A stretch of DNA of 64,000 bases, taken from the NCBI GenBank assembly GCA_947168815.1, contig CAMVNG010000003.1, forward strand, positions 8,478-72,477. Reading direction: 5' to 3'. Positions 1-64,000 of the stretch are shown one piece after another. How positions within the stretch are numbered: position 1 is the first letter of the stretch; every line of letters begins with the position of its first letter. The DNA comes from an uncultured bacterium (GTDB lineage Bacteria > Patescibacteriota > Gracilibacteria > Absconditabacterales > Absconditicoccaceae). The position numbers were made by a program, and so were the translations under genes. The notes under the pieces were generated by a model. It saw only the letters and a list, made by a program, of their open reading frames with translations, did not search any database and was not told the origin of the DNA.

Positions 1-16
1 TAATTATGAAATAAAA

Positions 17-520
17 CTATATAATTTCTATTTTTCATTCATTTTTTAAATGTTTTTCTGGTATTTCTCAATTTTGTTTTCAAAGAGAAATAAGAGCAAA
101 AGGAACAATATTAGGGGAAAAACTAAAATGATGAGCGATTGTTTTCATAACATTTTCATGTGGATACACTCAAAGTCGAACAGTTCAGATTTCTTTTTCA
201 TGTGCAGCGAGAAGAATGTTTTGGATGCTAGCTCACATATCTTGTGGAATAAATTCTTCACTTTTTGTCATATCTTTATCATAACAAGCTAATATAACTC
301 CTCATGCATTTGGAAGCATTTTTCAAAAATCCATTATTTCTCATAAGAAATTACGGTCTTCTTGCTTAGAAATGATATAATATTTCCATGCTTGTTGATT
401 ATGAGCAGATGGTGCATAAAAACCATAAGAAATAATTTCTATTAGTAGTTTGGAATCAAATTTCTCATCGGTATAATTCCTAACAGATCTACGTGTTGTA
501 ATTGCTTTTAGAGTATCCAT
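17..520 (-). CDS. nitroreductase family protein (167 aa, table 25)
   Basis: One uninterrupted frame from ATG 518-520 to TAG 17-19 only if TGA is sense. MDTLKAITTRRSVRNYT and YAPSAHNQQAW match the nitroreductase RRSxRxY and APSxxNxQxW signatures. Confidence 0.8.
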
Positions 521-551
521 AAGAAAAGGAAAAAAAGTAAAAAAAGTAAAA

Positions 552-1142
552 TTATTTTTTTATTCTACACACACTATAACAGATTTTTTCTTTCCCTCAA
601 ACTAAAACATAGTAAACTACATCTTTATATTTAAAAAAAAGTTCACTAGAAAAAGAAAATTTATCTAAAACTATATTTTTTGGAGTATAACCAATAAGTT
701 TGAAATTTTTAGTCTCTTCTAAGCATCTAAGATCTAATGCTTTTAAAAGAGCTTCTTCTGCTGTTCGAATGGTATAGAAAGCCTTCCAATCTTTTTTCAT
801 TCATAAAATAGTGTAGTCTTTATCTGTATAATAGTCTAACATAATATTAGATCTTTCTCAAATTACTTCTAAATCAATTCATATTTTTCCACTGTCTACC
901 ATAAGGAAAATTAAATCTCAACTATAGGATGTCGAGAAATATTCGTTGTTGTATTGATGTTTTTGTCATATTGTTAGAAGTTGTTTTTCGTCATCAATAG
1001 AAAAATAATCTTTAAGATATCAATATTTAATTAGTTTTTGTTCTTTATAGGGGCCAACTAATTTTTTTAAAAAATCAGGAGAAAAACGTTCTTTTATTCA
1101 TTCAAATAGTGTATTATCTACTTTTTCAAGAACGATTCGCAT
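552..1142 (-). CDS. hypothetical protein (196 aa)
   Basis: Extends track ORF 597..800 in both directions through several TGA codons, from ATG 1140-1142 to TAA 552-554. No family recognised. Confidence 0.55.
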
Positions 1143-1163
1143 ATTTTTTAATGAAGAATAAAA

Positions 1164-1622
1164 CTATTGATTTAATGTCTCAACGAGTTCTTTAGAAATA
1201 ACTTTCGTGTGCTTTTCAGAGACTTTCCACATTCATGCAAAAAGTTCCTCAAGTGTTTTTAATTCTTGATGTAGCGGTGTATTTTCTTTGAATTTTTTAG
1301 CAAAAGTTCTAAAAAAACTACTTACAGAAGAATAATCCATATTAATGAGTTCTTCTACTAATATTTCATGTTTGCTATCCCAATCGGATTCTTCTGAAAG
1401 TTCTGCTATTCTTTTACAGCAAGATGCTGCTTTTTCTCATTGCTGTTTTAAAAAATTTCTTCCTTTTTCTCCATCTTTTTGAGCATCATTATGTATTTTT
1501 TCAGAAAAGGCAAAAAACACATCTTTCATACTTGGTTGAAGAAAATTTTCTATAATTTCTTCAAAAGAAAAAGGATATGAAGGAAGGTAATTCTTATGCT
1601 CTGATTGTTTTATTTCTTCCAT
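1164..1622 (-). CDS. hypothetical protein (152 aa)
   Basis: Track ORF 1437..1622 continues through 2 TGA codons to TAG 1164-1166. It starts 9 nt after the gltX stop. No family recognised. Confidence 0.55.
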
Positions 1623-1631
1623 ATTGTTACA

Positions 1632-3275
1632 TTACAAATCTAAGAGTCTTTCTTTTATTCTTTTGTCTCATAATACTTTCATAACAGAGAAAAGATCTGG
1701 GGTTTGTTTTGCTCAACAAAGTTGAATTCTTAAGAACATTGCTAAATCTCAAACCTTTCCAATAAATCCTCATTGTTTAAATTCAGCATTATTTGCAGCA
1801 AATCAATATTTGTTTCAAATTGTCTTTAATTGATCAAACCAGCTTAAAACATCTCAAGAAATATCGTAGTTTTGAGCATAATCAGCAGCAAAAGCTTTCC
1901 ATGTTTCCATTGGGATGCTTTCTGGGAATTCAGGCTTGTTCTGTTTAATACTATCCCATTTTTCATCGAAGAAGAAAAGAATATTCTTCTCAATATCAGT
2001 ATAAAGAGTAAACCTTTTAGGATCTTTTTCTGTATGTCTCTCAATATTTAGTGCAGATATGGTATATTCAGGATCTTTCTTCATGAGTGTTGCTAACTCA
2101 TTGTGATATTTTTCAGCCCAAGCCAATCCTTGATTATAAAGATCTTCTGTAGAAAGCTTTGAAAGATATCCATTAGAAATATTTTGTAATTTTACAAAAT
2201 CAAATAAAGGTCAAGCAACATTCATTTTTTCCAAAGAAAATTCGAAATCTAGATAGTTTTTATCTTCATTTTCTCTTTGCCAGTCTTCATATGAGGAGTC
2301 CGCCAATGTCATGATGTATTCAAGTAATGCCTTTGGAGGATATCAGTTTTCAAAAAAGTATTCAACATTAGCTTCTGGATCTTTTCTTTTACTTAGTTTT
2401 CTTTTCTTTCCATCTTCTAATTTACAGATTGGTGCAAGATGACAATATTCAGGAGCAGGAAGGTTAAAAGCTTGAAAAAGTTGAAGATGTAAAGGAACGG
2501 AAGTTAGCCATTCTTCTCCTCTGGTAATGGTTGTCACTCTCATAAGTGTGTCATCAACAATATGAGCTAGATGATAAGTTGGTAAACCATCTGCTTTAAT
2601 CAAAACAATATCATTATAATTATCTGCCATAGAGATTTCTCACCTTATCATATCCTTGAAAACGATTTTCTTAGAAGTGTCTCAATGCGAACGAAATCTT
2701 AGGACAGGAAATTTATTTCCTTCTTCGTGATATTTCGCTAATAACTCATCTGGATTTTTATTTCTCCACTCAGAATAGTTTCCATAAATTCATGGAATAA
2801 TTCTTGATACAGTTTGCATTTCTCTAATCTCATTCAATCTTTCTTCACTCATCCAACAAGGATATGCTAATCATTGAGCAACAAGATATTTTGCAAATAC
2901 TCTATAAAGATTAGCTCTCTTAGATTGTGTATATGGTCCATATGCTCAAAATTCTTCATTGATATTTAATGGACCTTCATCAAATTGAATTCAAAAATTT
3001 TTAAGTGCTTGAATAAGAAGTTCTGCAGCTCATTCAATTTCTCTTTTTTGGTCAGTATCCTCAATTCTTAGCAGCATTTTTCCATTGTTTTGTTTTGCAT
3101 ATTTCCAACCAATGAAAGAAGTATAGAGTCCTCAAAAATGAAGATATCATGTTGGACTAGGAGCAAAACGAAGAACTTTTTTTTCTTCTCTTTCAGGATA
3201 TTTTTTGAGTAAGTCTTCAATTGATTCATTAACATCTGGAAATAATATATTTGCAAGTTCTCATCGAGTTGTCAT
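1632..3275 (-). CDS. gltX: glutamate--tRNA ligase
   Basis: Joins track ORFs 2343..2630 and 1854..2126 in one frame of 548 codons. It has a class-I HIGH-type motif (PSPTGYLHFGG) and the core DGLPTYHLAHIVDD...TRGEEWL. Confidence 0.9.
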
Positions 3276-3440
3276 AATTACATTTCAAGAAAAATTAAAA
3301 GAACGTCTGTAAATGTAGTTAAATAAAGCTTGAAAACAAGAAGAAATTATTGGTTTATGACAAAAATTTTCTTTATTGTAGACAAAGCAAGACAACTTAT
3401 TTGTACTTTTTTATTGATGAGCTTTATACATAAAGTAATT

Positions 3441-4145
3441 TTATTTAGACTGAGAAATTTTGTATTTTTCAAGTTCTTCCACTAATTTTCTATCTACTCT
3501 TTTACTTTCTTTCGCTTTTTGAATAGCTTTATTCTGAATAAAGGGTGCTAATTTTTTCTGTTTAAGAAGTTCAATTGTTTCTTTAGGATGTTTTGCTAGA
3601 GCGGTTGAATAAAATCGAGCTTGCATCATTTGAACGTAATAATCTTCATTTTTTATTTTTGATACAATACTTACCATTTCCGGAGAATAGTATTCATCAA
3701 GGTAATTTGATAAAAAAATTCAAACTCAGTATCTAATAGTATAGGTCTTGGAAGATTGAATCCATTGCTTTGCTTTTTCATATATTTCTTTAGGGTACTT
3801 TTTGAATACTTTCGGTTTGAACGAATCGCAAACAGCTCGATTATCGATGTAAGGAAGGACTTTTTCCGTTTTTTTAAGGGTAAGATTAAAGTCTTTGATA
3901 TTTTCAATGAGTGCTGTATGGACACTATATTCTTCGAGATAATAATGAGGAAGAATGTCTAAATATAAGAAGGTGTTTTTTTCTTGTTTTATAAGTTCTT
4001 TTACGAGATTTTTTATAATTGGTGTTTTTATTCAGAGAATAGTATCAGGATTTATTGTCGGAAGTAATTTAGCAACAAAGATTTTATTTTTCTCGTCTTT
4101 TAAATCTAGAAGCTTATTTCTTACTAAGTTTTCTATATCTTTCAT
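3441..4145 (-). CDS. DNA alkylation repair protein (AlkD/COG4912-like HEAT repeat)
   Basis: Single frame from ATG 4143-4145 to TAA 3441-3443. Track ORF 3441..3677 is its C-terminus. DYYVQMMQARFYS and NKAIQKAKESKRV resemble the DNA alkylation repair family. Confidence 0.6.
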
Positions 4146-4227
4146 TTAATTATTTGAAATTCGTAAATGTTTGGTATTAAAATACTTTTAAAAATGAAGG
4201 AAAGATTTTCAATTAATTTTAGGGTGC

Positions 4228-4256
4228 TTGAAATGATAAAAAAAATACATATAAAT
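4228..4256 (+). promoter_or_regulatory. sigma70-like promoter (TTGAAA-N17-ATAAAT) upstream of rsmI
   Basis: -35 at 4228-4233 and -10 at 4251-4256, 35 nt upstream of ATG 4291. Confidence 0.45.
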
Positions 4257-4290
4257 TTCTTCAGCTATTTGATTTATTATTTTTTAGGTT

Positions 4291-4965
4291 ATGCTTTACC
4301 TTATTCCAACACCTATCTGAAATAAAGAAGATATCACCCTAAGGGCTTTAAATCTTTTGAAGTCTTTACCAGTTCTTATTTGTGAAGATACAAGGACGAC
4401 AAAGAAATTGTTAAGCATGTATGATATCCCATATCAGGAAAAACAATTTTTTTCATTAACAAGTTTTACGGATAAAGGAAAATTATCTCATTATCTTAAT
4501 CTCCTTAAAGAGTACGATGTAGGAATGTTATCAGATGCAGGGACTCCAGGACTTTCAGATCCTTGAAAACAACTTATACAGATTTGTAACCAAGAAAATC
4601 TTTCATATACGATTTTGCCATGAGCTAATGCTTTAATTCCAGCTGTAGTTTGAGCAGGATTCGATACTTCATCATTTTGTTATCTTGGGTTTCTTCCTCA
4701 AAAAAAATGAAGACAGACTGCCTTAAAAGACTGTATGAAGAGAGAGATGCCAACGTTTTTTTATGAATCAGTCCATAGAATAGAAAAGCTGATTAAAGAA
4801 TTAGATGAACTTGGTTTTCAATGAAAAATATGTCTGACAAGAGAAATTAGTAAGCTCTTTGAAGAGCGTATTACATGTGATTTTTTGCAATTAAAAGAAA
4901 TGGTTGAAAAAAAAGAAATTCAAATAAAATGAGAATTTGTAATAGGATTGTATCCAAATATTTAA
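4291..4965 (+). CDS. rsmI: 16S rRNA 2'-O-ribose C1402 methyltransferase
   Basis: MLYLIPTPI-G-NKEDITLRAL (TGA at 4318-4320 sits on the invariant Gly). Track ORF 4357..4566 is in frame. The tetrapyrrole-methylase-like fold continues to TAA 4963-4965. Confidence 0.9.
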
Positions 4966-4985
4966 AAAGATGTCAAGATTTTTGT

Positions 4986-5013
4986 TTGAATTGTAATTAT
5001 AAATCACTATATA
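4986..5013 (+). promoter_or_regulatory. sigma70-like promoter (TTGAAT-N16-TATATA)
   Basis: -35 at 4986-4991 and -10 at 5008-5013, upstream of ATG 5044. Confidence 0.4.
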
Positions 5014-5043
5014 CTAAACAATATATTTATAAAAAAGCTAGCT

Positions 5044-6063
5044 ATGTATTCTCTTTATCAAAGTCCTATTTGGAAAACTCTTCAAATTGATATTTACAGA
5101 AAACAATATGGCTTTGTTAATCTTTTTTGAAAAGATTATTTTTATTTAGTTAAAGAAAAGAAAGTTCTCTGGTTTACACTAAGAGAATTCCAAATTATGT
5201 GATTAGAAATACCTGAAGATAATTGGAATTTGGTTAGAAGAGAACTAAAAAAACTAAAAAAACAATATTGAAAAAGCCGATGAAATATTTTTTTTCAGTT
5301 AGGAATAGTAAATGAAATCACAAGTTTTGATAATGCATGGGCGAGGGAACAAAATATTGTTGGAAAGGTGAAGTCTATGAGGATGAATGTTAGGAAAATG
5401 ATAAAAAAAGAAACATGATTAAGGGTGTCTTTCAAAGAGAATATGCCACAGACAACAATTATGATTAATCTAAAAAAATCAGATCAAGAACTTCTTAAAG
5501 AAATGAATAATGGGTGTGCAGATAGGGTTAAAAAGGCTATAAAAAAGGGGGTCCTTGTTAGAGAATGAACACTTGATGATTATGAAACGTTCTTCGAAAA
5601 GTGGCAAATAACAGCATGATGAAAGGGGTTTTCAACAATTACAAAATCACAATATGATAAACTCATTAGAATCCTTACAAAAACAAAGAGAGGTAATATG
5701 TTCGTTTCAGAATTAGATTGAGATATTATAGCGTGAAGTATTTGTCTTTTCCATCAAAAAACAATAGTTTATCTCTATTGATTTACGGATAGAAAGTATA
5801 CTAATCTATGATGACATCATTATCTAAAATATGGTATGTTTGAACGAGCGAGAGATCACGGATTTGAGTTTTGTGACTTAATGTGAGGTGCACCAACAGG
5901 ATTTCCAGATCATCCACTTGTTTGAGTAAGCAAGTTCAAAGAATCACTTTGAGGAATGAAATGGGAATTCTACTGAAACTATGATCTTGTTTTGAATCCA
6001 TTTCTTTATTATTCATTTAAATTCTTTACTTGGTTAAAGAAAAAGCTTAATAAAGAGCATTAA
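5044..6063 (+). CDS. FemAB-family peptidoglycan interpeptide-bridge aminoacyltransferase
   Basis: 340 codons with many internal TGA. GHHYLKYGMFERARDHGFEFCDLMGGAPTG and GVSKFKESLGG resemble FemX/FemAB/MurM proteins. Confidence 0.7.
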
Positions 6064-6096
6064 TACGGGAACAAAATGAAATTCTTTGTAAAAGGA

Positions 6097-6124
6097 TTGA
6101 AAATAAAAAGGATTTTATTATATT
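6097..6124 (+). promoter_or_regulatory. sigma70-like promoter (TTGAAA-N16-TATATT) for tRNA-His
   Basis: -35 at 6097-6102 and -10 at 6119-6124, about 24 nt upstream of the tRNA 5' end. Confidence 0.5.
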
Positions 6125-6147
6125 CTCACTTGCAAATTATACGCTAT

Positions 6148-6225
6148 GGCGGGCTTAGCTCAGTTGGTTAGAGCATCTGATTGTGGTCCAGAGGGTCATG
6201 GGTTCGAATCCCATAGCCCGCCCCA
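6148..6225 (+). tRNA. tRNA-His (anticodon GTG at 6183-6185) with encoded G-1 and CCA
   Basis: Hand-folded cloverleaf. Acceptor GCGGGCT/AGCCCGC, D stem GCTC/GAGC, T arm ATGGG-TTCGAAT-CCCAT. An extra 5' G (6148) pairs with discriminator C73, which is the His identity element. The 3' CCA is encoded. Confidence 0.9.
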
Positions 6226-6275
6226 TGTAAAAATTTGCCACATTTAAGGCATTAAATGCCTTATATAGACTAATA

Positions 6276-6305
6276 AAATGATGGTTTGAAAATCGTCATT
6301 TTTTT
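6276..6305 (+). terminator. rho-independent terminator after tRNA-His
   Basis: 8-bp stem AAATGATG/CGTCATTT (one G-U pair) with a 10-nt loop and a T-run. A separate perfect 8-bp hairpin lies at 6245-6263 and has no T-run. Confidence 0.55.
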
Positions 6306-6407
6306 AATAAAAATTTTTTTATAAAAAGAGAAAATACAGTTGAGGAATTGTTGATTTTATTAAAAAAATAAATATGTCTATTATATTTATTTCAGTATTT
6401 ATACGTA

Positions 6408-7199
6408 ATGTTTGATAATTATAAGTTCTATGTACGGTCAGTTATAATTGTAATTCTTGTTATATTGGGATTTAATTCATGGTTTGTTATTGAACCATGA
6501 TACAACTGATTCACAGTAACATTATGAAAAATAAATCAAACGGTATATTCTGATGGATTGCATTTTAAAACACCTTTGATAACAAAGGCTGTAAAATACA
6601 ATATCCAAACTCAAAAATTGGAAGCGGTTTCCGCAGCAAGTTCTAAGGATTTACAAACAGTTTCTGCTTCTATAGTTGTTAATTATAAATACAAAGAAAG
6701 TGAAGTAGTTACTCTTTATAAAAATGTTGGTAGCGAAGAAAAAGTTGCGGATAAGATTATCCAACCAGCAGTACAAGAAGTATTTAAGTCTGTTGTTGCA
6801 AAATATTCCGCAGAGGAAATAATTACTAAAAGACCAGAAGTATCTAAAGATATAGAAACTGCCCTCAATACAAGATTAGAAAAATATTGAATACAAATTC
6901 AATCGTTTAATATTATAAATTTTGATTTTTCTAAATCATTTAATGATGCAATTGAAGCTAAAGTTACTGCAGAGCAAGATGCACTTACTCAAAAGAATAA
7001 ACTAGAACAAGTAAAATATGAGGCAGAGCAAAGGATAGTTTCAGCAGAAGCTCAAGCTAAAGCTATAGAAATTCAGGCAAAAGCAATTCAAAATCAATGA
7101 GGAGAAGAATATGTGAAATTAAAATGGATTGAAAAGTGGAACTGACAATTACCAACAACAGTTGCATGAGATGATATGTCATTACTTATGATGAAATAA
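6408..7199 (+). CDS. SPFH/band-7 (prohibitin/HflC-like) membrane protein
   Basis: N-terminal TM helix, then the SPFH core (track ORF 6558..6890 is in frame), then a coiled coil AEQDALTQKNKLEQVKYEAEQRIV. TAA at 7197-7199. Confidence 0.85.
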
Positions 7200-7351
7200 T
7201 TCTGAAAAATATCTAAAATATTAATTATAGACTATCATATAAGATAATTTATTAAGAATAATTATGGTATGTATTCTATTTTTTACTGGAATTTTTCTTA
7301 TAAATGATTAACTAAGAATCAGAGAAATTTAAACTTTTATTTTGACTGTTT

Positions 7352-8869
7352 ATGAAAAAATCTAGGCGAGCAGTTGTTTGATATGTATTACTAGGAATTT
7401 GAATTTTTTCTCGAATTGTTTTCTTATTTTTAGATGCAAAAGGATATAAGATTCCTTGGAATGATATAAGTTCCTATTTTTCTTTTCATAAGAAAATACA
7501 CACCAATAGTGATATTATATGAGAACCACAATTATCTGAAGATGATTTAGAATTTTTATCTTGATTTTTACAGGATAACACAAGACTTACAACAAAAGAT
7601 GCTGAAGGGTTGTGAAATATAAAAGAAAAAATTGTTATTCTTGAACAACTTTTTGCTCAACAAAAAAACTTAGATGTTATTAAAATGCTGATAGATGCGT
7701 ATATGCTTAATAATCAATATGATAAAGCAAAAAAACTTTATAATTCGTTGCCTGAAAGAATCCAGTGATATCTAGATCCATGAATTCTATTTAAAATAGG
7801 GGTAAACTCGTTTTCACAAACAAATGAAACGGAATATTCGAGTTTAAAACGTTTACTTGGTCAATTTCATCAAGATTGAATTTTTTCTAATGAAGAATAT
7901 CTTTACTATCAAGTTGCTTTTGAGCTTATTGATGGAGAATATGAGACTGCTCAAATAGATATGCAAGGATTGAGTTGAACCAAATATCAAGATTTTGCTG
8001 AGGCTATTCAATCTGCATTTGCTCAATATGAATCGTTAAAAGATGTTCCAGATTATTATAAGGATGGACTTGTTGCCTATCAATTAATGAATCAATGATT
8101 TTTAGCATGATCAAAAAAAATAGCAATTCGTATTGTTAACGAGCATAGTGACTATATTCTTCCATATCAAATATTAGCAAATGTAGATTTTCTTACAGAA
8201 AAGTGGAATTCAGCATCTCGTTATTTTCATCAATTGTTAGAATTAGATCCTCAAGAAAAAAGTTTATACCTTTATTATTTAGGAATTTGTTATTATCATT
8301 TGGAAGATTATTCAAATGCTGTTTTGTATCTTGCACAGATTACGGATCAAGATATTATGATTGATTCAGATAGATATTTAGTACTTAGTTATATTAAACT
8401 ATGAGAAAATACTAGAGTATTTGCTGGTTGGCAAAGATTACTTTGATACAAAACTATTAAACCCGCAGATTATTATTCATTTTTTGAAGAAGCATTTTGG
8501 AAGCCGTATCGTAAATGAAAAACATCAAGTTATTTAGAAAAAAATAGTAAAATAGTACAGGATTATCTTACATCATGTCCTCTTAATCTAAAGGGGGATG
8601 ATGCACAAATATGTACATATTGACAACTAGGATTGTTCGCACTAGAGAATAGCTTAATTAATGCCGATTTACAATTACAGCTTTCTCGTTTTGCTAGAAA
8701 ATATGCGAAACCTGAATTCTTCCAATATTTATGAGAAATTCAACTATTGAAATGAGAAAACTCAGAGGCATCAGCATCATTTATGAGGGCTCTTTGATTG
8801 ACAAAAGAAACAGAAGAAAAGAATCACTTAAAACAGAGAATATTAGCAGCTAACGAAATTGAGCAATAA
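7352..8869 (+). CDS. membrane-anchored TPR-like repeat protein (505 aa)
   Basis: N-terminal TM helix VVGYVLLGIGIFSRIVFLFL, then helical repeats such as SLYLYYLGICYYHLEDYSNAVLYLAQI. The frame is closed only by TAA 8867-8869. Confidence 0.6.
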
Positions 8870-8953
8870 AAAACCAAAAGATTATTACAATAAAAATCAT
8901 TTCTATAAAGAGAATAGCAGATAAAACGTGTCTAAAAATTAATAAAAAATTTT

Positions 8954-9000
8954 AGATGATTTTTTTATAAAATTGAGCCAAAAAAAGAAAAAAATCATCT
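8954..9000 (+). terminator. long hairpin (13-bp perfect arms, 21-nt loop) downstream of the TPR gene
   Basis: AGATGATTTTTTT (8954-8966) pairs with AAAAAAATCATCT (8988-9000) and is followed by TTATTT. Confidence 0.4.
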
Positions 9001-9009
9001 TTATTTAAC

Positions 9010-9037
9010 TTGAATTCATCAACCAAATAACTATTAT
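9010..9037 (+). promoter_or_regulatory. sigma70-like promoter (TTGAAT-N16-TATTAT) upstream of secE
   Basis: -35 at 9010-9015 and -10 at 9032-9037. ATG at 9070. Confidence 0.45.
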
Positions 9038-9069
9038 ATTTCTGATTTTATTTTTTGCTGTTCGCGAAA

Positions 9070-9426
9070 ATGTTGGATTTTATTTACGACAGTTTAGATA
9101 CTGTTAAAAAATTAAAGTTTCCTACAGTTAAGCAAATCGCTCAACTTACAGGTGCTATATTTGGTTTAGTTATTGCTGCATGACTTTATTTTATTTTAGC
9201 AGATACTATCTTTTCTGAAGGATATAAGATTTTTTATTCAGCTATGACAGATGGTGCAACTACTGCAGTTGTAGAAGACGAGAATACTGAAACTACTGAT
9301 GATACTATTTTACCAGTGTCAGAGACTCCAGTTAGCTTCGAAAATGTAGAAGTTGAGGAAACTCCAGTTGCTGAAGAAACATCTGATGCTGTTGAAGTAG
9401 AAAATGTAGAAGAAGTATCAGAATAA
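9070..9426 (+). CDS. secE: preprotein translocase subunit SecE with acidic C-terminal extension
   Basis: Lies directly upstream of nusG, the conserved position. It has a single TM helix IAQLTGAIFGLVIAAGLYFILA. Track ORF 9244..9426 is the in-frame polyacidic tail. Confidence 0.7.
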
Positions 9427-9452
9427 TTTTATCTCTTTCTTTAAAATAAAAT

Positions 9453-10031
9453 ATGCAAAGAGACAATACAAGTGAAATAAAAAAACAAATAGAGGACAGA
9501 AATTATAAATGGTATGTCCTAAGTGTAACATCATGACAAGAAGCTCTTGTTATTGAAAATCTTCAAGAGAGAGTAAATAAACAAGGTTTAGCAGATGATG
9601 TTGTAGATTATCTCTGTCCTATGGTAAGTGAAGCTTCAATTAAAAAAGGAGAAAAAATTGTAAAGCAAAAGAAGCTTTATCCAGGATATGTGTTCTTTAA
9701 ATCAAGAATGAATGATAAAATCTGGTACGTGGTAAGAAATACTCCAGGGGTAAGGCTTATTGTTGGAGCTGAGACAAAGCCAATTCCACTTTCAGACCAG
9801 GAATATCAACAAATTATGGATCAAATCGCTCAATCACAAGAAAGATCTGAGTTGAAGGTTCCTTATAAAGTTGGTGATATAGTTCTTTTGAAACAATGAG
9901 ATTTCAAAGGAATGAAATGAAATATCAAAGAGGTAGATTCAGAGAAGGGTGTAGTTGTTGTAAGTGTAGAAATGCTCTGAAGACTAACTCCAGTAGCTGT
10001 TGCTATTGACCAAATCGAGCTAGCAAGTTAG
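9453..10031 (+). CDS. nusG: transcription termination/antitermination factor NusG
   Basis: NGN domain (YKWYVLSVTSGQE) and KOW motif (VGDIVLLKQGDFKGMKGNIKEV). Track ORF 9621..9899 is in frame. TAG at 10029-10031. Confidence 0.9.
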
Positions 10032-10053
10032 TCTTTATATTTAACCATTTCGC

Positions 10054-10764
10054 ATGGATAGAGAAAAAAAACTTGTTACCTTATCAATGGTTGTTCTCTT
10101 CTTTAGTTTGATAGTAGTATATTCATTATTTTATCAAGTTAAGGGAGAAGAAATCCTTGGAAGTCTTCGTTCTCTAAAAGCTTCTAGTAGTGTACAAGAG
10201 CAAGAAATTAGTTCTACTCAAACACTAACGCAAGAAAACTTTTCAGAAGGAAATCAGCCAGAAAGAAGACAATTCCATGAAAACCGTCCTCAATTAGAAT
10301 GAGATCAATTCTCAGATATTTCAGCTTGAATTGATGCACAACAAGCTGAAGGAGAAGTAAAGCAGACCGCTTCAGCTGCACGTACTTCTATAGGTGATGG
10401 TCCTACAATTTTATCAGGTGCTGATTTATATTTTGGTGCTGTTGATAGTATTGAGCTTCTTGGACTTGAACCAGAATATGTTTTGAAAGATTATAAAGGA
10501 TTTTATTACGCAAAATTTGAAGAAGAGCCTTATTTGAAACCAACGGTTCAGAAGTTATGATGAAATATCTATACAATAACTTCAGATGCGGAGTTAGTTA
10601 AGAATCAACTCTTTGGTGATAAAGTTAGCTTTATAAATCTTCCAGAATATAAAAATAAATTAGTAGTGATGCTTTTAACAGTGAATGGTCAATATTGGCT
10701 TATTCAAATGAGTTATGAAAAGTATCATCATGCTAAGAGTTATTTAAAAGATTTATTTATTTAA
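10054..10764 (+). CDS. hypothetical membrane-anchored protein (236 aa)
   Basis: Track ORF 10054..10302 extends through TGA codons to TAA 10762-10764. It has an N-terminal TM helix LVTLSMVVLFFSLIVVYSLF. No family recognised. Confidence 0.6.
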
Positions 10765-10778
10765 AATTTGTTGTTAAA

Positions 10779-11219
10779 ATGGCAAAAGTACAAAAAGTAT
10801 TAAACATTGAAGTACCTGCTGGAAAAGCAACTCCAACACCTCCTCTTGGACCTATGCTTGGAGCTAACGGTGTAAATATCGGTCAATTTACTAAAGAATT
10901 TAATGAAAAGACTTCTGATTTAATGAGACAATTTGGTGGAATCGAAGTAAAGGTGAAGGTAAAATTAACAGTATATGTCGACAGAACTTTCGCAATGGAA
11001 ATCGGAACACCTGTAACATCAGGTCTTATTAAATGGAGAATTAATCAAAATTTAGGATCTGGAGAACCAAATAAAAAGAAGGTTTGAAAATTGACTAAGG
11101 CTGACTTAGAAGCCATCTATGATTTGAAAAAATCAGATCTTAATGCTAACACTCCTGAACAAGGATACAGAATCATTGCAGGAACTGCTAGAAATATGGG
11201 AGTTGATGTAGAATTATAA
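10779..11219 (+). CDS. rplK: 50S ribosomal protein L11
   Basis: Track ORF 10779..11087 continues through TGA 11085-11087 (NKKKV-G-KLTKADLEAI) to TAA 11217-11219. It carries the PPLGPMLG motif. Confidence 0.95.
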
Positions 11220-11225
11220 TATCAC

Positions 11226-11263
11226 TCGTGGGAGGCTATGACATATAGTCGCTCGAACCACTT
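11226..11263 (+). promoter_or_regulatory. GC-rich structured element between rplK and rplA
   Basis: Outer GTGG/CCAC pairing encloses a GGCTAT-GACAT-ATAGTC hairpin and is followed by TTTTATT. This could be an L1-binding mimic or an attenuator. Confidence 0.3.
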
Positions 11264-11285
11264 TTATTCTTATTAATTAATTATT

Positions 11286-11963
11286 ATGAGCCACGGAAAA
11301 AAGTACGTAGAAGCTAAAAAGCTTGTTGATAAATCAAAGGCTTATCCTCTAGCTGAGGCAGTTGAGCTTCTTAAAAAAGTTAATTATGCTAAATTTGATG
11401 CTGGTGTTGAGGTAGCAATTAAAACTAATGCTAATCCAAAATACAATGATCAAATGCTTAGAGCAACAACTATTCTTCCTCACGGAACAGGAAAGACAAA
11501 GAAAGTTGCTGTATTTACTACTGATGATAAAGTAGAAGAAGCTAAAAAAGCTGGTGCAGATATTGCTGGACATGATAGTCTTCTTGCTAGTATTAAAGAT
11601 GGAAAAACAGATTTTGATGTTTTGATTACATCACCTGATCTTATTAGAGAATTAGCTCCAGTTGCTAAACAACTTGGACCTAAAGGATTGATGCCATCTC
11701 CAAAAGCTGGAACTGTTGCTGTAAATATTGCACAAGCAGTAGAGGAAACAAAGAAGGGTAAGATTGAGTTTAGATTAGATAAAACTGGAAATATTCACTG
11801 TTTGGTTGGTAAATTATCATTTGATAATGCTAAATTAGTTGAAAATGTTGAAGGATTGATGAAAGCTATTGAAGAAAATAAACCAACTGGAGTTAAAGGA
11901 AAGTTGGTGAAGAAAATTGTTATAGCTTCAACAATGTCTCCAGGAATCCAAATTGAATACTAA
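11286..11963 (+). CDS. rplA: 50S ribosomal protein L1
   Basis: Intact 225-aa ORF in the track. L1 family features are present (LPHGTGK, MPSPKAGTV). It contains no TGA codon. Confidence 0.97.
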   Translation: MSHGKKYVEAKKLVDKSKAYPLAEAVELLKKVNYAKFDAGVEVAIKTNANPKYNDQMLRATTILPHGTGKTKKVAVFTTDDKVEEAKKAGADIAGHDSLLASIKDGKTDFDVLITSPDLIRELAPVAKQLGPKGLMPSPKAGTVAVNIAQAVEETKKGKIEFRLDKTGNIHCLVGKLSFDNAKLVENVEGLMKAIEENKPTGVKGKLVKKIVIASTMSPGIQIEY

Positions 11964-11988
11964 TACTTATGCTAAAATTTTATAGAGG

Positions 11989-12019
11989 AACTAGGCAAGA
12001 ATGCCTAGTTTTTCTTTTT
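11989..12019 (+). terminator. rho-independent terminator after rplA
   Basis: Perfect 9-bp stem AACTAGGCA/TGCCTAGTT with a 4-nt loop, followed by TTTCTTTTTC. Confidence 0.8.
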
Positions 12020-12052
12020 CAAAGAGAGTAAGGATTAAAATTCATCGATTTT

Positions 12053-12081
12053 TTGACTTTTTTTCGATTTACAAGTATAAT
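12053..12081 (+). promoter_or_regulatory. consensus sigma70 promoter (TTGACT-N17-TATAAT)
   Basis: -35 at 12053-12058 and -10 at 12076-12081, 38 nt upstream of ATG 12119. Confidence 0.65.
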
Positions 12082-12118
12082 TGTAATAAGGAATTTTATA
12101 TCTACTTGATTTGATAAA

Positions 12119-14746
12119 ATGCCAGGGAACAGTCCAGAAGGTAAAACAAGTGTAGAATTATGAGGAGTTAAATTGGAACAAGAAGAGCTAAAAAATCAAC
12201 TCAGAGCCCAACTTAATGCAGAACAAGCTGAGATAGCTTTTGATGCAGTTCGAAAAAAACTTTTGGAAATGGAAGCCCAACAATCAAAAGAAGATATTGC
12301 TAATCTTCAAAGACAGGTATTGGAAGAACATAAAGTTGATATAAAATTAGAAAATAATAATTGAGTAATCGTAATTAATCTGATAAATAACAATAATCAT
12401 ATAAATATTTCGGTGACTCCAGATGCAGTTCCAGAACAACAAAGATATAATGTAGTAGAAAGCAGAATTGTAATAAATGAAGATCAAGGTCCAGCGACTG
12501 TTCAAAGAGTGGCTGCTCCACAATCTGTACGCCAAACAACAGTTCAATGAACAGAAGATGCTACAAGAGTTTCAGAATGAACAAGACAGGAAACACCAGT
12601 TGCTTCTGTAGATCAAACAACTAGTCAGCAACAGCAGAGAACATCTGCAGAGCAAACATCACCAGCTGATCAAAGACAAGAAACAGTTCAAACAGCAACT
12701 CAAGAACAAACTTGAAATTCTCCAGAAACAACAGTTCAAACACAATCAGTTCCTGAAAGTCCTGAACAAAGATATGATGAATTAAAAGATATTTTAACAT
12801 CATTAAATAGAGAACTTGTTCCTGATGCTTCATGAAATATTGTACTTACAGGAGCTCAAATGCAAAAATTAAACCGTATTTCTTTATTACGTGCTCCTTT
12901 TTTCTGAGCATGAATGCCTAAAGCACTTGCAGATGCTCTCGGAAGAAGCGATATTATAACAGCAGAAGATTTAAAAAATGCAAAAACACTAAGAGCTAAA
13001 AGAAGAGAAATAGAACAGAAACTGAAAGATGAAAAAAAATATAATAAGGAGCTAGGAAAGTTACTAGATACTTACATTGATTATCTTAATAAAAAAAATA
13101 GCACAAATTATACCTTAAACAAAGCAGCTGCATTAGGAAAGATTAATGAAGAATTGGAGAGAGGTACTTATATTAATCAGCCATTGGCTTTTATGCCAGA
13201 GGTTTCTCCTCTTATCTTAAATATTTGTCAAAAATGAAATAGAGAAAGACTTGCTTCAAATAAAGCAATTCAAGTAATGAATAATTGAAAAACAATAAAT
13301 GTTTTCCCTGAAGCTGCAGGATCTGCTTGAGCAGCAGCAGGGTATTTAGCAACATGTTGAGCAGGATGATATGCAAATATTTTTGAAAAATTTCTTACTG
13401 AAAATACAAAAATGTCCCAATGACAGGCTAGAAATATGATAAATACAGTAGGAACTTTCGGATTAGTAGCTTGAGTTGTGTGAATTGGTTATTGGTTGTT
13501 TACAAAAAAAGAGTGAGGTGAGAGAAAATTTAGTTTCCCATCACTATGAAAAATAGCAGCTGTTATTTGAATTCCTATGGCATTGAATTACGGATCTCAA
13601 ATGACAACAGGAAGCTCATTCTTAGAAAATTTAAATAAATGGTGGACGACGGGTGAATTTCCATGGAGTTCTCCAGAAAATTTAACATCAAATGAACAGT
13701 TAGTATCCCAACAAGTGATGTGACAATTTGTTTTATTATGAGTTCCTAAAAAAATTATAAAACAATATGGTTCATTTAACTCTTCTGGTAAAATGACAAA
13801 GATTGATTTGGGATGATTGAGAACATGATATCTAGAAGTATTGCAAAATGATGCCAATACAACAAGTGAACAAAAAGCAAGGATTTGAGCACAGATTGCA
13901 GCAATAGAAAATATTTCTAGGTCAGATTCTTCAAAGACATTATTATATAATTATATTGAACGTTTAGGAATTACAAAGTCTGATTTAAATTCTGATCCAG
14001 ATTGATATCTTGATTCACGTTTATGAGAAGCTGCGGAAAAATATAATAAAATAGACGCATATTTAAAAGATAGATGATTATTAATTGATAACAATAAAAA
14101 AGATAAAGTAATTGATACTCTATTTAAAGAAAAAGAGCTCAACGATGAAGTATTTGATAAATTAAAAGAGGAGTGATACTTTATGCCAAACCCTGATGAT
14201 AATAGATATAAGGAAATAGCTAAATTAAATGTTGCGTCAGAAAAGAAGATAAAAATAGCAGAAGCATTTGCAAGTCTTGCATCAGAATGAACAAAATATT
14301 GACAAATGAGCTTGAAAGTAGATGGTTGAAAAGTTAAACTTACTTCAAAAGTAGATATTGAGTGAGCTGTTAAAGAAAATACAATAGATATCAATCCGGA
14401 TTTAACAATTGATGGATTTACAGATGCTGGATGACAAACATTAAAATTTAAGGATGAAAAAGAATGGTTAAGAACAGGTTTACTTGTTAATTATATTAAG
14501 GCAAAAACCTGGGAAAGGACGACAAAATTTGAAAATAGGAATGCTCCATTTGAGTTGAGTTGATGACTAAAATTTCGAGAATCGGTTCAATTTGTGGAAC
14601 ATGATAAAAAAGAAACAGTGCTTTCCAATGCTCCATTTATAGGTGATATGGCAAGTAATCATCCTACAATAGAAAAAGATAAGAATAGAGAGTTCTTTAG
14701 AGACTATCTTAATAAACTTTGGGTGGCAGACCATCCTTCATCATAG
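12119..14746 (+). CDS. large hypothetical membrane protein (875 aa)
   Basis: The frame is supported by track ORFs 12173..12364 and 12914..13237. It has a coiled-coil N-terminus, a Q/T-rich linker, and 3-4 hydrophobic helices including the Gly-zipper GSAGAAAGYLATCGAGGYA. A C-terminal domain of about 400 aa follows. TAG at 14744-14746. Confidence 0.7.
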
Positions 14747-14773
14747 AAATTTTAAATATTAACAGGTATTAAA

Positions 14774-15253
14774 ATGGTAGAAAAATGACCAGATAAACGA
14801 AGAAAAGTTGGTAAAGAACGGCTAAATGCAAGAAAAGCAGCAACTGCGGCTGCAGCTATTGTTGTTCTTATGTGAGCTTCAAGTTGTTCAAATGCTCAAA
14901 AAGATTATGAAGAATGAGTAACAACCGAACAAATTGCAAAAAATGAAGCAAATATTAAAAGTTTAATAGATTCATATGAATTCTATTATAAAGATATTCA
15001 AGCTCGCCAAAAGAAATTGGTTGCATTAGAAGCTGCAGGAGATCTTAGAGGAGCAAAAGCAGAAAGAGAAAGAATTAAGTCTCTAATTGAAACTCTAAAA
15101 GATACTGAAAAGGCTATTGATAAAGCTCAAAATAAAAGAGTTGATCTTGATAAATATAATCAAGATTGAAAGATTGCCTCTGAAACAGATGCAGCTTGAG
15201 GAGTTGGTGGTATTATGATTCCTCCTCATAGAACATTTATTGAAGCAAATTAA
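14774..15253 (+). CDS. putative coiled-coil lipoprotein (159 aa)
   Basis: Starts 27 nt after the preceding CDS. It has a basic N-terminus and a hydrophobic stretch AAAAIVVLMGASSC with a lipobox-like Cys, followed by heptad-rich sequence. Confidence 0.6.
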
Positions 15254-15266
15254 TATTTAATGTATA

Positions 15267-15307
15267 TAAAAATCCTAAGGACTTAATAAATCCTTAGGAT
15301 TTTTTTT
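15267..15307. terminator. bidirectional rho-independent terminator
   Basis: Perfect 11-bp stem AATCCTAAGGA/TCCTTAGGATT with a 9-nt loop, flanked by an A-run and a T7 run. It lies between convergent genes. Confidence 0.8.
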
Positions 15308-15318
15308 AAATAAATGAA

Positions 15319-16185
15319 TTATCAAAATGCTTTTTCATATGCTCTTTCTAATGTCGCTCTATCAAAATGAGTTCAAGTTTCGTTTACAGCAGTTTGTTGG
15401 GTAAAAGCCATCATAGTTTCTTTATCATCTGTATTTAATCTTTCAAAAGGACTTACGTGTAATTTTTCACATGAATGGGTAATCCATTTGATACGTAAGG
15501 CTTTTAAAGAATCAGGTTCATCTGGTTTATAGATTCATTGCATTCATGAACAATTAATACCTTGAATAGATTTATTACGATATCTATCTTGTCTCATAAG
15601 CCTCATGAATGATGCTAATCCGTCTTCCATGGTATTGTATCTTCAATGATTTTGACCATCAGCAACTCTTGAAGATCAAGTTCTTCATACATCTCCTTTG
15701 AAAGGGGATACATTACATGGATTATTCTTTTTAACTCAAACAGCATCTTTATTTGTAAATTTTAATGGCTGATCTTTTACATGAAGAGTAACTAAATTCC
15801 CTTCTGTTCAACTTAATCATAATTGAGAGAATCAAATGAGAGGATTTAATTTAATATTATCAACTCTATAAGTAGAAATACCCTTATATGGAGTATGGAT
15901 ATGCGCAAAAGGATATGGTCATGGAGTAAATCAACTTCTATCTACTTTTGAATAATCAATTCCAGAAGATGGTTGTTCTGTATGTCCACTTCATTGTCAT
16001 ACAACTTGTTGTAATGCTGTTTGTTGAGCATCTTTGTCTTCTAATCAAAAAGTAGACTTAAGCCAGTCGACAGCCTTTTTGAAATATTGTCATCGAACAC
16101 TTTTTTCAAGATTATTAAGTGCATCCTTAACTCGATTGACACCTTCTTTTTGTTCTACTCAACTGCTTAATGTTTCAGCAGACAT
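15319..16185 (-). CDS. hypothetical protein with NNPxN motif (288 aa)
   Basis: ATG 16183-16185 to TAA 15319-15321, 22 nt downstream of the deaminase gene on the same strand. It contains KNNPCNV...RYNTMEDGLASFMRLMRQDRY. Confidence 0.6.
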
Positions 16186-16207
16186 TTTTTTAAAAAGATA
16201 AATAAAA

Positions 16208-16738
16208 CTAATATTCTTCTGTTCAACTCTCTAAATAAACAAGCTCAACTCCTGCTTTATCGAAGACTTCTTCACTGAGTTTTGCATCGTGAAACCTTTT
16301 TTCACAAACAACTCTCTTGATACCACAAGCAACAATTAAATGAGCACAATGTCTCACATAGCAAGGAGTCATTTTTGTGTAGATAGTTGCTCATTCCAAG
16401 GAAATACCTTGTCTAGCAGCATGAGCAATAGCATTTAATTCTGCACATGAATTTCTCATACAATGTTGAGTGGCTTCTCATGTGTTTTTTATGACAGTCC
16501 ACATCAAATGTTCATCTTCATCACATTTAATAGATCATTCTGGAGCATCAACGAATCCTGTAGCAACAACCTGTCAATCTTTAACAATAACACATCAACT
16601 TCTTCAACGATTACAGGTTCCTTTTTCTCAAACTACACGACAAATATCCATGTAGTATTCATCTTCAGGTATTTCGTCAGGCTTTAAATATCAATGATCT
16701 TTAATGCTTCAATTCTCGATTTTTTCTTCTTCGCTCAT
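16208..16738 (-). CDS. CMP/dCMP deaminase family protein (dCMP deaminase-like)
   Basis: DEYYMDICRVVGEKGTC, HCMRNSCAELNAI (the catalytic Glu motif, with Cys where His is usual) and TPCYVRHCAHLIVACGIKRVV. 176 aa. Confidence 0.8.
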
Positions 16739-16877
16739 GTGAAAAATAAAGGTATAAATACTATATTAATTATATAGACAAAGACTAAAAAATACAAATT
16801 TTTAAATTCTTGTCACAAGTTTAAATTTAAATCGTATAATAGATAGAAAACTTTTATTTTTTTATTGTTTTAAAATT

Positions 16878-17417
16878 ATGAAAAAGACAAGTATTGCGCT
16901 ATGTGCTGTTGTTCTTGGAGCACTAGTGATGACAAATGCATTTGCTACTGAAGAAGAAACTTTAACAACTACTGCTGCTACATCAGGAGCCGTTGCAGAA
17001 TCAGGAGCTGCTTTAACAGGAGACACTGCTACTGAAACAGGAGCTGTTGTAGAATCAGGAGCTAAAGCTGAAGAAGCAACAGGAGCTGTTGCAGAAACTT
17101 GAGATGTTGCAACAGGAGCTGCTTTAACAGGAGAAACTGCTGCTGAAACAGGAGCTGTTGTAGAATCATGAGCTAAAGCTGAAGAAACAACAGGAGATGT
17201 TGTAGAAGAAAAAGATGTAAACGCAGAACTTCACGCTATTATTAATAAGTTTTTCGAAGATAATAAGAAAACTTACTCTACATTAAAATCAAGATCTGAT
17301 TTTGTTGCTTCATTAAAGGATAAAGTTGCTAAAGCATCAGAAAAAGCTAGCAAGAAATTTGAAGAAGCATTTAAGACTCTTAAAGCTGCTTTAGACTCAT
17401 ATAAAGTTGCTGAATAA
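16878..17417 (+). CDS. secreted T/A/E/G-rich repeat protein (179 aa)
   Basis: Signal peptide MKKTSIALCAVVLGALVMTNAFA. Track ORF 16878..17102 extends through 2 TGA codons. The C-terminus is helical. Confidence 0.7.
17004..17207 (+). repeat. 111-bp (37-aa) tandem repeat, about 1.8 copies, six substitutions
   Basis: Copy A starts at 17004 and copy B at 17115. GGAGCTGCTTTAACAGGAGA... aligns without gaps. Confidence 0.8.
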
Positions 17418-17442
17418 TTGCAAAGTGTTGTCTTAATAATAG

Positions 17443-17468
17443 GGAAGGATTGAATCCTTCCTTTTTTT
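17443..17468 (+). terminator. rho-independent terminator
   Basis: GGAAGGAT/ATCCTTCC stem followed by T7. Confidence 0.75.
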
Positions 17469-17479
17469 ATTCTAAAAAT

Positions 17480-17508
17480 TTGATTATTTATGACATTTAA
17501 AATATAAT
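17480..17508 (+). promoter_or_regulatory. sigma70-like promoter (TTGATT-N17-TATAAT)
   Basis: -35 at 17480-17485 and -10 at 17503-17508. ATG at 17537. Confidence 0.5.
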
Positions 17509-17536
17509 AAGTATAACTTTAATTATTTGTGGGTAT

Positions 17537-18082
17537 ATGAGCACAAAACAGACAGAAGTTCAAAAAAAAGCAAAAAAAATGCTTCATAAGTATAAAGTTT
17601 CAAGATTTAATTGGACATTTAAACAATTTTTCTTCACTTTTTTATGAGCATATATTTGCTATTTAGGATTTATGCCTCTATATAAATCAGGTTTTCATAC
17701 TGATTATTATTCTTATTTTGTGCTTATTGTAGGATTGATATCTTTAAGATATGGTCTTAAATGAATTATATCAATGATTATATGACTTTGATTAAAATCT
17801 CATCTCGTTGATAATTGAGTAGCTGTAGAAGCTCGTATTGTTAATGTAGAATATATCGATTCTTGGAGTACATATCAGAAAGGTAGTTTTATCTTTGCTG
17901 TACCACAAAAAGGACTTTTAGAGGGATTAAATATTATATTTAAAAGTGAAAGAATTTTGTTTAAAATTCCTAAATGAATGTTGAAGCCATGAGATACAGT
18001 TTTGGTATTTGTCGATCCTAAAGATCTCCATAGTTATTGGATGAACATAGAATCAATATTTAAAAAGCATATTAAAAATTAA
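17537..18082 (+). CDS. DUF3592-like membrane protein (181 aa)
   Basis: Hydrophobic helices followed by a beta-rich C-terminal domain ending PGDTVLVFVDPKDLHSYW. This is my recollection of the DUF3592 pattern. Confidence 0.55.
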
Positions 18083-20283
18083 AATAGGCCTCATTGAATA
18101 ATTTTTGATTTTTTTTCTTCTGTAGGAAATTCCAATCAGAAGATTTTTTTTATCTCATCGAAATTATTATAAATTTTTATTCAAAGATTTGAAGCTTTCT
18201 CAGCCTTACTTCATGGTTTTTCTCAAATAAACATAATATTTGTTTTAGAATTGGGATTCTCATCATAAACAAATCACTTATTTTCCAAGGCTTTTACGAA
18301 TAATCATCTTGAAACAGGGAAACTTCAGGTTAGAGAAAAATGTTCTTTATCTTCTTCTGAAATACTTAAAGAGTTATCTTCATCAACAGCTGTAGCATCA
18401 AAAATTACCCCATGTTGTTCGAGTCAGCGTAATAATCATAAAGTATCTGGATTACTAATATAAAGCAAGATTCAATTCATAATCTTATTACCTATTCAAA
18501 ATAAGTCCTTAATTTGCTCATTCTCAAATACTTCAAGAATTTTATCTAAAGAATTAGCTTCTTTACTTTTTAGATAAGTAGCTAAGTCTTGAGCTATTTT
18601 TTTTCAAACATTAGGAATTCAGAGTGCATTTAATATTCTCCAAAGGGGTTTGCTTTTTGATTTGTCTATCTCTCAAACAATTTCAGCAATCTTTTTTTCT
18701 CAAAAATTTGGAAATTTACGTAAAAGAATCTGATTTTTTATATCAGTAAGCGTGTAAATATCACATATTGAATGAAGTAATCCTTGATCAACTAATACAT
18801 CAACAACGGATTCACCTAGTCAAGTAATATCCATGGCATCTCTAGATGCAAAATGAATGATTTTTTCTTTTATTTGTGCAGGACATCACGGATTTGTACA
18901 GTAATAGTGGATATCGATATTAGTGATTGCTCATTTACAAACAGGACAAAAATGTGGTGGTATAATTTCTTCTTCTGTTCAATTCCTTCTTTCTTTTATG
19001 GTTCAAACAATATACGGGATAACTTCTCAACTTCTTTGCACTCGAACAAAATCTTTGTTTCTGATTTGTTTCGTTTGTATAAAGTCAAAATTATGAAGGC
19101 TAACTCTAGAAATTGTTGCTCAGCTAAGTTGAACAGGATCTATGTTGGCAACAGGAGTAATGATTCACGTCCTTCATACTTGAAAATCCACAGACCTAAT
19201 TTGACTAGCAGCTTGTTGTGCAGGGAATTTATATGCAATAGCCCATCTTGGATGATGTTCTGTCCCTCACAATATTTCACGAATTCAAGGACCAATATTA
19301 GTAGTATTTCAAAAAAGATTTCCTCAGACTGATTCCTGATTACCAAGAGAATCATCACGAACTTTGATTACTAATCAGTCAAAATCAATATCTTGTTCTT
19401 CAAGAAATTGTTTTAATTGTGGATCTAAACATCGTTTAATTATTTGTTCAATATCCTTTGTCCTTCTGTAGTTTTCAGGGAGATTAAAGACAGGTAGTCA
19501 TAAAGACTGCCAATCGCAAGGTGTTCATGAAAGTTGTTCATAGATTGCTACAATAAGACCTCTTTTTCAGACTTCATTAGAATCTAAAAGCTTTAGACTT
19601 CATGATGCCGCATTTCTTGTGTTTGAAAAAGGAGTTTGTCATTTTTTTTCTCTTTCTATATTAAGTTTTTCTAGTTGAGATTTTGGCATTAGAACTTCAC
19701 CTCTAAAATGGAGTTCCTCTGTGTTTGTAATAATTTTTGGGAGTTGAGATATCATTAAAATGTTTGAAGTAATGTCTTCTCATATTTTCCCATCTCATCT
19801 AGTAATTCATTGAACTAGTTTTCAGTTTCTGTAGATAAATTCAACACTTAGTCCATCAAATTTCGGTTCAAGAAGATATTCCCAATTATCTCTTCCTGCT
19901 TTTTCTGCAATTTTACTTAATCTATTTCACCATTCTCTAATATCATTTTCATTATAACTGTTTTCTAAAGAAAGAAGCGGAACAATGTGTTCTGCTTTTT
20001 CAAAACCATCAGCAAGCTGTCACACAAGACCTTGAGTAGGAGATGTTCAAGAAATTATGTGAGGATAGTATTCTTCTATTAATTTTAAATATGCGAATAA
20101 TTCATCATATTCTGCATCAGAAATAATTGGTTTTGCATTAATATAATAAAGATGATTATGATCGATAATGGTATCAATAAATAGTTGGTATCGTTCATGT
20201 AATGATCATTCTGGAATGTCTTCAGGATTTGGAACTTCCTTTATAAAGTTTTGAAGTTTTATAGTATTTTCGGATAGATTCAT
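18079..20283 (-). CDS. ligA: NAD-dependent DNA ligase
   Basis: Adenylation motif [23 protein letters not shown], Cys4 finger CPVCKGA...CTNPGCPAQ, then HhH and a BRCT-like C-terminus. 734 aa. Under the standard code this frame has no ORF of 60 aa or more. Confidence 0.92.
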
Positions 20284-20410
20284 AATGGGATTAGTAGTAA
20301 ATTACTTTATAGTCTAGGGATATAACGGGGAAACTCAAACTGACGTTAAAAAATATATCTTTACTTTTAAATAAAAATAAATATAGTATGTAAAAACAAA
20401 ATACAAAAAT

Positions 20411-20824
20411 ATGAATGTAAAAAGTATATTAACTTTATTTTTGCTGATTGTGCTCTGCTCTTGTTGTAAAGAAGATGAGCTGCCAGAAATAACAGCAAAT
20501 TGGAATGTCGGTATTTATAACGACATCGATACGAAAGCTAAACATCTAACATTTGAAATTACACCTTCAAAAGGATATGTTGAGGCTGTAAGTATTACTG
20601 TTAATTATATTTTTACAAACGGCCAACAAACAACAACTTTAACTTTTAAGGATTCAGATTTTAATTTAAGTCATATTAACACCATAGGAATTTATGGAGT
20701 TACATGGACGCCTGTTAATTATCTTTTAGATGATTATACGTGGAGATTACAAACTGTTTATATAAAAGGAAGGATAAAGATAAAAGAATGTTGGTATAGT
20801 TTCAGCGCAAGAAGAACTTATTAA
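20411..20824 (+). CDS. small lipoprotein (137 aa)
   Basis: Intact in the track. Signal and lipobox MNVKSILTLFLLIVLCSCC. It has no TGA codon and five TGG (Trp) codons. Confidence 0.7.
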   Translation: MNVKSILTLFLLIVLCSCCKEDELPEITANWNVGIYNDIDTKAKHLTFEITPSKGYVEAVSITVNYIFTNGQQTTTLTFKDSDFNLSHINTIGIYGVTWTPVNYLLDDYTWRLQTVYIKGRIKIKECWYSFSARRTY

Positions 20825-20827
20825 AAG

Positions 20828-20864
20828 ACTGGTGGATGTAATAATCATCTACCAGTATTTTTTT
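20828..20864 (+). terminator. rho-independent terminator
   Basis: 11-bp stem ACTGGTGGATG/CATCTACCAGT (one G-U pair) with a 7-nt loop, followed by ATTTTTTTG. Confidence 0.75.
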
Positions 20865-20953
20865 GTTAAGGAAATAAAAAAATACTACTCGTTTTTTGAT
20901 TTTAAGGAGTTTTTTAAATATACTTAAGTAAGTTTTATCCTCTTTTAATTGTA

Positions 20954-22474
20954 ATGAGTTTAGAGAGAAAAAATTCTACAAATAAAGTAGTTTGAAAACT
21001 AAGGACCGCTGCTGTTACATTGGCTGCAGCAACACAACTTTTTTCAGCATGTTCAAGTGATGAATGAAAAGAACAGATTGAGAAATATTTTGTTGTACAG
21101 CCAGGGCAAAGTATTACGAGTATCGTAAAAGACTCATTAAATCTTTCAGAAGAAGAAAGATCAGATCCAAGATTATGTCATTTTATTGTGCAATCAGTTA
21201 TTTCAGATAATCAACTTGAGAATCCTGATCGTATTCATCCTTGAGATTCAATTAGAGTGGTCCCAGATCATATTCAATCAACAATAGAAGAGTATAAAGA
21301 AAATGAAAGACAAAAAGCTTTAATAGCCCAACATGATGAAGAAGAATTAAATCTTATTTGAGAAACTTCAGATGGAGGAGATGATGAATTAGATAATATA
21401 CCTACTGGAGAATTAACATTAAAATGATGAAAAGTCCCAGAAAAATTACAGGGATCTGCAGTTTGAGATTTGTATTCTGCATATATATGAGGACCTTATC
21501 ATAAAGATACAAAAAAGTGGGATTGAATTCGTTTATGAGAAAAAAGAACCTGGGATAAAAATAAAGCAATAGCAAATCTTTATCATAAAAAAATGCAAAG
21601 AGAAAATAAAAAGAAATTCGTAGTAGCAACACAACACTATAATAACACTGTTTCAAAAATCGATTTTAATAAAGTACATCCAATATCATTGGATCAATAT
21701 AAAAAGAATATTGCAACTATTATCAGTGATTTAAGAAAAGGAATGGATTGGAATTTGCTATGAGAAAAAATGTTTAAGTGAGATAGTAAAAAACTAAATC
21801 TTCTTAAAAAAATAGCTGATAATATTGATGAAAATGTACTTACATCGTATAGTATGACAGAATTCTTCCCATACAAAGAGGGTGATTTTAATAAAGAATT
21901 CTTAGATTTTTTATTACAGAATGCATGAGAAGAATATTTATCTTATTTGCCTGCTGTTCATGATGATTATACATCATTTTGACAATATCAGTTTACATCT
22001 TTAGCTCTTTTTGATACTCCAAAAGAGAAAAGGGGGGCTTCTGTTATTAACCAATTTGTACCAGAGAATCTTCGCATTCCATGAAGTGTTTGTAAACTAA
22101 AAGGAAAATCTCATCATAGAGCTGCTTTTTTGTTTTCATTATATAATATTACACAACTTATTAACAAAAATGATCCATTGACAACGAAAGCATTAAACGA
22201 ACTTACAAAGAAGGAAAATAAATCAGATCTTACTCAATTGATTGCTATTATGCATAATCTTCCAAAAAATTGAAAAACATTTCTTGATGAGTGGTATAAA
22301 CTAAGAACAGATAAAGCATATTATGCAAAGAAGACAAAAACAAAAAAATGAAAAGCTTATAATTATGATTTAAATGGAAATCATAAAGTAGATTTATATG
22401 AATCCTTCTTGTGGAGTAATTCTCATACATATGGTAAAAAAACTTATATACATTACAATTCACTAAAAAAGTAA
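20954..22474 (+). CDS. LysM-domain lipoprotein with uncharacterised C-terminal domain (506 aa)
   Basis: Signal and lipobox AATQLFSAC. A LysM-like segment VVQPGQSITSIVKD...IHPGDSIRVV. No in-frame TAA or TAG until 22472-22474. Confidence 0.7.
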
Positions 22475-22565
22475 AGGATAATAAAAAAGAAAAAATTGAT
22501 TGCATTATTGACAAAAATAAATATAATGATATTACAGTTATTTATATAGTATAAATATTAACCAC

Positions 22566-23162
22566 ATGACAAAAACAAAAACAAATGAAGAGCTAATGAA
22601 GAACTATCAACAACTTCTTCAATTTGCTCAAAACTCTTTAGCTAATGCAGAAATGCAATTAAAAAGAGTTAAATTAACTCTTGAACAATTGGCTTCTTTT
22701 GATCCAGAAAATCCTGAATCTTTATCTGCTTATTTGGAAGAAACAAGAGCTTCAATGCCAGAAGAATTAAAGGCATATAAAGACGAAGATGCAGAAGTAG
22801 TTGAAGGAGTATTTGATTGATATTACATGGTAGGAGCTGATCAAAAGAAATATCCAGTACCTATGAATTATTCAAGTAAGTCAAAATTAATTCCTGGTGA
22901 TGTAATGAAGTTAAAAATTCTTCCAGAAGGAAGATTGGTGTTTAAACTTATTAAGCCTGCAGAAAGAAAACATCTAAAAGCTATTCTTTCAAAGACAGAT
23001 GATAATAAATTCACAGCAAATACTGAAGATTGAAAAGTTTATTTCCTTAATCAAGCAGCAGTTAGTTTCCATGCTGGTAAACCAGGTGATGAATTATATA
23101 TTATAGTAAATGATAAGGAAGAAGGTACATTTGCTGCAATTGAAGCAATTATTAAAAAATAA
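22566..23162 (+). CDS. hypothetical protein (198 aa)
   Basis: Track ORFs 22566..22820 and 22827..23033 are joined and extended through TGA codons. The N-half is helical and the C-half beta-rich (YPVPMNYSSKSKLIPGDVMKLKI). Confidence 0.65.
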
Positions 23163-23287
23163 TCATTATTATTAAATATTGAAAAGGGGAGATTTAATTC
23201 TTCCTTTTTTGTTTTTAACGAAAAATACCTAGAAAAAATAATGTAAATAGTTATACCTTCTTCAGTCATTTATATAATTATGAAACG

Positions 23288-24241
23288 ATGAAATTATCAG
23301 TTGACCCATCTCAAAGATATGCCAAAATGAGAGCACATACAGCGACACATCTTCTACATGCTGAATTAGCTCAATTTTTCCCAGATACTAAGCAGGCATG
23401 ATCATTGGTGGACTCAGATCTATTAAGATTTGATTTTTATGCAGATAGATTATTAAACGAAGAGGAACTTGCACTAATCGAAAAAAGAGTAAATGAAATT
23501 ATCTATATGGCATGTGAGGTAAAAATAGAAGAGATGTGAATCGAAGATGCAGGTAAGTTGGGTGCAAAAATGTTTTTTGAAGAAAAATATTGAGATGTTG
23601 TTCGTGTAGTTCAAGTATTTAATAATGAAGATGCCTGTGAACAAGATAAGGCATATTTTGCTTCTCGTTGAGAAAAACTTTCAATTGAACTTTGTTGAGG
23701 TACTCATGTAAAAAATACAAAAGATATTTGAGCATTTACAATTATTTCACAAGAAGCTGTTGCTTCAGGAATTAAAAGGCTTACAGCTTTAACTGGGCCA
23801 AGAGTAATTGAAAAAATAGAAAATCAATCTAGTCTTTTATCTCAGCTTGTTGATTTATACGAGGTAAAGTCATCAGCACAGCTTATTGAAAAAACTCAAA
23901 AACTTCTTAAGGACTTTTGAGAATTAAAGGCTCAAGTAGAATCATTAGAAGCTAAATCCATAACTTCTTTCCTAGAAAATGGTGAAAAAAAATCAAATGA
24001 GGATTTTGATATAATTATGAAAGTTCCTACAGATATTAATTTTAAGACACTTTGATTCCAAGCAAAACAATATTTTGGAGGAAAGAATGTTCTTTTAGCT
24101 ACAATAGCTGGTAATTATATTCTTTTCACGGTTGCTGGAAATTCAGCAAAAACATTAGCACAAAAACTTGGTTTAAAGGGGGGATGAAATGATCAACAAG
24201 TACAATGAAGAGATGAAAAAGTAGTTGCCTTTTTATGATAA
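23288..24241 (+). CDS. alaX: AlaX-L-like protein (AlaRS editing domain plus C-Ala/DHHA1-like domain, no synthetase core)
   Basis: HTATHLLHAEL (HxxxH) and CGGTHV (CxxxH) zinc motifs. The C-terminus is GLKGGGNDQQVQG. An in-frame TAA lies 72 nt upstream of the ATG with no alternative ATG between them. Confidence 0.8.
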
Positions 24242-24276
24242 TTTAAACGTTATTCGATTTTCACTCATAATTTTAA

Positions 24277-26160
24277 ATGTGGTATTTTAAGGCAGATAAC
24301 TTAACAAAAACTTATGTATCTAAACCAATTATAGATCATATTTCTTTTGTTATAGAAAAAGGGAAAAAAATAGCCTTAGTTGCTAAAAATGGGGGATGAA
24401 AGTCTACATTAATAAATCTCATGATGGGAAATCTAGATAGGACTGATTGAGATGTTGAGTGGAAAAAGGGATTAAAAATTTGATATTTACCTCAAGAATT
24501 TAATCTACATGAAGAGAATAGTGCTCTAGATGAAGTTTTTCAAACAGACCATACTTCTGCTGAACTGATAAAAAAATATGAAGAATTAATGTATACAGGT
24601 GATGCAGAAGAATTGACAGAATTGATTCCACTTTTAGATGAATATTGAGTTTGGAGTTATCAAGCAAAGGTTGATACGATAATAGCAAGACTTTGATTAC
24701 AAAAATTACTCCATCAAAAAATTAGTACCTTATCATGAGGAGAAAAAAAAAGAGTAGCGTTAGCAAAAACATTAATTGATGAACCTGATATGTTGGTGTT
24801 AGATGAGCCGACAAACCATCTTGATTTAGAAATGATTGAGTGGCTAGAAAATTATTTAAAAACAGAAAATAATACTTTGTTTTTAGTAACGCACGATAGA
24901 TATTTCTTAGAAAGTGTATGTGATGAAATATATGAATTAGAAAGAGGAAAAATTTACAGATACCCAGCAGATTACTCTTATTATCTTGAAAAAAAAGCTG
25001 AGCGTCACCAAAATGAGCAAATAGAACAGGAAAAATTGCGTCAATTATTAAAAAGAGAATTAGCTTGGATTCGTAAGTCACCAAGAGCTAGAGCAACCAA
25101 ACAACATTTTAGAGAAAAAGAATTTTATGAAATAGAAAAACGCTATGATGAAAATAAAGCATTATATCAGGAAGAAGCTCCAGAATTAGATATACCATTA
25201 AGTGAAAGAAGATTAGGGACAAAAATTTTACAGGTGAGAGGATTAAAAAAATCTTTTTGAGAAAAATGTATTGTAAAAAACTTTTCACATGATTTTAAAT
25301 TCTGTGAACATGTTGGATTAATAGGAAGAAACTGAATAGGAAAAACTTCTTTTATTTCTATGTTGTTATGAAGATTACAGGCTGATTCATGAACAATTGA
25401 AGTGTGAAAAACTGTTGTTTTTGGAGAATATCAGCAATGAGAATTAAATTATGATGAAAAGAAAACAGTTATAGATGTTTTAAAAGATAATGCAGGATCT
25501 TTAACGTTAGTAAATTGAGAAATATTATCCGCAGAGAAATTATTATGAAGATTCTTATTCACTACAGACCAACGGTATAGACCAGCGTCACGTTTAAGTT
25601 GATGAGAAAAGAGAAGATTAGCGCTTCTTTGTACATTAATAAAGAATCCAAATTTTCTAATTTTAGATGAACCAACAAATGATTTAGATTTAATAACAAT
25701 AAGTATATTAGAGGATTTCTTGATCCAATATAAATGATGTCTAATTATTGTTTCTCATGATAGATCTTTTATGGATAGATTGGTAGATCATTTATTTATA
25801 TTTGAAGGAGAAGGAAAAATTACTGATTTCCGATGAAGTTATTCTCAATGGCGTAATGAAGAAGATAAAAAGGAAAAGAAGAAGGAACAAAAACAGCTTT
25901 CTAATGTTGTAGAAAATAGAAAAGAAGAGACATTAGATGATGTACCATTGCAAAGACTTCCTTTTGAGTTACAAGAAGAGTTAAATCAGCTTATTAAAGA
26001 TTTAGAAAAATTAGAAGAAGAAAAAGCTGAGATAACTCAGCTTTTGAATAATAAAGATTTAGCCTATGATGATATAACCTTGCTTTCTGAACATCTTTGA
26101 GAAATAATTAAGAATATTGAACGTAAAGAAGCAAGATGGTTTGAAATACTCTGAAATTAA
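24277..26160 (+). CDS. ABC-F family ATPase (Uup/EttA-like translation factor)
   Basis: Two cassettes with Walker A motifs KNGGGKST and GRNGIGKTS and signatures LSGGEKKR and LSGGEKRR. Track ORF 24790..25260 is in frame. The C-terminal tail is a coiled coil. Confidence 0.9.
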
Positions 26161-27482
26161 GCAGCATTTCCTAAATTATCTAGATTTGTTGTATTTTCAG
26201 TTTCTTGTACAGGTGCTTGAGTATCTGGTTGTCCTTTTCAAGCAAGAGTATCAATATATTCAACAGGGTTGTGGATAACTTCCTTCGTTGTATCAACAAC
26301 ATTCTGTCCAATTTCTTTTGTTTTATCAATAATATTTGATCATACTTGTTTAATACCTCCAACAAGGTCATTAGCTGGTGCTTGTGGAGCGCTTTCTGTT
26401 GCGGATTGAGCAACTGGTGCAACAATGCTTTCTCCAGTAGATTTAGCACTTTCAACAAGTCATTCACCGGCTTCAACAGCACCACTAACCATGTTACTTC
26501 CCATTTCTTTAGCATTATTAACAAGATTTTCTGATCATGATTTTACATCATTAACAATTGTTGTTCCTGCTGAAGTTACTGATCAAACAACATTACTTCC
26601 CATATCTTTTACATCATTTACCATATCTTGTGAAGTATCTTTTACATCGTTTACAATACCACTACCTGCAGCTACAGCATCTCCAATAATACCACTTCAA
26701 ATTTCTTGTGTATTTGATGCAATATTAGTACCTGTTTCTTTAACATCATTAACAACATCTTCTGCTGAAGATTTTACTTCATTAACAGCAGTTGTTCAAA
26801 GCTCTGTAGCTTGTTGTCAAACATTTTGTCCAAGTTGAACAGTATTACTAACCAATCCAGATCACATGTTTTTTGCTGCTTCTAATGGATTAGTTGTGAT
26901 TTGTTGAGCTCATTGAACAACAGTATCTTTTATATTACTACCAAAATTCACACCTGTTTGGATTGTTGCTTGAGCTTGATCCTTAATTTGATTACCAAGA
27001 TTAATTCCTTTATCTACAACACTGGTTGTTTTTTCAACAACTTTCCCAGGAACATCTTTAATGGTTTGAGTAATTTGTAATGTTTTTTCTGTTGCAGATG
27101 TAGCAAAGTTTTCTGTTTTATTTAGTAAATTCTGTGTTGAACTTACAAGTTTTTGAAAGAAACTCCCTCCAGTTTCTACAGCACTGTTCACTGTGTTTGA
27201 TGCTTGAGCTGTAACATTTTGTACTGTATCTCCAACATTTGGTTGTGGAGCGGCAGCATTTTCTGGTGCTTTGTTTCAAAAACTGAACATATTTTTAATT
27301 CCTCCGAAGAAACCTCATTTCTTTTCTTCTGCTTGAGCAGGTGCTTGTGAAACAGGTGCTTGTGGAACTGCAGCTTGAACAGGTTGTTGAGCAACTTGTT
27401 CTTGATTAATACTTTCTAGTCAAACCGTAGCTGCTTGTGGATTGGTTTGAACTGGAGTTTGATTTTGTTCATCATTAGGCAT
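26157..27482 (-). CDS. 11-residue-repeat protein (441 aa)
   Basis: ATG 27480-27482 to TAA 26157-26159. Track ORF 26910..27191 is in frame. The N-terminus is Q/P/A-rich and is followed by periodic repeats of the VNDVKxxGSNx type. Confidence 0.7.
26421..27230 (-). repeat. about 25 consecutive 11-aa (33-nt) degenerate coding repeats
   Basis: The hand register holds without indels: DVKETGTNIAS/NTQEIGSGIIG/DAVAAGSGIVN/DVKDTSQDMVN/DVKDMGSNVVG/SVTSAGTTIVN/DVKSGSENLVN/NAKEMGSNMVS... Confidence 0.7.
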
Positions 27483-27523
27483 TTTTGTTTTTACAAATAG
27501 ATAAAAGTTTTATCATCCGTTAT

Positions 27524-27551
27524 AGTATAGACAAAAAAATTCAAAAGTCAA
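27524..27551 (-). promoter_or_regulatory. sigma70-like promoter (TTGACT-N16-TATACT) for the repeat-protein gene
   Basis: On the minus strand, -35 is at 27546-27551 and -10 at 27524-27529. The start codon is at 27482. Confidence 0.55.
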
Positions 27552-27760
27552 AAAATAGGGGAAAAAATAATAGAATGATTTTTTAATGAAATAATTGTTT
27601 AGGATTAATGATGTTTTATATATAATGAGATAACCGATATTTTAAATATGTCAAGACAAAGAGAACAAGAATATTAAGATATTCTTTTAAAAAAATAAAA
27701 ATTCAACTATACTTAGAAGAGGATTTTATTCCTATAAACTTTTAATCTACAATAGTAATA

Positions 27761-29338
27761 ATGCCAGAAGAAAATCAAACTCAAGAGCAGCAATCCTTGA
27801 AAGACCAGGCAAAAGCTCTTTGGGCAAAAGTAGCATGAAAAATAAATAGATGATGAGACACAGAAAAGAAAGAGTTTACATTTTGAGTTAGTAAACAGTC
27901 TTATATAGCAGCATTGATTTTAATGCTTGTTGCTATTTGAGTTGCATGAGTGTGAGCCTATTTTGTTTGGACAAAAAATGAAGAACTTATTTCTAGAACA
28001 ATGAAACTAAAAGAACTGAGTCATTATAATTTGGCTAGTTTTTTAGAAAACGAAGCAATGACTGAAGATAGAGATCATTTGCCATGAAGTATTGATGAAA
28101 TGATTACAGTTTATACTACTTCAAAAGCTGAAAAAGAGAGATTAGAAGGGGAATTATCTTTTAAGACAAGTGTATATAATGAATTTTTAAGAAACTTTTT
28201 ATTGCCATCTCTTAACATCTGGAAAGATCCATATACAAAACAAATTGATATTGATATTTTGGGTAGAAAATATTTGGATAAAAACCCATATCAAGATATT
28301 ACTTTACTTTCACAATGGAGTTCTATTATCAGAGATAGTTGAAAAGATGTTTGAGTAAATGAAGTAACAGATATGAGAATTGGAGATATAGAAGAAGAAA
28401 CAGAAAATGGTTTCTTTAAAATACCTATTAAGGTATCTTTTAAGTCAAATTCAAAGAGAGCTTTTTTGCTATTGGTGGATAAGCTCTCATTAACATCAAA
28501 TGTAAATAATCTATGATTGTTAAACGACTTTACTTATTACTTATTTAATGCAATAAGAGAACAGAAAGCGGATGAGATTAAAAAGTTAATAGAGGAGTAT
28601 CATTTGGAAAAACCTGCAGATCAAGATGAAAAATATTTTAATAACGTAGTAATTTCACGTTATCTTTATAATTGGATTTTTGATTCAGATACTGCACCAT
28701 CTCGTCTTATAGATGAACAAGTAATTGATACTGCCGTAAAACAAAGTGTTATTTGTTGAAGTTCTGATTCAAGAGTTGTTTGTTACTTTAGATTTAGAGA
28801 TAAGTATAGAAATATACCAGAACTTGCATATTCAATCGGATTAACATCAATTTCTAATAAACCATTAGCATTAAAGAGATTCTATGCAGACATTCCTCCA
28901 TTGATTGCAATTGAATCCTTCACATTTGATAAGGAGATGAATGATACATTATCATTATCTAATAATGTAGAATATGTAGGAGATGTAGATTTTAGTATCT
29001 ATGGAAGATGAATCAGCACAGAAGAAATGAATGAAATAACAAAAACTTTGGCTGAAAAATGTTTTGGTTTATGAACAGAAAACGATTTATCTGTTGATAA
29101 GGTTTTGGAGCCTGTACAAATGTCAATTGAACAAATCGGAGAAATGGGACAAGATAAGGTAGAAAAGATGTCAAAACTTATTGAATTAAGAGAAATATTA
29201 AATGAGGATAAGCTAGAATTCACAGAACTTTCTCCATATAACCAAATGATTAGAAAGTTTGAATATTATAGAATGCTTAAAAATGTTAATCTTTGTAAAG
29301 ATGATAAGAAGGGAAGTCAGAATGAGCAAACAGAATAA
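27761..29338 (+). CDS. hypothetical membrane-anchored protein (525 aa)
   Basis: Track ORFs 28100..28342, 28517..28759 and 29105..29338 share one frame with ATG 27761. TM helix YIAALILMLVAIGVAGVGAYFVW. Confidence 0.7.
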
Positions 29339-29358
29339 TAGTATTATTTAACTATATC

Positions 29359-29390
29359 AAAGGCTAGAATTTTCTAGCCTTTTTGTTTTT
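29359..29390 (+). terminator. rho-independent terminator
   Basis: AAAGGCTAGAA/TTCTAGCCTTT stem followed by TTGTTTTTT. Confidence 0.75.
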
Positions 29391-29461
29391 TATAAAAAAA
29401 GAGCTTGAATGTTTCTAAATTTTTAATACATAAACAGTGAGGTTTATCTTCTAATTTTAAG

Positions 29462-30409
29462 ATGAAATCACAATCAAAAAAAATTTCAGTTGTTATTCCT
29501 AGTAGAGCAAAAAATTTAAAATTGCTACATAATTTGTTTTCCTGTTTGGATAAACAAAGTTTTAAAGATTTTGAAATTGTTGTAGTTTGTGATAGAGAAT
29601 TTACGGATAATGAACGAAATAATTTTAAAAATGAATTTAAGAATTATTGATTATTAATAAATTTTTTTTCTCATAAAAATTCATCATTTGTTCCGCATTC
29701 AGAATGAGGTGCAAGTTATGTAAGAAATTTTTGAATAGATCAGGCTTCTTGAGATTTTATTCAACTTTTCGATGATGATAATGAAATAGATTCAGATTAT
29801 CTTAAGAAAGCATTGGCTTACCACGATAAGTTTAAAAAATGGTATAGTAAGGAAGTATTTATAACACCAACTTTGTTGTGGAGAAATACAACAAAAATTC
29901 AAAATCAATGATTCTCATGATATAAATATTGGGAGGCACGCCCTCAAATTCATTTTTTGGAAAAACATCAAGAATATGCAGAAATAAAGATGTTTAGCTG
30001 AAATGGTATATTTTGAAAAAGGGAAATTATGAAGACAGTGCGTTATGATGAAAAAATAGCATGGATTGCTGAAGATTTGGATTTTGTGTATTCAATACGA
30101 GAAAAAGGCTATCCAATACTAGTATTTAGAGATTTAAAAGTTTATCATCAAGAAAGAGATAAGACATATCTAGAAGAGGCTTGGATATGAAATGCATGAT
30201 CTTCATATCAAAAGATAAGGAATATTTTTTTACGATGAAAAAAACATGCAAATTTCCAAGAAAAACTAATTCTTTTATTATGGAGTACTTGGTGAATTTC
30301 TATTTGGTTATCAATAAAAGCATATCTTTATTGAGATAAAGATAAGCGAGAGATTATAAAAGGAATTTGGAAGTGATATCTAGAAGGACGAAAATTAATA
30401 TTAGAGTAA
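29462..30409 (+). CDS. family-2 glycosyltransferase (315 aa)
   Basis: ISVVIPSRAKNL N-terminus, DxD-type FDDDNEID motif, hydrophobic C-terminal helices. Track ORF 29462..29650 is extended through TGA codons. Confidence 0.75.
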
Positions 30410-30967
30410 TTATTTACCCATTTCTGATATTACCCATTTAGCAACTTCAGGAAGGTTCTCTTCCGTTAGTTTACCAGGATAAGTCCTAAGTAATTCTTTT
30501 ACGCGATTTCAATCAAATCAAAAATTTTGTAATGATTTGGAAATTGATTTGAAAAGTTTCTGATCTTGATCAACGTCAAGAGCTTCAGCTATTTGAAAAT
30601 TTCCTTTAAGTTCGAGAACTATTTTTTTTGCTAATTTTTGACCTATTCAAGGAATTGCTTGAAAAAATTTTGCATCAAGATTATCCACGGCGTCTTTAAT
30701 TTCTTTTCATGGAAATTGAACAATTTGAAAAGCTGTCTTAGGTCAAACTCAAGATATTTTTAATAAAGATTCAAAACTTGTTTTTTGTTCAAGGGTATCA
30801 AATGCAAAATATCCAAATGTTTTTCTTTGGTCATCAAAGTAAGGATAAATGAAAAAATCTCATTGTGTTTGAGATCCTGAATATAATACTTGAATTCCAA
30901 AAGAGCTGTTTTTTAAAAAAACTTCATTTCAAATCTTTTTTACCTCTCATGAAAAATAGTGAATCAT
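30410..30967 (-). CDS. ruvA: Holliday junction branch migration protein RuvA
   Basis: HhH motifs ISGVGPKTAFQI and IPGIGQKLAKKIVLEL. It starts 22 nt after the dinD stop. Confidence 0.85.
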
Positions 30968-30989
30968 TATTGTTTATGTAGTGACTAAA

Positions 30990-32042
30990 TTATTTGTTCA
31001 TTAGTTCTTTAACCAGTCTTAGACCTTCACTAGATACTTTATATTTTTTATCTCATAAAATAAGTAATTTATCTCAAGGATATCATTTTATTATTTTGGC
31101 AAGATTGGTAAGTAATAATATATTATCAGGAAGTTTATATTCAGCAGATTGCGGTTTTTGATTGGATATGTTTGAAACTGATTTTTTACTTTCTGCATCT
31201 TTTTCAGCAAGTCTTTCAGCTAATTTTTCTTCAAAACTTTGTTGACTTCATTCTTCCTTGTATTCAAGTTCCTCTAACCTTCTTCTAGCATATTTGATAT
31301 CTTCGACAGCGGGGATATCTTCAGGCATAGTTCATCATAATTCTTGAATTGTTTGCCTAATTTTTTGACCAACTTCAAAGTGTGCCATACTCGCATTTTC
31401 TTGTCATTTTATAGATTCTCTTTTAATTTTTGCTTCAGCCTGAGTAGCACGAAAAAGATTCGCAGCTAATTCTTCACTATTCATATGATCAAGGAGATTA
31501 TCTTCAGGATCAAGATGCTTCTTTTCAATAATATCTTTTTTCTTGAGACCATAAAGTCATTGGTATCAAGAATCATAAAATGTAGCATAATCTTTTACAC
31601 CAGCTCATCTTGCAGTGCTAAAAAGTTTTTTATTATGTTTTGTAACTTCATCCCTTAATTCGAGTCTTTTTTGATCCTCTAAATATTGAGCAGATAATTC
31701 TTGTTGTCTTGTTTGAAGAGCAAAATAACTTTGTCATAAAGCAACAATTTCTTTACTTGGATCAGCATTTTGAATAATAAGATAGCAAGCATAACGACTT
31801 AATTTCCAACTCTTTAATGCTCTTTTCGCTCAAGAACCAATTTGAGCAGTTTCTGTAAATTCACTAAAATGATTAGTCGTTGATTGCCCACTATTTTTAC
31901 AGGCAAGTTCTGCTTTTTTTACAACTTTTGAAAAATTAGTAAAATCAGCATACTCTAATACTTTAGCTAGTTCTCTAGCATGCCAATATTCTTTTCAGTA
32001 TTCATTTACTTTTTTGATTTGTTCAAATATTTGTTCATTCAT
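30990..32042 (-). CDS. dinD: DNA damage-inducible protein D with C-terminal extension
   Basis: Collinear with E. coli DinD as I recall it: YWHARELAKVLEY, LSRYACYLIIQNADP, YFALQTRQQE, GYQGLYG, ELAANLFRATQ, IRQTIQELGGTMPE. An extra tail of about 100 aa follows. Confidence 0.85.
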
Positions 32043-32103
32043 ATGGCAAGACTGAGTAATAAAGTCAATTTTTATATAGAGAAATTTTTTAAGTTTTCAA
32101 GGA

Positions 32104-32874
32104 TTATGAAAGGATAATATTTATGTTATTTCGATTTAATTCTTCAAGTCTTTTTCATTTTAAATCATCAGGAATGTTATATTCATTATTTCCTTTTTTT
32201 TCTAACATCTTTTCTATTCTTCATAAAGTCTTTCTGCTATATGGAGAGTAAAGATTTAAAAAGTTTTCAAGTTTTTTTTGTTCTACATTTTCCGGAGAAT
32301 CTTTTTTTATAAATCTAACAAGACAACTTTTTACTTTAGGTGCAGGAGAAAAACATTTAGCAGGGACCATTTTTACATATTCTATAGTATAACATCGATT
32401 TACAAGCCATCGAAGGTATGATTTTTTATTAGCATCTGATTTAATTTTTTCTCAAACTTCATTCTGAATCATAAAAAATCATCCAAGAAATTTTGGAGTT
32501 TCCTTCCAAAAAAGATGTTTAAAAATCGGAGAGGTGATGTAATATGGAAGATTTCAAACAACAATTGCTTCTTCCTCAAGGATATGACTCTGACTAAGAA
32601 TAGTTGAAATATCCTGCTCAAGAACATCTCAGAATATGATATGATTTTCTTCCAATCATATGGTATTAAGATGCTCTTTTAATGTAGTATCTTTTTCAAT
32701 TACATAAAATGAGGGAGATATTTTATAAATTTTTTTTGTAATAGCTCCTTTTCAAGGACCAATTTCAATGAGAGCCTTTGCTCAGGTCTTAACATAAAGA
32801 TGCTCTATAGAATTCGCTATAGTCCTAATGATTTGAATATCTTTTAAAAAATTTTGTCAGAGATAGGTAGACAT
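32104..32874 (-). CDS. rsmA: 16S rRNA (adenine1518/1519-N6)-dimethyltransferase
   Basis: LGQNFL start, SAM motif IEIGPGKGAIT and the NLPYYITSPI motif. Confidence 0.9.
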
Positions 32875-33785
32875 TAGTTTTCAGTTGATAAAATTCAATA
32901 TCGTAGTGCGTTCTCTTGGTTAACATTTGAGGATATTTGTTTTTTAACATTAATCCAAGCTTGTGCTCAAGCACTATTATGTTGTTCTGCATATTCTTTA
33001 ATAAGCACAGTTTGAAATATATCAAGAAATCAAGCTTCATCTAATTTTTTCAAACTATCAATTTTTTTAAACCAATCTCCATTCTCCATCATAAGTGGTA
33101 GTAACCCTTTCATTAATTCAAAGATCTCAGGATTCTCTTTTACTTTTTTATATATTTCATGGAATGTTCATGGTTTTCACATAGAAAGTTTTATTAGTAA
33201 TTCCTTTTCATCATTTTTAATATCTGAAAAATTATCGTTAATATATTTAGCCATTTCCGAATCAGAGAGAGGAGAAAATCTTATAACCATTGCTCTTGAA
33301 AGAATTGTAGGAAGAATTCAGCTTTCATGTTCAGCTGTCGCAAAAAGGAATCTATTTGGAAGCGGCTCTTCACATGTTTTTAAGAAGGCATTCATAGAAG
33401 CTTGTGTCATTCTTTGAATGTTCTCTATAAGAAGAATTTTCTTTCAACTAAAAGAGGATTGTTGTAACCAACTATTTATTTCTCTAACTCACTTATTTTC
33501 ATAGATTGTATTATCGAATAGAGGTATTGTTTTTTGTTTATCTGGTGTTTCTATCTGAATAGAATGATATTTTCCAAGTTCTTTTGTGCAGTCTTTCATC
33601 CAAAAAAGATCAGTTATAGAATATTCTCATAAGATTATATCTGAATAAGAACGTAGAAAAGATGTCTTTCCAATACCTTCTGGACCTATAATAATTAAAA
33701 AAACTGGTCTATTACTCGACTCGTTTTTTTCAATATATGTTTTAAATTGAGATTTAGCTACCTCATTTCAAATGAGCGTTTCCAT
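32874..33785 (-). CDS. holB: DNA polymerase III delta' subunit
   Basis: P-loop GPEGIGKTS, NAFLKTCEEP, ILSRAMVIRF. The C-terminal frame was verified codon by codon. Its stop overlaps the rsmA start (TAATG). Confidence 0.8.
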
Positions 33786-33850
33786 ATTTCTACACTTAAA
33801 AAAAGATACAAAGATACCTAAAATATAGTTTTTGATTAAAGAAAATCAAA

Positions 33851-33876
33851 TAAAAAACCTGATGTTAATCAGGTCT
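33851..33876 (-). terminator. rho-independent terminator (minus strand)
   Basis: ACCTGAT/ATCAGGT stem with a 4-nt loop. The T-run on the minus strand corresponds to the plus-strand A-run at 33852-33857. Confidence 0.6.
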
Positions 33877-33883
33877 TTATTAT

Positions 33884-35245
33884 TTAAAATCTTAAATTAC
33901 TTGGAAGTTGACTTTCAAAAATTTCTCGGCTCTCAGTTATAGGAGTATTTTCAACATAATTAATCCAATTCTTTAATGTATTTAATTGGGTTTCTTTTGT
34001 TGGAGGGAAGTGATAGTGTTTCATTCAATTTATTACTAAGTCAATCTGTGCGAGAACTGATTTAGCAGAAGGATCTAAAGAAATATTAACATTACATACA
34101 TCAGCAACCGCCTTCACTCTCCAAAGAATATTTCTATAAGCAGAAGCTATTTTGTTAGAATCTCAACTCTCTTTAGCAAGATATAAATCTTTCACATCTC
34201 ACATTAAGAAACTAGAATTGAGTGCAGCAGTAATCTGGCTTAATTGATTTTCCGTTGGAACAATTTTTTCATCAGCATTATAAGCTAAATCATTACTAAT
34301 ATTTTCTTCAATTTCACCTGGAATTGCAGAGTTCGAAGTCAAGAAATCATCGTTTTCTTTAATAAGTGTTTCAATATCTGTAACCTCAGGAGTCTTTTCA
34401 TTTAAATCTCATTCGATAGTATCTTCTTTAGGAAGAGTTGTGGTATAAGTAAGATTTCATTTACTTGTCAAAGCGGTTGCAAATTCTTTTATATCTGTAA
34501 TATGAGTAATGTCGTTTGCCTCCATTGTTAAAAGTTTTTCAGGTTCGAGTGTTATCTCTTCTTCTTGTTTGGTCTTATCTTTGATAAGTAATGATGATCA
34601 TTTATTTTCTAGTTCTGTTCTGTGATCTACTTTCGTTAATGTTAATGCAACTTTTTCATCTTTATTTGTTTCAATAGTCATTTCATCAGTCTCGACTTGT
34701 AGAATATCGACACTTTCATCACTATCAACCTTTAAGAAATCTCATTCCATCAAAAACAGATGATATTTTCATTCACTAACTTTGCTGATTGTAAATTTCG
34801 CAGGTCACTGTATTTCAGTCTTTATATTATCATTGATATTAAAAATGATTTTTGCATTTTCCTTTAATGTGATTAAATCTCAATCAAAAAGAACTGAATT
34901 TTGGAAGGTCTTACCTTCTTTTTCTATGATGTAATCACCATTAATTTCTAGTACTTCAGCAATATAATCAGCGCTTACAACATGTGATCATGTGGGATTC
35001 TTCTCAGCCCAAAAGGCTCTATACTCTATAAGTTTAGGAAAATCTCAAAAATAAATTCATAAAAAAGAAAAAATAAGAACAAAGGAAAGAAAAGCATAAA
35101 TCTTTCTTGTTCTTAATATTTTAGTCCTCTCAAGATTATGAGAAACCCTAGACCTTTCTTCACAGATCCTTTGATACAGAGCGATTTTCCTCTCGTCTGA
35201 AAGTTTATTGTTACCTTCTTGATAAAAATATGTTTCTAATTTCAT
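33884..35245 (-). CDS. hypothetical single-pass membrane protein (453 aa)
   Basis: Track ORF 35057..35245 extends through TGA codons to TAA 33884-33886. The TM helix IYAFLSFVLIFSFLGIYF follows a 45-aa cytoplasmic head. Confidence 0.6.
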
Positions 35246-35371
35246 TATTGATAAGGTTGGAGAATTATAACTGAATCTATGAAGTTTTTCTCATAATAAG
35301 TTCCCTCTAGGTTCACTTTTTAATACGAATAAACTTTAGTTTTGTGACAAAAAAGTCCTCATTTTTTTAAC

Positions 35372-35400
35372 AAAAAAAAGATGCCTATAATGGCATCTTT
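35372..35400 (-). terminator. rho-independent terminator (minus strand)
   Basis: AAAGATGCC/GGCATCTTT stem with a 6-nt loop and a flanking A8 run, which is a T-run on the minus strand. Confidence 0.7.
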
Positions 35401-35419
35401 TAGATTGAAAATGAATAAC

Positions 35420-35770
35420 TTAGAAAGTTACATCATCTTCATCTTCTTCTTTAACAGCTTCTTCTCTATTTTCAGCTGCTCTTGAAATTCTATTTGGATC
35501 TTCTTTAGCGAAATCAACTTTAATTGGTCTTCCCCAAAGTTCTTGTCAATCCATTTCAGCTTTTGCTTTTGCTGCATCATCAGCATTTGCAAATTCTACG
35601 AATCCAAATCCTTTACTCCTTGGAGGTTTTGTACTTTGATCAAGATTTACTCTAGCGAATACAACTTCTCCATACTTTGAGAATTCAGTTTTGAGATCAT
35701 TTCATCTCATTTTCCAGTTTAATCAACCCACGAATAATTTTGTTTGGCTGATGATCATTTCTTCACTCAT
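35420..35770 (-). CDS. RRM-type RNA-binding protein (116 aa)
   Basis: RNP2 motif KLFVGGL and RNP1 motif KGFGFVEF, with an acidic C-terminal tail. Confidence 0.85.
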
Positions 35771-35878
35771 CTAGTCGCAAAAATAATAAATTAAATGGTA
35801 GTCTTTTGATAGACTTGCCTCGGAGTATATGATTAATTTTTTATATTACAAATCTTTTTAGAATAATTCTGTAAAAAT

Positions 35879-35906
35879 TTGCTTTACATTTTTTTCTGAA
35901 TATAAT
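35879..35906 (+). promoter_or_regulatory. sigma70-like promoter (TTGCTT-N16-TATAAT)
   Basis: -35 at 35879-35884 and -10 at 35901-35906. ATG at 35940. Confidence 0.5.
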
Positions 35907-35939
35907 AAATGTAGTGTTTATATCCTACGAAATATCACA

Positions 35940-37889
35940 ATGGCTGATATGAATCCAACAGCAGCAGCGAATACAGCGAACACCGTAACTCCTCAAAATG
36001 AAGCGGAGAAGAAGCCAATGTTTTGAGGTTCTCAAGAAGTGTTTGATAATTTGGAAAAATTTGAAAAAATATCAAACCCAACAAGTAATGATTTTAACTT
36101 TGATTTCTGAGATTTACAATCTCCAGTAATTGCTGAAGGTCAAAGTACACAAGAAGAACAATGATTACAACAAAATGAAATTGCTGCTGAAATTCCAGTT
36201 CAATCATCGGCATTATCAGATTTTAATTTTGATGATGTTGTTAATTCCGTTGCTGAATGAGAAACTTCTACAGTTGAAAACTCTCAAGAAGCGTGAACTA
36301 TTGAAAATCAAGAATGAGATAGTATTCCTAGTACTGAAGTTCCTTTCGAACAGCCAAATGTAGAAGAGAATCCAACAAGTGATATTCAAAATATGAATTT
36401 AGAAATTCCATGAGAAGATAAAGGGGCTAGAACAGAGGATACTAATCTAGAGACAGCACCCATTGATTTAAATATTGGTGATTTACCAGCAAGTGAAGAA
36501 AAGAATGAGAATAATGAAGAAGAGCAACAATCTGAAACATCAGCAATAGAAGAATCAAATGATTTTGAGCTAGATATTCCAGCTCAAGGACCTTCTTTTG
36601 AAGAAGATAAAGAAGATAAACCAAATCAAACAGAGGAAAACATACCTTCATTTGATTTCGATTTTCCATGAACATGAACTGATGTAGTGAATAATGAAGA
36701 AAAAAATTGAGAAAATATAGATTTTGCTCCAGTGGATGATGAAAAAAATGATGGTAACAATGAAATGTTAGATAATCAAGAAGAGGAGGAAAAACAAGCA
36801 GATCCTGTTTTAGAGGTATCATTAGATGATGAAGACACAAAAGAATCAGCTGAAACAGAAGAAAATAAGGAAGAAGAGTCAATAGAAAAAGAGATTGATA
36901 CCCAAGAAACCACTGATGAAGAAAATAAAGAAAATGACGAAGATGATGAGGAAGAAGATGAAAGTAATGAGGATGAAGAGGATACTGATGAAGAGGAAGA
37001 CGAAGAAGATGAGGATGAAAACGATGATGAGGAAGAAGCTGAAAATAAAGATGATGAACAAGAAGATGACAATGATGAGGAAGAAGATGAGGAAAGTGAT
37101 GAAGATGAAGAAGACGCAGATGAAGATGAACAAGAAGATGATAATAATGAATTGGAAAATGATAATAAACTTGCAGATGAACAAAATGATGATTTATGAG
37201 AAGAAGTAGTAGAAACAGAAGCAAAAGAGGAGAATTCAGAAGATGAACAAGAAATCGATGAAGAAGAAAAGATACAAAAGATAGAAGAAACTGATGATGA
37301 ATCAGAAGAAAATGATGAAGAAGGTGAAGAAAATCAAACTAAAGAAGAGACTATAGAAGAACAGTCTGCAGAAGAAAAAGCTGCATTAAATATGGAGGAA
37401 TATGATGCAGAAAATTTGAGCTCATTGATGAAACAATATAGAGAACTATTAAATCTTGCAAAGACAATGATTTGATTAGAACAAAAAATCAATAAAGACG
37501 AAACAATAGCTCAAACTGAAATTATCGGAAATAATACAGAAAAAAATATGATTCGTTATTTGATTTCAATTGAATGAGAAGAGAATCAATCATTAATTAT
37601 TATGAGAGTTGAAAAAGATTATGCCCGTGATGAAGAGTCTGAACATAAACTAGAATTTACAAGTGAAGAGGGTGACAAGAATTTGATTATAAAAGTGGAT
37701 GATTTCAAACTATATGAAGAAATTTTGGACTTACAAGATCCAGTTAAACAGTTACAAGTTTGAGATAAAATGAAAAAATTTAATTTCTTATTTCAATGAA
37801 GATTATCGGAATTAGAAGAAAAAATGGAAGAAATTAAGGAAATGAAAGAAAAAATGAGAGCGTTCCGTGATATATTTAGAAATTTCTAA
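35940..37889 (+). CDS. hyper-acidic hypothetical protein (649 aa)
   Basis: Track ORF 36732..37199 is in frame with ATG 35940. TAA at 37887-37889. A structured-looking C-terminal domain of about 170 aa follows the D/E block. Confidence 0.7.
36732..37199 (+). repeat. GAA/GAT-rich low-complexity coding block (poly-D/E)
   Basis: Translation is almost entirely D, E, N and K. It spawns four spurious overlapping ORFs in other frames and on the other strand in the track. Confidence 0.85.
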
Positions 37890-37899
37890 AACAAATTGG

Positions 37900-37927
37900 A
37901 AGGAGCTAGTAAATAGCTCCTTTTTTG
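37900..37927 (+). terminator. rho-independent terminator (first of two in tandem)
   Basis: AAGGAGCTA/TAGCTCCTT stem followed by T6. Confidence 0.8.
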
Positions 37928-37934
37928 TTTATTA

Positions 37935-37960
37935 AAAAGACTGGAAAGTCTTTTTTATTT
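37935..37960 (+). terminator. rho-independent terminator (second of two in tandem)
   Basis: AAAAGACT/AGTCTTTT stem with a GGAA loop, followed by TTATTT. Confidence 0.6.
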
Positions 37961-38019
37961 TGATATATTCGACATAGTCTTAATAATATTCAAATCTTTA
38001 TATCTCATTTTTTACTGGA

Positions 38020-38673
38020 ATGCTTTCTCTTTTTCTGATTTGAATGTGAGGTGTTGGGTATATGCCATCAATAGCAAGTGATCCTATCGTATATCGTGAA
38101 CTTAATATAAATGACAGTTGGGACACGGAATCAGACGATTCTTTTCAAAAAGTGTTAAATAAATCGCATCCTTTCAAGGATTTATATTATGTTCCAAATG
38201 ATCTTGAATCAGTGATATCTGATTTTACATACAATAATTCAAGAAAATTTCAGTTGAGAAAAGAAGCTGCAATTGCTTTTGCTGATATGGCATGGCATTT
38301 TTGGAATGATTCTAATTGAAAGAAAAGACTATCAATAACGACAGCATATAGATCTTACAAAGAACAAAAATATTTGAATAACGGTTATTGTCTTAATAAA
38401 CCAGGACAATGTGCAGATGCATGAACAAGCGAACATCAAGCATGATTAGCATTGGATTTATGAGTTAATTGAAAAAGTATTGATAAAATAAGTTTACAAT
38501 GGCTTCAAGATAATGCTTATAAATGGGGATTCCATAATACATATCAAAAAGGAATTGAAATAGATGGCCAAATGGTAGAACCATGGCATCGAAGATATGT
38601 TGGAGATGAATTAGCTGAAGAATTATACGAGAAGAATCTTAGTTTGGCTGAGCGATATAATCTTGAAAAATAA
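38020..38673 (+). CDS. M15B/VanY-type D-alanyl-D-alanine carboxypeptidase
   Basis: N-terminal anchor MLSLFLIGMGGVGY. Zinc-ligand motifs SEHQAGLALD and EPWHRRYVG. Track ORF 38062..38319 is in frame. Confidence 0.85.
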
Positions 38674-38729
38674 GTCATAAATTGATATAGTACATTTGCG
38701 CTAAATTTTAGTTATTTTTTTGTGATAAT

Positions 38730-39395
38730 ATGACTAATACAAAAAAAGATGATGATAAACAAACAGTTGTCAATAACGAAGAGAATGATGAAACTAATGT
38801 TATAAGAGATGAAGAAATTGATGATAATTTCTTACAAGATGAATTAAACGAGTTACAAAAGGCAGAAGATGAAGCAAAAAATGAGTGAAAAGCAGATTTT
38901 GCGCCATTATTAAATAAAATTAAAGAATTAGAAGGACAACTTCAAGAAAAAGATGAAATTGCAAAAAATTCCCAAATAAATTACCTACATTTAAAGGCTG
39001 ATTTTGATATTCTTCAAAGACAGACACAGCAGAAAATAGAAAATGTTGAACGTGATTCAACGATAAAAGTAGTAAAAGATTTTTTGCCATTTATTGAAAA
39101 CTTAAGAAAGTCGTTATTAAATTTAACAGATGAACAAAAAGAAAGCTGATTAGGAGCTTGATTACAAATGATGTATGATGGATTTATAAAGAGTTTAGAA
39201 AAGCTTCATATTAAACCAATTGAAGCTATAGGGTTAGAACCAAATCCTCAATTTCATGAACCAGTTAGCATGCAAACCGTAGAAGATGAGTGATTAAAAT
39301 GAAAAATAATTCAAGAATTTCAGCAAGGATTTGTGTATGAAGTTAATGATGATTTAATTGTTGTTTCACCATCAAGAGTGATAGTTTGAAATTAG
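38730..39395 (+). CDS. grpE: nucleotide exchange factor GrpE
   Basis: Acidic N-terminus, a long coiled coil, then DFLPFIENL and FHEPVSMQ...GFVY...RVIVG, typical of the GrpE C-terminal domain. Confidence 0.85.
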
Positions 39396-39413
39396 TATAA
39401 AAAATAAGTTTTT

Positions 39414-39438
39414 AAGGGGCGTGGCCTCTTTTTTTTAT
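39414..39438 (+). terminator. rho-independent terminator
   Basis: AAGGGGC/GCCTCTT stem (one G-U pair) followed by T8. Confidence 0.7.
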
Positions 39439-39465
39439 TGAAAAAAAACGAGAAAACACTATAAA
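39438..39465 (+). promoter_or_regulatory. sigma70-like promoter (TTGAAA-N16-TATAAA)
   Basis: -35 at 39438-39443 and -10 at 39460-39465. ATG at 39498. Confidence 0.45.
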
Positions 39466-39497
39466 CCTATCAATGTTTTATTTTTTGTGTTTTTTTC

Positions 39498-42400
39498 ATG
39501 AGAGCAAAAAAAATATTTATTTGAATTTTGTTCGCTGTACTTTTGATTGTTTGATTTGAAGGAATGGCATCATTCTGGTCAGAACATTCTTATTACAAAG
39601 ACATGATTCTAAACTGGAAGAATTGGTGATTAGTCCTTTCTGCAGGAGTGTCTGCGATTATTCCATTAATTATGCTTTGACGCCAAAAGGTTGATTTTAA
39701 AGGAATTTTCTTGTCAATAGGATGATGACTATCTTTATTCATGATTTTACATGAATTAATTTTAGGAAATTTGGTGACATTATTTGCTGTAGTGCCTTTG
39801 ATTTTTAATACTTTGGTTCTTTACTGTTTATCTATACTTTTTATCATATCTGTTTTTTCTCTTTGAAACCGAATTTCAAGGAAACTAAATCTTTTTAAAA
39901 CAATAAGATGGCAGGAAACATTTCTTACTTTTGGTATAGGTTTGATAACATTTTTGTTAGTAATCCAAATTTTGGCAGGTGCTCAAATTTTCTATAGCGC
40001 AATCAGTCGAATTTTTTTTATCGCATTATTATGCTTGGCTTGGTTTGAAAGGAAACATTTTGCTCCACACAAAGAAGCATTACTCTGAATTTTAGGAAAT
40101 TTAAATTCGTTAAAGACATCAACTAAATTATGATGGATCTTTTCTTTATTAATAATATTTTCTTTTTGATATTACTTCTTTAATTTCTCTCATTCATATA
40201 TTCCTTATTCAACAGCCTGGGATGCAAACCATGAATATATGTATATTCCAAAAGTTGTTTCAGAACATCATTGAATTTTATGGTGAAATAGAGGTCCTGC
40301 AAGTGGTATGATGGGTCTACGGCATGCTTATATTGCTTTTTTCTTCTCTGTTTGATCTCCAATTTCATCAGTATTAAATATTGCAAAAGATACAATTGCT
40401 GTTAATTTAAATGCATTAAGTTGAGTTTTTGTTCTTTTGTTCGGACTTTGAGCATTAAAAGAATCTTTGCCATTGTTTAGAAAAAAAGAAGATGATGAAG
40501 AAAATGCACATGGTGCATTTCTTGTATGATGGAGTCTTATTCTTATGTGGTTGACAAGTTGAATGGGTGCATTCTTAGTATTTGTTGATAATAAAACAGA
40601 TATGTGAGTGCTAGCACTTAGTTTACTTGCAATTTTAAGTTGATTCATCTTTTTAAACTATTCAAATAAGAGATGAGCTCATATTGAAAATAAGCAAAGT
40701 CTAAAATATTTATTAGTTTCAGCAGTATTGTTCTCATTTGCGGTAATTGCAAAAGTAACAGCATTTATAGATGTTCTTGTTTTTGCTTTAATTATGGTTT
40801 GATTCTGTTTAAATACAACAACACTTATTTGACTTTGAATAATGTTCCTTTGAGTTATGGGATTTGTTCAACCTCTGTTTACTTTTGCGTTTATAAACAA
40901 AGATTTTGGTATTCTTATCTTTGTCGTATGATTTATTATTGCTTTAATCTGATTAGTTCGTTGACTAATTTGGAAAACAGACGCTTTCACGAAAAGATTG
41001 AAACAGATGGTTATTTGGTGATGTGCAATTGTGTTAACAGTTCTTGTTTTTAAAGGTCCTTGGACAGCAATTGCACAAATTAGTTCAGAGTGATTTGATG
41101 TAAAAAGTTTCTTTAGAACAACTCTTTTGGCAAAAAATATCGATAAATCAGCAGAACAAAAAATATTTTTGGCACAGGTAAATGATGAAGTTGATTTGGA
41201 TAAACAGGCAGAGATTGACACAAAAGTGCTAGTAGATGAGACAAAAGATATTACATATAACCAATGTATAAAACAAAGTTTCGATGAAGAAGAATTAAAT
41301 TCAACAAAGGAAACAGCTCCATGAAATTCATTGAAAGAAGACGTTTGAAGATATGTTTGATTTTGACGAAGAGAATTCAAAAAGACAGGATTTGGAGGTG
41401 CTTTGTTAAAACTTTTCTTCTGGAAAAATAATGCATGTTTTTGATGGGACAGTGATTGAAGAAAATTATGTAAAAATGCTAACTTAATTGAAAAACAAGA
41501 TATATCAAAATTAAAGGAATTAGATGAAAATGAGCTTAGTAAAAATGGAGAAGCTCATGAACTCATTCAAAACTTGATTGAGGCAAAAACTTCATGAGAT
41601 GATTTGAGAGATTATTTTACAGCTATAGAAGCTTATTATCAAGAACATAGTATCAAAACTACGGATGAAGGAGTCTATATTCCATATAGATATATTGTAC
41701 CTTTGAATGTTGTTTTTAATCGGTCTCTACAAAATCATAGTAGTTACTATACAGATATCGGTCTTATCTGGTTATGTGTATTTGTAATCATGCTTGGATG
41801 ATTGGTATATGCAATATGTACATATGATAAAAAAAGAAAACATCTTCTTATTATTGGTTTCTCAACAATTATTTGATGGATTATTCGGCGAGCAATTGCT
41901 TGATGAATTGTATGGTACGGTCTATGATTGATTATTTGGTCTATTTTTGTTGTTTCAAGTTTTATTCAGGAATGGACATCAGAAGAAGATGAAACCTATA
42001 AAATGTGGGTTTATCTATTAATTTGATTGTTAGCACTTTATATAATTGTTCAGGCTGTGTTTAATGTTTCAAGAATAGCAACACAAGGAAGTTCATGACC
42101 ATTTTGATGGTATAAATCAAATGTTTGAGAAAGACAAACAGTTTCAGACAAGTTAGAATTTAATACTGAAAAAGTATATACATTTAATGCTCAAGATATT
42201 TTTGCTTTACAATTTGGACAATATCAACCATTCATTGATGCTGTAAAAGATAGAAAAGATGAAGATTGAGTAATGATTGCCGGAACATATATTCAGTATT
42301 TCTTAGATAATCAAAAGAATATTGTTTCAGATGGTATGTTAAATTGGCTCTGGGAAGAAACGTCTGATGTTAATAGTTGTAGATCATATCAAAGATTAAA

Positions 42401-43046
42401 AAATGAAAATATTAAATATTTGATAATAGATCCTAATATAGGAACTGTAGGTAGAGCAGGAGACTGAAATGAATCATTATTCTATAGGTTCTTTGCAAGG
42501 TTAAGCGCTGATGAAAAGAGTATTCAAACTCATTGAGCAATAACAATGCTTATAAAAATGGCACAAGAATGATATTTAGATTTAATATATACAAATAATA
42601 TAGGAGCAAAATATGCTTTCCAACTATCAGATAGCGATCTTATTGCTAAATACGGAATGATGGGTAAAGAAGATCTTATTCTTTTAAGAGCAAAAATGGC
42701 TGTTGCTAAATTCTTCTATACAGAACAAGATCTATTAGATAAAATGTTTGTAATCTTCCAAGAAAGAATATTAAACGGTAAAGGTATTTGAGATGTTGCA
42801 AGTATCTTATGAAAACAAGTTGATGAGAAAAAATTATTACCAATTGTTCAAGACGTTTTAAATTGAGATGGAAGTTCATTAAAGAATCTTTCTCAGGATG
42901 AAAAATATGTTGTTGCTCAATTTGCTTGAGTTTATAGATTACTAACAAATCCAGGACAGGCAAATCAGGCATCCGAAGTTCTAACTCAATTATTCCAAAA
43001 TTCATTATTTGGATCTAGTCAAGTTATAGGACTTGAATTAAGATAA
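39498..43046 (+). CDS. very large polytopic membrane protein (1182 aa), possibly GT-C-like
   Basis: Track ORFs 41127..41324, 41604..41801 and 42273..42467 share the frame of ATG 39498. There are more than 15 hydrophobic helices. An early loop reads TAWDANHEYMYIPK. Soluble segments lie at about 41100-41700 and in the last 330 aa or so. Confidence 0.7.
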
Positions 43047-43068
43047 TTATTATTTCTTTTAAAAAAAT

Positions 43069-44106
43069 ATGAAAATTCTTGTTGGACTTTCATGAGGTGT
43101 TGATTCTGCAATAGCTGCATATCTTCTTAAACAGCAAGGTCATGAAGTTGTTGCAGGATTTATGAAAAATTACACATCAGAAGGAGGTAATTGTACAACA
43201 TATAATGACTCAATTGAGGCAATCAAAGTTGCAGAGTTTTTGAAAATAAAAATTCTTGCTTTTGATTTTCAGAAAGAATACCAAGAAAGAATTATTGATT
43301 ATATTTATGATTGATATAAAAGAGGTATTACTCCAAATCCTGATGTTCTATGTAATTCATTGATAAAATTTGATGTATTTTTGGGAAAAGCACTAGAACA
43401 AGGTTTTGATAAAATAGCAACCGGTCATTACACAATGATAGAAGAAAAAAATAATATATATAATTTAATGCGTTGAGTGGATCATAATAAGGATCAATCT
43501 TATTTCTTGGCATGATTAAATCAATTTCAGTTATCTCACTCATTGTTCCCAATTTGAGGGTTAACCAAGCCTGAAGTTAGAGACTTAGCAAAAGAAGTAG
43601 GGCTGCCAAACGCGGAGAGAAGGGATTCTCAAGGACTATGTTTTATCTGAAATGTACCAATTAAGAATTTTTTAATGGATAAATTCCCAGTTAAAAAATG
43701 AAAGATAAAAACATTGGATTGAACAATTGTATGAGAACATGATTGAGCATATTTTTTCACAATATGACAAAAACACTGATTGGGATTGAATTTTAAAGCA
43801 TATGTTTATCGTATAGATATTGAAAATAATATTGTATATGTATGTGATAAGGAAGCCGATGAATTATATTCAGAAAACTTAATTGTAAAAGATTGGCATT
43901 GGATTAATGAAGAATATGAAACCTGAAGTTTGTTAACTTGAAAAATTCGTTATCGTCAAAACCCACCAGTTGAGTGTGAAATATTAGAAAAAAGCGGAGC
44001 TGAACTTAAAATTTGATTTAAAGAAAAACAGCGAGCAGTTGCTCCATGACAAGTATTTGTATTATATGATTGAGAAATTTGTTTGTGATGCTGAATTATA
44101 TCTTAA
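43069..44106 (+). CDS. mnmA: tRNA 2-thiouridine(34) synthase
   Basis: PP-loop LSGGVDS (its first Gly is TGA 43093-43095), Cys motifs PDVLCN and GLCFIG, KDQSYFL. Confidence 0.92.
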
Positions 44107-44136
44107 TTAAAAACCAGATATAAAATCAGAATTAAT

Positions 44137-45264
44137 TTATCAAAGTACTCTTCTTATTCATTTATCAAGTCTAATGAGTATTTCATAAGGGATAGTGTTT
44201 GCCTTTTCTGCTATAGAAACAATACTATTCTCTTTTTTTATATCATTAGAAATGAGCTCTATTTTCTCTCAACATTTCATTTGAGGAAGAGCAAGGGTTG
44301 AACTAATATTCATACATATAGTTCAAATTTGAGGAGTTGGAATATTGTTATAATAATAAGTTAATTTTCAACTTAGAGTCCTCATCCATCCCTCATAGTA
44401 TCAAAATGGGATAGTAGCAGAACGACATTTTTTATCAGAAATTCGTCTATGATTATAACTTACACCATCATTCTTATCTAGGTCTTGTAAAGAAATAATG
44501 CTTGAAGTAAGTGAAAGTGCAGGAGAGAGATTTTCAAGTTTTTTAACTGGAGCTGGGAAAGGGGAATATCAATAAAGAAGTATTCATGGCCTTCGAGCAT
44601 TAAAGAATGGATCATTAATCATAGTCATTCATGCTGATGCTCAGATGTGCTTCCATTTTGGAGAAAATCAATTTTCTTCTATAATTTGTGTCATCTCTTT
44701 AAAGGCTTTTATTTGATTATCTGTATGGTTATTGCCTATTTCATCAGCGTCATATAAATGTGACATTACTCATTCAAGGATTATTTTTTTTGATTTTTTG
44801 AGTGTAGTTAAAAAAGAATTTAAATCTTTCTTTTGAATTCCTTCTCTATTCATTCAAGTATTGATAAAGAGATGTATCTTAATTTTTTTATTTAAAGATA
44901 TGAGGTATTTAAGAGTGTCTATATTATAAATAGCAACAGTAGTCCTTCTGTAATCAAAAAAATTATAGTTTTCAGGGAGAGTCTCTCCCATAATAAGAAT
45001 ATTAAATTTTGAATTGTTGTGGATGATTTGATATTCAGGAAAAGAGTCTACAACAAGATAGGGAAAATTATTGTCTTTAAGAATCTCTAAAACTTGTAGA
45101 ATTCCATGTCAGTACGCATTTGATTTTAAAACAGGGAAAAATGCGTTATTGGGTTGTAGTTTTCTAATAACATCCAAATTATTCTTTATACAATTTTTAT
45201 GAATAGTAATTGTATTTAAGGTATCTACTTTAGGCTTAATTAGGTCTTTAATCTTTTTTAACAT
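44137..45264 (-). CDS. alr: alanine racemase
   Basis: PLP-lysine motif VLKSNAYGHG, then SHLYDAD and the C-terminal beta domain. 375 aa. Confidence 0.88.
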
Positions 45265-45285
45265 AGATAATTAGATGTAATAAAA

Positions 45286-45966
45286 TTAAATTACCTTATA
45301 TTCTCCTTCTTTTAAATTTCAAAGCTTATATTTTCAAATACTAATTCTTTGAAGATCTATTACTTCATATTGTAGAGATTTAAAAATTCTTCTTATGTGT
45401 CTTTTTTTACCCTCATTTAATGTAATTTCAATTTTTCAGTCCTCTTGTTTTTTTATTTCTTTAGTTCTGAGTAATTCTCATCACTCATAAATACCTTTGA
45501 GAATTTTTTCTTTTAGATTCCGATTGAATGGTTTATTAAGTACAATGATATAAGTTTTTAGTATTTCTTTACTAGGATGCTCAAACTCATGAACTAATTT
45601 TGGATTGCTAGTGAGAAGCATTAATCAACGACTATCTTTATCTAATCTTCATATGTAATAATATTTGTTTTTAAATTCACTTGGAAGAATTTCATAAAAT
45701 GTTTTATTGTGGGGGTCTGACTTTGAACAAGTGTATCATCTAGGCTTGTTGAAAGCAAGAAGCTCAGGGGTATTCTCTTTCTGTTTAAGATCAATTATTT
45801 CATCTATTTTTAAGGGAGGTATTCTTAATGAATCATTCTTATTAATATCTTGTTTATAGCTTTCAATTTTCTTTCCGTTCAGAAAAACATCTCATTGCTT
45901 GATAAGATTAACGATTTTCCTTCTAGAAATTCAATAGGTCGTTTGTAAATAATCTCTTAATAACAT
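45286..45966 (-). CDS. rRNA pseudouridine synthase (RsuA/RluB family)
   Basis: S4-like N-terminus and the catalytic motif GRLDKDSRGLMLLT. 226 aa. Confidence 0.85.
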
Positions 45967-45982
45967 TAATTTTTCGCAAAAC

Positions 45983-46010
45983 AAAAAAGAACATTTTTCA
46001 ATGTCCTTTT
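45983..46010 (-). terminator. rho-independent terminator (minus strand)
   Basis: AAAGGACAT/ATGTTCTTT stem (one G-U pair) on the minus strand, followed by TTTTG. Confidence 0.6.
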
Positions 46011-46041
46011 ATAGTATCTTATGTATAAGTTGCAAGAGAAA

Positions 46042-46323
46042 TTATTCAGCAATTACTTCTTGAGCTGGTTCTTCTTCAACAACAGCATCAGCCTCAACAG
46101 GTTCAACAGCAGTAAACTCATCTTCTTCAGGAAGAACTTCTTCTACGATAACTTCCTCATCAGCTGGAACGATTTCAACTTCTGGTTGTTCGTCAACAAC
46201 ATATTCAATTTCTTCTCCTGTAGTCTCATCAAGAACTACTTCTTCTTCAGCAGGTGTATTATTACATCCAGCTAGAAGAACAACTGAACTAAGAGCTAGA
46301 ACAGATAACATTGATTTTTTCAT
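46042..46323 (-). CDS. acidic lipoprotein (93 aa)
   Basis: Intact in the track. Signal and canonical lipobox VVLLAGC. The mature part is an E/V-rich tail. Confidence 0.75.
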   Translation of the reverse strand: MKKSMLSVLALSSVVLLAGCNNTPAEEEVVLDETTGEEIEYVVDEQPEVEIVPADEEVIVEEVLPEEDEFTAVEPVEADAVVEEEPAQEVIAE

Positions 46324-46571
46324 CTTCTAATTTATTATAATAATATAAAATATGAACGATGTAGTGTATAATAAATTAATATATAAATGCAAGAGTAATT
46401 AAGGAAAAAATATTGAGAGAAGAAAAATTAATGCATAGATACTAAGAAAACCTGCAATGGTTTTTTATAAATCATAGAAACATGAGGTACTTTATATGTT
46501 TTTTTGTGCAATAAAATAATATATTTTTGGATAATAATGTGAAGATAACAAAAAAATAATACTACTTTCTC

Positions 46572-46599
46572 TTGAATATTATTCCTTAATCTCTATACT
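46572..46599 (+). promoter_or_regulatory. sigma70-like promoter (TTGAAT-N16-TATACT) for rpmA
   Basis: -35 at 46572-46577 and -10 at 46594-46599. ATG at 46634. Confidence 0.55.
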
Positions 46600-46633
46600 C
46601 TTTCAAGTTAATTTTTATCTTGTTTAAAAAGCT

Positions 46634-47110
46634 ATGGCACATAAGAAAGCCGCTGGTTCGGTTAAAAATCTAAAAGACTCTCAACCAAAATATCGCGGAG
46701 TCAAGGTCTTTGGTGGACAACCTGTAGTTGCAGGAAATATTATCATTAGACAAAAATGAAGTAAGTATGAATGTGGAAAAAATACTTATGAAGCTGCAGA
46801 TTTTACTATTCTTGCAAAAACTGATGGTATTGTAGCTTTTAAAAAGAAGAATTTTAAGAAATTCAATGGAAGAACATATTTGAAAACAGTTGTTGAAGTT
46901 GTTCCAGCTGAAGAATCTGCAAAGAAAGCTCCAGCTAAAAAGGCAGAAAAAGCTGAAAAAGTAGTAAAGGCCCCAGCTAAAAAGGCTGCAGCTCCAAAGA
47001 AAGCTCCAGCTAAAAAGGCAGAAAAAGCTGAAAAAGTAGTAAAGGCCCCAGCTAAAAAGGCTGCAGCTCCAAAGAAAGCTCCAGCTAAAAAGGCAGAAAA
47101 AGCTGAATAG
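46634..47110 (+). CDS. rpmA: 50S ribosomal protein L27 with Lys/Ala-rich C-terminal extension (158 aa)
   Basis: [29 protein letters not shown] is a canonical L27 N-terminus. Track ORF 46880..47110 is the in-frame tail. Confidence 0.9.
46921..47107 (+). repeat. perfect 75-bp tandem repeat, 2.5 copies, inside rpmA
   Basis: Units start at 46921, 46996 and 47071. Copies 1 and 2 are identical over all 75 nt. Each unit encodes [25 protein letters not shown]. Confidence 0.95.
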
Positions 47111-47135
47111 TTTTATTATATAAGGTATCAGAGTA

Positions 47136-47363
47136 ATGACAATCGGTCCAAAGAAAAAGATTAGTAAGACTCAAACTAATAAAAGACATTCAACATGGAA
47201 GACTATTAATCAAAGAAGATTAGCAGAAACATATAAAACTGCAAAATGTCCAAATTGTTGAGCTAATAGACTTAATCATAGAGTTTGTCCTTCATGTGGA
47301 TATTATAATGGAAAACAAGTATTGACAATCAAAGCTAAAGGTTCAGCAGTAATTGAAGCTTAG
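47136..47363 (+). CDS. rpmF: 50S ribosomal protein L32
   Basis: KKKISKTQTNKRHSTWK and the zinc ribbon CPNCG...HRVCPSCGYYNGKQV. 75 aa. Confidence 0.88.
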
Positions 47364-47392
47364 TTATTTTTTATTTCAATGCTTTCCATTCC

Positions 47393-48001
47393 ATGGATAT
47401 AAAAAAAAGAATCAATGCTAGAAAAATCGTTCTTTCGTATTTTTACCAGCATTGTTTTTTTTCTCTTTTAAGTAAAAGGTGAGTCTCTTGAAATGAAATT
47501 GCTGTTAATGAGAATTTTGAATTAGAGAATTGAGAGAACAAGTGAAATTTCTTCGATGATGAATTCTTAAAGGCAGTAGAAAAAAAGAAACAAGAAATTC
47601 TTCATCGAGATGAAATTCTACAAGAGAAAATAGACACTTATGCAAAGGATTATAATATAGAGTGAGATTTTTGATACATATTAAAGAATTTTTTTGATCA
47701 ATGGTCTGCTTCTGAGGTTGATGTAGATTATGTACTTCAGGTTGGGACATGATTATCTAAATATGAAGATGAATTAATAGATAAAGTTAATCATCATACA
47801 AAAAGTTTCTGATATGAACAAATGGACCCAATAGATGAAACATTATTGTTACTTTGATATGTTGAATATAAAACAATTAATACTCCAAAGGAAGTAGTAA
47901 TTAACGAGATGGTTGAATTAGCAAAAAGGTATGCAGACGAATGATCTCCTAAATTAATAAATGGAATTTTGCATGAAATATTCTTGGCAGAAGAAAAATA
48001 A
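47393..48001 (+). CDS. nusB: transcription antitermination factor NusB (long form, 202 aa)
   Basis: N-terminus INARKIVLSYFYQ and C-terminus VVINEMVELAKRYADEGSPKLINGILHEI match NusB. An insert of about 60 aa lies between them. Confidence 0.75.
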
Positions 48002-48021
48002 ATTGATTATTTTTAATAAAA

Positions 48022-48054
48022 AAATCGGGTTGTTTAAAGAACCTGATTTTTTTT
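48022..48054 (+). terminator. rho-independent terminator
   Basis: AAATCGGGTT/AACCTGATTT stem (one G-U pair) with an 8-nt loop and a T-run. Confidence 0.7.
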
Positions 48055-48084
48055 AATTTTGAAATGAAGAAAAGTGGCAAAAAA

Positions 48085-48113
48085 TTGACAAAATTATGAG
48101 AAAGCGGTATAAT
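48085..48113 (+). promoter_or_regulatory. consensus sigma70 promoter (TTGACA-N17-TATAAT)
   Basis: -35 at 48085-48090 and -10 at 48108-48113. This argues that the downstream ATG 48150 is the start, not ATG 48096. Confidence 0.6.
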
Positions 48114-48149
48114 AAGAAAGAGAAGAATTTTTATATTTCGAATGAGGGC

Positions 48150-49952
48150 ATGGTAGTATCAGATGATAATTCAGGATTGTTGTGAGAAAATTCACTAGCA
48201 GACCAACTTCAAGATTGAGCACAAGAACAATCAGACTATCCTTCTTATGACCAAAACAGGACTGATAGCTGAAGAACAATGCTTTTTTCTGATGTTGAAA
48301 AGCCTGAAGATCAAAATGCAACTCAGAATGTGATGCAAGAAGTTCCTCTTCAAGATTCCAATGCTGCGCAAGCTCCAGTGAATTCAATAAGTGATGATGC
48401 TGTTGATTCTGAATGGGAGGCTATTCAACCACAAGTTCAAGCTCAATGACCAATGAGGATAACAGAAGAAGCATTAGAAGAGGCAAATAAACAACAAGAA
48501 CAAGAAGCTCAAGCTGCAGCAGCTGCTGCAATGGCAGAACTTCAAGAAGATCCTGAAGCATCAACAGAACAAACACCGGAAGCAGTCTTAGATGAAGCAC
48601 TTTCAGAACCATCTTTTGAAGAGGGAAATAATGTTTTAGATGATTCTAAAGAAACGCTTGGAGGATTCCGTTTTAATGATGAACCTTATAAAGTTAAAAG
48701 ATATAATACATGATTCTTAATTTTCAGTTTAGGAATAATCCTTTTTTGATGAATATCATATGTTCTATATGTATTTTATCAATATCTAACCTTAAAATCA
48801 GAACCAACAGCTTATGATAATACACAAGTAGATACATTGGCTGAATATTATGATGACTATGGACAAAAAATCTGATTATTTAACAATGAACCTTTTGAAA
48901 ATATTGATCTTACACAAGGAAATGGTCAAGTAGATACATTACTTAGAGATCCAGGATTAAACTTTGTTCAAAAAAGAGAAGATTTGCAATTTGCTTTAAC
49001 AAAACTTTGAGATCAAATTATTTGAATTAGGAATGAAACAAAGCTTTTAAGAGAAAAAATGAATAGAGATGGATTCTTTCCGCAAGAATTGGTTGATATT
49101 CTAAATACAGATAATGCAGTTAGTTCAATACAAAGAAGTCTTAATTCTCTAGAAGTCGTAAAGTTCTCAAGTGCGATAAGAGTATTCTCATTAATGGATG
49201 ATATTGTCAAAGATCTAGCAGATTCATTTAATTATACAAAGTCAGATATTAAGAAGAGATTAAATGACTTAATGGAAAGATGAGAAACAGATGTAGAACT
49301 ATATTTGAATGATTGTTATAATAATCCATATGAGCCAGAAGATTGTAGTAAAATCAACGATTTTGATATGTATTATAAGAAAATTAAAGAGGATAAGAAT
49401 TTTGATACAGTTTTCTTTAAAAATCTTATGAAGTTTATAAACAACCAGCTTGAATATAATAATATGCCAAGTTTCTCTATTACTTTCAACAGCTTTGACT
49501 GACAAAGTAATAGTATCAGTTTCTCAGTTGAGGTAAATACAACAATTGAAGATGAAACAGCTCTTATTCAACAAGGTGTTAAGAGTCCACATATCTTTAT
49601 TATTTCAGAGTTGATTAAATTGTTAAAACAATCAACATTTATTGTAGGTAAAGCTATTGATGCAAAAGATATTAAAGTGGTATCAAAGCCAATTACAGTA
49701 GCTGGTAGACAATTTAATGTAAATAATTCAGTAAATACGTTTACATTACCAATACAAAAAACAACAGAAAGAGAAATCTTCGACTTTATCGATACCTATA
49801 CAACAACAGTTCAAACAGGTTCATCAGTTTCAGATATGATTTCTTCTCTTTTGAATGACTCAGGAAATTTAGTACAAGAAGAGGAGGAAGATGAAAGTGT
49901 TGTTGAAGAGGACAATTCTAATGAGGGAGGTGGTGAAGTTATAGAGGAATAA
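48150..49952 (+). CDS. hypothetical single-pass membrane protein (600 aa; alternative start 48096)
   Basis: Track ORFs 48453..48713, 49059..49283, 49305..49502 and 49611..49952 all share this frame. TM helix FLIFSLGIILFGGISYVLYVF. The C-terminus is acidic. Confidence 0.65.
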
Positions 49953-49974
49953 AATAAATGAAAATAAAAATATA

Positions 49975-50005
49975 GAGCTGAGTAGTATTACTCAGCTTTT
50001 TCTTT
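49975..50005 (+). terminator. rho-independent terminator
   Basis: Perfect 9-bp stem AGCTGAGTA/TACTCAGCT with a 4-nt loop, followed by TTTTCTTTT. Confidence 0.8.
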
Positions 50006-50015
50006 TAGATAATGA

Positions 50016-50043
50016 CTTGATTGAGAAAAAAAGAATCGTATAT
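50016..50043 (+). promoter_or_regulatory. sigma70-like promoter (TTGATT-N16-TATATC)
   Basis: -35 at 50016-50021 and -10 at 50038-50043. ATG at 50081. Confidence 0.4.
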
Positions 50044-50080
50044 CTAATTTAATTTTACTTTAAAAAGGACAAGGAATAGT

Positions 50081-50617
50081 ATGAAATTAATTGCGTGATT
50101 ATGAAATCCTTGAGAAAAGTATAAGACTACAAGGCATAATGTTTGATTTCGTTTCATAGATGCTTGGGTAGATAATAAATGACTATGAATATGGAAGTAT
50201 GAGGGAAAATATAAATCAGAGATTATTCAAACTGAGCTAAATTGAGAAAAACTTATTATATGTAAACCTCAAACATTTATGAATCTTTCTTGAGAAGCTG
50301 TTGCTCCAATAGCAAGATTTTATAAAATTGAACCAAGTAATATTTTAATTATTCATGATGAGATAGATTTTGTTACAGCAAGAATTGCATTAAAATTTTG
50401 ATGAAGCCCAGCATGACATAATGGATTGAAAAGTATTATAGAAAAATTATGAACAAAAGATTTTTGGAGATTAAGAATATGAGTAGATAGACCTGCAACT
50501 TCAAAACAAGTGGTAGATCGAGTGCTTTCTTCATTCAAACCAGAAGAGAAAAAAAATCTTATAGAAAAAGAGGATGAAATCTTTAATCTTATAGAAGAAT
50601 TTATAAAGAATAAATAA
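50081..50617 (+). CDS. pth: peptidyl-tRNA hydrolase
   Basis: LIAGLGNPG, the catalytic His in TTRHNVGF, GGSPAGHNGLKS. 178 aa. Confidence 0.9.
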
Positions 50618-50638
50618 TTTACTTGTTATCTTAGTTTT

Positions 50639-51577
50639 ATGTATATCCCTTTACATGGTCATTCAACATTTTCCTTTCTGGAATCTATTGGAAAACCTAA
50701 AGATATAATAAAAAAAGCGAAAGAATTAGGATTCCCTGCTGTTGCATTGACAGATCTCAATGTTATTTATGGGCTAATTCAACATTATCAAGCTGCAAAT
50801 GCAGAGGAGATAAAACCTATTTTATGAGTAGAAATATGATTTGTTTTAGATATTAACAATATTTCAAATACAAAGACAATTTGATCTCTTTGTTTACTAG
50901 CAAAAGATGATCAATGATATCTTAATCTCTTGAAAATAGTTACTTATGCTTCACAAGAATGAATTGAGCGTAGACCAAAAATAGATTTTAATTGTTTGGA
51001 AAAGTATAAAGAAGGACTAATTTGTTTTATGTGATGAAAAGAATCTCGAATTTGAGCAATGTTGGCAAACTCTGAGTCAGAAGATAAAATCAGAGAAATG
51101 TATGATATGCTTCGTAAATGTATGGGAGAAGAAAATTGCTTTTTTGAAATAATTGCACAAGATGAATCTAAGAATCCCCAAATTAAAACAGTGAATTCAC
51201 TAGTACTAAAAATGGCAAAAGATACAAATACTCCATGTTTCGTGAGTAATATATATATGTATCCAACACCAAAAGATAAAATTACTCATGAATTAGCAAT
51301 GGCCATCAAAGACAATATGACAATTTATGATCCTAATCATAGGGTGTTAACAACAGAAAATCATATGATGGTGGAAGATGAAATAAGAACTATTTGTAAA
51401 AATAATGGATATAGTGAAGAACAAATAAATAATTGGATTGATGAAACAGAAACAATAGCAGATCGCTGTAATGCAAGTATAGAAATGTGACAGAAACTAT
51501 TCCCTAAATATGAAGTTGAACCAGAGGTAATAGAGATATATGAAAAATATAAAAATGATTTAATTATAGAAGATTAA
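50639..51577 (+). CDS. dnaE: DNA polymerase III alpha subunit, N-terminal PHP domain only (312 aa fragment)
   Basis: MYIPLHGHSTFSFLESIG is the canonical DnaE/PHP start. Track ORFs 50639..50827 and 51059..51490 are in frame. It ends at TAA 51575-51577, about where the PHP domain ends. No polymerase core follows. Confidence 0.8.
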
Positions 51578-51615
51578 AAAAACCTTGAATTAGACCTTCA
51601 AGGTTCTTTTTTTTT
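51576..51615. terminator. bidirectional rho-independent terminator shared by the dnaE and clpB fragments
   Basis: A-run, then a perfect 9-bp stem AACCTTGAA/TTCAAGGTT with a 7-nt loop, then CTTTTTTTTT. Confidence 0.8.
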
Positions 51616-52918
51616 ATTGTTCTTCATCTCTAATAAGAGCTTGTTTCTCTATTTCTAATTTGTTGATTTCTTTTTCAAGTTGAAGCACATCTTCTGGCAT
51701 TGTTGCTAGATTCATTTTTACACTTGCAGCAGCTTCATCAAGAAGATCAATAGCTTTATCCGGGAGTTTACGATCTGCTATGTATCTATTAGAAAGGTCA
51801 ACAGCAGCAACAACAGCATCATCAGTTATTTTTACTCAGTGATGGGTTTCATAAGCTTTTTTGATACCACGAAGAATGGCTAAAGCATCTTCTCTACTTG
51901 GTTCGTTAACCATAACAGGTTGGAATCTTCTTTCGAGTGCAGCATCTTTTTCAATATATAAGCGGTATTCATTAATAGTTGTAGCTCAAATAACTCTAAT
52001 AGTACCTCTAGCAAGTGCTGGTTTTAACATATTACCCATATCCATAGATCATTCAGTCTTTCAAGCTCAAACAACCATATGAATTTCATCGATGAAAAGA
52101 ATTATTTTTCAGTCTGATTTTTCAACTTCTTTAAGAATAGCCTTTAATCTTTCTTCAAAATCTCATCTATATTTACTTCATGCCATTAATGATCACATAT
52201 CAAGTTCAATAATCCTTTTATCTTTTAGAAGATCAGGAACTTCTCCTTTGATGATTTCTTGAGCAAGAAGTTCGATGATAGCAGTCTTACCAACTCATGG
52301 TTCTCATACAAGAACTGGGTTGTTTTTCGTCCTACGAGAAAGAATTTGGAGTACTCTTCTGAGTTCATCGTCCCTTCAAATGACAGGGTCTAGCTTTCCT
52401 TGTTCTGCAAGAAGGGTAATGTCTTTTCCATATTTTGAAAGTACTTCCAAGCTTACTTCAGGATCATTACTTTCAACTTTTTCTCATTTTCTCATTGAAA
52501 TAATGGTATTATAACACGTTTTATAATCAATATTCAATTTTTCTAACATGTTTTTTACCTTGTTATTTCATTTAAGTATTGAAAGGAAAAAATGCTCTGT
52601 GGTTATATAACTATCTCCCATTTCTTTCATAATTTTTTCACTATCTTCTAATATCTTGTTAAGTTCAGAACTGAGAGCTATTTGAGAACTTCATTGAATT
52701 CTAGGTAATGCATCAATGAGTAATAATGTTTCAGCTTTGATTTGTTCTTTATTAGCGTTAAGCTTTCTTAAAATGGCAGGAAGATATCAATCATTTTGTT
52801 CAATCATAGCATAAAAAAGATGCTCAGTACTAATCTGAGAATTTTCTCTTGAAGAACAAATACTGTTAGCTTCTTGAATGGCTTCACTAGCCTTTATAGT
52901 TAGTTTATTAAAGTTCAT
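51614..52918 (-). CDS. clpB: ClpB-like chaperone, N-domain plus first AAA+ module only (434 aa fragment)
   Basis: [17 protein letters not shown] start, Walker A GEPGVGKT, Walker B ILFIDEIH. It ends inside the M-domain coiled coil ([21 protein letters not shown]) at TAA 51614-51616. No NBD2 is present. Confidence 0.85.
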
Positions 52919-53013
52919 GATGATTTTATTAAAAATATAAAATAGCACATATTTATATTTGGTGCTATTATAGATAAAAATATATAAAATGCAATAAATT
53001 TTATTAATTGATA

Positions 53014-54726
53014 TTATTTTTTCATAAATTCTCAAAACAAAGAATCTCTACTTTTTTGCTTAAGAACTTCAATTTGTTGAGATTTATTTTTTAGAAATTT
53101 TTCAACATCTAATCCAAATTCTTCAAGAATAATAGAAGTATGATCCGCTCAAATGTAATGTGGCATAATAACATAATCCATTCATTTTTCATAGAGCTTT
53201 ATTGCTTCTTCAACGTGTGTTGCAACACAAATAACAATAAGATTAGGATTCTTTTCTTTTATTAGTCCAATAAGTGCAAAATTCACATCAGTATTTGCAA
53301 TAGTGGAAATAATCATTTTAGTTCATGAAAGATTAATGTCTTGTAAGAATTCAAGATCTAAAGCATCTCAATAAAGACAATTAATTCATTGAGTATTTAA
53401 ATGATTAATTACAGCAGGATGTTCGTCAACAATTAAAACGCTATATTTTTTATTTTGAAAATGTTTATAGAGTTCTCATCAAAGTCTACCGTATCAAAAA
53501 AGGATAATATCATTGGGAGTTCAAAGCTTTTCTTTACTCTTTTTATGAATAGCTCAAGGAATATATTTTTGAAATTTCCCTAATTTTTTGAAGAGCCAAA
53601 GATTATAAGTTGTGGTATATCAAGATATAAGAATACTTAAAATACCGATAATAGTAATCAAAGTTATAAGGGAAGAATCAGTGATGATTCAACTTGTCAT
53701 ACCCATGGTGATCAAAATAAAGGAGAATTCACTCATAGGTATCTCTGTGACTCAGGTTAAAAAGTTATTCTTTTTTACATGTCACATCAATTTTAAAAGA
53801 AACATTATAATAAGAGGCTTTAGAATCACAACTAAGAACATTCCAGCAGCAATAAATCCCCAATTAATAGATCCATTAAATGATAAATTAGCTCCTAAAA
53901 GAATGAAATAAATAACAATAAAGAAGTCTTTTAGTACTTTCATTCTGCTTGTTATTTCATATCTATATGGAGAAGCTGCAAGAGTCATTCATGCAAATAA
54001 TGCTCATGTTTCCATTCAGAATCATAGCATGTCAAAACATGTTGATACAATAAAACATCGACCTATTGAAAATAATAGCAAAAATTCTTGAGACTTTGCT
54101 ATTTCTTTTGTGATAGGCGGAAGTAAATATTTAGAAGAAATAAATAATCCTCAAATAATTCCTATAATTTTAATGAGAAGTATTCATACAGCATGTAGAA
54201 CACTTTCACCTCAAAGAGCAGAAAATGTAGCAACAATAGCCATAAATAGCATTACGAGAATATCTTGAGTAACTAAGATTCAAATACAAAGTCTTCAATA
54301 AGTGGAATCTAAATCATCTTTATCTCATAGTAACTTTAATACTACGATAGTTGAACTTAATGATGTCGCTATACCAATATATAGGGAAGTCATGACATCA
54401 AATCAGAAGAGAAGAGAAACCAGAAATCAAGCTATGGTACTTCCAACAACTTGAAGAATTCAGACTAAAACGGTTTTGGCTCATAATCCTTTAATTGTTG
54501 CAGGTGAAAGTTCTATTCAGATGATAAAAAGTAGGAAAACAATTCCTACTTCAGAAAAAGTATTTAAAAATTCATATCTTGCAAAAAAATTAGGGAATAC
54601 GAAAGCAATAATAGTACCAGCCAAAATATAGGCAATTGTTGTCGGCTGTTTTAAAACTTTCATTATTCAAAGAGAAAGAAGAACTACTCAAAAAATGAGA
54701 GAGAAAGATAAAAAAAACTGATCCAT
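53014..54726 (-). CDS. CPA2-family cation/proton antiporter with C-terminal RCK/TrkA-N domain
   Basis: Start LKQPTTIAYILAGTII, a multi-helix Na/H-exchanger core, then the Rossmann motif ILFGYGRLGGEL. 570 aa. Confidence 0.85.
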
Positions 54727-54745
54727 AACACATAAAAAACATGAT

Positions 54746-54807
54746 AAATTTCTTCTAAAGATAAGTATAGAGAAAGTCATTTTTTAATCTAATTTTAGAA
54801 GAAATTT
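54746..54807. promoter_or_regulatory. perfect 14-bp inverted repeat (34-nt spacer) upstream of the antiporter gene
   Basis: AAATTTCTTCTAAA (54746-54759) and TTTAGAAGAAATTT (54794-54807). The spacer carries a minus-strand TATACT -10-like hexamer. Confidence 0.4.
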
Positions 54808-54836
54808 ACTATTGATTGTAATTGACTTTAATGCGT

Positions 54837-56891
54837 TTATGCTAAAATATCACCTATTTTCTCATCAAGGAATTTTTGAAGAGCAGGAAGTCCTTCAAGA
54901 TTAGGATATTTAGTCAGTAACCATAAAGCAGCTTCTTGAACGGTTTCCAAGAATCTCATATCACTAAGAATTTCGATTGGAATATCACTTATACCAGATT
55001 GCATTGTTCAAAGAATCTCTCAAGAACCGCGATTTTTTAAATCAAGTTCTGCAAGTTTAAAACCATCTGTTGTTTCTTCCATTGCTTTTAGTCTTTCATA
55101 ACTGTCTCCAGATTTTTTAGGGGTTTCAAGAAAACAATAAGATTGAATATCAGACCTTCAAATTCTACCTCTAAGCTGATGAAGTTGTGCGAGTCAAAAT
55201 CTTTCTGAATTTCTAATAATCATAATTGTTGCTTCAGGAACATCTACTCAAACTTCAATAACTGTAGTTGAAACTAGCATAACTAACTTTCATTTTTTGA
55301 AGTTTTGCATAACTTCGTCTTTATCTTTTGGCCTCATTTTTCAGTGAAGAAGTCCTATTTTTCATTTTAATTCAGGATAGAGTTCAACCATATTTTCATA
55401 TTCATTTAAGACAGATTGAACATCATCCAAAGTTTCACTTTCTTCAATAAGAGGAGTAACAATAAATGCTTTTTGTCCTTTATTGATTTTATCTAAAATC
55501 CAAGGCTTAAGTTTAGTTGTTTCAGAGGTCGAAATAATTTTCGTTTGTATAGGTAATCTTCATTTAGGAAGTTCGTCAATAACACTAACATCGAATTCTC
55601 AGAAAAATGCAATTGCCATGGATCTTGGAATTGGTGTAGCGCTCATCTGAAGAATGTGAGGTGCTCAAAATTTCTTAAAAAAAGCCCTTTGTTTTACTCA
55701 AAATTTATGTTGTTCATCAATAATAACATATTGAAGATTGTGAAAATCTACGTTTTCTTGTAAAAGAGCATGAGTTCATATGATAACATCAATTCTTCCT
55801 TCTTTAAGGTCTAATTTTATTTTGTCTTTTTGTCATTTTGTGAGAGAACCTGTTAGGAGCTCAACTCTCATTCACAATGGGAGTAGAAGCTTTGCCACAG
55901 ATTGATAGTGCTGTTGAGCAAGAACTTCTAGCGGTGCGAGAAAAACAGTCTGTCCTCAAATAATTTGTTTAAGATAATAAGCAGCAAGCGTTGCAACAAT
56001 AGTCTTTCAACTTCCAACATCTCATTGTAGAAGTCTTATCATTGGTTTTCATGAATGAAAATCATCGATAATCTGTTTTACTACTTTTTTTTGAGCGTGA
56101 GTTAATTCAAAAGGAAGACGAGATAGCATATTTTTTAAAACTTCCCGCTGTTGATCAAATCATATTGTTTTATTTGCTGACTGATATTTTAATTTATTTG
56201 AAAGAGAGAATAATTGGATTCTTAGTAGTCTATCGAAGAAAACCCTATGAATAGCTTTGTTCTTTAATTCTTCTGAATCGGGATAATGTACATTTTTAAT
56301 TGTTGTTCAAACATCTAGGAGATTAAATTTTTTAAGAAATTCATCTGGAAGATACTCAGAAAAATATTGAGGAATTTCATCAAGATGTTCCCAAACTTTT
56401 TTTGCAAATCGTCAGGGTTTTATTCCATTCATCTCTGAATAAATTGGGAAAATCCTTCAAGTATTATAAAATTCTTGAAGTTCTCAATTGTCAGAAGATG
56501 GAACAATATCGGGATGTGAAAAGATGGTTTTTCAATATTTGAAAGTAGGTTTTCATACAATAATATACCAAGCTCCTTCTTGTAGCTTACTTGCAAGGTA
56601 TCAAGAATTAAAAATAGAGATAGATCAAAGAATTCCTAATTCATCTTCAAAAGTAATATCATAAATAGTCCTTCATCATCTTTTAAAAACCTTTTTAGAA
56701 ATTATTTTTCACTTTGTTGAAGTAACTCCTTTTTCATCAAAAATAAGTTGATTTAGAGGTTTAATTCAAGCTCTATTTTCATAAGTTCTAGGAAAGTAAT
56801 TGAAAAAATCCTTTACTGTTGTAATTCAGTTGTTGGCAAGAAGTTTTAAATAGAGTGGAGTTGTTTTAAGGAAGGATTTTAATTCAGACAT
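54837..56891 (-). CDS. recG: ATP-dependent DNA helicase RecG
   Basis: Wedge/OB N-terminus, then helicase motifs GDVGSGKT, DEQHKFG, SATPIPRS, QLHQLRGRIGR. 684 aa. Confidence 0.9.
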
Positions 56892-56932
56892 TGTTGAGTA
56901 AGGATAGCTTAAGTTATTCTAAGAATATTTTT

Positions 56933-57964
56933 TTATTCTTCTGTTGCAATAAGTTTACTTTCTTTTTGAAAATGATATTCTATCTCATTAAGAAAATCTT
57001 GAATATCTTTTTCTAAATATCAACAACTTTGTATTTTTAATCAAGATGCATTATGATGACCACCTCATCAAAAAAGGTTTGCCAAAAGAGAGCAATCAAT
57101 ATCTCATCTTCATCTTAATGAAACTTTTATATAATTTTCTATCTTTTTTATAAAGATAACTAAATCATTATTCCTAATATCTTGCATAACATGTAGTGCA
57201 TAATCAGCTTCATCATGATCAATGTGATATTCTTCAAGTTCCTTTTCATCATAATAAGAATAAATGACGCTTAGAACTTTTTCTCATTCAGGTACTTTAA
57301 TATAAAGCTTTTGCATTCTTCATAATACTAATTGCATGAATTGAACAGAACGATAAGATTTACTACGAAAAACTTCATCAATTATTTCTTTTTTATGGGC
57401 TCAAAGTTCAAGCAAATCTGCGGCAATTCTGAATGCTCTTACAGATTGTTCTCCTTCATCAAAACGGAAATTTCAACTATCAGTTGAAAGTCAGGTATAA
57501 AAATAAGTAGCAATTTCTTCATCAAAAAGCTCTTTCCACCAATTCTTTGTAATTTCATAAACAAGAGAACAAGTGCTAATCGAACTAGGATCACGATATA
57601 TTAATGTATTTGTTGGCTCTGCTTCTGGTTTGTGATGATCAATAATAATTTTTTTCTTTGGGTCAAAATAATCTTCATGTCCTCAAGTAAATGCTGGAAT
57701 TCTAGAGTATTGATTAAAGTCTAAGAAAACGAGAAGATCATAATCTCAGTAATCAAATTCATATTTAAGTTTTTGATCATAGTGTAAAAAATCAAAAACA
57801 TGACTTGGCTTATTAGGGGTGAAATAAGAAACAGTTTTTCATTGTTTTTCTAAAAGTCTTCCGAAACCTAGGATTGCACCAAGAGCATCTCAATCAATGA
57901 CTTCATGACCAAAGACAGCTATTGTATTCGCATTTTCAATTTCTTGTTTTATTTTTTCTAACAT
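56933..57964 (-). CDS. nrnA: DHH/DHHA1 phosphoesterase (NrnA-like oligoribonuclease/pAp phosphatase)
   Basis: GHEVIDGDALGA, IIIDHH, and the DHHA1 motif GGGGHHNASG. 343 aa. Confidence 0.85.
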
Positions 57965-57985
57965 TAGGGATAACATAAAGATAAA

Positions 57986-58645
57986 TTAAGCATGAAGTGT
58001 CTCTTTATATCTAGGGAATATTTTTCAAATAATCCATTCTTCAAAACGAATAATTGGAATAAAAATTCGTTTATCTATGAAGTTAAAACAAACAGGAATC
58101 ATGAGGATTACAGGGACTAGTATTCACATAATGCATCATGCAAGAATATCGGTTGTTCGGTGAACTGTTGTTCATATTCTGCAAAGAACGGTAATAATTG
58201 CTATAATAAAAAGGAAAATAGCCCATCGAGTAAGTTTTTTATTCTTATGCTTACGAGCAATTAAGAGGGTTCACATTGCAATTGAAAAAGTAACTACAGC
58301 ATGATCTGAAGGGAATGATGTAGATGGAAGAAATTGATGAAGAATTGTCTCATCATAATCTTGAATCCCTAGTTCATATATAGGTCTTTTTTTATCAAAA
58401 AATTGTTGTGAAATAATATTTGCTGCTGCTGAAAAGAAACACGCAAAAAAGATAAATAAAGCCTCTTTCTTCTGTTCAAGTTTTGTCTTTATCATTCAGT
58501 AAAAGTAGAGAGCTAGAAGAAAGATAGGATAAATGAAAACAAAAACATCAGCTCATATTGGATAGAAACTTCAAAGTCGAGGATAGCGCTCTCATAAATC
58601 TACGATATATAATAGAAAATCGTATCATCGACGTGGCTCTATCAT
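57986..58645 (-). CDS. PAP2-family phosphatase (possible undecaprenyl-diphosphate phosphatase)
   Basis: Three PAP2 motifs: KKRP, PSDH, and R-x5-H-x3-D in CRIGTTVHRTTD. Track ORF 58271..58495 is in frame. The protein is multi-pass. Confidence 0.75.
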
Positions 58646-58647
58646 AG

Positions 58648-59304
58648 TTATTTTAGGCATTTTTTCTGATGATTTTTAGTAAAATAAAGACATAAAGATT
58701 GAAGACGACAATTCTCACACTTAGGAGACCTTGCCATACATTGGTATCTTCCGAAAAGAATAATACAATGATGTGCAATGAGTTTATATTGAGAAGGAAT
58801 TCTTTCCTCTAAAAGTTTTGATGTTTGTAGTGCTGTTTTTGTTTGGACAATTCAAAGTCTATTACAGACTCTATGTACATGGGTGTCTACAGCAATGACA
58901 GGTTTTTTATAGAGGACATAAACAACAACTTTAGCCGTTTTTTCTCAAACTCAAGGGAGTTTTATGAGCTCTTCTTCGGTCTTAGGAATTTCTCAATTAT
59001 TTAAAGCGAGTATTTCTGAAGTTTTATAAATATACTTAGCTTTATTTCTGTACAGATTAATTGAATTAATGGATTTCTCGAATTTTTTTAATCCCATATT
59101 AAGAACATCCTGAGGCTCCTTTATTGTTTGAAAAAGCTTATCAGTGACTTTGTTGACCTGTTTATCTGTTGTTTGAGCAGAAAGAATAACAGCAACAAGA
59201 AGTTGAAATGGGGTATTAAAATGAAGTTCGGTATCGGCATTCGGAAATAATTCTTCTAGATAAGAGAATATAATATCATAATCCGAATCCTTTAATTTCT
59301 TCAT
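58648..59304 (-). CDS. nth: endonuclease III
   Basis: HhH-GPD element LPGVGEKTAKVV...VDTHVHRV and the 4Fe-4S cluster C-x6-C-x2-C-x5-C (CMARSPKCENCRLQSLC). Confidence 0.9.
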
Positions 59305-59436
59305 ATCCTAAGATAAAGATAAACGTTTATTATACTAAGGTTTTGTTTGAAAAAATCAAGGTAGTAAACTTGAAAATGCAAGAGAAATTATTAGTATCTA
59401 AGCAATAAATTACTACTTTTATTTTTCTACTATCGC

Positions 59437-60429
59437 ATGTTTTATCTTTGGCATGAGGCTTATGATAAAAATCATCCTAAGTTTTCTGTAGTAAAGTTCC
59501 AAGATAAACTAGGATTGCAACAATATGATAGATATGAAAAATTGGATAAGATTATTGCTGATTCATTAGAATATCAGAATTATGATCATTATTTTCTTTT
59601 AGATGATTCTAGATTCCATTATTTTAGGTTTGATATTTTTGAAGAGGTTAACGAGCCATTAAAAATAGTCGATTTGGATAGAATTGTAAATGAAAGATTA
59701 GATCATTTAAAATCAGTTACAAAGGAAGAATTATTATTCCCATCAATAGATAATATTTATGTAGACTGAGAGCCAAAAAAGTTCTTAATTTGAGAAAAGG
59801 GACAGATTTTTTTCCGTCTCTATTTTATTTATATTAATAGAAATACGCTCTTAGAGTTTAATAAATATTATGGAAATATATTTAATCAAGAGAATGTTCA
59901 TATTCGACCAGAAAGTTTCAAGACGGTTTCTTTTTTAAAGAAAAAACTTGAAAGAGATTCATTCCTTTTACTTTATATAAAAGATAATTCTTGTAAAGTT
60001 ATTTCAGTTGAGGATTGATTTTATAAACAGATTGAACATATTAATTTCTGAGTGAATTATCTAATGCAGATGTATAAAGATAATCAAATCGTAAAATATT
60101 GGTATAAGGGAACAGAAGAAATAGATCAAAATCCTTTGGCTAAGAATCTTGTATTAGAGAGTATTCACTTTTACATTGATTACTTATGTAAGTGGTTAGA
60201 TGATTTAAATTTAACAGATAAAGATATATTCTTAATATCATCAATTGTTAAAAATGGTAATTTTATGGAAGAATTCAATAAAGTGTATGCATGATTTCAT
60301 AATAAATATATTGTTCCATTTCATCATTCTGATCAATTAGAACTTTTCTGAAAACATCGATCACCAGAAGAAATGGACACTCTAGTATTCCTAAATAGCT
60401 GAAGAATAAGGAAAATACTTATGTGATAG
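59437..60429 (+). CDS. hypothetical protein (330 aa)
   Basis: Track ORFs 59437..59769 and 60052..60294 share one frame and are joined through TGA codons. It has a weak resemblance to actin-like (FtsA/PilM) folds. Confidence 0.6.
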
Positions 60430-60451
60430 TTATTAAAAATAGTTAAAGATG

Positions 60452-60482
60452 TCATTTATTGAAACATAAATGATATTTTTTA
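60452..60482 (+). terminator. rho-independent terminator
   Basis: TCATTTAT/ATAAATGA stem with a 6-nt loop, followed by TATTTTTTA. Confidence 0.5.
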
Positions 60483-60555
60483 TAATTTTTTGCTAAATTC
60501 ATGTAAGTTCAGTAAAATTATAGTAACTATTTATTTTAGATACTCTAATATTTCA

Positions 60556-61515
60556 ATGCATTCGAAGGTGTGGGTAGAAGAAAAGATAAGAGAGCTGCAA
60601 AGATCATACAGAGACTGAACGATAACTGAGGAAGATTATCGTAAGTCTTATGAGTATCTTGAAAAAAAATATTCAACTCCTATTTGGGATAAAATAGTAA
60701 CATATTTTAAAAATTTGAAAAATATTGATAAAAATTCTAAACCAGAAGAAAGTAAATTAACAGAACAAGAAAAACAATTATTAATGAACGATGATTATTA
60801 TCGCATTCATGTAAAGCCTTCTCATAAGCCTAAAAAAATATTGAATTGATGGCTTGTAATATTTATTGTTTTGCTCCTCGTTCTCATCTGTCGTTATCTT
60901 TTTTATATGCCATCAAAAACATATTTAAAAGTTGATAATTTCTCAGAAATGTGAGACCCAATTCAAATTCCCGCTACATGATCTATGACAAAAATAGTTG
61001 AAGGGGAGACAATAACAGTTTCATATTTAGCAGAATATACTTTAAGTTGAAGAGTTTTAGCAATTTCTCAATATTGAGAAAATATTTTTGAAAGACTTTT
61101 ATGATCAGTTTACTTAAAAGATAATCTTTTGAGATATAAAGACGTTGGAATATGATGGTGATTCTTAACAGAGGATGATTATGCAAAAAGACTAAAACGA
61201 AAATCTTATTATAGAACAATGTTTCCTGAGATAAAAAGTATGGAAGACTGGAAGTATATTTCTCAGAAATATTCCATTAGAGACATAGAACTTCATTTTT
61301 CTCATAATCACCTAATTCCAGAAAATGATAAGATTAAGAAAGACCTCCGTTGAATTAGAATCGGGGATTATGTACAGATTAAAGGATATCTAGTATCACT
61401 TAATTGAGATCAAGGATATCATTTATCTTCGAGTATGACAAGAGAAGATACTTGAGATTGAGCTTGTGAAACCATCTTAGTTACAGATATAAAGTGGCTA
61501 AAAGAAAAAAAATAG
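60556..61515 (+). CDS. hypothetical single-pass membrane protein (319 aa)
   Basis: ATG 60556 to TAG 61513-61515 with TGA read through. TM helix WLVIFIVLLLVLICRYLFY. The C-terminus reads SSSMTREDTGDGACETILVTDIKWL. Confidence 0.6.
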
Positions 61516-61538
61516 TATTTTTGAAATATGATTAATGA

Positions 61539-61566
61539 TTGAAAAAATAGAGACAATCTCTATAGT
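61539..61566 (+). promoter_or_regulatory. sigma70-like promoter (TTGAAA-N16-TATAGT)
   Basis: -35 at 61539-61544 and -10 at 61561-61566. tsaD ATG is at 61597, with an alternative in-frame ATG at 61591. Confidence 0.45.
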
Positions 61567-61596
61567 ATTTTCTAGTTTAATTTAGAATAAATGTAT

Positions 61597-62622
61597 ATGA
61601 GAACACTTGCTATTGAAACGAGTTGTGATGATACCTCAATAGCTATCGTTACAAATGATAGATGAGTTTTTGAAGTCGAAAAAATCTTAGCATATTCTCA
61701 AATTGCAGAGCATCAGAAATTTTGATGAGTAGTTCCAGAATTAGCTTCAAGGCTTCATAGTGAAAAAATAATAGCATTATTACAAACAATAGGACTTGAA
61801 GAAATTCCCAATGTTGACTTTATTTCTGTAACTACAGAACCTGGACTTCCAGGATCATTAGTAGTTGGAAAGACGGTTTGATTTGAATTAGGAGCATTTT
61901 ATGATAAAGAAGTTGTTCCAATTCATCATATATTAGGACACATGTTCTCTATTCTTTTAGAGAGAAAATTAGAAGATCTTCAATTCCCTCTAGTTATTTT
62001 AACAGCATCCTGATGACATAATGATATTTATGTAGTTGAGGATGGAGAAAAAACAATAGAAGGTGATTATACAACATTTATGTTTGCATGATTTTCTGTA
62101 ACGAAGGTATGATGGACTTTAGATGATGCAGCGTGAGAATGTTTTGATAAAGTTTCAAGAATGCTATGAGGACCATATCCTGGAGGAGTACGGATTTCAG
62201 AAAAGGCCAGTAAAGGAAAGAAAAATCAATTAGTTCAATTCAAAAGAATATTCTTATCTCATGATAAATTTGAATTCAGTTTTTCTTGAATGAAAAGTCA
62301 GGTAACTTTTTTGCTTGAGAAATTAAATAAAGAGGGAATTGAATTAGATGAAAAATTGATATGTGATATAGCATATGATTTTCAAGAAGCAGTTGTAGAA
62401 GTAATGGCAAAAAAACTTATTCATGCAGGTGAACAATTTTGAGCAAAAACTCTAGCTTTAGCATGAGGAGTTTCAGCGAATAACAGATTGTGTGAAATTA
62501 CAAAAGAATTATTAGAAAAAAAACATAAGGAAATACCTTTATTTATCCCTGCTAAGAAACTCTATTCAACAGATAATTGAGCAATGATTTGAGTTGTGGG
62601 GCTTTTAAGTAAGAGAAAATAA
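61597..62622 (+). CDS. tsaD: tRNA N6-adenosine threonylcarbamoyltransferase
   Basis: LAIETSCDDTS, metal motif IHHILGHM, SGGH, LALAGGVSANN. 341 aa. Confidence 0.9.
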
Positions 62623-62654
62623 AACAATTAACTGTTTTAGTATTTTAAATAATA

Positions 62655-63125
62655 ATGAAAAAATATCTTTATCCAGGATTATGAATTCTATTACTAGCAA
62701 TAATCGTTTTTTGCATATGGAAATCAGTTTGAAGAGAAGGAATAGGTAGTAATGAATTAGAAGGTAATGAAATAAATAATGAAGTTGCAGATGTGGCTGA
62801 GGATGAAGTAATACCTCTTGAAACAGAGATTGAAGAGGATGAAGTTATTTATGATGAACCTGTTTATACAGGGCGTGTTGCAGTTCGTTTTAGTGATGAA
62901 GAAGAACAAAAGTCTTTATTAGTCCCTTTAAGAGAATGAGAGAAGGGAAAATATAAAGAAAAGTTTGATTATACAGTAGATGATAGCGAAATTATTGATT
63001 ATGTCCTAACAGATGAGGATATTAAAGACGTTAATATTGATAAAAAAGTTCGAAAAGAAGATAAAAGTAGTGATGAAGAATATATTGAGAACGTCCTTAA
63101 ATCAATGAATTCAAAAAAGCAGTAA
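62655..63125 (+). CDS. hypothetical membrane-anchored acidic protein (156 aa)
   Basis: TM helix GLGILLLAIIVFCIW followed by an E/D/V-rich region. TAA at 63123-63125. Confidence 0.6.
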
Positions 63126-63182
63126 GATTGTAAATTCAATTCCTTAAGATTAATAATTTCTTTAAGAGTGATAAATAATAAA

Positions 63183-63905
63183 ATGAAAATTTATATGGAC
63201 GAGGCATGAAGAGGTCCATTATATGGTCCATTACATATTGGTATAGTAAGCAATATTTGAATATCAGAAAAATTATTAAGAAAACACCTTCTTTTCCAAG
63301 ATAGTAAAGCATTAACTCCTAAAAAAAGAGAGGAGGCTTTTTCTGAAATAATGGATTTAAAAAAACAAGAAAAAATATTGTGTGAAATAGGAACAATAAG
63401 TTCTGAAATGATTGATACATTCTGAGTAACAAGAGCAATAAATCTCGCAGTAATAAAGGCTCTTTATTCTATGCTTGTAAGCATCCTTTCAGAAAAGAAA
63501 AAGAAAAAAATAATAATAGATGATGTTAAAAAATTAATATCTAAATATGAAAAAAAGTTTAATGATAACATTGAATTGGTTTTTGATGGAAAAACTGATT
63601 TCTGAATTTGAAAAGATTTAGGAGTTAAGACTTCTCGGATTGTTCATTGAGATGCAAGTTGTGTACAAATAGCAATGGCATCTATTTTAGCAAAAGTGAG
63701 TAGAGATCATATTCTTGATAGGGTTTGAGAACAATACCCTAATTATTGATTTGAAAAACATAAAGGATATTGAACAAAATTACATTATGCTAAAATAGAG
63801 GAATATTGAGTTCTACCAGAACATAGAAAATTGTTTTTAAAAAAGATCTTCCCAGAACGGAAGATCCAAAAATATAATAAAGATTATATAATATCTCTTA
63901 GTTAA
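63183..63905 (+). CDS. rnhB: ribonuclease HII
   Basis: DEAGRGPLYGP (its Gly is TGA 63207-63209), DSKALT, HGDASCVQIAMASILAKVSRD, HKGYGT. Confidence 0.88.
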
Positions 63906-64000
63906 AGATACTTCTAACTTCATTAATTTCTGAAGAAGTTAATCCTCATTTTGTTGTAATTACAGAACCAGTTGCTTTTTCTCCATCTTTTTTAAGGTTT
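63898..64000 (-). CDS. 3' end of an unidentified CDS (partial, runs off the window)
   Basis: Open frame ...NLKKDGEKATGSVITTKGGLTSSEINEVRSIFN ends at TAA 63898-63900. It overlaps the convergent rnhB 3' end by 8 nt. Confidence 0.4.

Follow-up and report, generated by a model that had tools for sequence, protein, structure and literature searches.

A split clpB gene and a stand-alone gene for the DnaE-type PHP domain, probably the product of a second fission, in glycine-recoded Absconditabacterales

The disaggregases of the ClpB/Hsp104 type, for example those of E. coli, T. thermophilus, and M. tuberculosis, have the domain order N-domain, NBD1, long M-domain coiled coil, NBD2, and D2-small. In the laboratory the protein has been divided after the M-domain, and for T. 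thermophilus ClpB the NBD1–M and NBD2 parts, expressed as separate fragments, reportedly reassociate and are active. No description of a natural fission of ClpB was found in the literature searched. In cyanobacteria the gene for DnaE, the alpha subunit of Pol III, consists of two pieces far apart from each other; it is divided within the polymerase core, and both halves carry intein fragments by which they are ligated. Two surveys of the C-family polymerases mention only intein-split and frameshift-fragmented DnaE (PMC3919608, PMC12926913), and a fission between the PHP domain and the core was not found in the literature searched. In small-genome episymbionts, fissions of multidomain housekeeping enzymes that extend through a whole lineage are represented by the split genes of Nanoarchaeum equitans and by SR1 RAAC1, for which fragmented copies of the Val- and Ala-tRNA synthetases and an interrupted Ile-tRNA synthetase have been reported (Kantor et al. 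2013, PMC3812714). An AlaX-like ORF at 23288–24241 of the DNA studied here fits this pattern of fragmented aminoacyl-tRNA synthetases. The genes affected in the present case are clpB and, probably, dnaE, and a fission of either one is not mentioned in the papers on SR1, Vampirococcus, and the CPR that we searched.

The window, that is, the whole 64-kb stretch of DNA that was analyzed, belongs to a rumen member of the Absconditabacterales (SR1) which decodes TGA as glycine (genetic code 25). Translated with table 11, both the PHP ORF and the ClpB ORF are interrupted by TGA, and the coordinates of both are exact under code 25 only. Glycines encoded by TGA are found, among others, in the Walker A motif GEPGVGKT of the ClpB ORF and in the GLGNPG motif of the adjoining pth. 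In the PHP genes of the relatives (71 GTDB species loci) the median is five in-frame TGA codons, and TAA and TAG are the only stop codons. Read with code 25, the frames given in a preliminary description of the locus are exact: a dnaE-like frame that contains the PHP domain only, and a convergent clpB frame whose stop codon at 51614–51616 lies within the M-domain, so that NBD2 is missing (Table 1). The same description stated that the two genes end prematurely, which is misleading as both stops are the conserved native ends. We consider it likely that both ORFs are complete and functional genes which arose by old gene fissions and which now form a convergent pair on an ordinary predicted terminator.

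Table 1. Features of the PHP/ClpB-N locus and position of the ClpB-C gene (window coordinates)
Feature	Position	Strand	Details
Stand-alone DnaE-type PHP-domain gene (probable fission product)	50639..51577	+	312 aa; 9 in-frame TGA (Gly); stop TAA 51575–51577
Convergent spacer with predicted bidirectional intrinsic-terminator hairpin	51578..51613	.	36 nt; stem 51581–51589 / 51597–51605
ClpB-N gene (N-domain, NBD1, M-domain helix L1)	51614..52918	-	434 aa; 16 in-frame TGA (Gly)
pth (peptidyl-tRNA hydrolase), upstream neighbor of the PHP gene	50081..50617	+	Pfam PF01195
Left edge of the window	1..559	-	nitroreductase gene 17–520; synteny anchor for the placement of ClpB-C
ClpB-C gene, just outside the window	~-2696 to -1407	+	placed via synteny with conspecific genomes

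The clpB ORF (ClpB-N) has the Pfam domains Clp_N, AAA, and AAA_lid_9 and aligns, in comparison with the solved structures, to the residues 1–434/435 of the 848–858 residues of ClpB (E = 3e-134). A double Clp_N is present and the catalytic motifs of NBD1 are all intact, namely Walker A, Walker B, the pore-loop tyrosine, and the arginine fingers. As had been noted before, the Walker motifs are visible in the translation, which also contains KYRGDFEER. The length of 434–435 amino acids is kept in more than 120 protein clusters, the end residue is identical in the oral strain HOT-345, and the dN/dS ratio is 0.03, a rough figure, as are those for the PHP gene and pth given below, because dS is near saturation. 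A motif of NBD2 was not found anywhere in the window.

The complementary half was recovered from metagenome contigs by means of a DNA pattern for the Walker A motif of NBD2 in which TGA was read as glycine. We found 17 ORFs which code for ClpB-C only; they are ~429 amino acids long, start with M[ATV]K[LQ]TK, and align to the residues 437/439–854 of E. coli ClpB. ClpB-C has its own ATG, begins where ClpB-N stops (E. coli residue 435), and comprises the M-domain helices L2–L4 as well as NBD2 and D2-small, the two domains absent from the ORF in the window. The protein of the conspecific genomes matches AAA_2 with 1.4e-71 and ClpB_D2-small with 4.9e-24 and contains the motifs GPTGVGKT, ILFDEVEKAH, GYVGYEEGG, and GARPLKR. 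Together ClpB-N and ClpB-C are colinear with E. coli ClpB (49% identical) and with full-length code-25 ClpB, with four extra residues at the junction. The four-helix coiled coil of the ClpB-type M-domain, colinear with the E. coli residues 401–530, exists only across the two polypeptides, and all ATPase and pore-loop motifs of ClpB/Hsp104 are present across the pair. The preliminary description had suggested as one of four explanations that both genes are naturally split with their other halves elsewhere. For clpB this is the case: the ClpB-C gene exists, it is exactly complementary to ClpB-N, and clpB is a naturally split gene. For dnaE the same explanation is probable, and the search for the missing halves, successful for clpB, did not recover the DnaE core (see below).

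The two halves of clpB are not neighbors. The genomes L200 (GCA_017526685.1, JAFXQZ010000009.1) and L201 are 99.4–99.5% identical to the positions 1–10529 of the window and then run on into ClpB-C. The gene is located 1.4 kb beyond the left edge of the window, ~54 kb from ClpB-N and on the opposite strand, as read from these conspecific strains (99.4% identity) and not from the window's own contig. The gene order of L200 and L201 is also found in L112, L127, and L141. The neighbors of ClpB-C are a tyrosine recombinase gene and then recJ on one side, and an uncharacterized gene and then a UDG gene on the other. In HOT-345 ClpB-C is likewise not within ~10 kb of ClpB-N. In contrast to ClpB/Hsp104, where all domains reside on one polypeptide, the SR1 protein is the product of two distant genes on opposite strands, and in contrast to the laboratory-split protein the cut is at the tip of motif 1 of the M-domain (between L1 and L2) and not after the M-domain.

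Among the lineages sampled, the fission of ClpB was seen only in the animal-associated SR1. Other code-25 organisms have a full-length ClpB whose N-terminal half is 73% identical, and in the code-25 Gracilibacteria of the BD1-5 group neither gene is split, as these encode full-length ClpB and a DnaE of 1,300 amino acids. A Clp protein of 873 amino acids encoded beside the PHP gene in L002 was considered as an unsplit ancestor of ClpB and rejected, since its linker is short and UVR-like, which makes it a paralogue of the ClpC type.

The dnaE-like ORF has PHP as its sole domain (Pfam PF02811, 5.8e-38) and can be aligned, again relative to the solved structures, to the residues 6–284 of E. coli DnaE. 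In structural superposition the AF2 model of the protein (pLDDT 82) reaches a TM score of 0.80 with the Taq Pol III alpha PHP domain, whereas the scores against free PHP phosphoesterases are at most 0.46. The ORF stops ~20 residues past LFPKY, which corresponds to the conserved LFPxY motif just before the PHP/palm boundary, and the C-terminus consists of native DnaE sequence and these ~20 conserved residues and has no extra domain. Of DnaE, this chain has the N-terminal PHP domain; it lacks palm, thumb, and fingers, including the catalytic aspartates (PDIDxDF), as well as (HhH)2 and the clamp-binding motif. In the 71 GTDB species loci the ORF has the same length and the same end residue regardless of the downstream gene. 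The 120 homologues listed (identity down to 41%) all consist of the PHP domain only, most of them being 310–313 amino acids long. In a library scan ~65 PHP-only representatives (50%-identity clusters, most of ~300–315 amino acids) scored 208–507 bits and the full-length DnaE proteins followed from 205 bits; the PHP-only family is sharply separated from full-length DnaE and the ~65 closest representatives are all short. The dN/dS ratio of the PHP gene is 0.14 (0.19 for the neighboring pth), and the order pth–PHP is retained in the closer relatives L004–L009, L017, and L022 and also in L197/L198. In the whole order Absconditabacterales the DnaE-type PHP domain is a stand-alone gene. Probably this gene is a complete and functional product of an old gene fission and dnaE is split as well.

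The metal ligands of the PHP protein are degenerate: TDH is changed to TDL or TDY, the histidine before LxLLA to serine or asparagine, the histidine of ExxxH to glutamine, and the final DxH is variable. The full set of nine metal-binding residues known from the PHP proofreading exonuclease of the M. tuberculosis/Thermus type is not present. This loss of key ligands argues against an autonomous hydrolase. Sequence and fold are of the DnaE type and several canonical ligands are replaced as in E. coli DnaE1 with its inactive PHP domain, which suggests a structural role and possibly the binding of an exonuclease; the difference to E. coli is that the SR1 domain is a separate polypeptide ending at the PHP/palm boundary. 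Compared with the split DnaE of cyanobacteria, the SR1 protein ends in ordinary DnaE sequence and has no intein fragment at the break.

Alternatively, the 312-amino acid protein could be an independent paralogue, that is, a nuclease, a phosphoesterase, or a regulator, with a complete DnaE or PolC with integral PHP domain encoded elsewhere and an unsplit dnaE. Stand-alone PHP proteins exist in other families, and the SR1 DnaE core was not recovered from the loci or by protein searches. A DnaE core motif is found neither in the 64-kb window nor within 10 kb of the PHP gene in the 71 species. Phmmer searches with the DnaE cores of E. coli and of the BD1-5 locus L171 against 2.19 Mb of SR1/Gracilibacteria loci matched L171 only. 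In a protein search for the SR1 core with the L171 core, 120 of the 120 matches listed were BD1-5 DnaE proteins of ~1,050–1,340 amino acids; nearly all have the PHP domain and the six without it are probably 5′-truncated gene calls. Viral contigs had no match to the DNA patterns for YGFNKSH of DnaE and for the NBD2 Walker A, in which TGA was read as glycine. One contig with a DnaE palm motif has a depth of 32.8, 16, 6.7, and 12.3 in four runs, in which the contig of the window has 33.9, 14–15, 6.4–7.2, and 10.4; it is tied to the window by this co-abundance alone, and the N-terminus of the encoded protein lies outside the part seen. Against a paralogue speak the DnaE-type fold and sequence, the end exactly at the PHP/palm boundary just past LFPxY, the loss of the key metal ligands, and the sharp separation of a family whose closest members are all short. 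We consider a paralogue rather unlikely and infer that a PHP-less DnaE core is encoded elsewhere in the SR1 genome.

The spacer between the two stop codons contains the inverted repeat AACCTTGAA-TTAGACC-TTCAAGGTT (51581–51605), preceded by an A-run and followed by a T-run. In this respect the preliminary description, which had pointed to a 9-bp hairpin with such flanks, was accurate. The hairpin was scored on both strands in a terminator scan, which found 8 terminator-like sites in the region (1.1 expected). The fold energy of the hairpin has a z-score of -2.7 and, with a stable stem and a U-tract on either strand, it is predicted to be a bidirectional intrinsic terminator. With its G+C-containing stem it does not differ from the bidirectional intrinsic terminators known between convergent genes. 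A second example is found at 49974–49999. At position 51607 the length of the T-run differs by 1–2 nt between strains. The hairpin is absent in L197/L198, the closest relative with the same gene arrangement, where the spacer has 14 nt; the shared terminator is incidental. At the junction two convergent genes share a predicted bidirectional terminator, which is ordinary and has no causal link to the fissions.

The tail-to-tail position of two N-terminal halves had also led to the proposal that a single inversion or rearrangement cut both genes, with the other halves being head to head elsewhere. One contig of BD1-5 (L171) does have clpB and dnaE, both full-length, as divergent neighbors. However, no DnaE core is encoded within ~7–10 kb of ClpB-C, so that the missing halves are not divergently adjacent, and other dnaE loci of BD1-5 have no adjoining clpB. 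The comparison of the locus in relatives showed that both gene ends are conserved and that the adjacency of PHP and ClpB-N is confined to one small lineage, namely this species and one close relative: PHP-only genes occur in the whole order without an adjoining ClpB-N, and in HOT-345 the two genes are ~239 kb apart. The two fissions also differ in phylogenetic depth, that of ClpB being seen only in the animal-associated SR1 sampled. A common inversion is therefore very improbable. An ancestral linkage of dnaE and clpB in the Gracilibacteria was considered too and dropped, since at two other dnaE loci of BD1-5 the upstream gene is aspS and not clpB.

The domains missing from both ORFs are essential in the canonical enzymes, and the ORFs had been discussed as decaying paralogues, that is, pseudogene remnants with full-length working copies elsewhere. 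Signs of decay such as relaxed selection, variable truncation points, or disrupted motifs were not observed: length and stop are identical in 71 species for PHP and kept across the more than 120 clusters for ClpB-N, the dN/dS ratios are low, the NBD1 motifs are intact, and an exactly complementary ClpB-C gene exists. RNA-seq contigs, which can contain DNA carry-over, were found inside both genes; none crosses the spacer, where the coverage is sparse. We regard decay as extremely unlikely. Finally, assemblers can be misled by hairpins and homopolymer runs, but a chimeric or misassembled contig can practically be dismissed, since contigs from four studies (19.6, 4.0, 2.4, and 0.27 kb across the junction) span 49900–53300 without joints, 19 runs contain 85–96% of the 31-letter words that were sampled over the junction, and a second species has the same gene pair in two further assemblies.

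How could the two divided proteins work? The ClpB disaggregase is encoded as two polypeptides, divided at the turn that joins L1 to L2 in the M-domain (E. coli residue 435), and we suggest that these come together again non-covalently. The antiparallel coiled coil of motif 1 would be rebuilt from L1 and L2, and stacking of NBD1 and NBD2 in the hexamer would give a normal two-tier ClpB. The PHP protein would serve as a structural subunit, with the polymerase core being encoded elsewhere, and might bind the exonuclease like the inactive PHP domain of E. coli. Since an N-intein would find no space in the PHP protein and a Cys/Ser junction motif is lacking, any reassembly would be non-covalent. 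We lean slightly toward the view that the order uses a Pol III alpha with a free PHP subunit and, in the animal-associated lineages so far, a ClpB with its two ATPase rings on separate chains that are zipped by the motif-1 coiled coil of the M-domain, both being non-covalent heteromers.

In summary, we are dealing with real, lineage-wide gene fissions, that of dnaE being probable, for which no prior description was found. For annotation this means that ORFs of these types in SR1/Absconditabacterales are not to be marked as truncations, pseudogenes, or assembly errors, and that completeness checks and metabolic calls which expect full-length DnaE or ClpB will misjudge this lineage. The natural cut of ClpB at the tip of motif 1 is a ready-made system to study the communication between NBD1 and NBD2 when no covalent bond joins them, and the way in which the regulatory coiled coil tolerates a break. 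If PHP is indeed a free subunit, its contact with the core of Pol III alpha could be maintained between separate chains, which raises the question of the benefit, for example, independent regulation or stoichiometry. If both proteins are heteromers, these organisms would represent a natural experiment on which covalent links are dispensable in the two machines. Together with the fragmented aminoacyl-tRNA synthetases reported for SR1, the split genes extend a pattern of gene fission in a recoded lineage with reduced genomes.

Read with translation table 11, the region appears as debris only. The window has a G+C content of 29.6% and becomes densely coding once TGA is a sense codon. As in-frame TGA codons occupy invariant glycines, for example in the translated Walker A motif of ClpB (GEPGVGKT) and in peptidyl-tRNA hydrolase (GLGNPG), code 25 (TGA = glycine) applies, which places the organism in the SR1/Absconditabacterales-Gracilibacteria group. 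Of the public protein predictions for this lineage (e.g., P0004 and P0010), many are translated by code 4, with tryptophan at glycine positions, and others are cut into fragments by code 11; both kinds distort family alignments and pattern searches. The window is conspecific with the rumen MAG GCA_017526685.1: its contig JAFXQZ010000009.1 (L200, 187.6 kb) is 99.4% identical to window positions 1–10529, and from this 10.5-kb alignment the window corresponds to about 53,848–117,847 of the contig.

Under code 25 the preliminary description of two shortened genes is exact: a PHP-only dnaE frame and the first half of clpB (ClpB-N) converge with their stops 36 nt apart. The PHP frame aligns to residues 6–284 of E. 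coli DnaE and the Clp frame to residues 1–434/435 of the ~850 of ClpB; motifs of the second ATPase domain (NBD2) and of the polymerase core are found nowhere within the 64 kb. The spacer indeed holds a perfect 9-bp hairpin flanked by an A-run and a T-run, with a terminator score on both strands. A second hairpin, likewise terminator-like on both strands, lies between a 631-codon ORF and pth, and this genome apparently marks the ends of its genes routinely with such hairpins.

Positions of the features discussed (window coordinates unless a locus is named)
Feature	Position	Strand	Remarks
PHP ORF	50639-51577	+	312 aa; sole Pfam domain PHP
ClpB-N ORF	51614-52918	-	434 aa; Clp_N, AAA, AAA_lid_9 (Pfam)
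ClpB-C	~ -2696 to -1407 (outside window)	+	reached by both L200 and L201 past window start
XerC/D-like tyrosine recombinase	L200 13309-14220	-	~2.8-3.7 kb left of window start; HAFRHTF...GH...RYLH
AlaX-like ORF	23288-24241	+	317 aa; tRNA_SAD editing domain alone (Pfam)
Delta-prime-like clamp-loader subunit	32874-33896	-	DNA_pol3_delta2, 6.7e-20
Large acidic ORF	35862-37889	+	long, extremely acidic low-complexity stretches (D, E, N runs)
Large acidic ORF (631 codons)	48057-49952	+	as above
Second hairpin	49974-49999		
Full-length clpB, BD1-5	L171 6777-9353	-	
Full-length dnaE, BD1-5	L171 10123-14061	+	61 in-frame TGA=Gly
ClpC-type ATPases	L002 6647-9289; L021 5209-7812		full-length

The missing half of ClpB exists. 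A scan of metagenome contigs for an NBD2 Walker A motif whose first glycine codon is TGA, which only code-25 organisms can use, brought up two populations: full-length ClpB/ClpC genes of 850–930 codons and 17 ORFs of ~429 aa (ClpB-C) that start with M[ATV]K[LQ]TK and align to residues 437/439–854 of E. coli ClpB. In one ClpB-C locus (L103) a secE-nusG-rplK-rplA block is syntenic with window 9025–12101, and in three others (L112, L127, L141) ClpB-C lies ~1.4 kb from the homologue of the leftmost gene of the window. With the table 11 fragment of this gene we found two conspecific contigs, L200 and L201 (the latter 99.5% identical to window 1–10529), which carry ClpB-C just beyond the left window edge, with AAA_2, ClpB_D2-small, and all NBD2 motifs. 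ClpB-N and ClpB-C are colinear with E. coli ClpB and with full-length code-25 ClpB, and their junction adds just four residues (MAKL) at E. coli residue 435 (...LEQQALMKESDE/ASKKRLDML...), presumably the turn between M-domain helices L1 and L2. The cut is thus clean and falls in a loop at the protein surface, at the tip of motif 1. ClpB-N and ClpB-C are encoded on opposite strands ~54 kb from each other. The nearest relatives with an unsplit ClpB also use code 25, and the N-half of their protein shares 73% identity with ClpB-N. Thus, clpB is naturally split, one of the options of the preliminary description. Two independent rumen contigs (L080 1–417, L103 2–379) stop within one and the same convergent ORF, ~400 bp after ClpB-C ends; this may reflect a repeat or a strain-variable point where assemblies break.

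For dnaE a natural split is probable. The PHP protein ends at the PHP/palm boundary, ~20 residues past the conserved LFPxY motif. Its AF2 model (pLDDT 82, pTM 0.81) matches the PHP domain of Taq Pol III alpha (TM 0.80, rmsd 2.4 Å) far better than free PHP phosphoesterases (TM ≤ 0.46). Canonical metal ligands are replaced: TDH reads TDL or TDY, the His before LxLLA is S or N, the His of ExxxH is Q, and the last DxH is variable. As several ligands are affected, the sequence makes an autonomous exonuclease unlikely and a structural subunit the better inference; the protein resembles in this the inactive PHP domain of E. coli DnaE. In the BD1-5 Gracilibacteria, likewise code-25 organisms, DnaE is full-length (~1,300 aa) and includes its own PHP domain (L171 and most of the 120 matches listed), which confines the probable fission to the Absconditabacterales branch. 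In none of the 71 species does a polymerase core lie 10 kb or less from the PHP gene, and L171 alone has one among the 2.19 Mb of fetched loci; the matches listed in a protein search for the core were BD1-5 enzymes. Comparison of contigs from four metagenomes with the L171 dnaE revealed one sequence, on a 116-kb contig, that covers the palm active site (ERFLNP..MPDIDxDF) and, at a distance of 623 nt, a second conserved block. The depths of this contig in the four runs (32.8, 16, 6.7, and 12.3) are similar to those of the window contig (33.9, 14–15, 6.4–7.2, and 10.4); as indirect evidence this fits a candidate core gene in the same genome. Parts of the Pol III holoenzyme are present in the window genome, as a delta-prime-like subunit is encoded.

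It had also been proposed that the two genes mark the breakpoints of one inversion. ClpB-N adjoins the PHP gene solely in the window species and in a close relative (L197/L198), whose spacer is 14 nt without a hairpin; in the human oral strain HOT-345 ~239 kb separate them. ClpB-C is flanked by a XerC/D-like recombinase gene and then recJ on one side and by an uncharacterised gene and then a UDG gene on the other, with no dnaE core in this neighbourhood. Furthermore, the PHP-only gene occurs order-wide, whereas split ClpB is seen just in the animal-associated lineages sampled. Given these unequal depths, the restricted adjacency, and no core beside ClpB-C, one inversion cannot explain both fissions, and adjacency and hairpin are incidental. 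In L171 full-length clpB and dnaE are divergent neighbours; this arrangement is not general in BD1-5, since in two further genomes of that group dnaE is preceded by aspS instead. Upstream of ClpB-N, aspS is found in HOT-345. The recombinase gene immediately precedes ClpB-C in the same orientation, and recJ is divergent from the recombinase gene. In other Absconditabacterales lineages (L002, L021) the PHP-only gene closely follows, in the same orientation, the gene of a ClpC-type ATPase, whose linker is short and UVR-like and whose N-domain is divergent.

Decaying gene copies would not be expected to keep constant lengths and ends. The best 120 PHP homologues consist of the PHP domain alone, most with 310–313 aa, at identities down to 41%; Absconditabacterales, Absconditicoccaceae, and SR1 are among the sources named. 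Scanning a single genome for each GTDB species gave 71 PHP loci, in which all complete copies share the end residue irrespective of the downstream gene. In 73 fetched loci 64 of 74 PHP ORFs have 310–314 aa, and the complete ones all terminate in TAA or TAG (median of five in-frame TGA). Searched exhaustively with a profile, 1.84 billion representatives yielded ~65 PHP-only proteins (50%-identity clusters; most ~300–315 aa) at 208–507 bits, while full-length DnaE proteins (1,000–1,500 aa) start at just 205 bits. ClpB-N forms >120 clusters of 434–435 aa, with an identical end residue in HOT-345. In comparison with the L197 species, ClpB-N has a dN/dS of 0.03, PHP one of 0.14, and the adjacent pth gene one of 0.19, rough values with dS near saturation. 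Contigs inside both genes occur in rumen RNA-seq assemblies, weak evidence given possible DNA carry-over. Neither gene is decaying. A chimeric contig can be dismissed, as independently assembled contigs from four studies span 49900–53300 without a joint (differing at the junction only by 1–2 nt in the T-run at 51607, which varies among strains across four metagenomes), 85–96% of the sampled words of the junction region are present in 19 ruminant-gut metagenome runs, and two further assemblies of a second species (L197, L198; ClpB-N 92% identical) repeat the order pth, PHP, and convergent ClpB-N; the junction is real.

Compared with known systems, ClpB-N plus ClpB-C carry every sequence hallmark of ClpB save the single chain. 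For T. thermophilus ClpB, engineered fragments (NBD1-M and NBD2) reportedly reassemble and work (Beinker et al. 2005), and by analogy non-covalent reassembly is plausible here; the L1/L2 coiled coil would be the zipper holding both halves together. The PHP protein contains no intein sequence; in this it differs from the split DnaE of cyanobacteria, whose break falls within the core and whose halves an intein rejoins. The only split types named in surveys of C-family polymerases are intein splits and frameshift fragments (PMC3919608, PMC12926913), and neither fission appears in the searched literature on SR1, Vampirococcus, and CPR bacteria. Fragmented aminoacyl-tRNA synthetases, including an extra, fragmented alanyl-tRNA synthetase, have been described in SR1 (Kantor et al. 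2013, PMC3812714); the AlaX-like ORF, free-standing as first described, fits the latter. Gene fission of housekeeping enzymes in reduced genomes is a known type of event, of which the clpB fission and the probable dnaE fission are a new case, and this reading of clpB and dnaE is directly testable.
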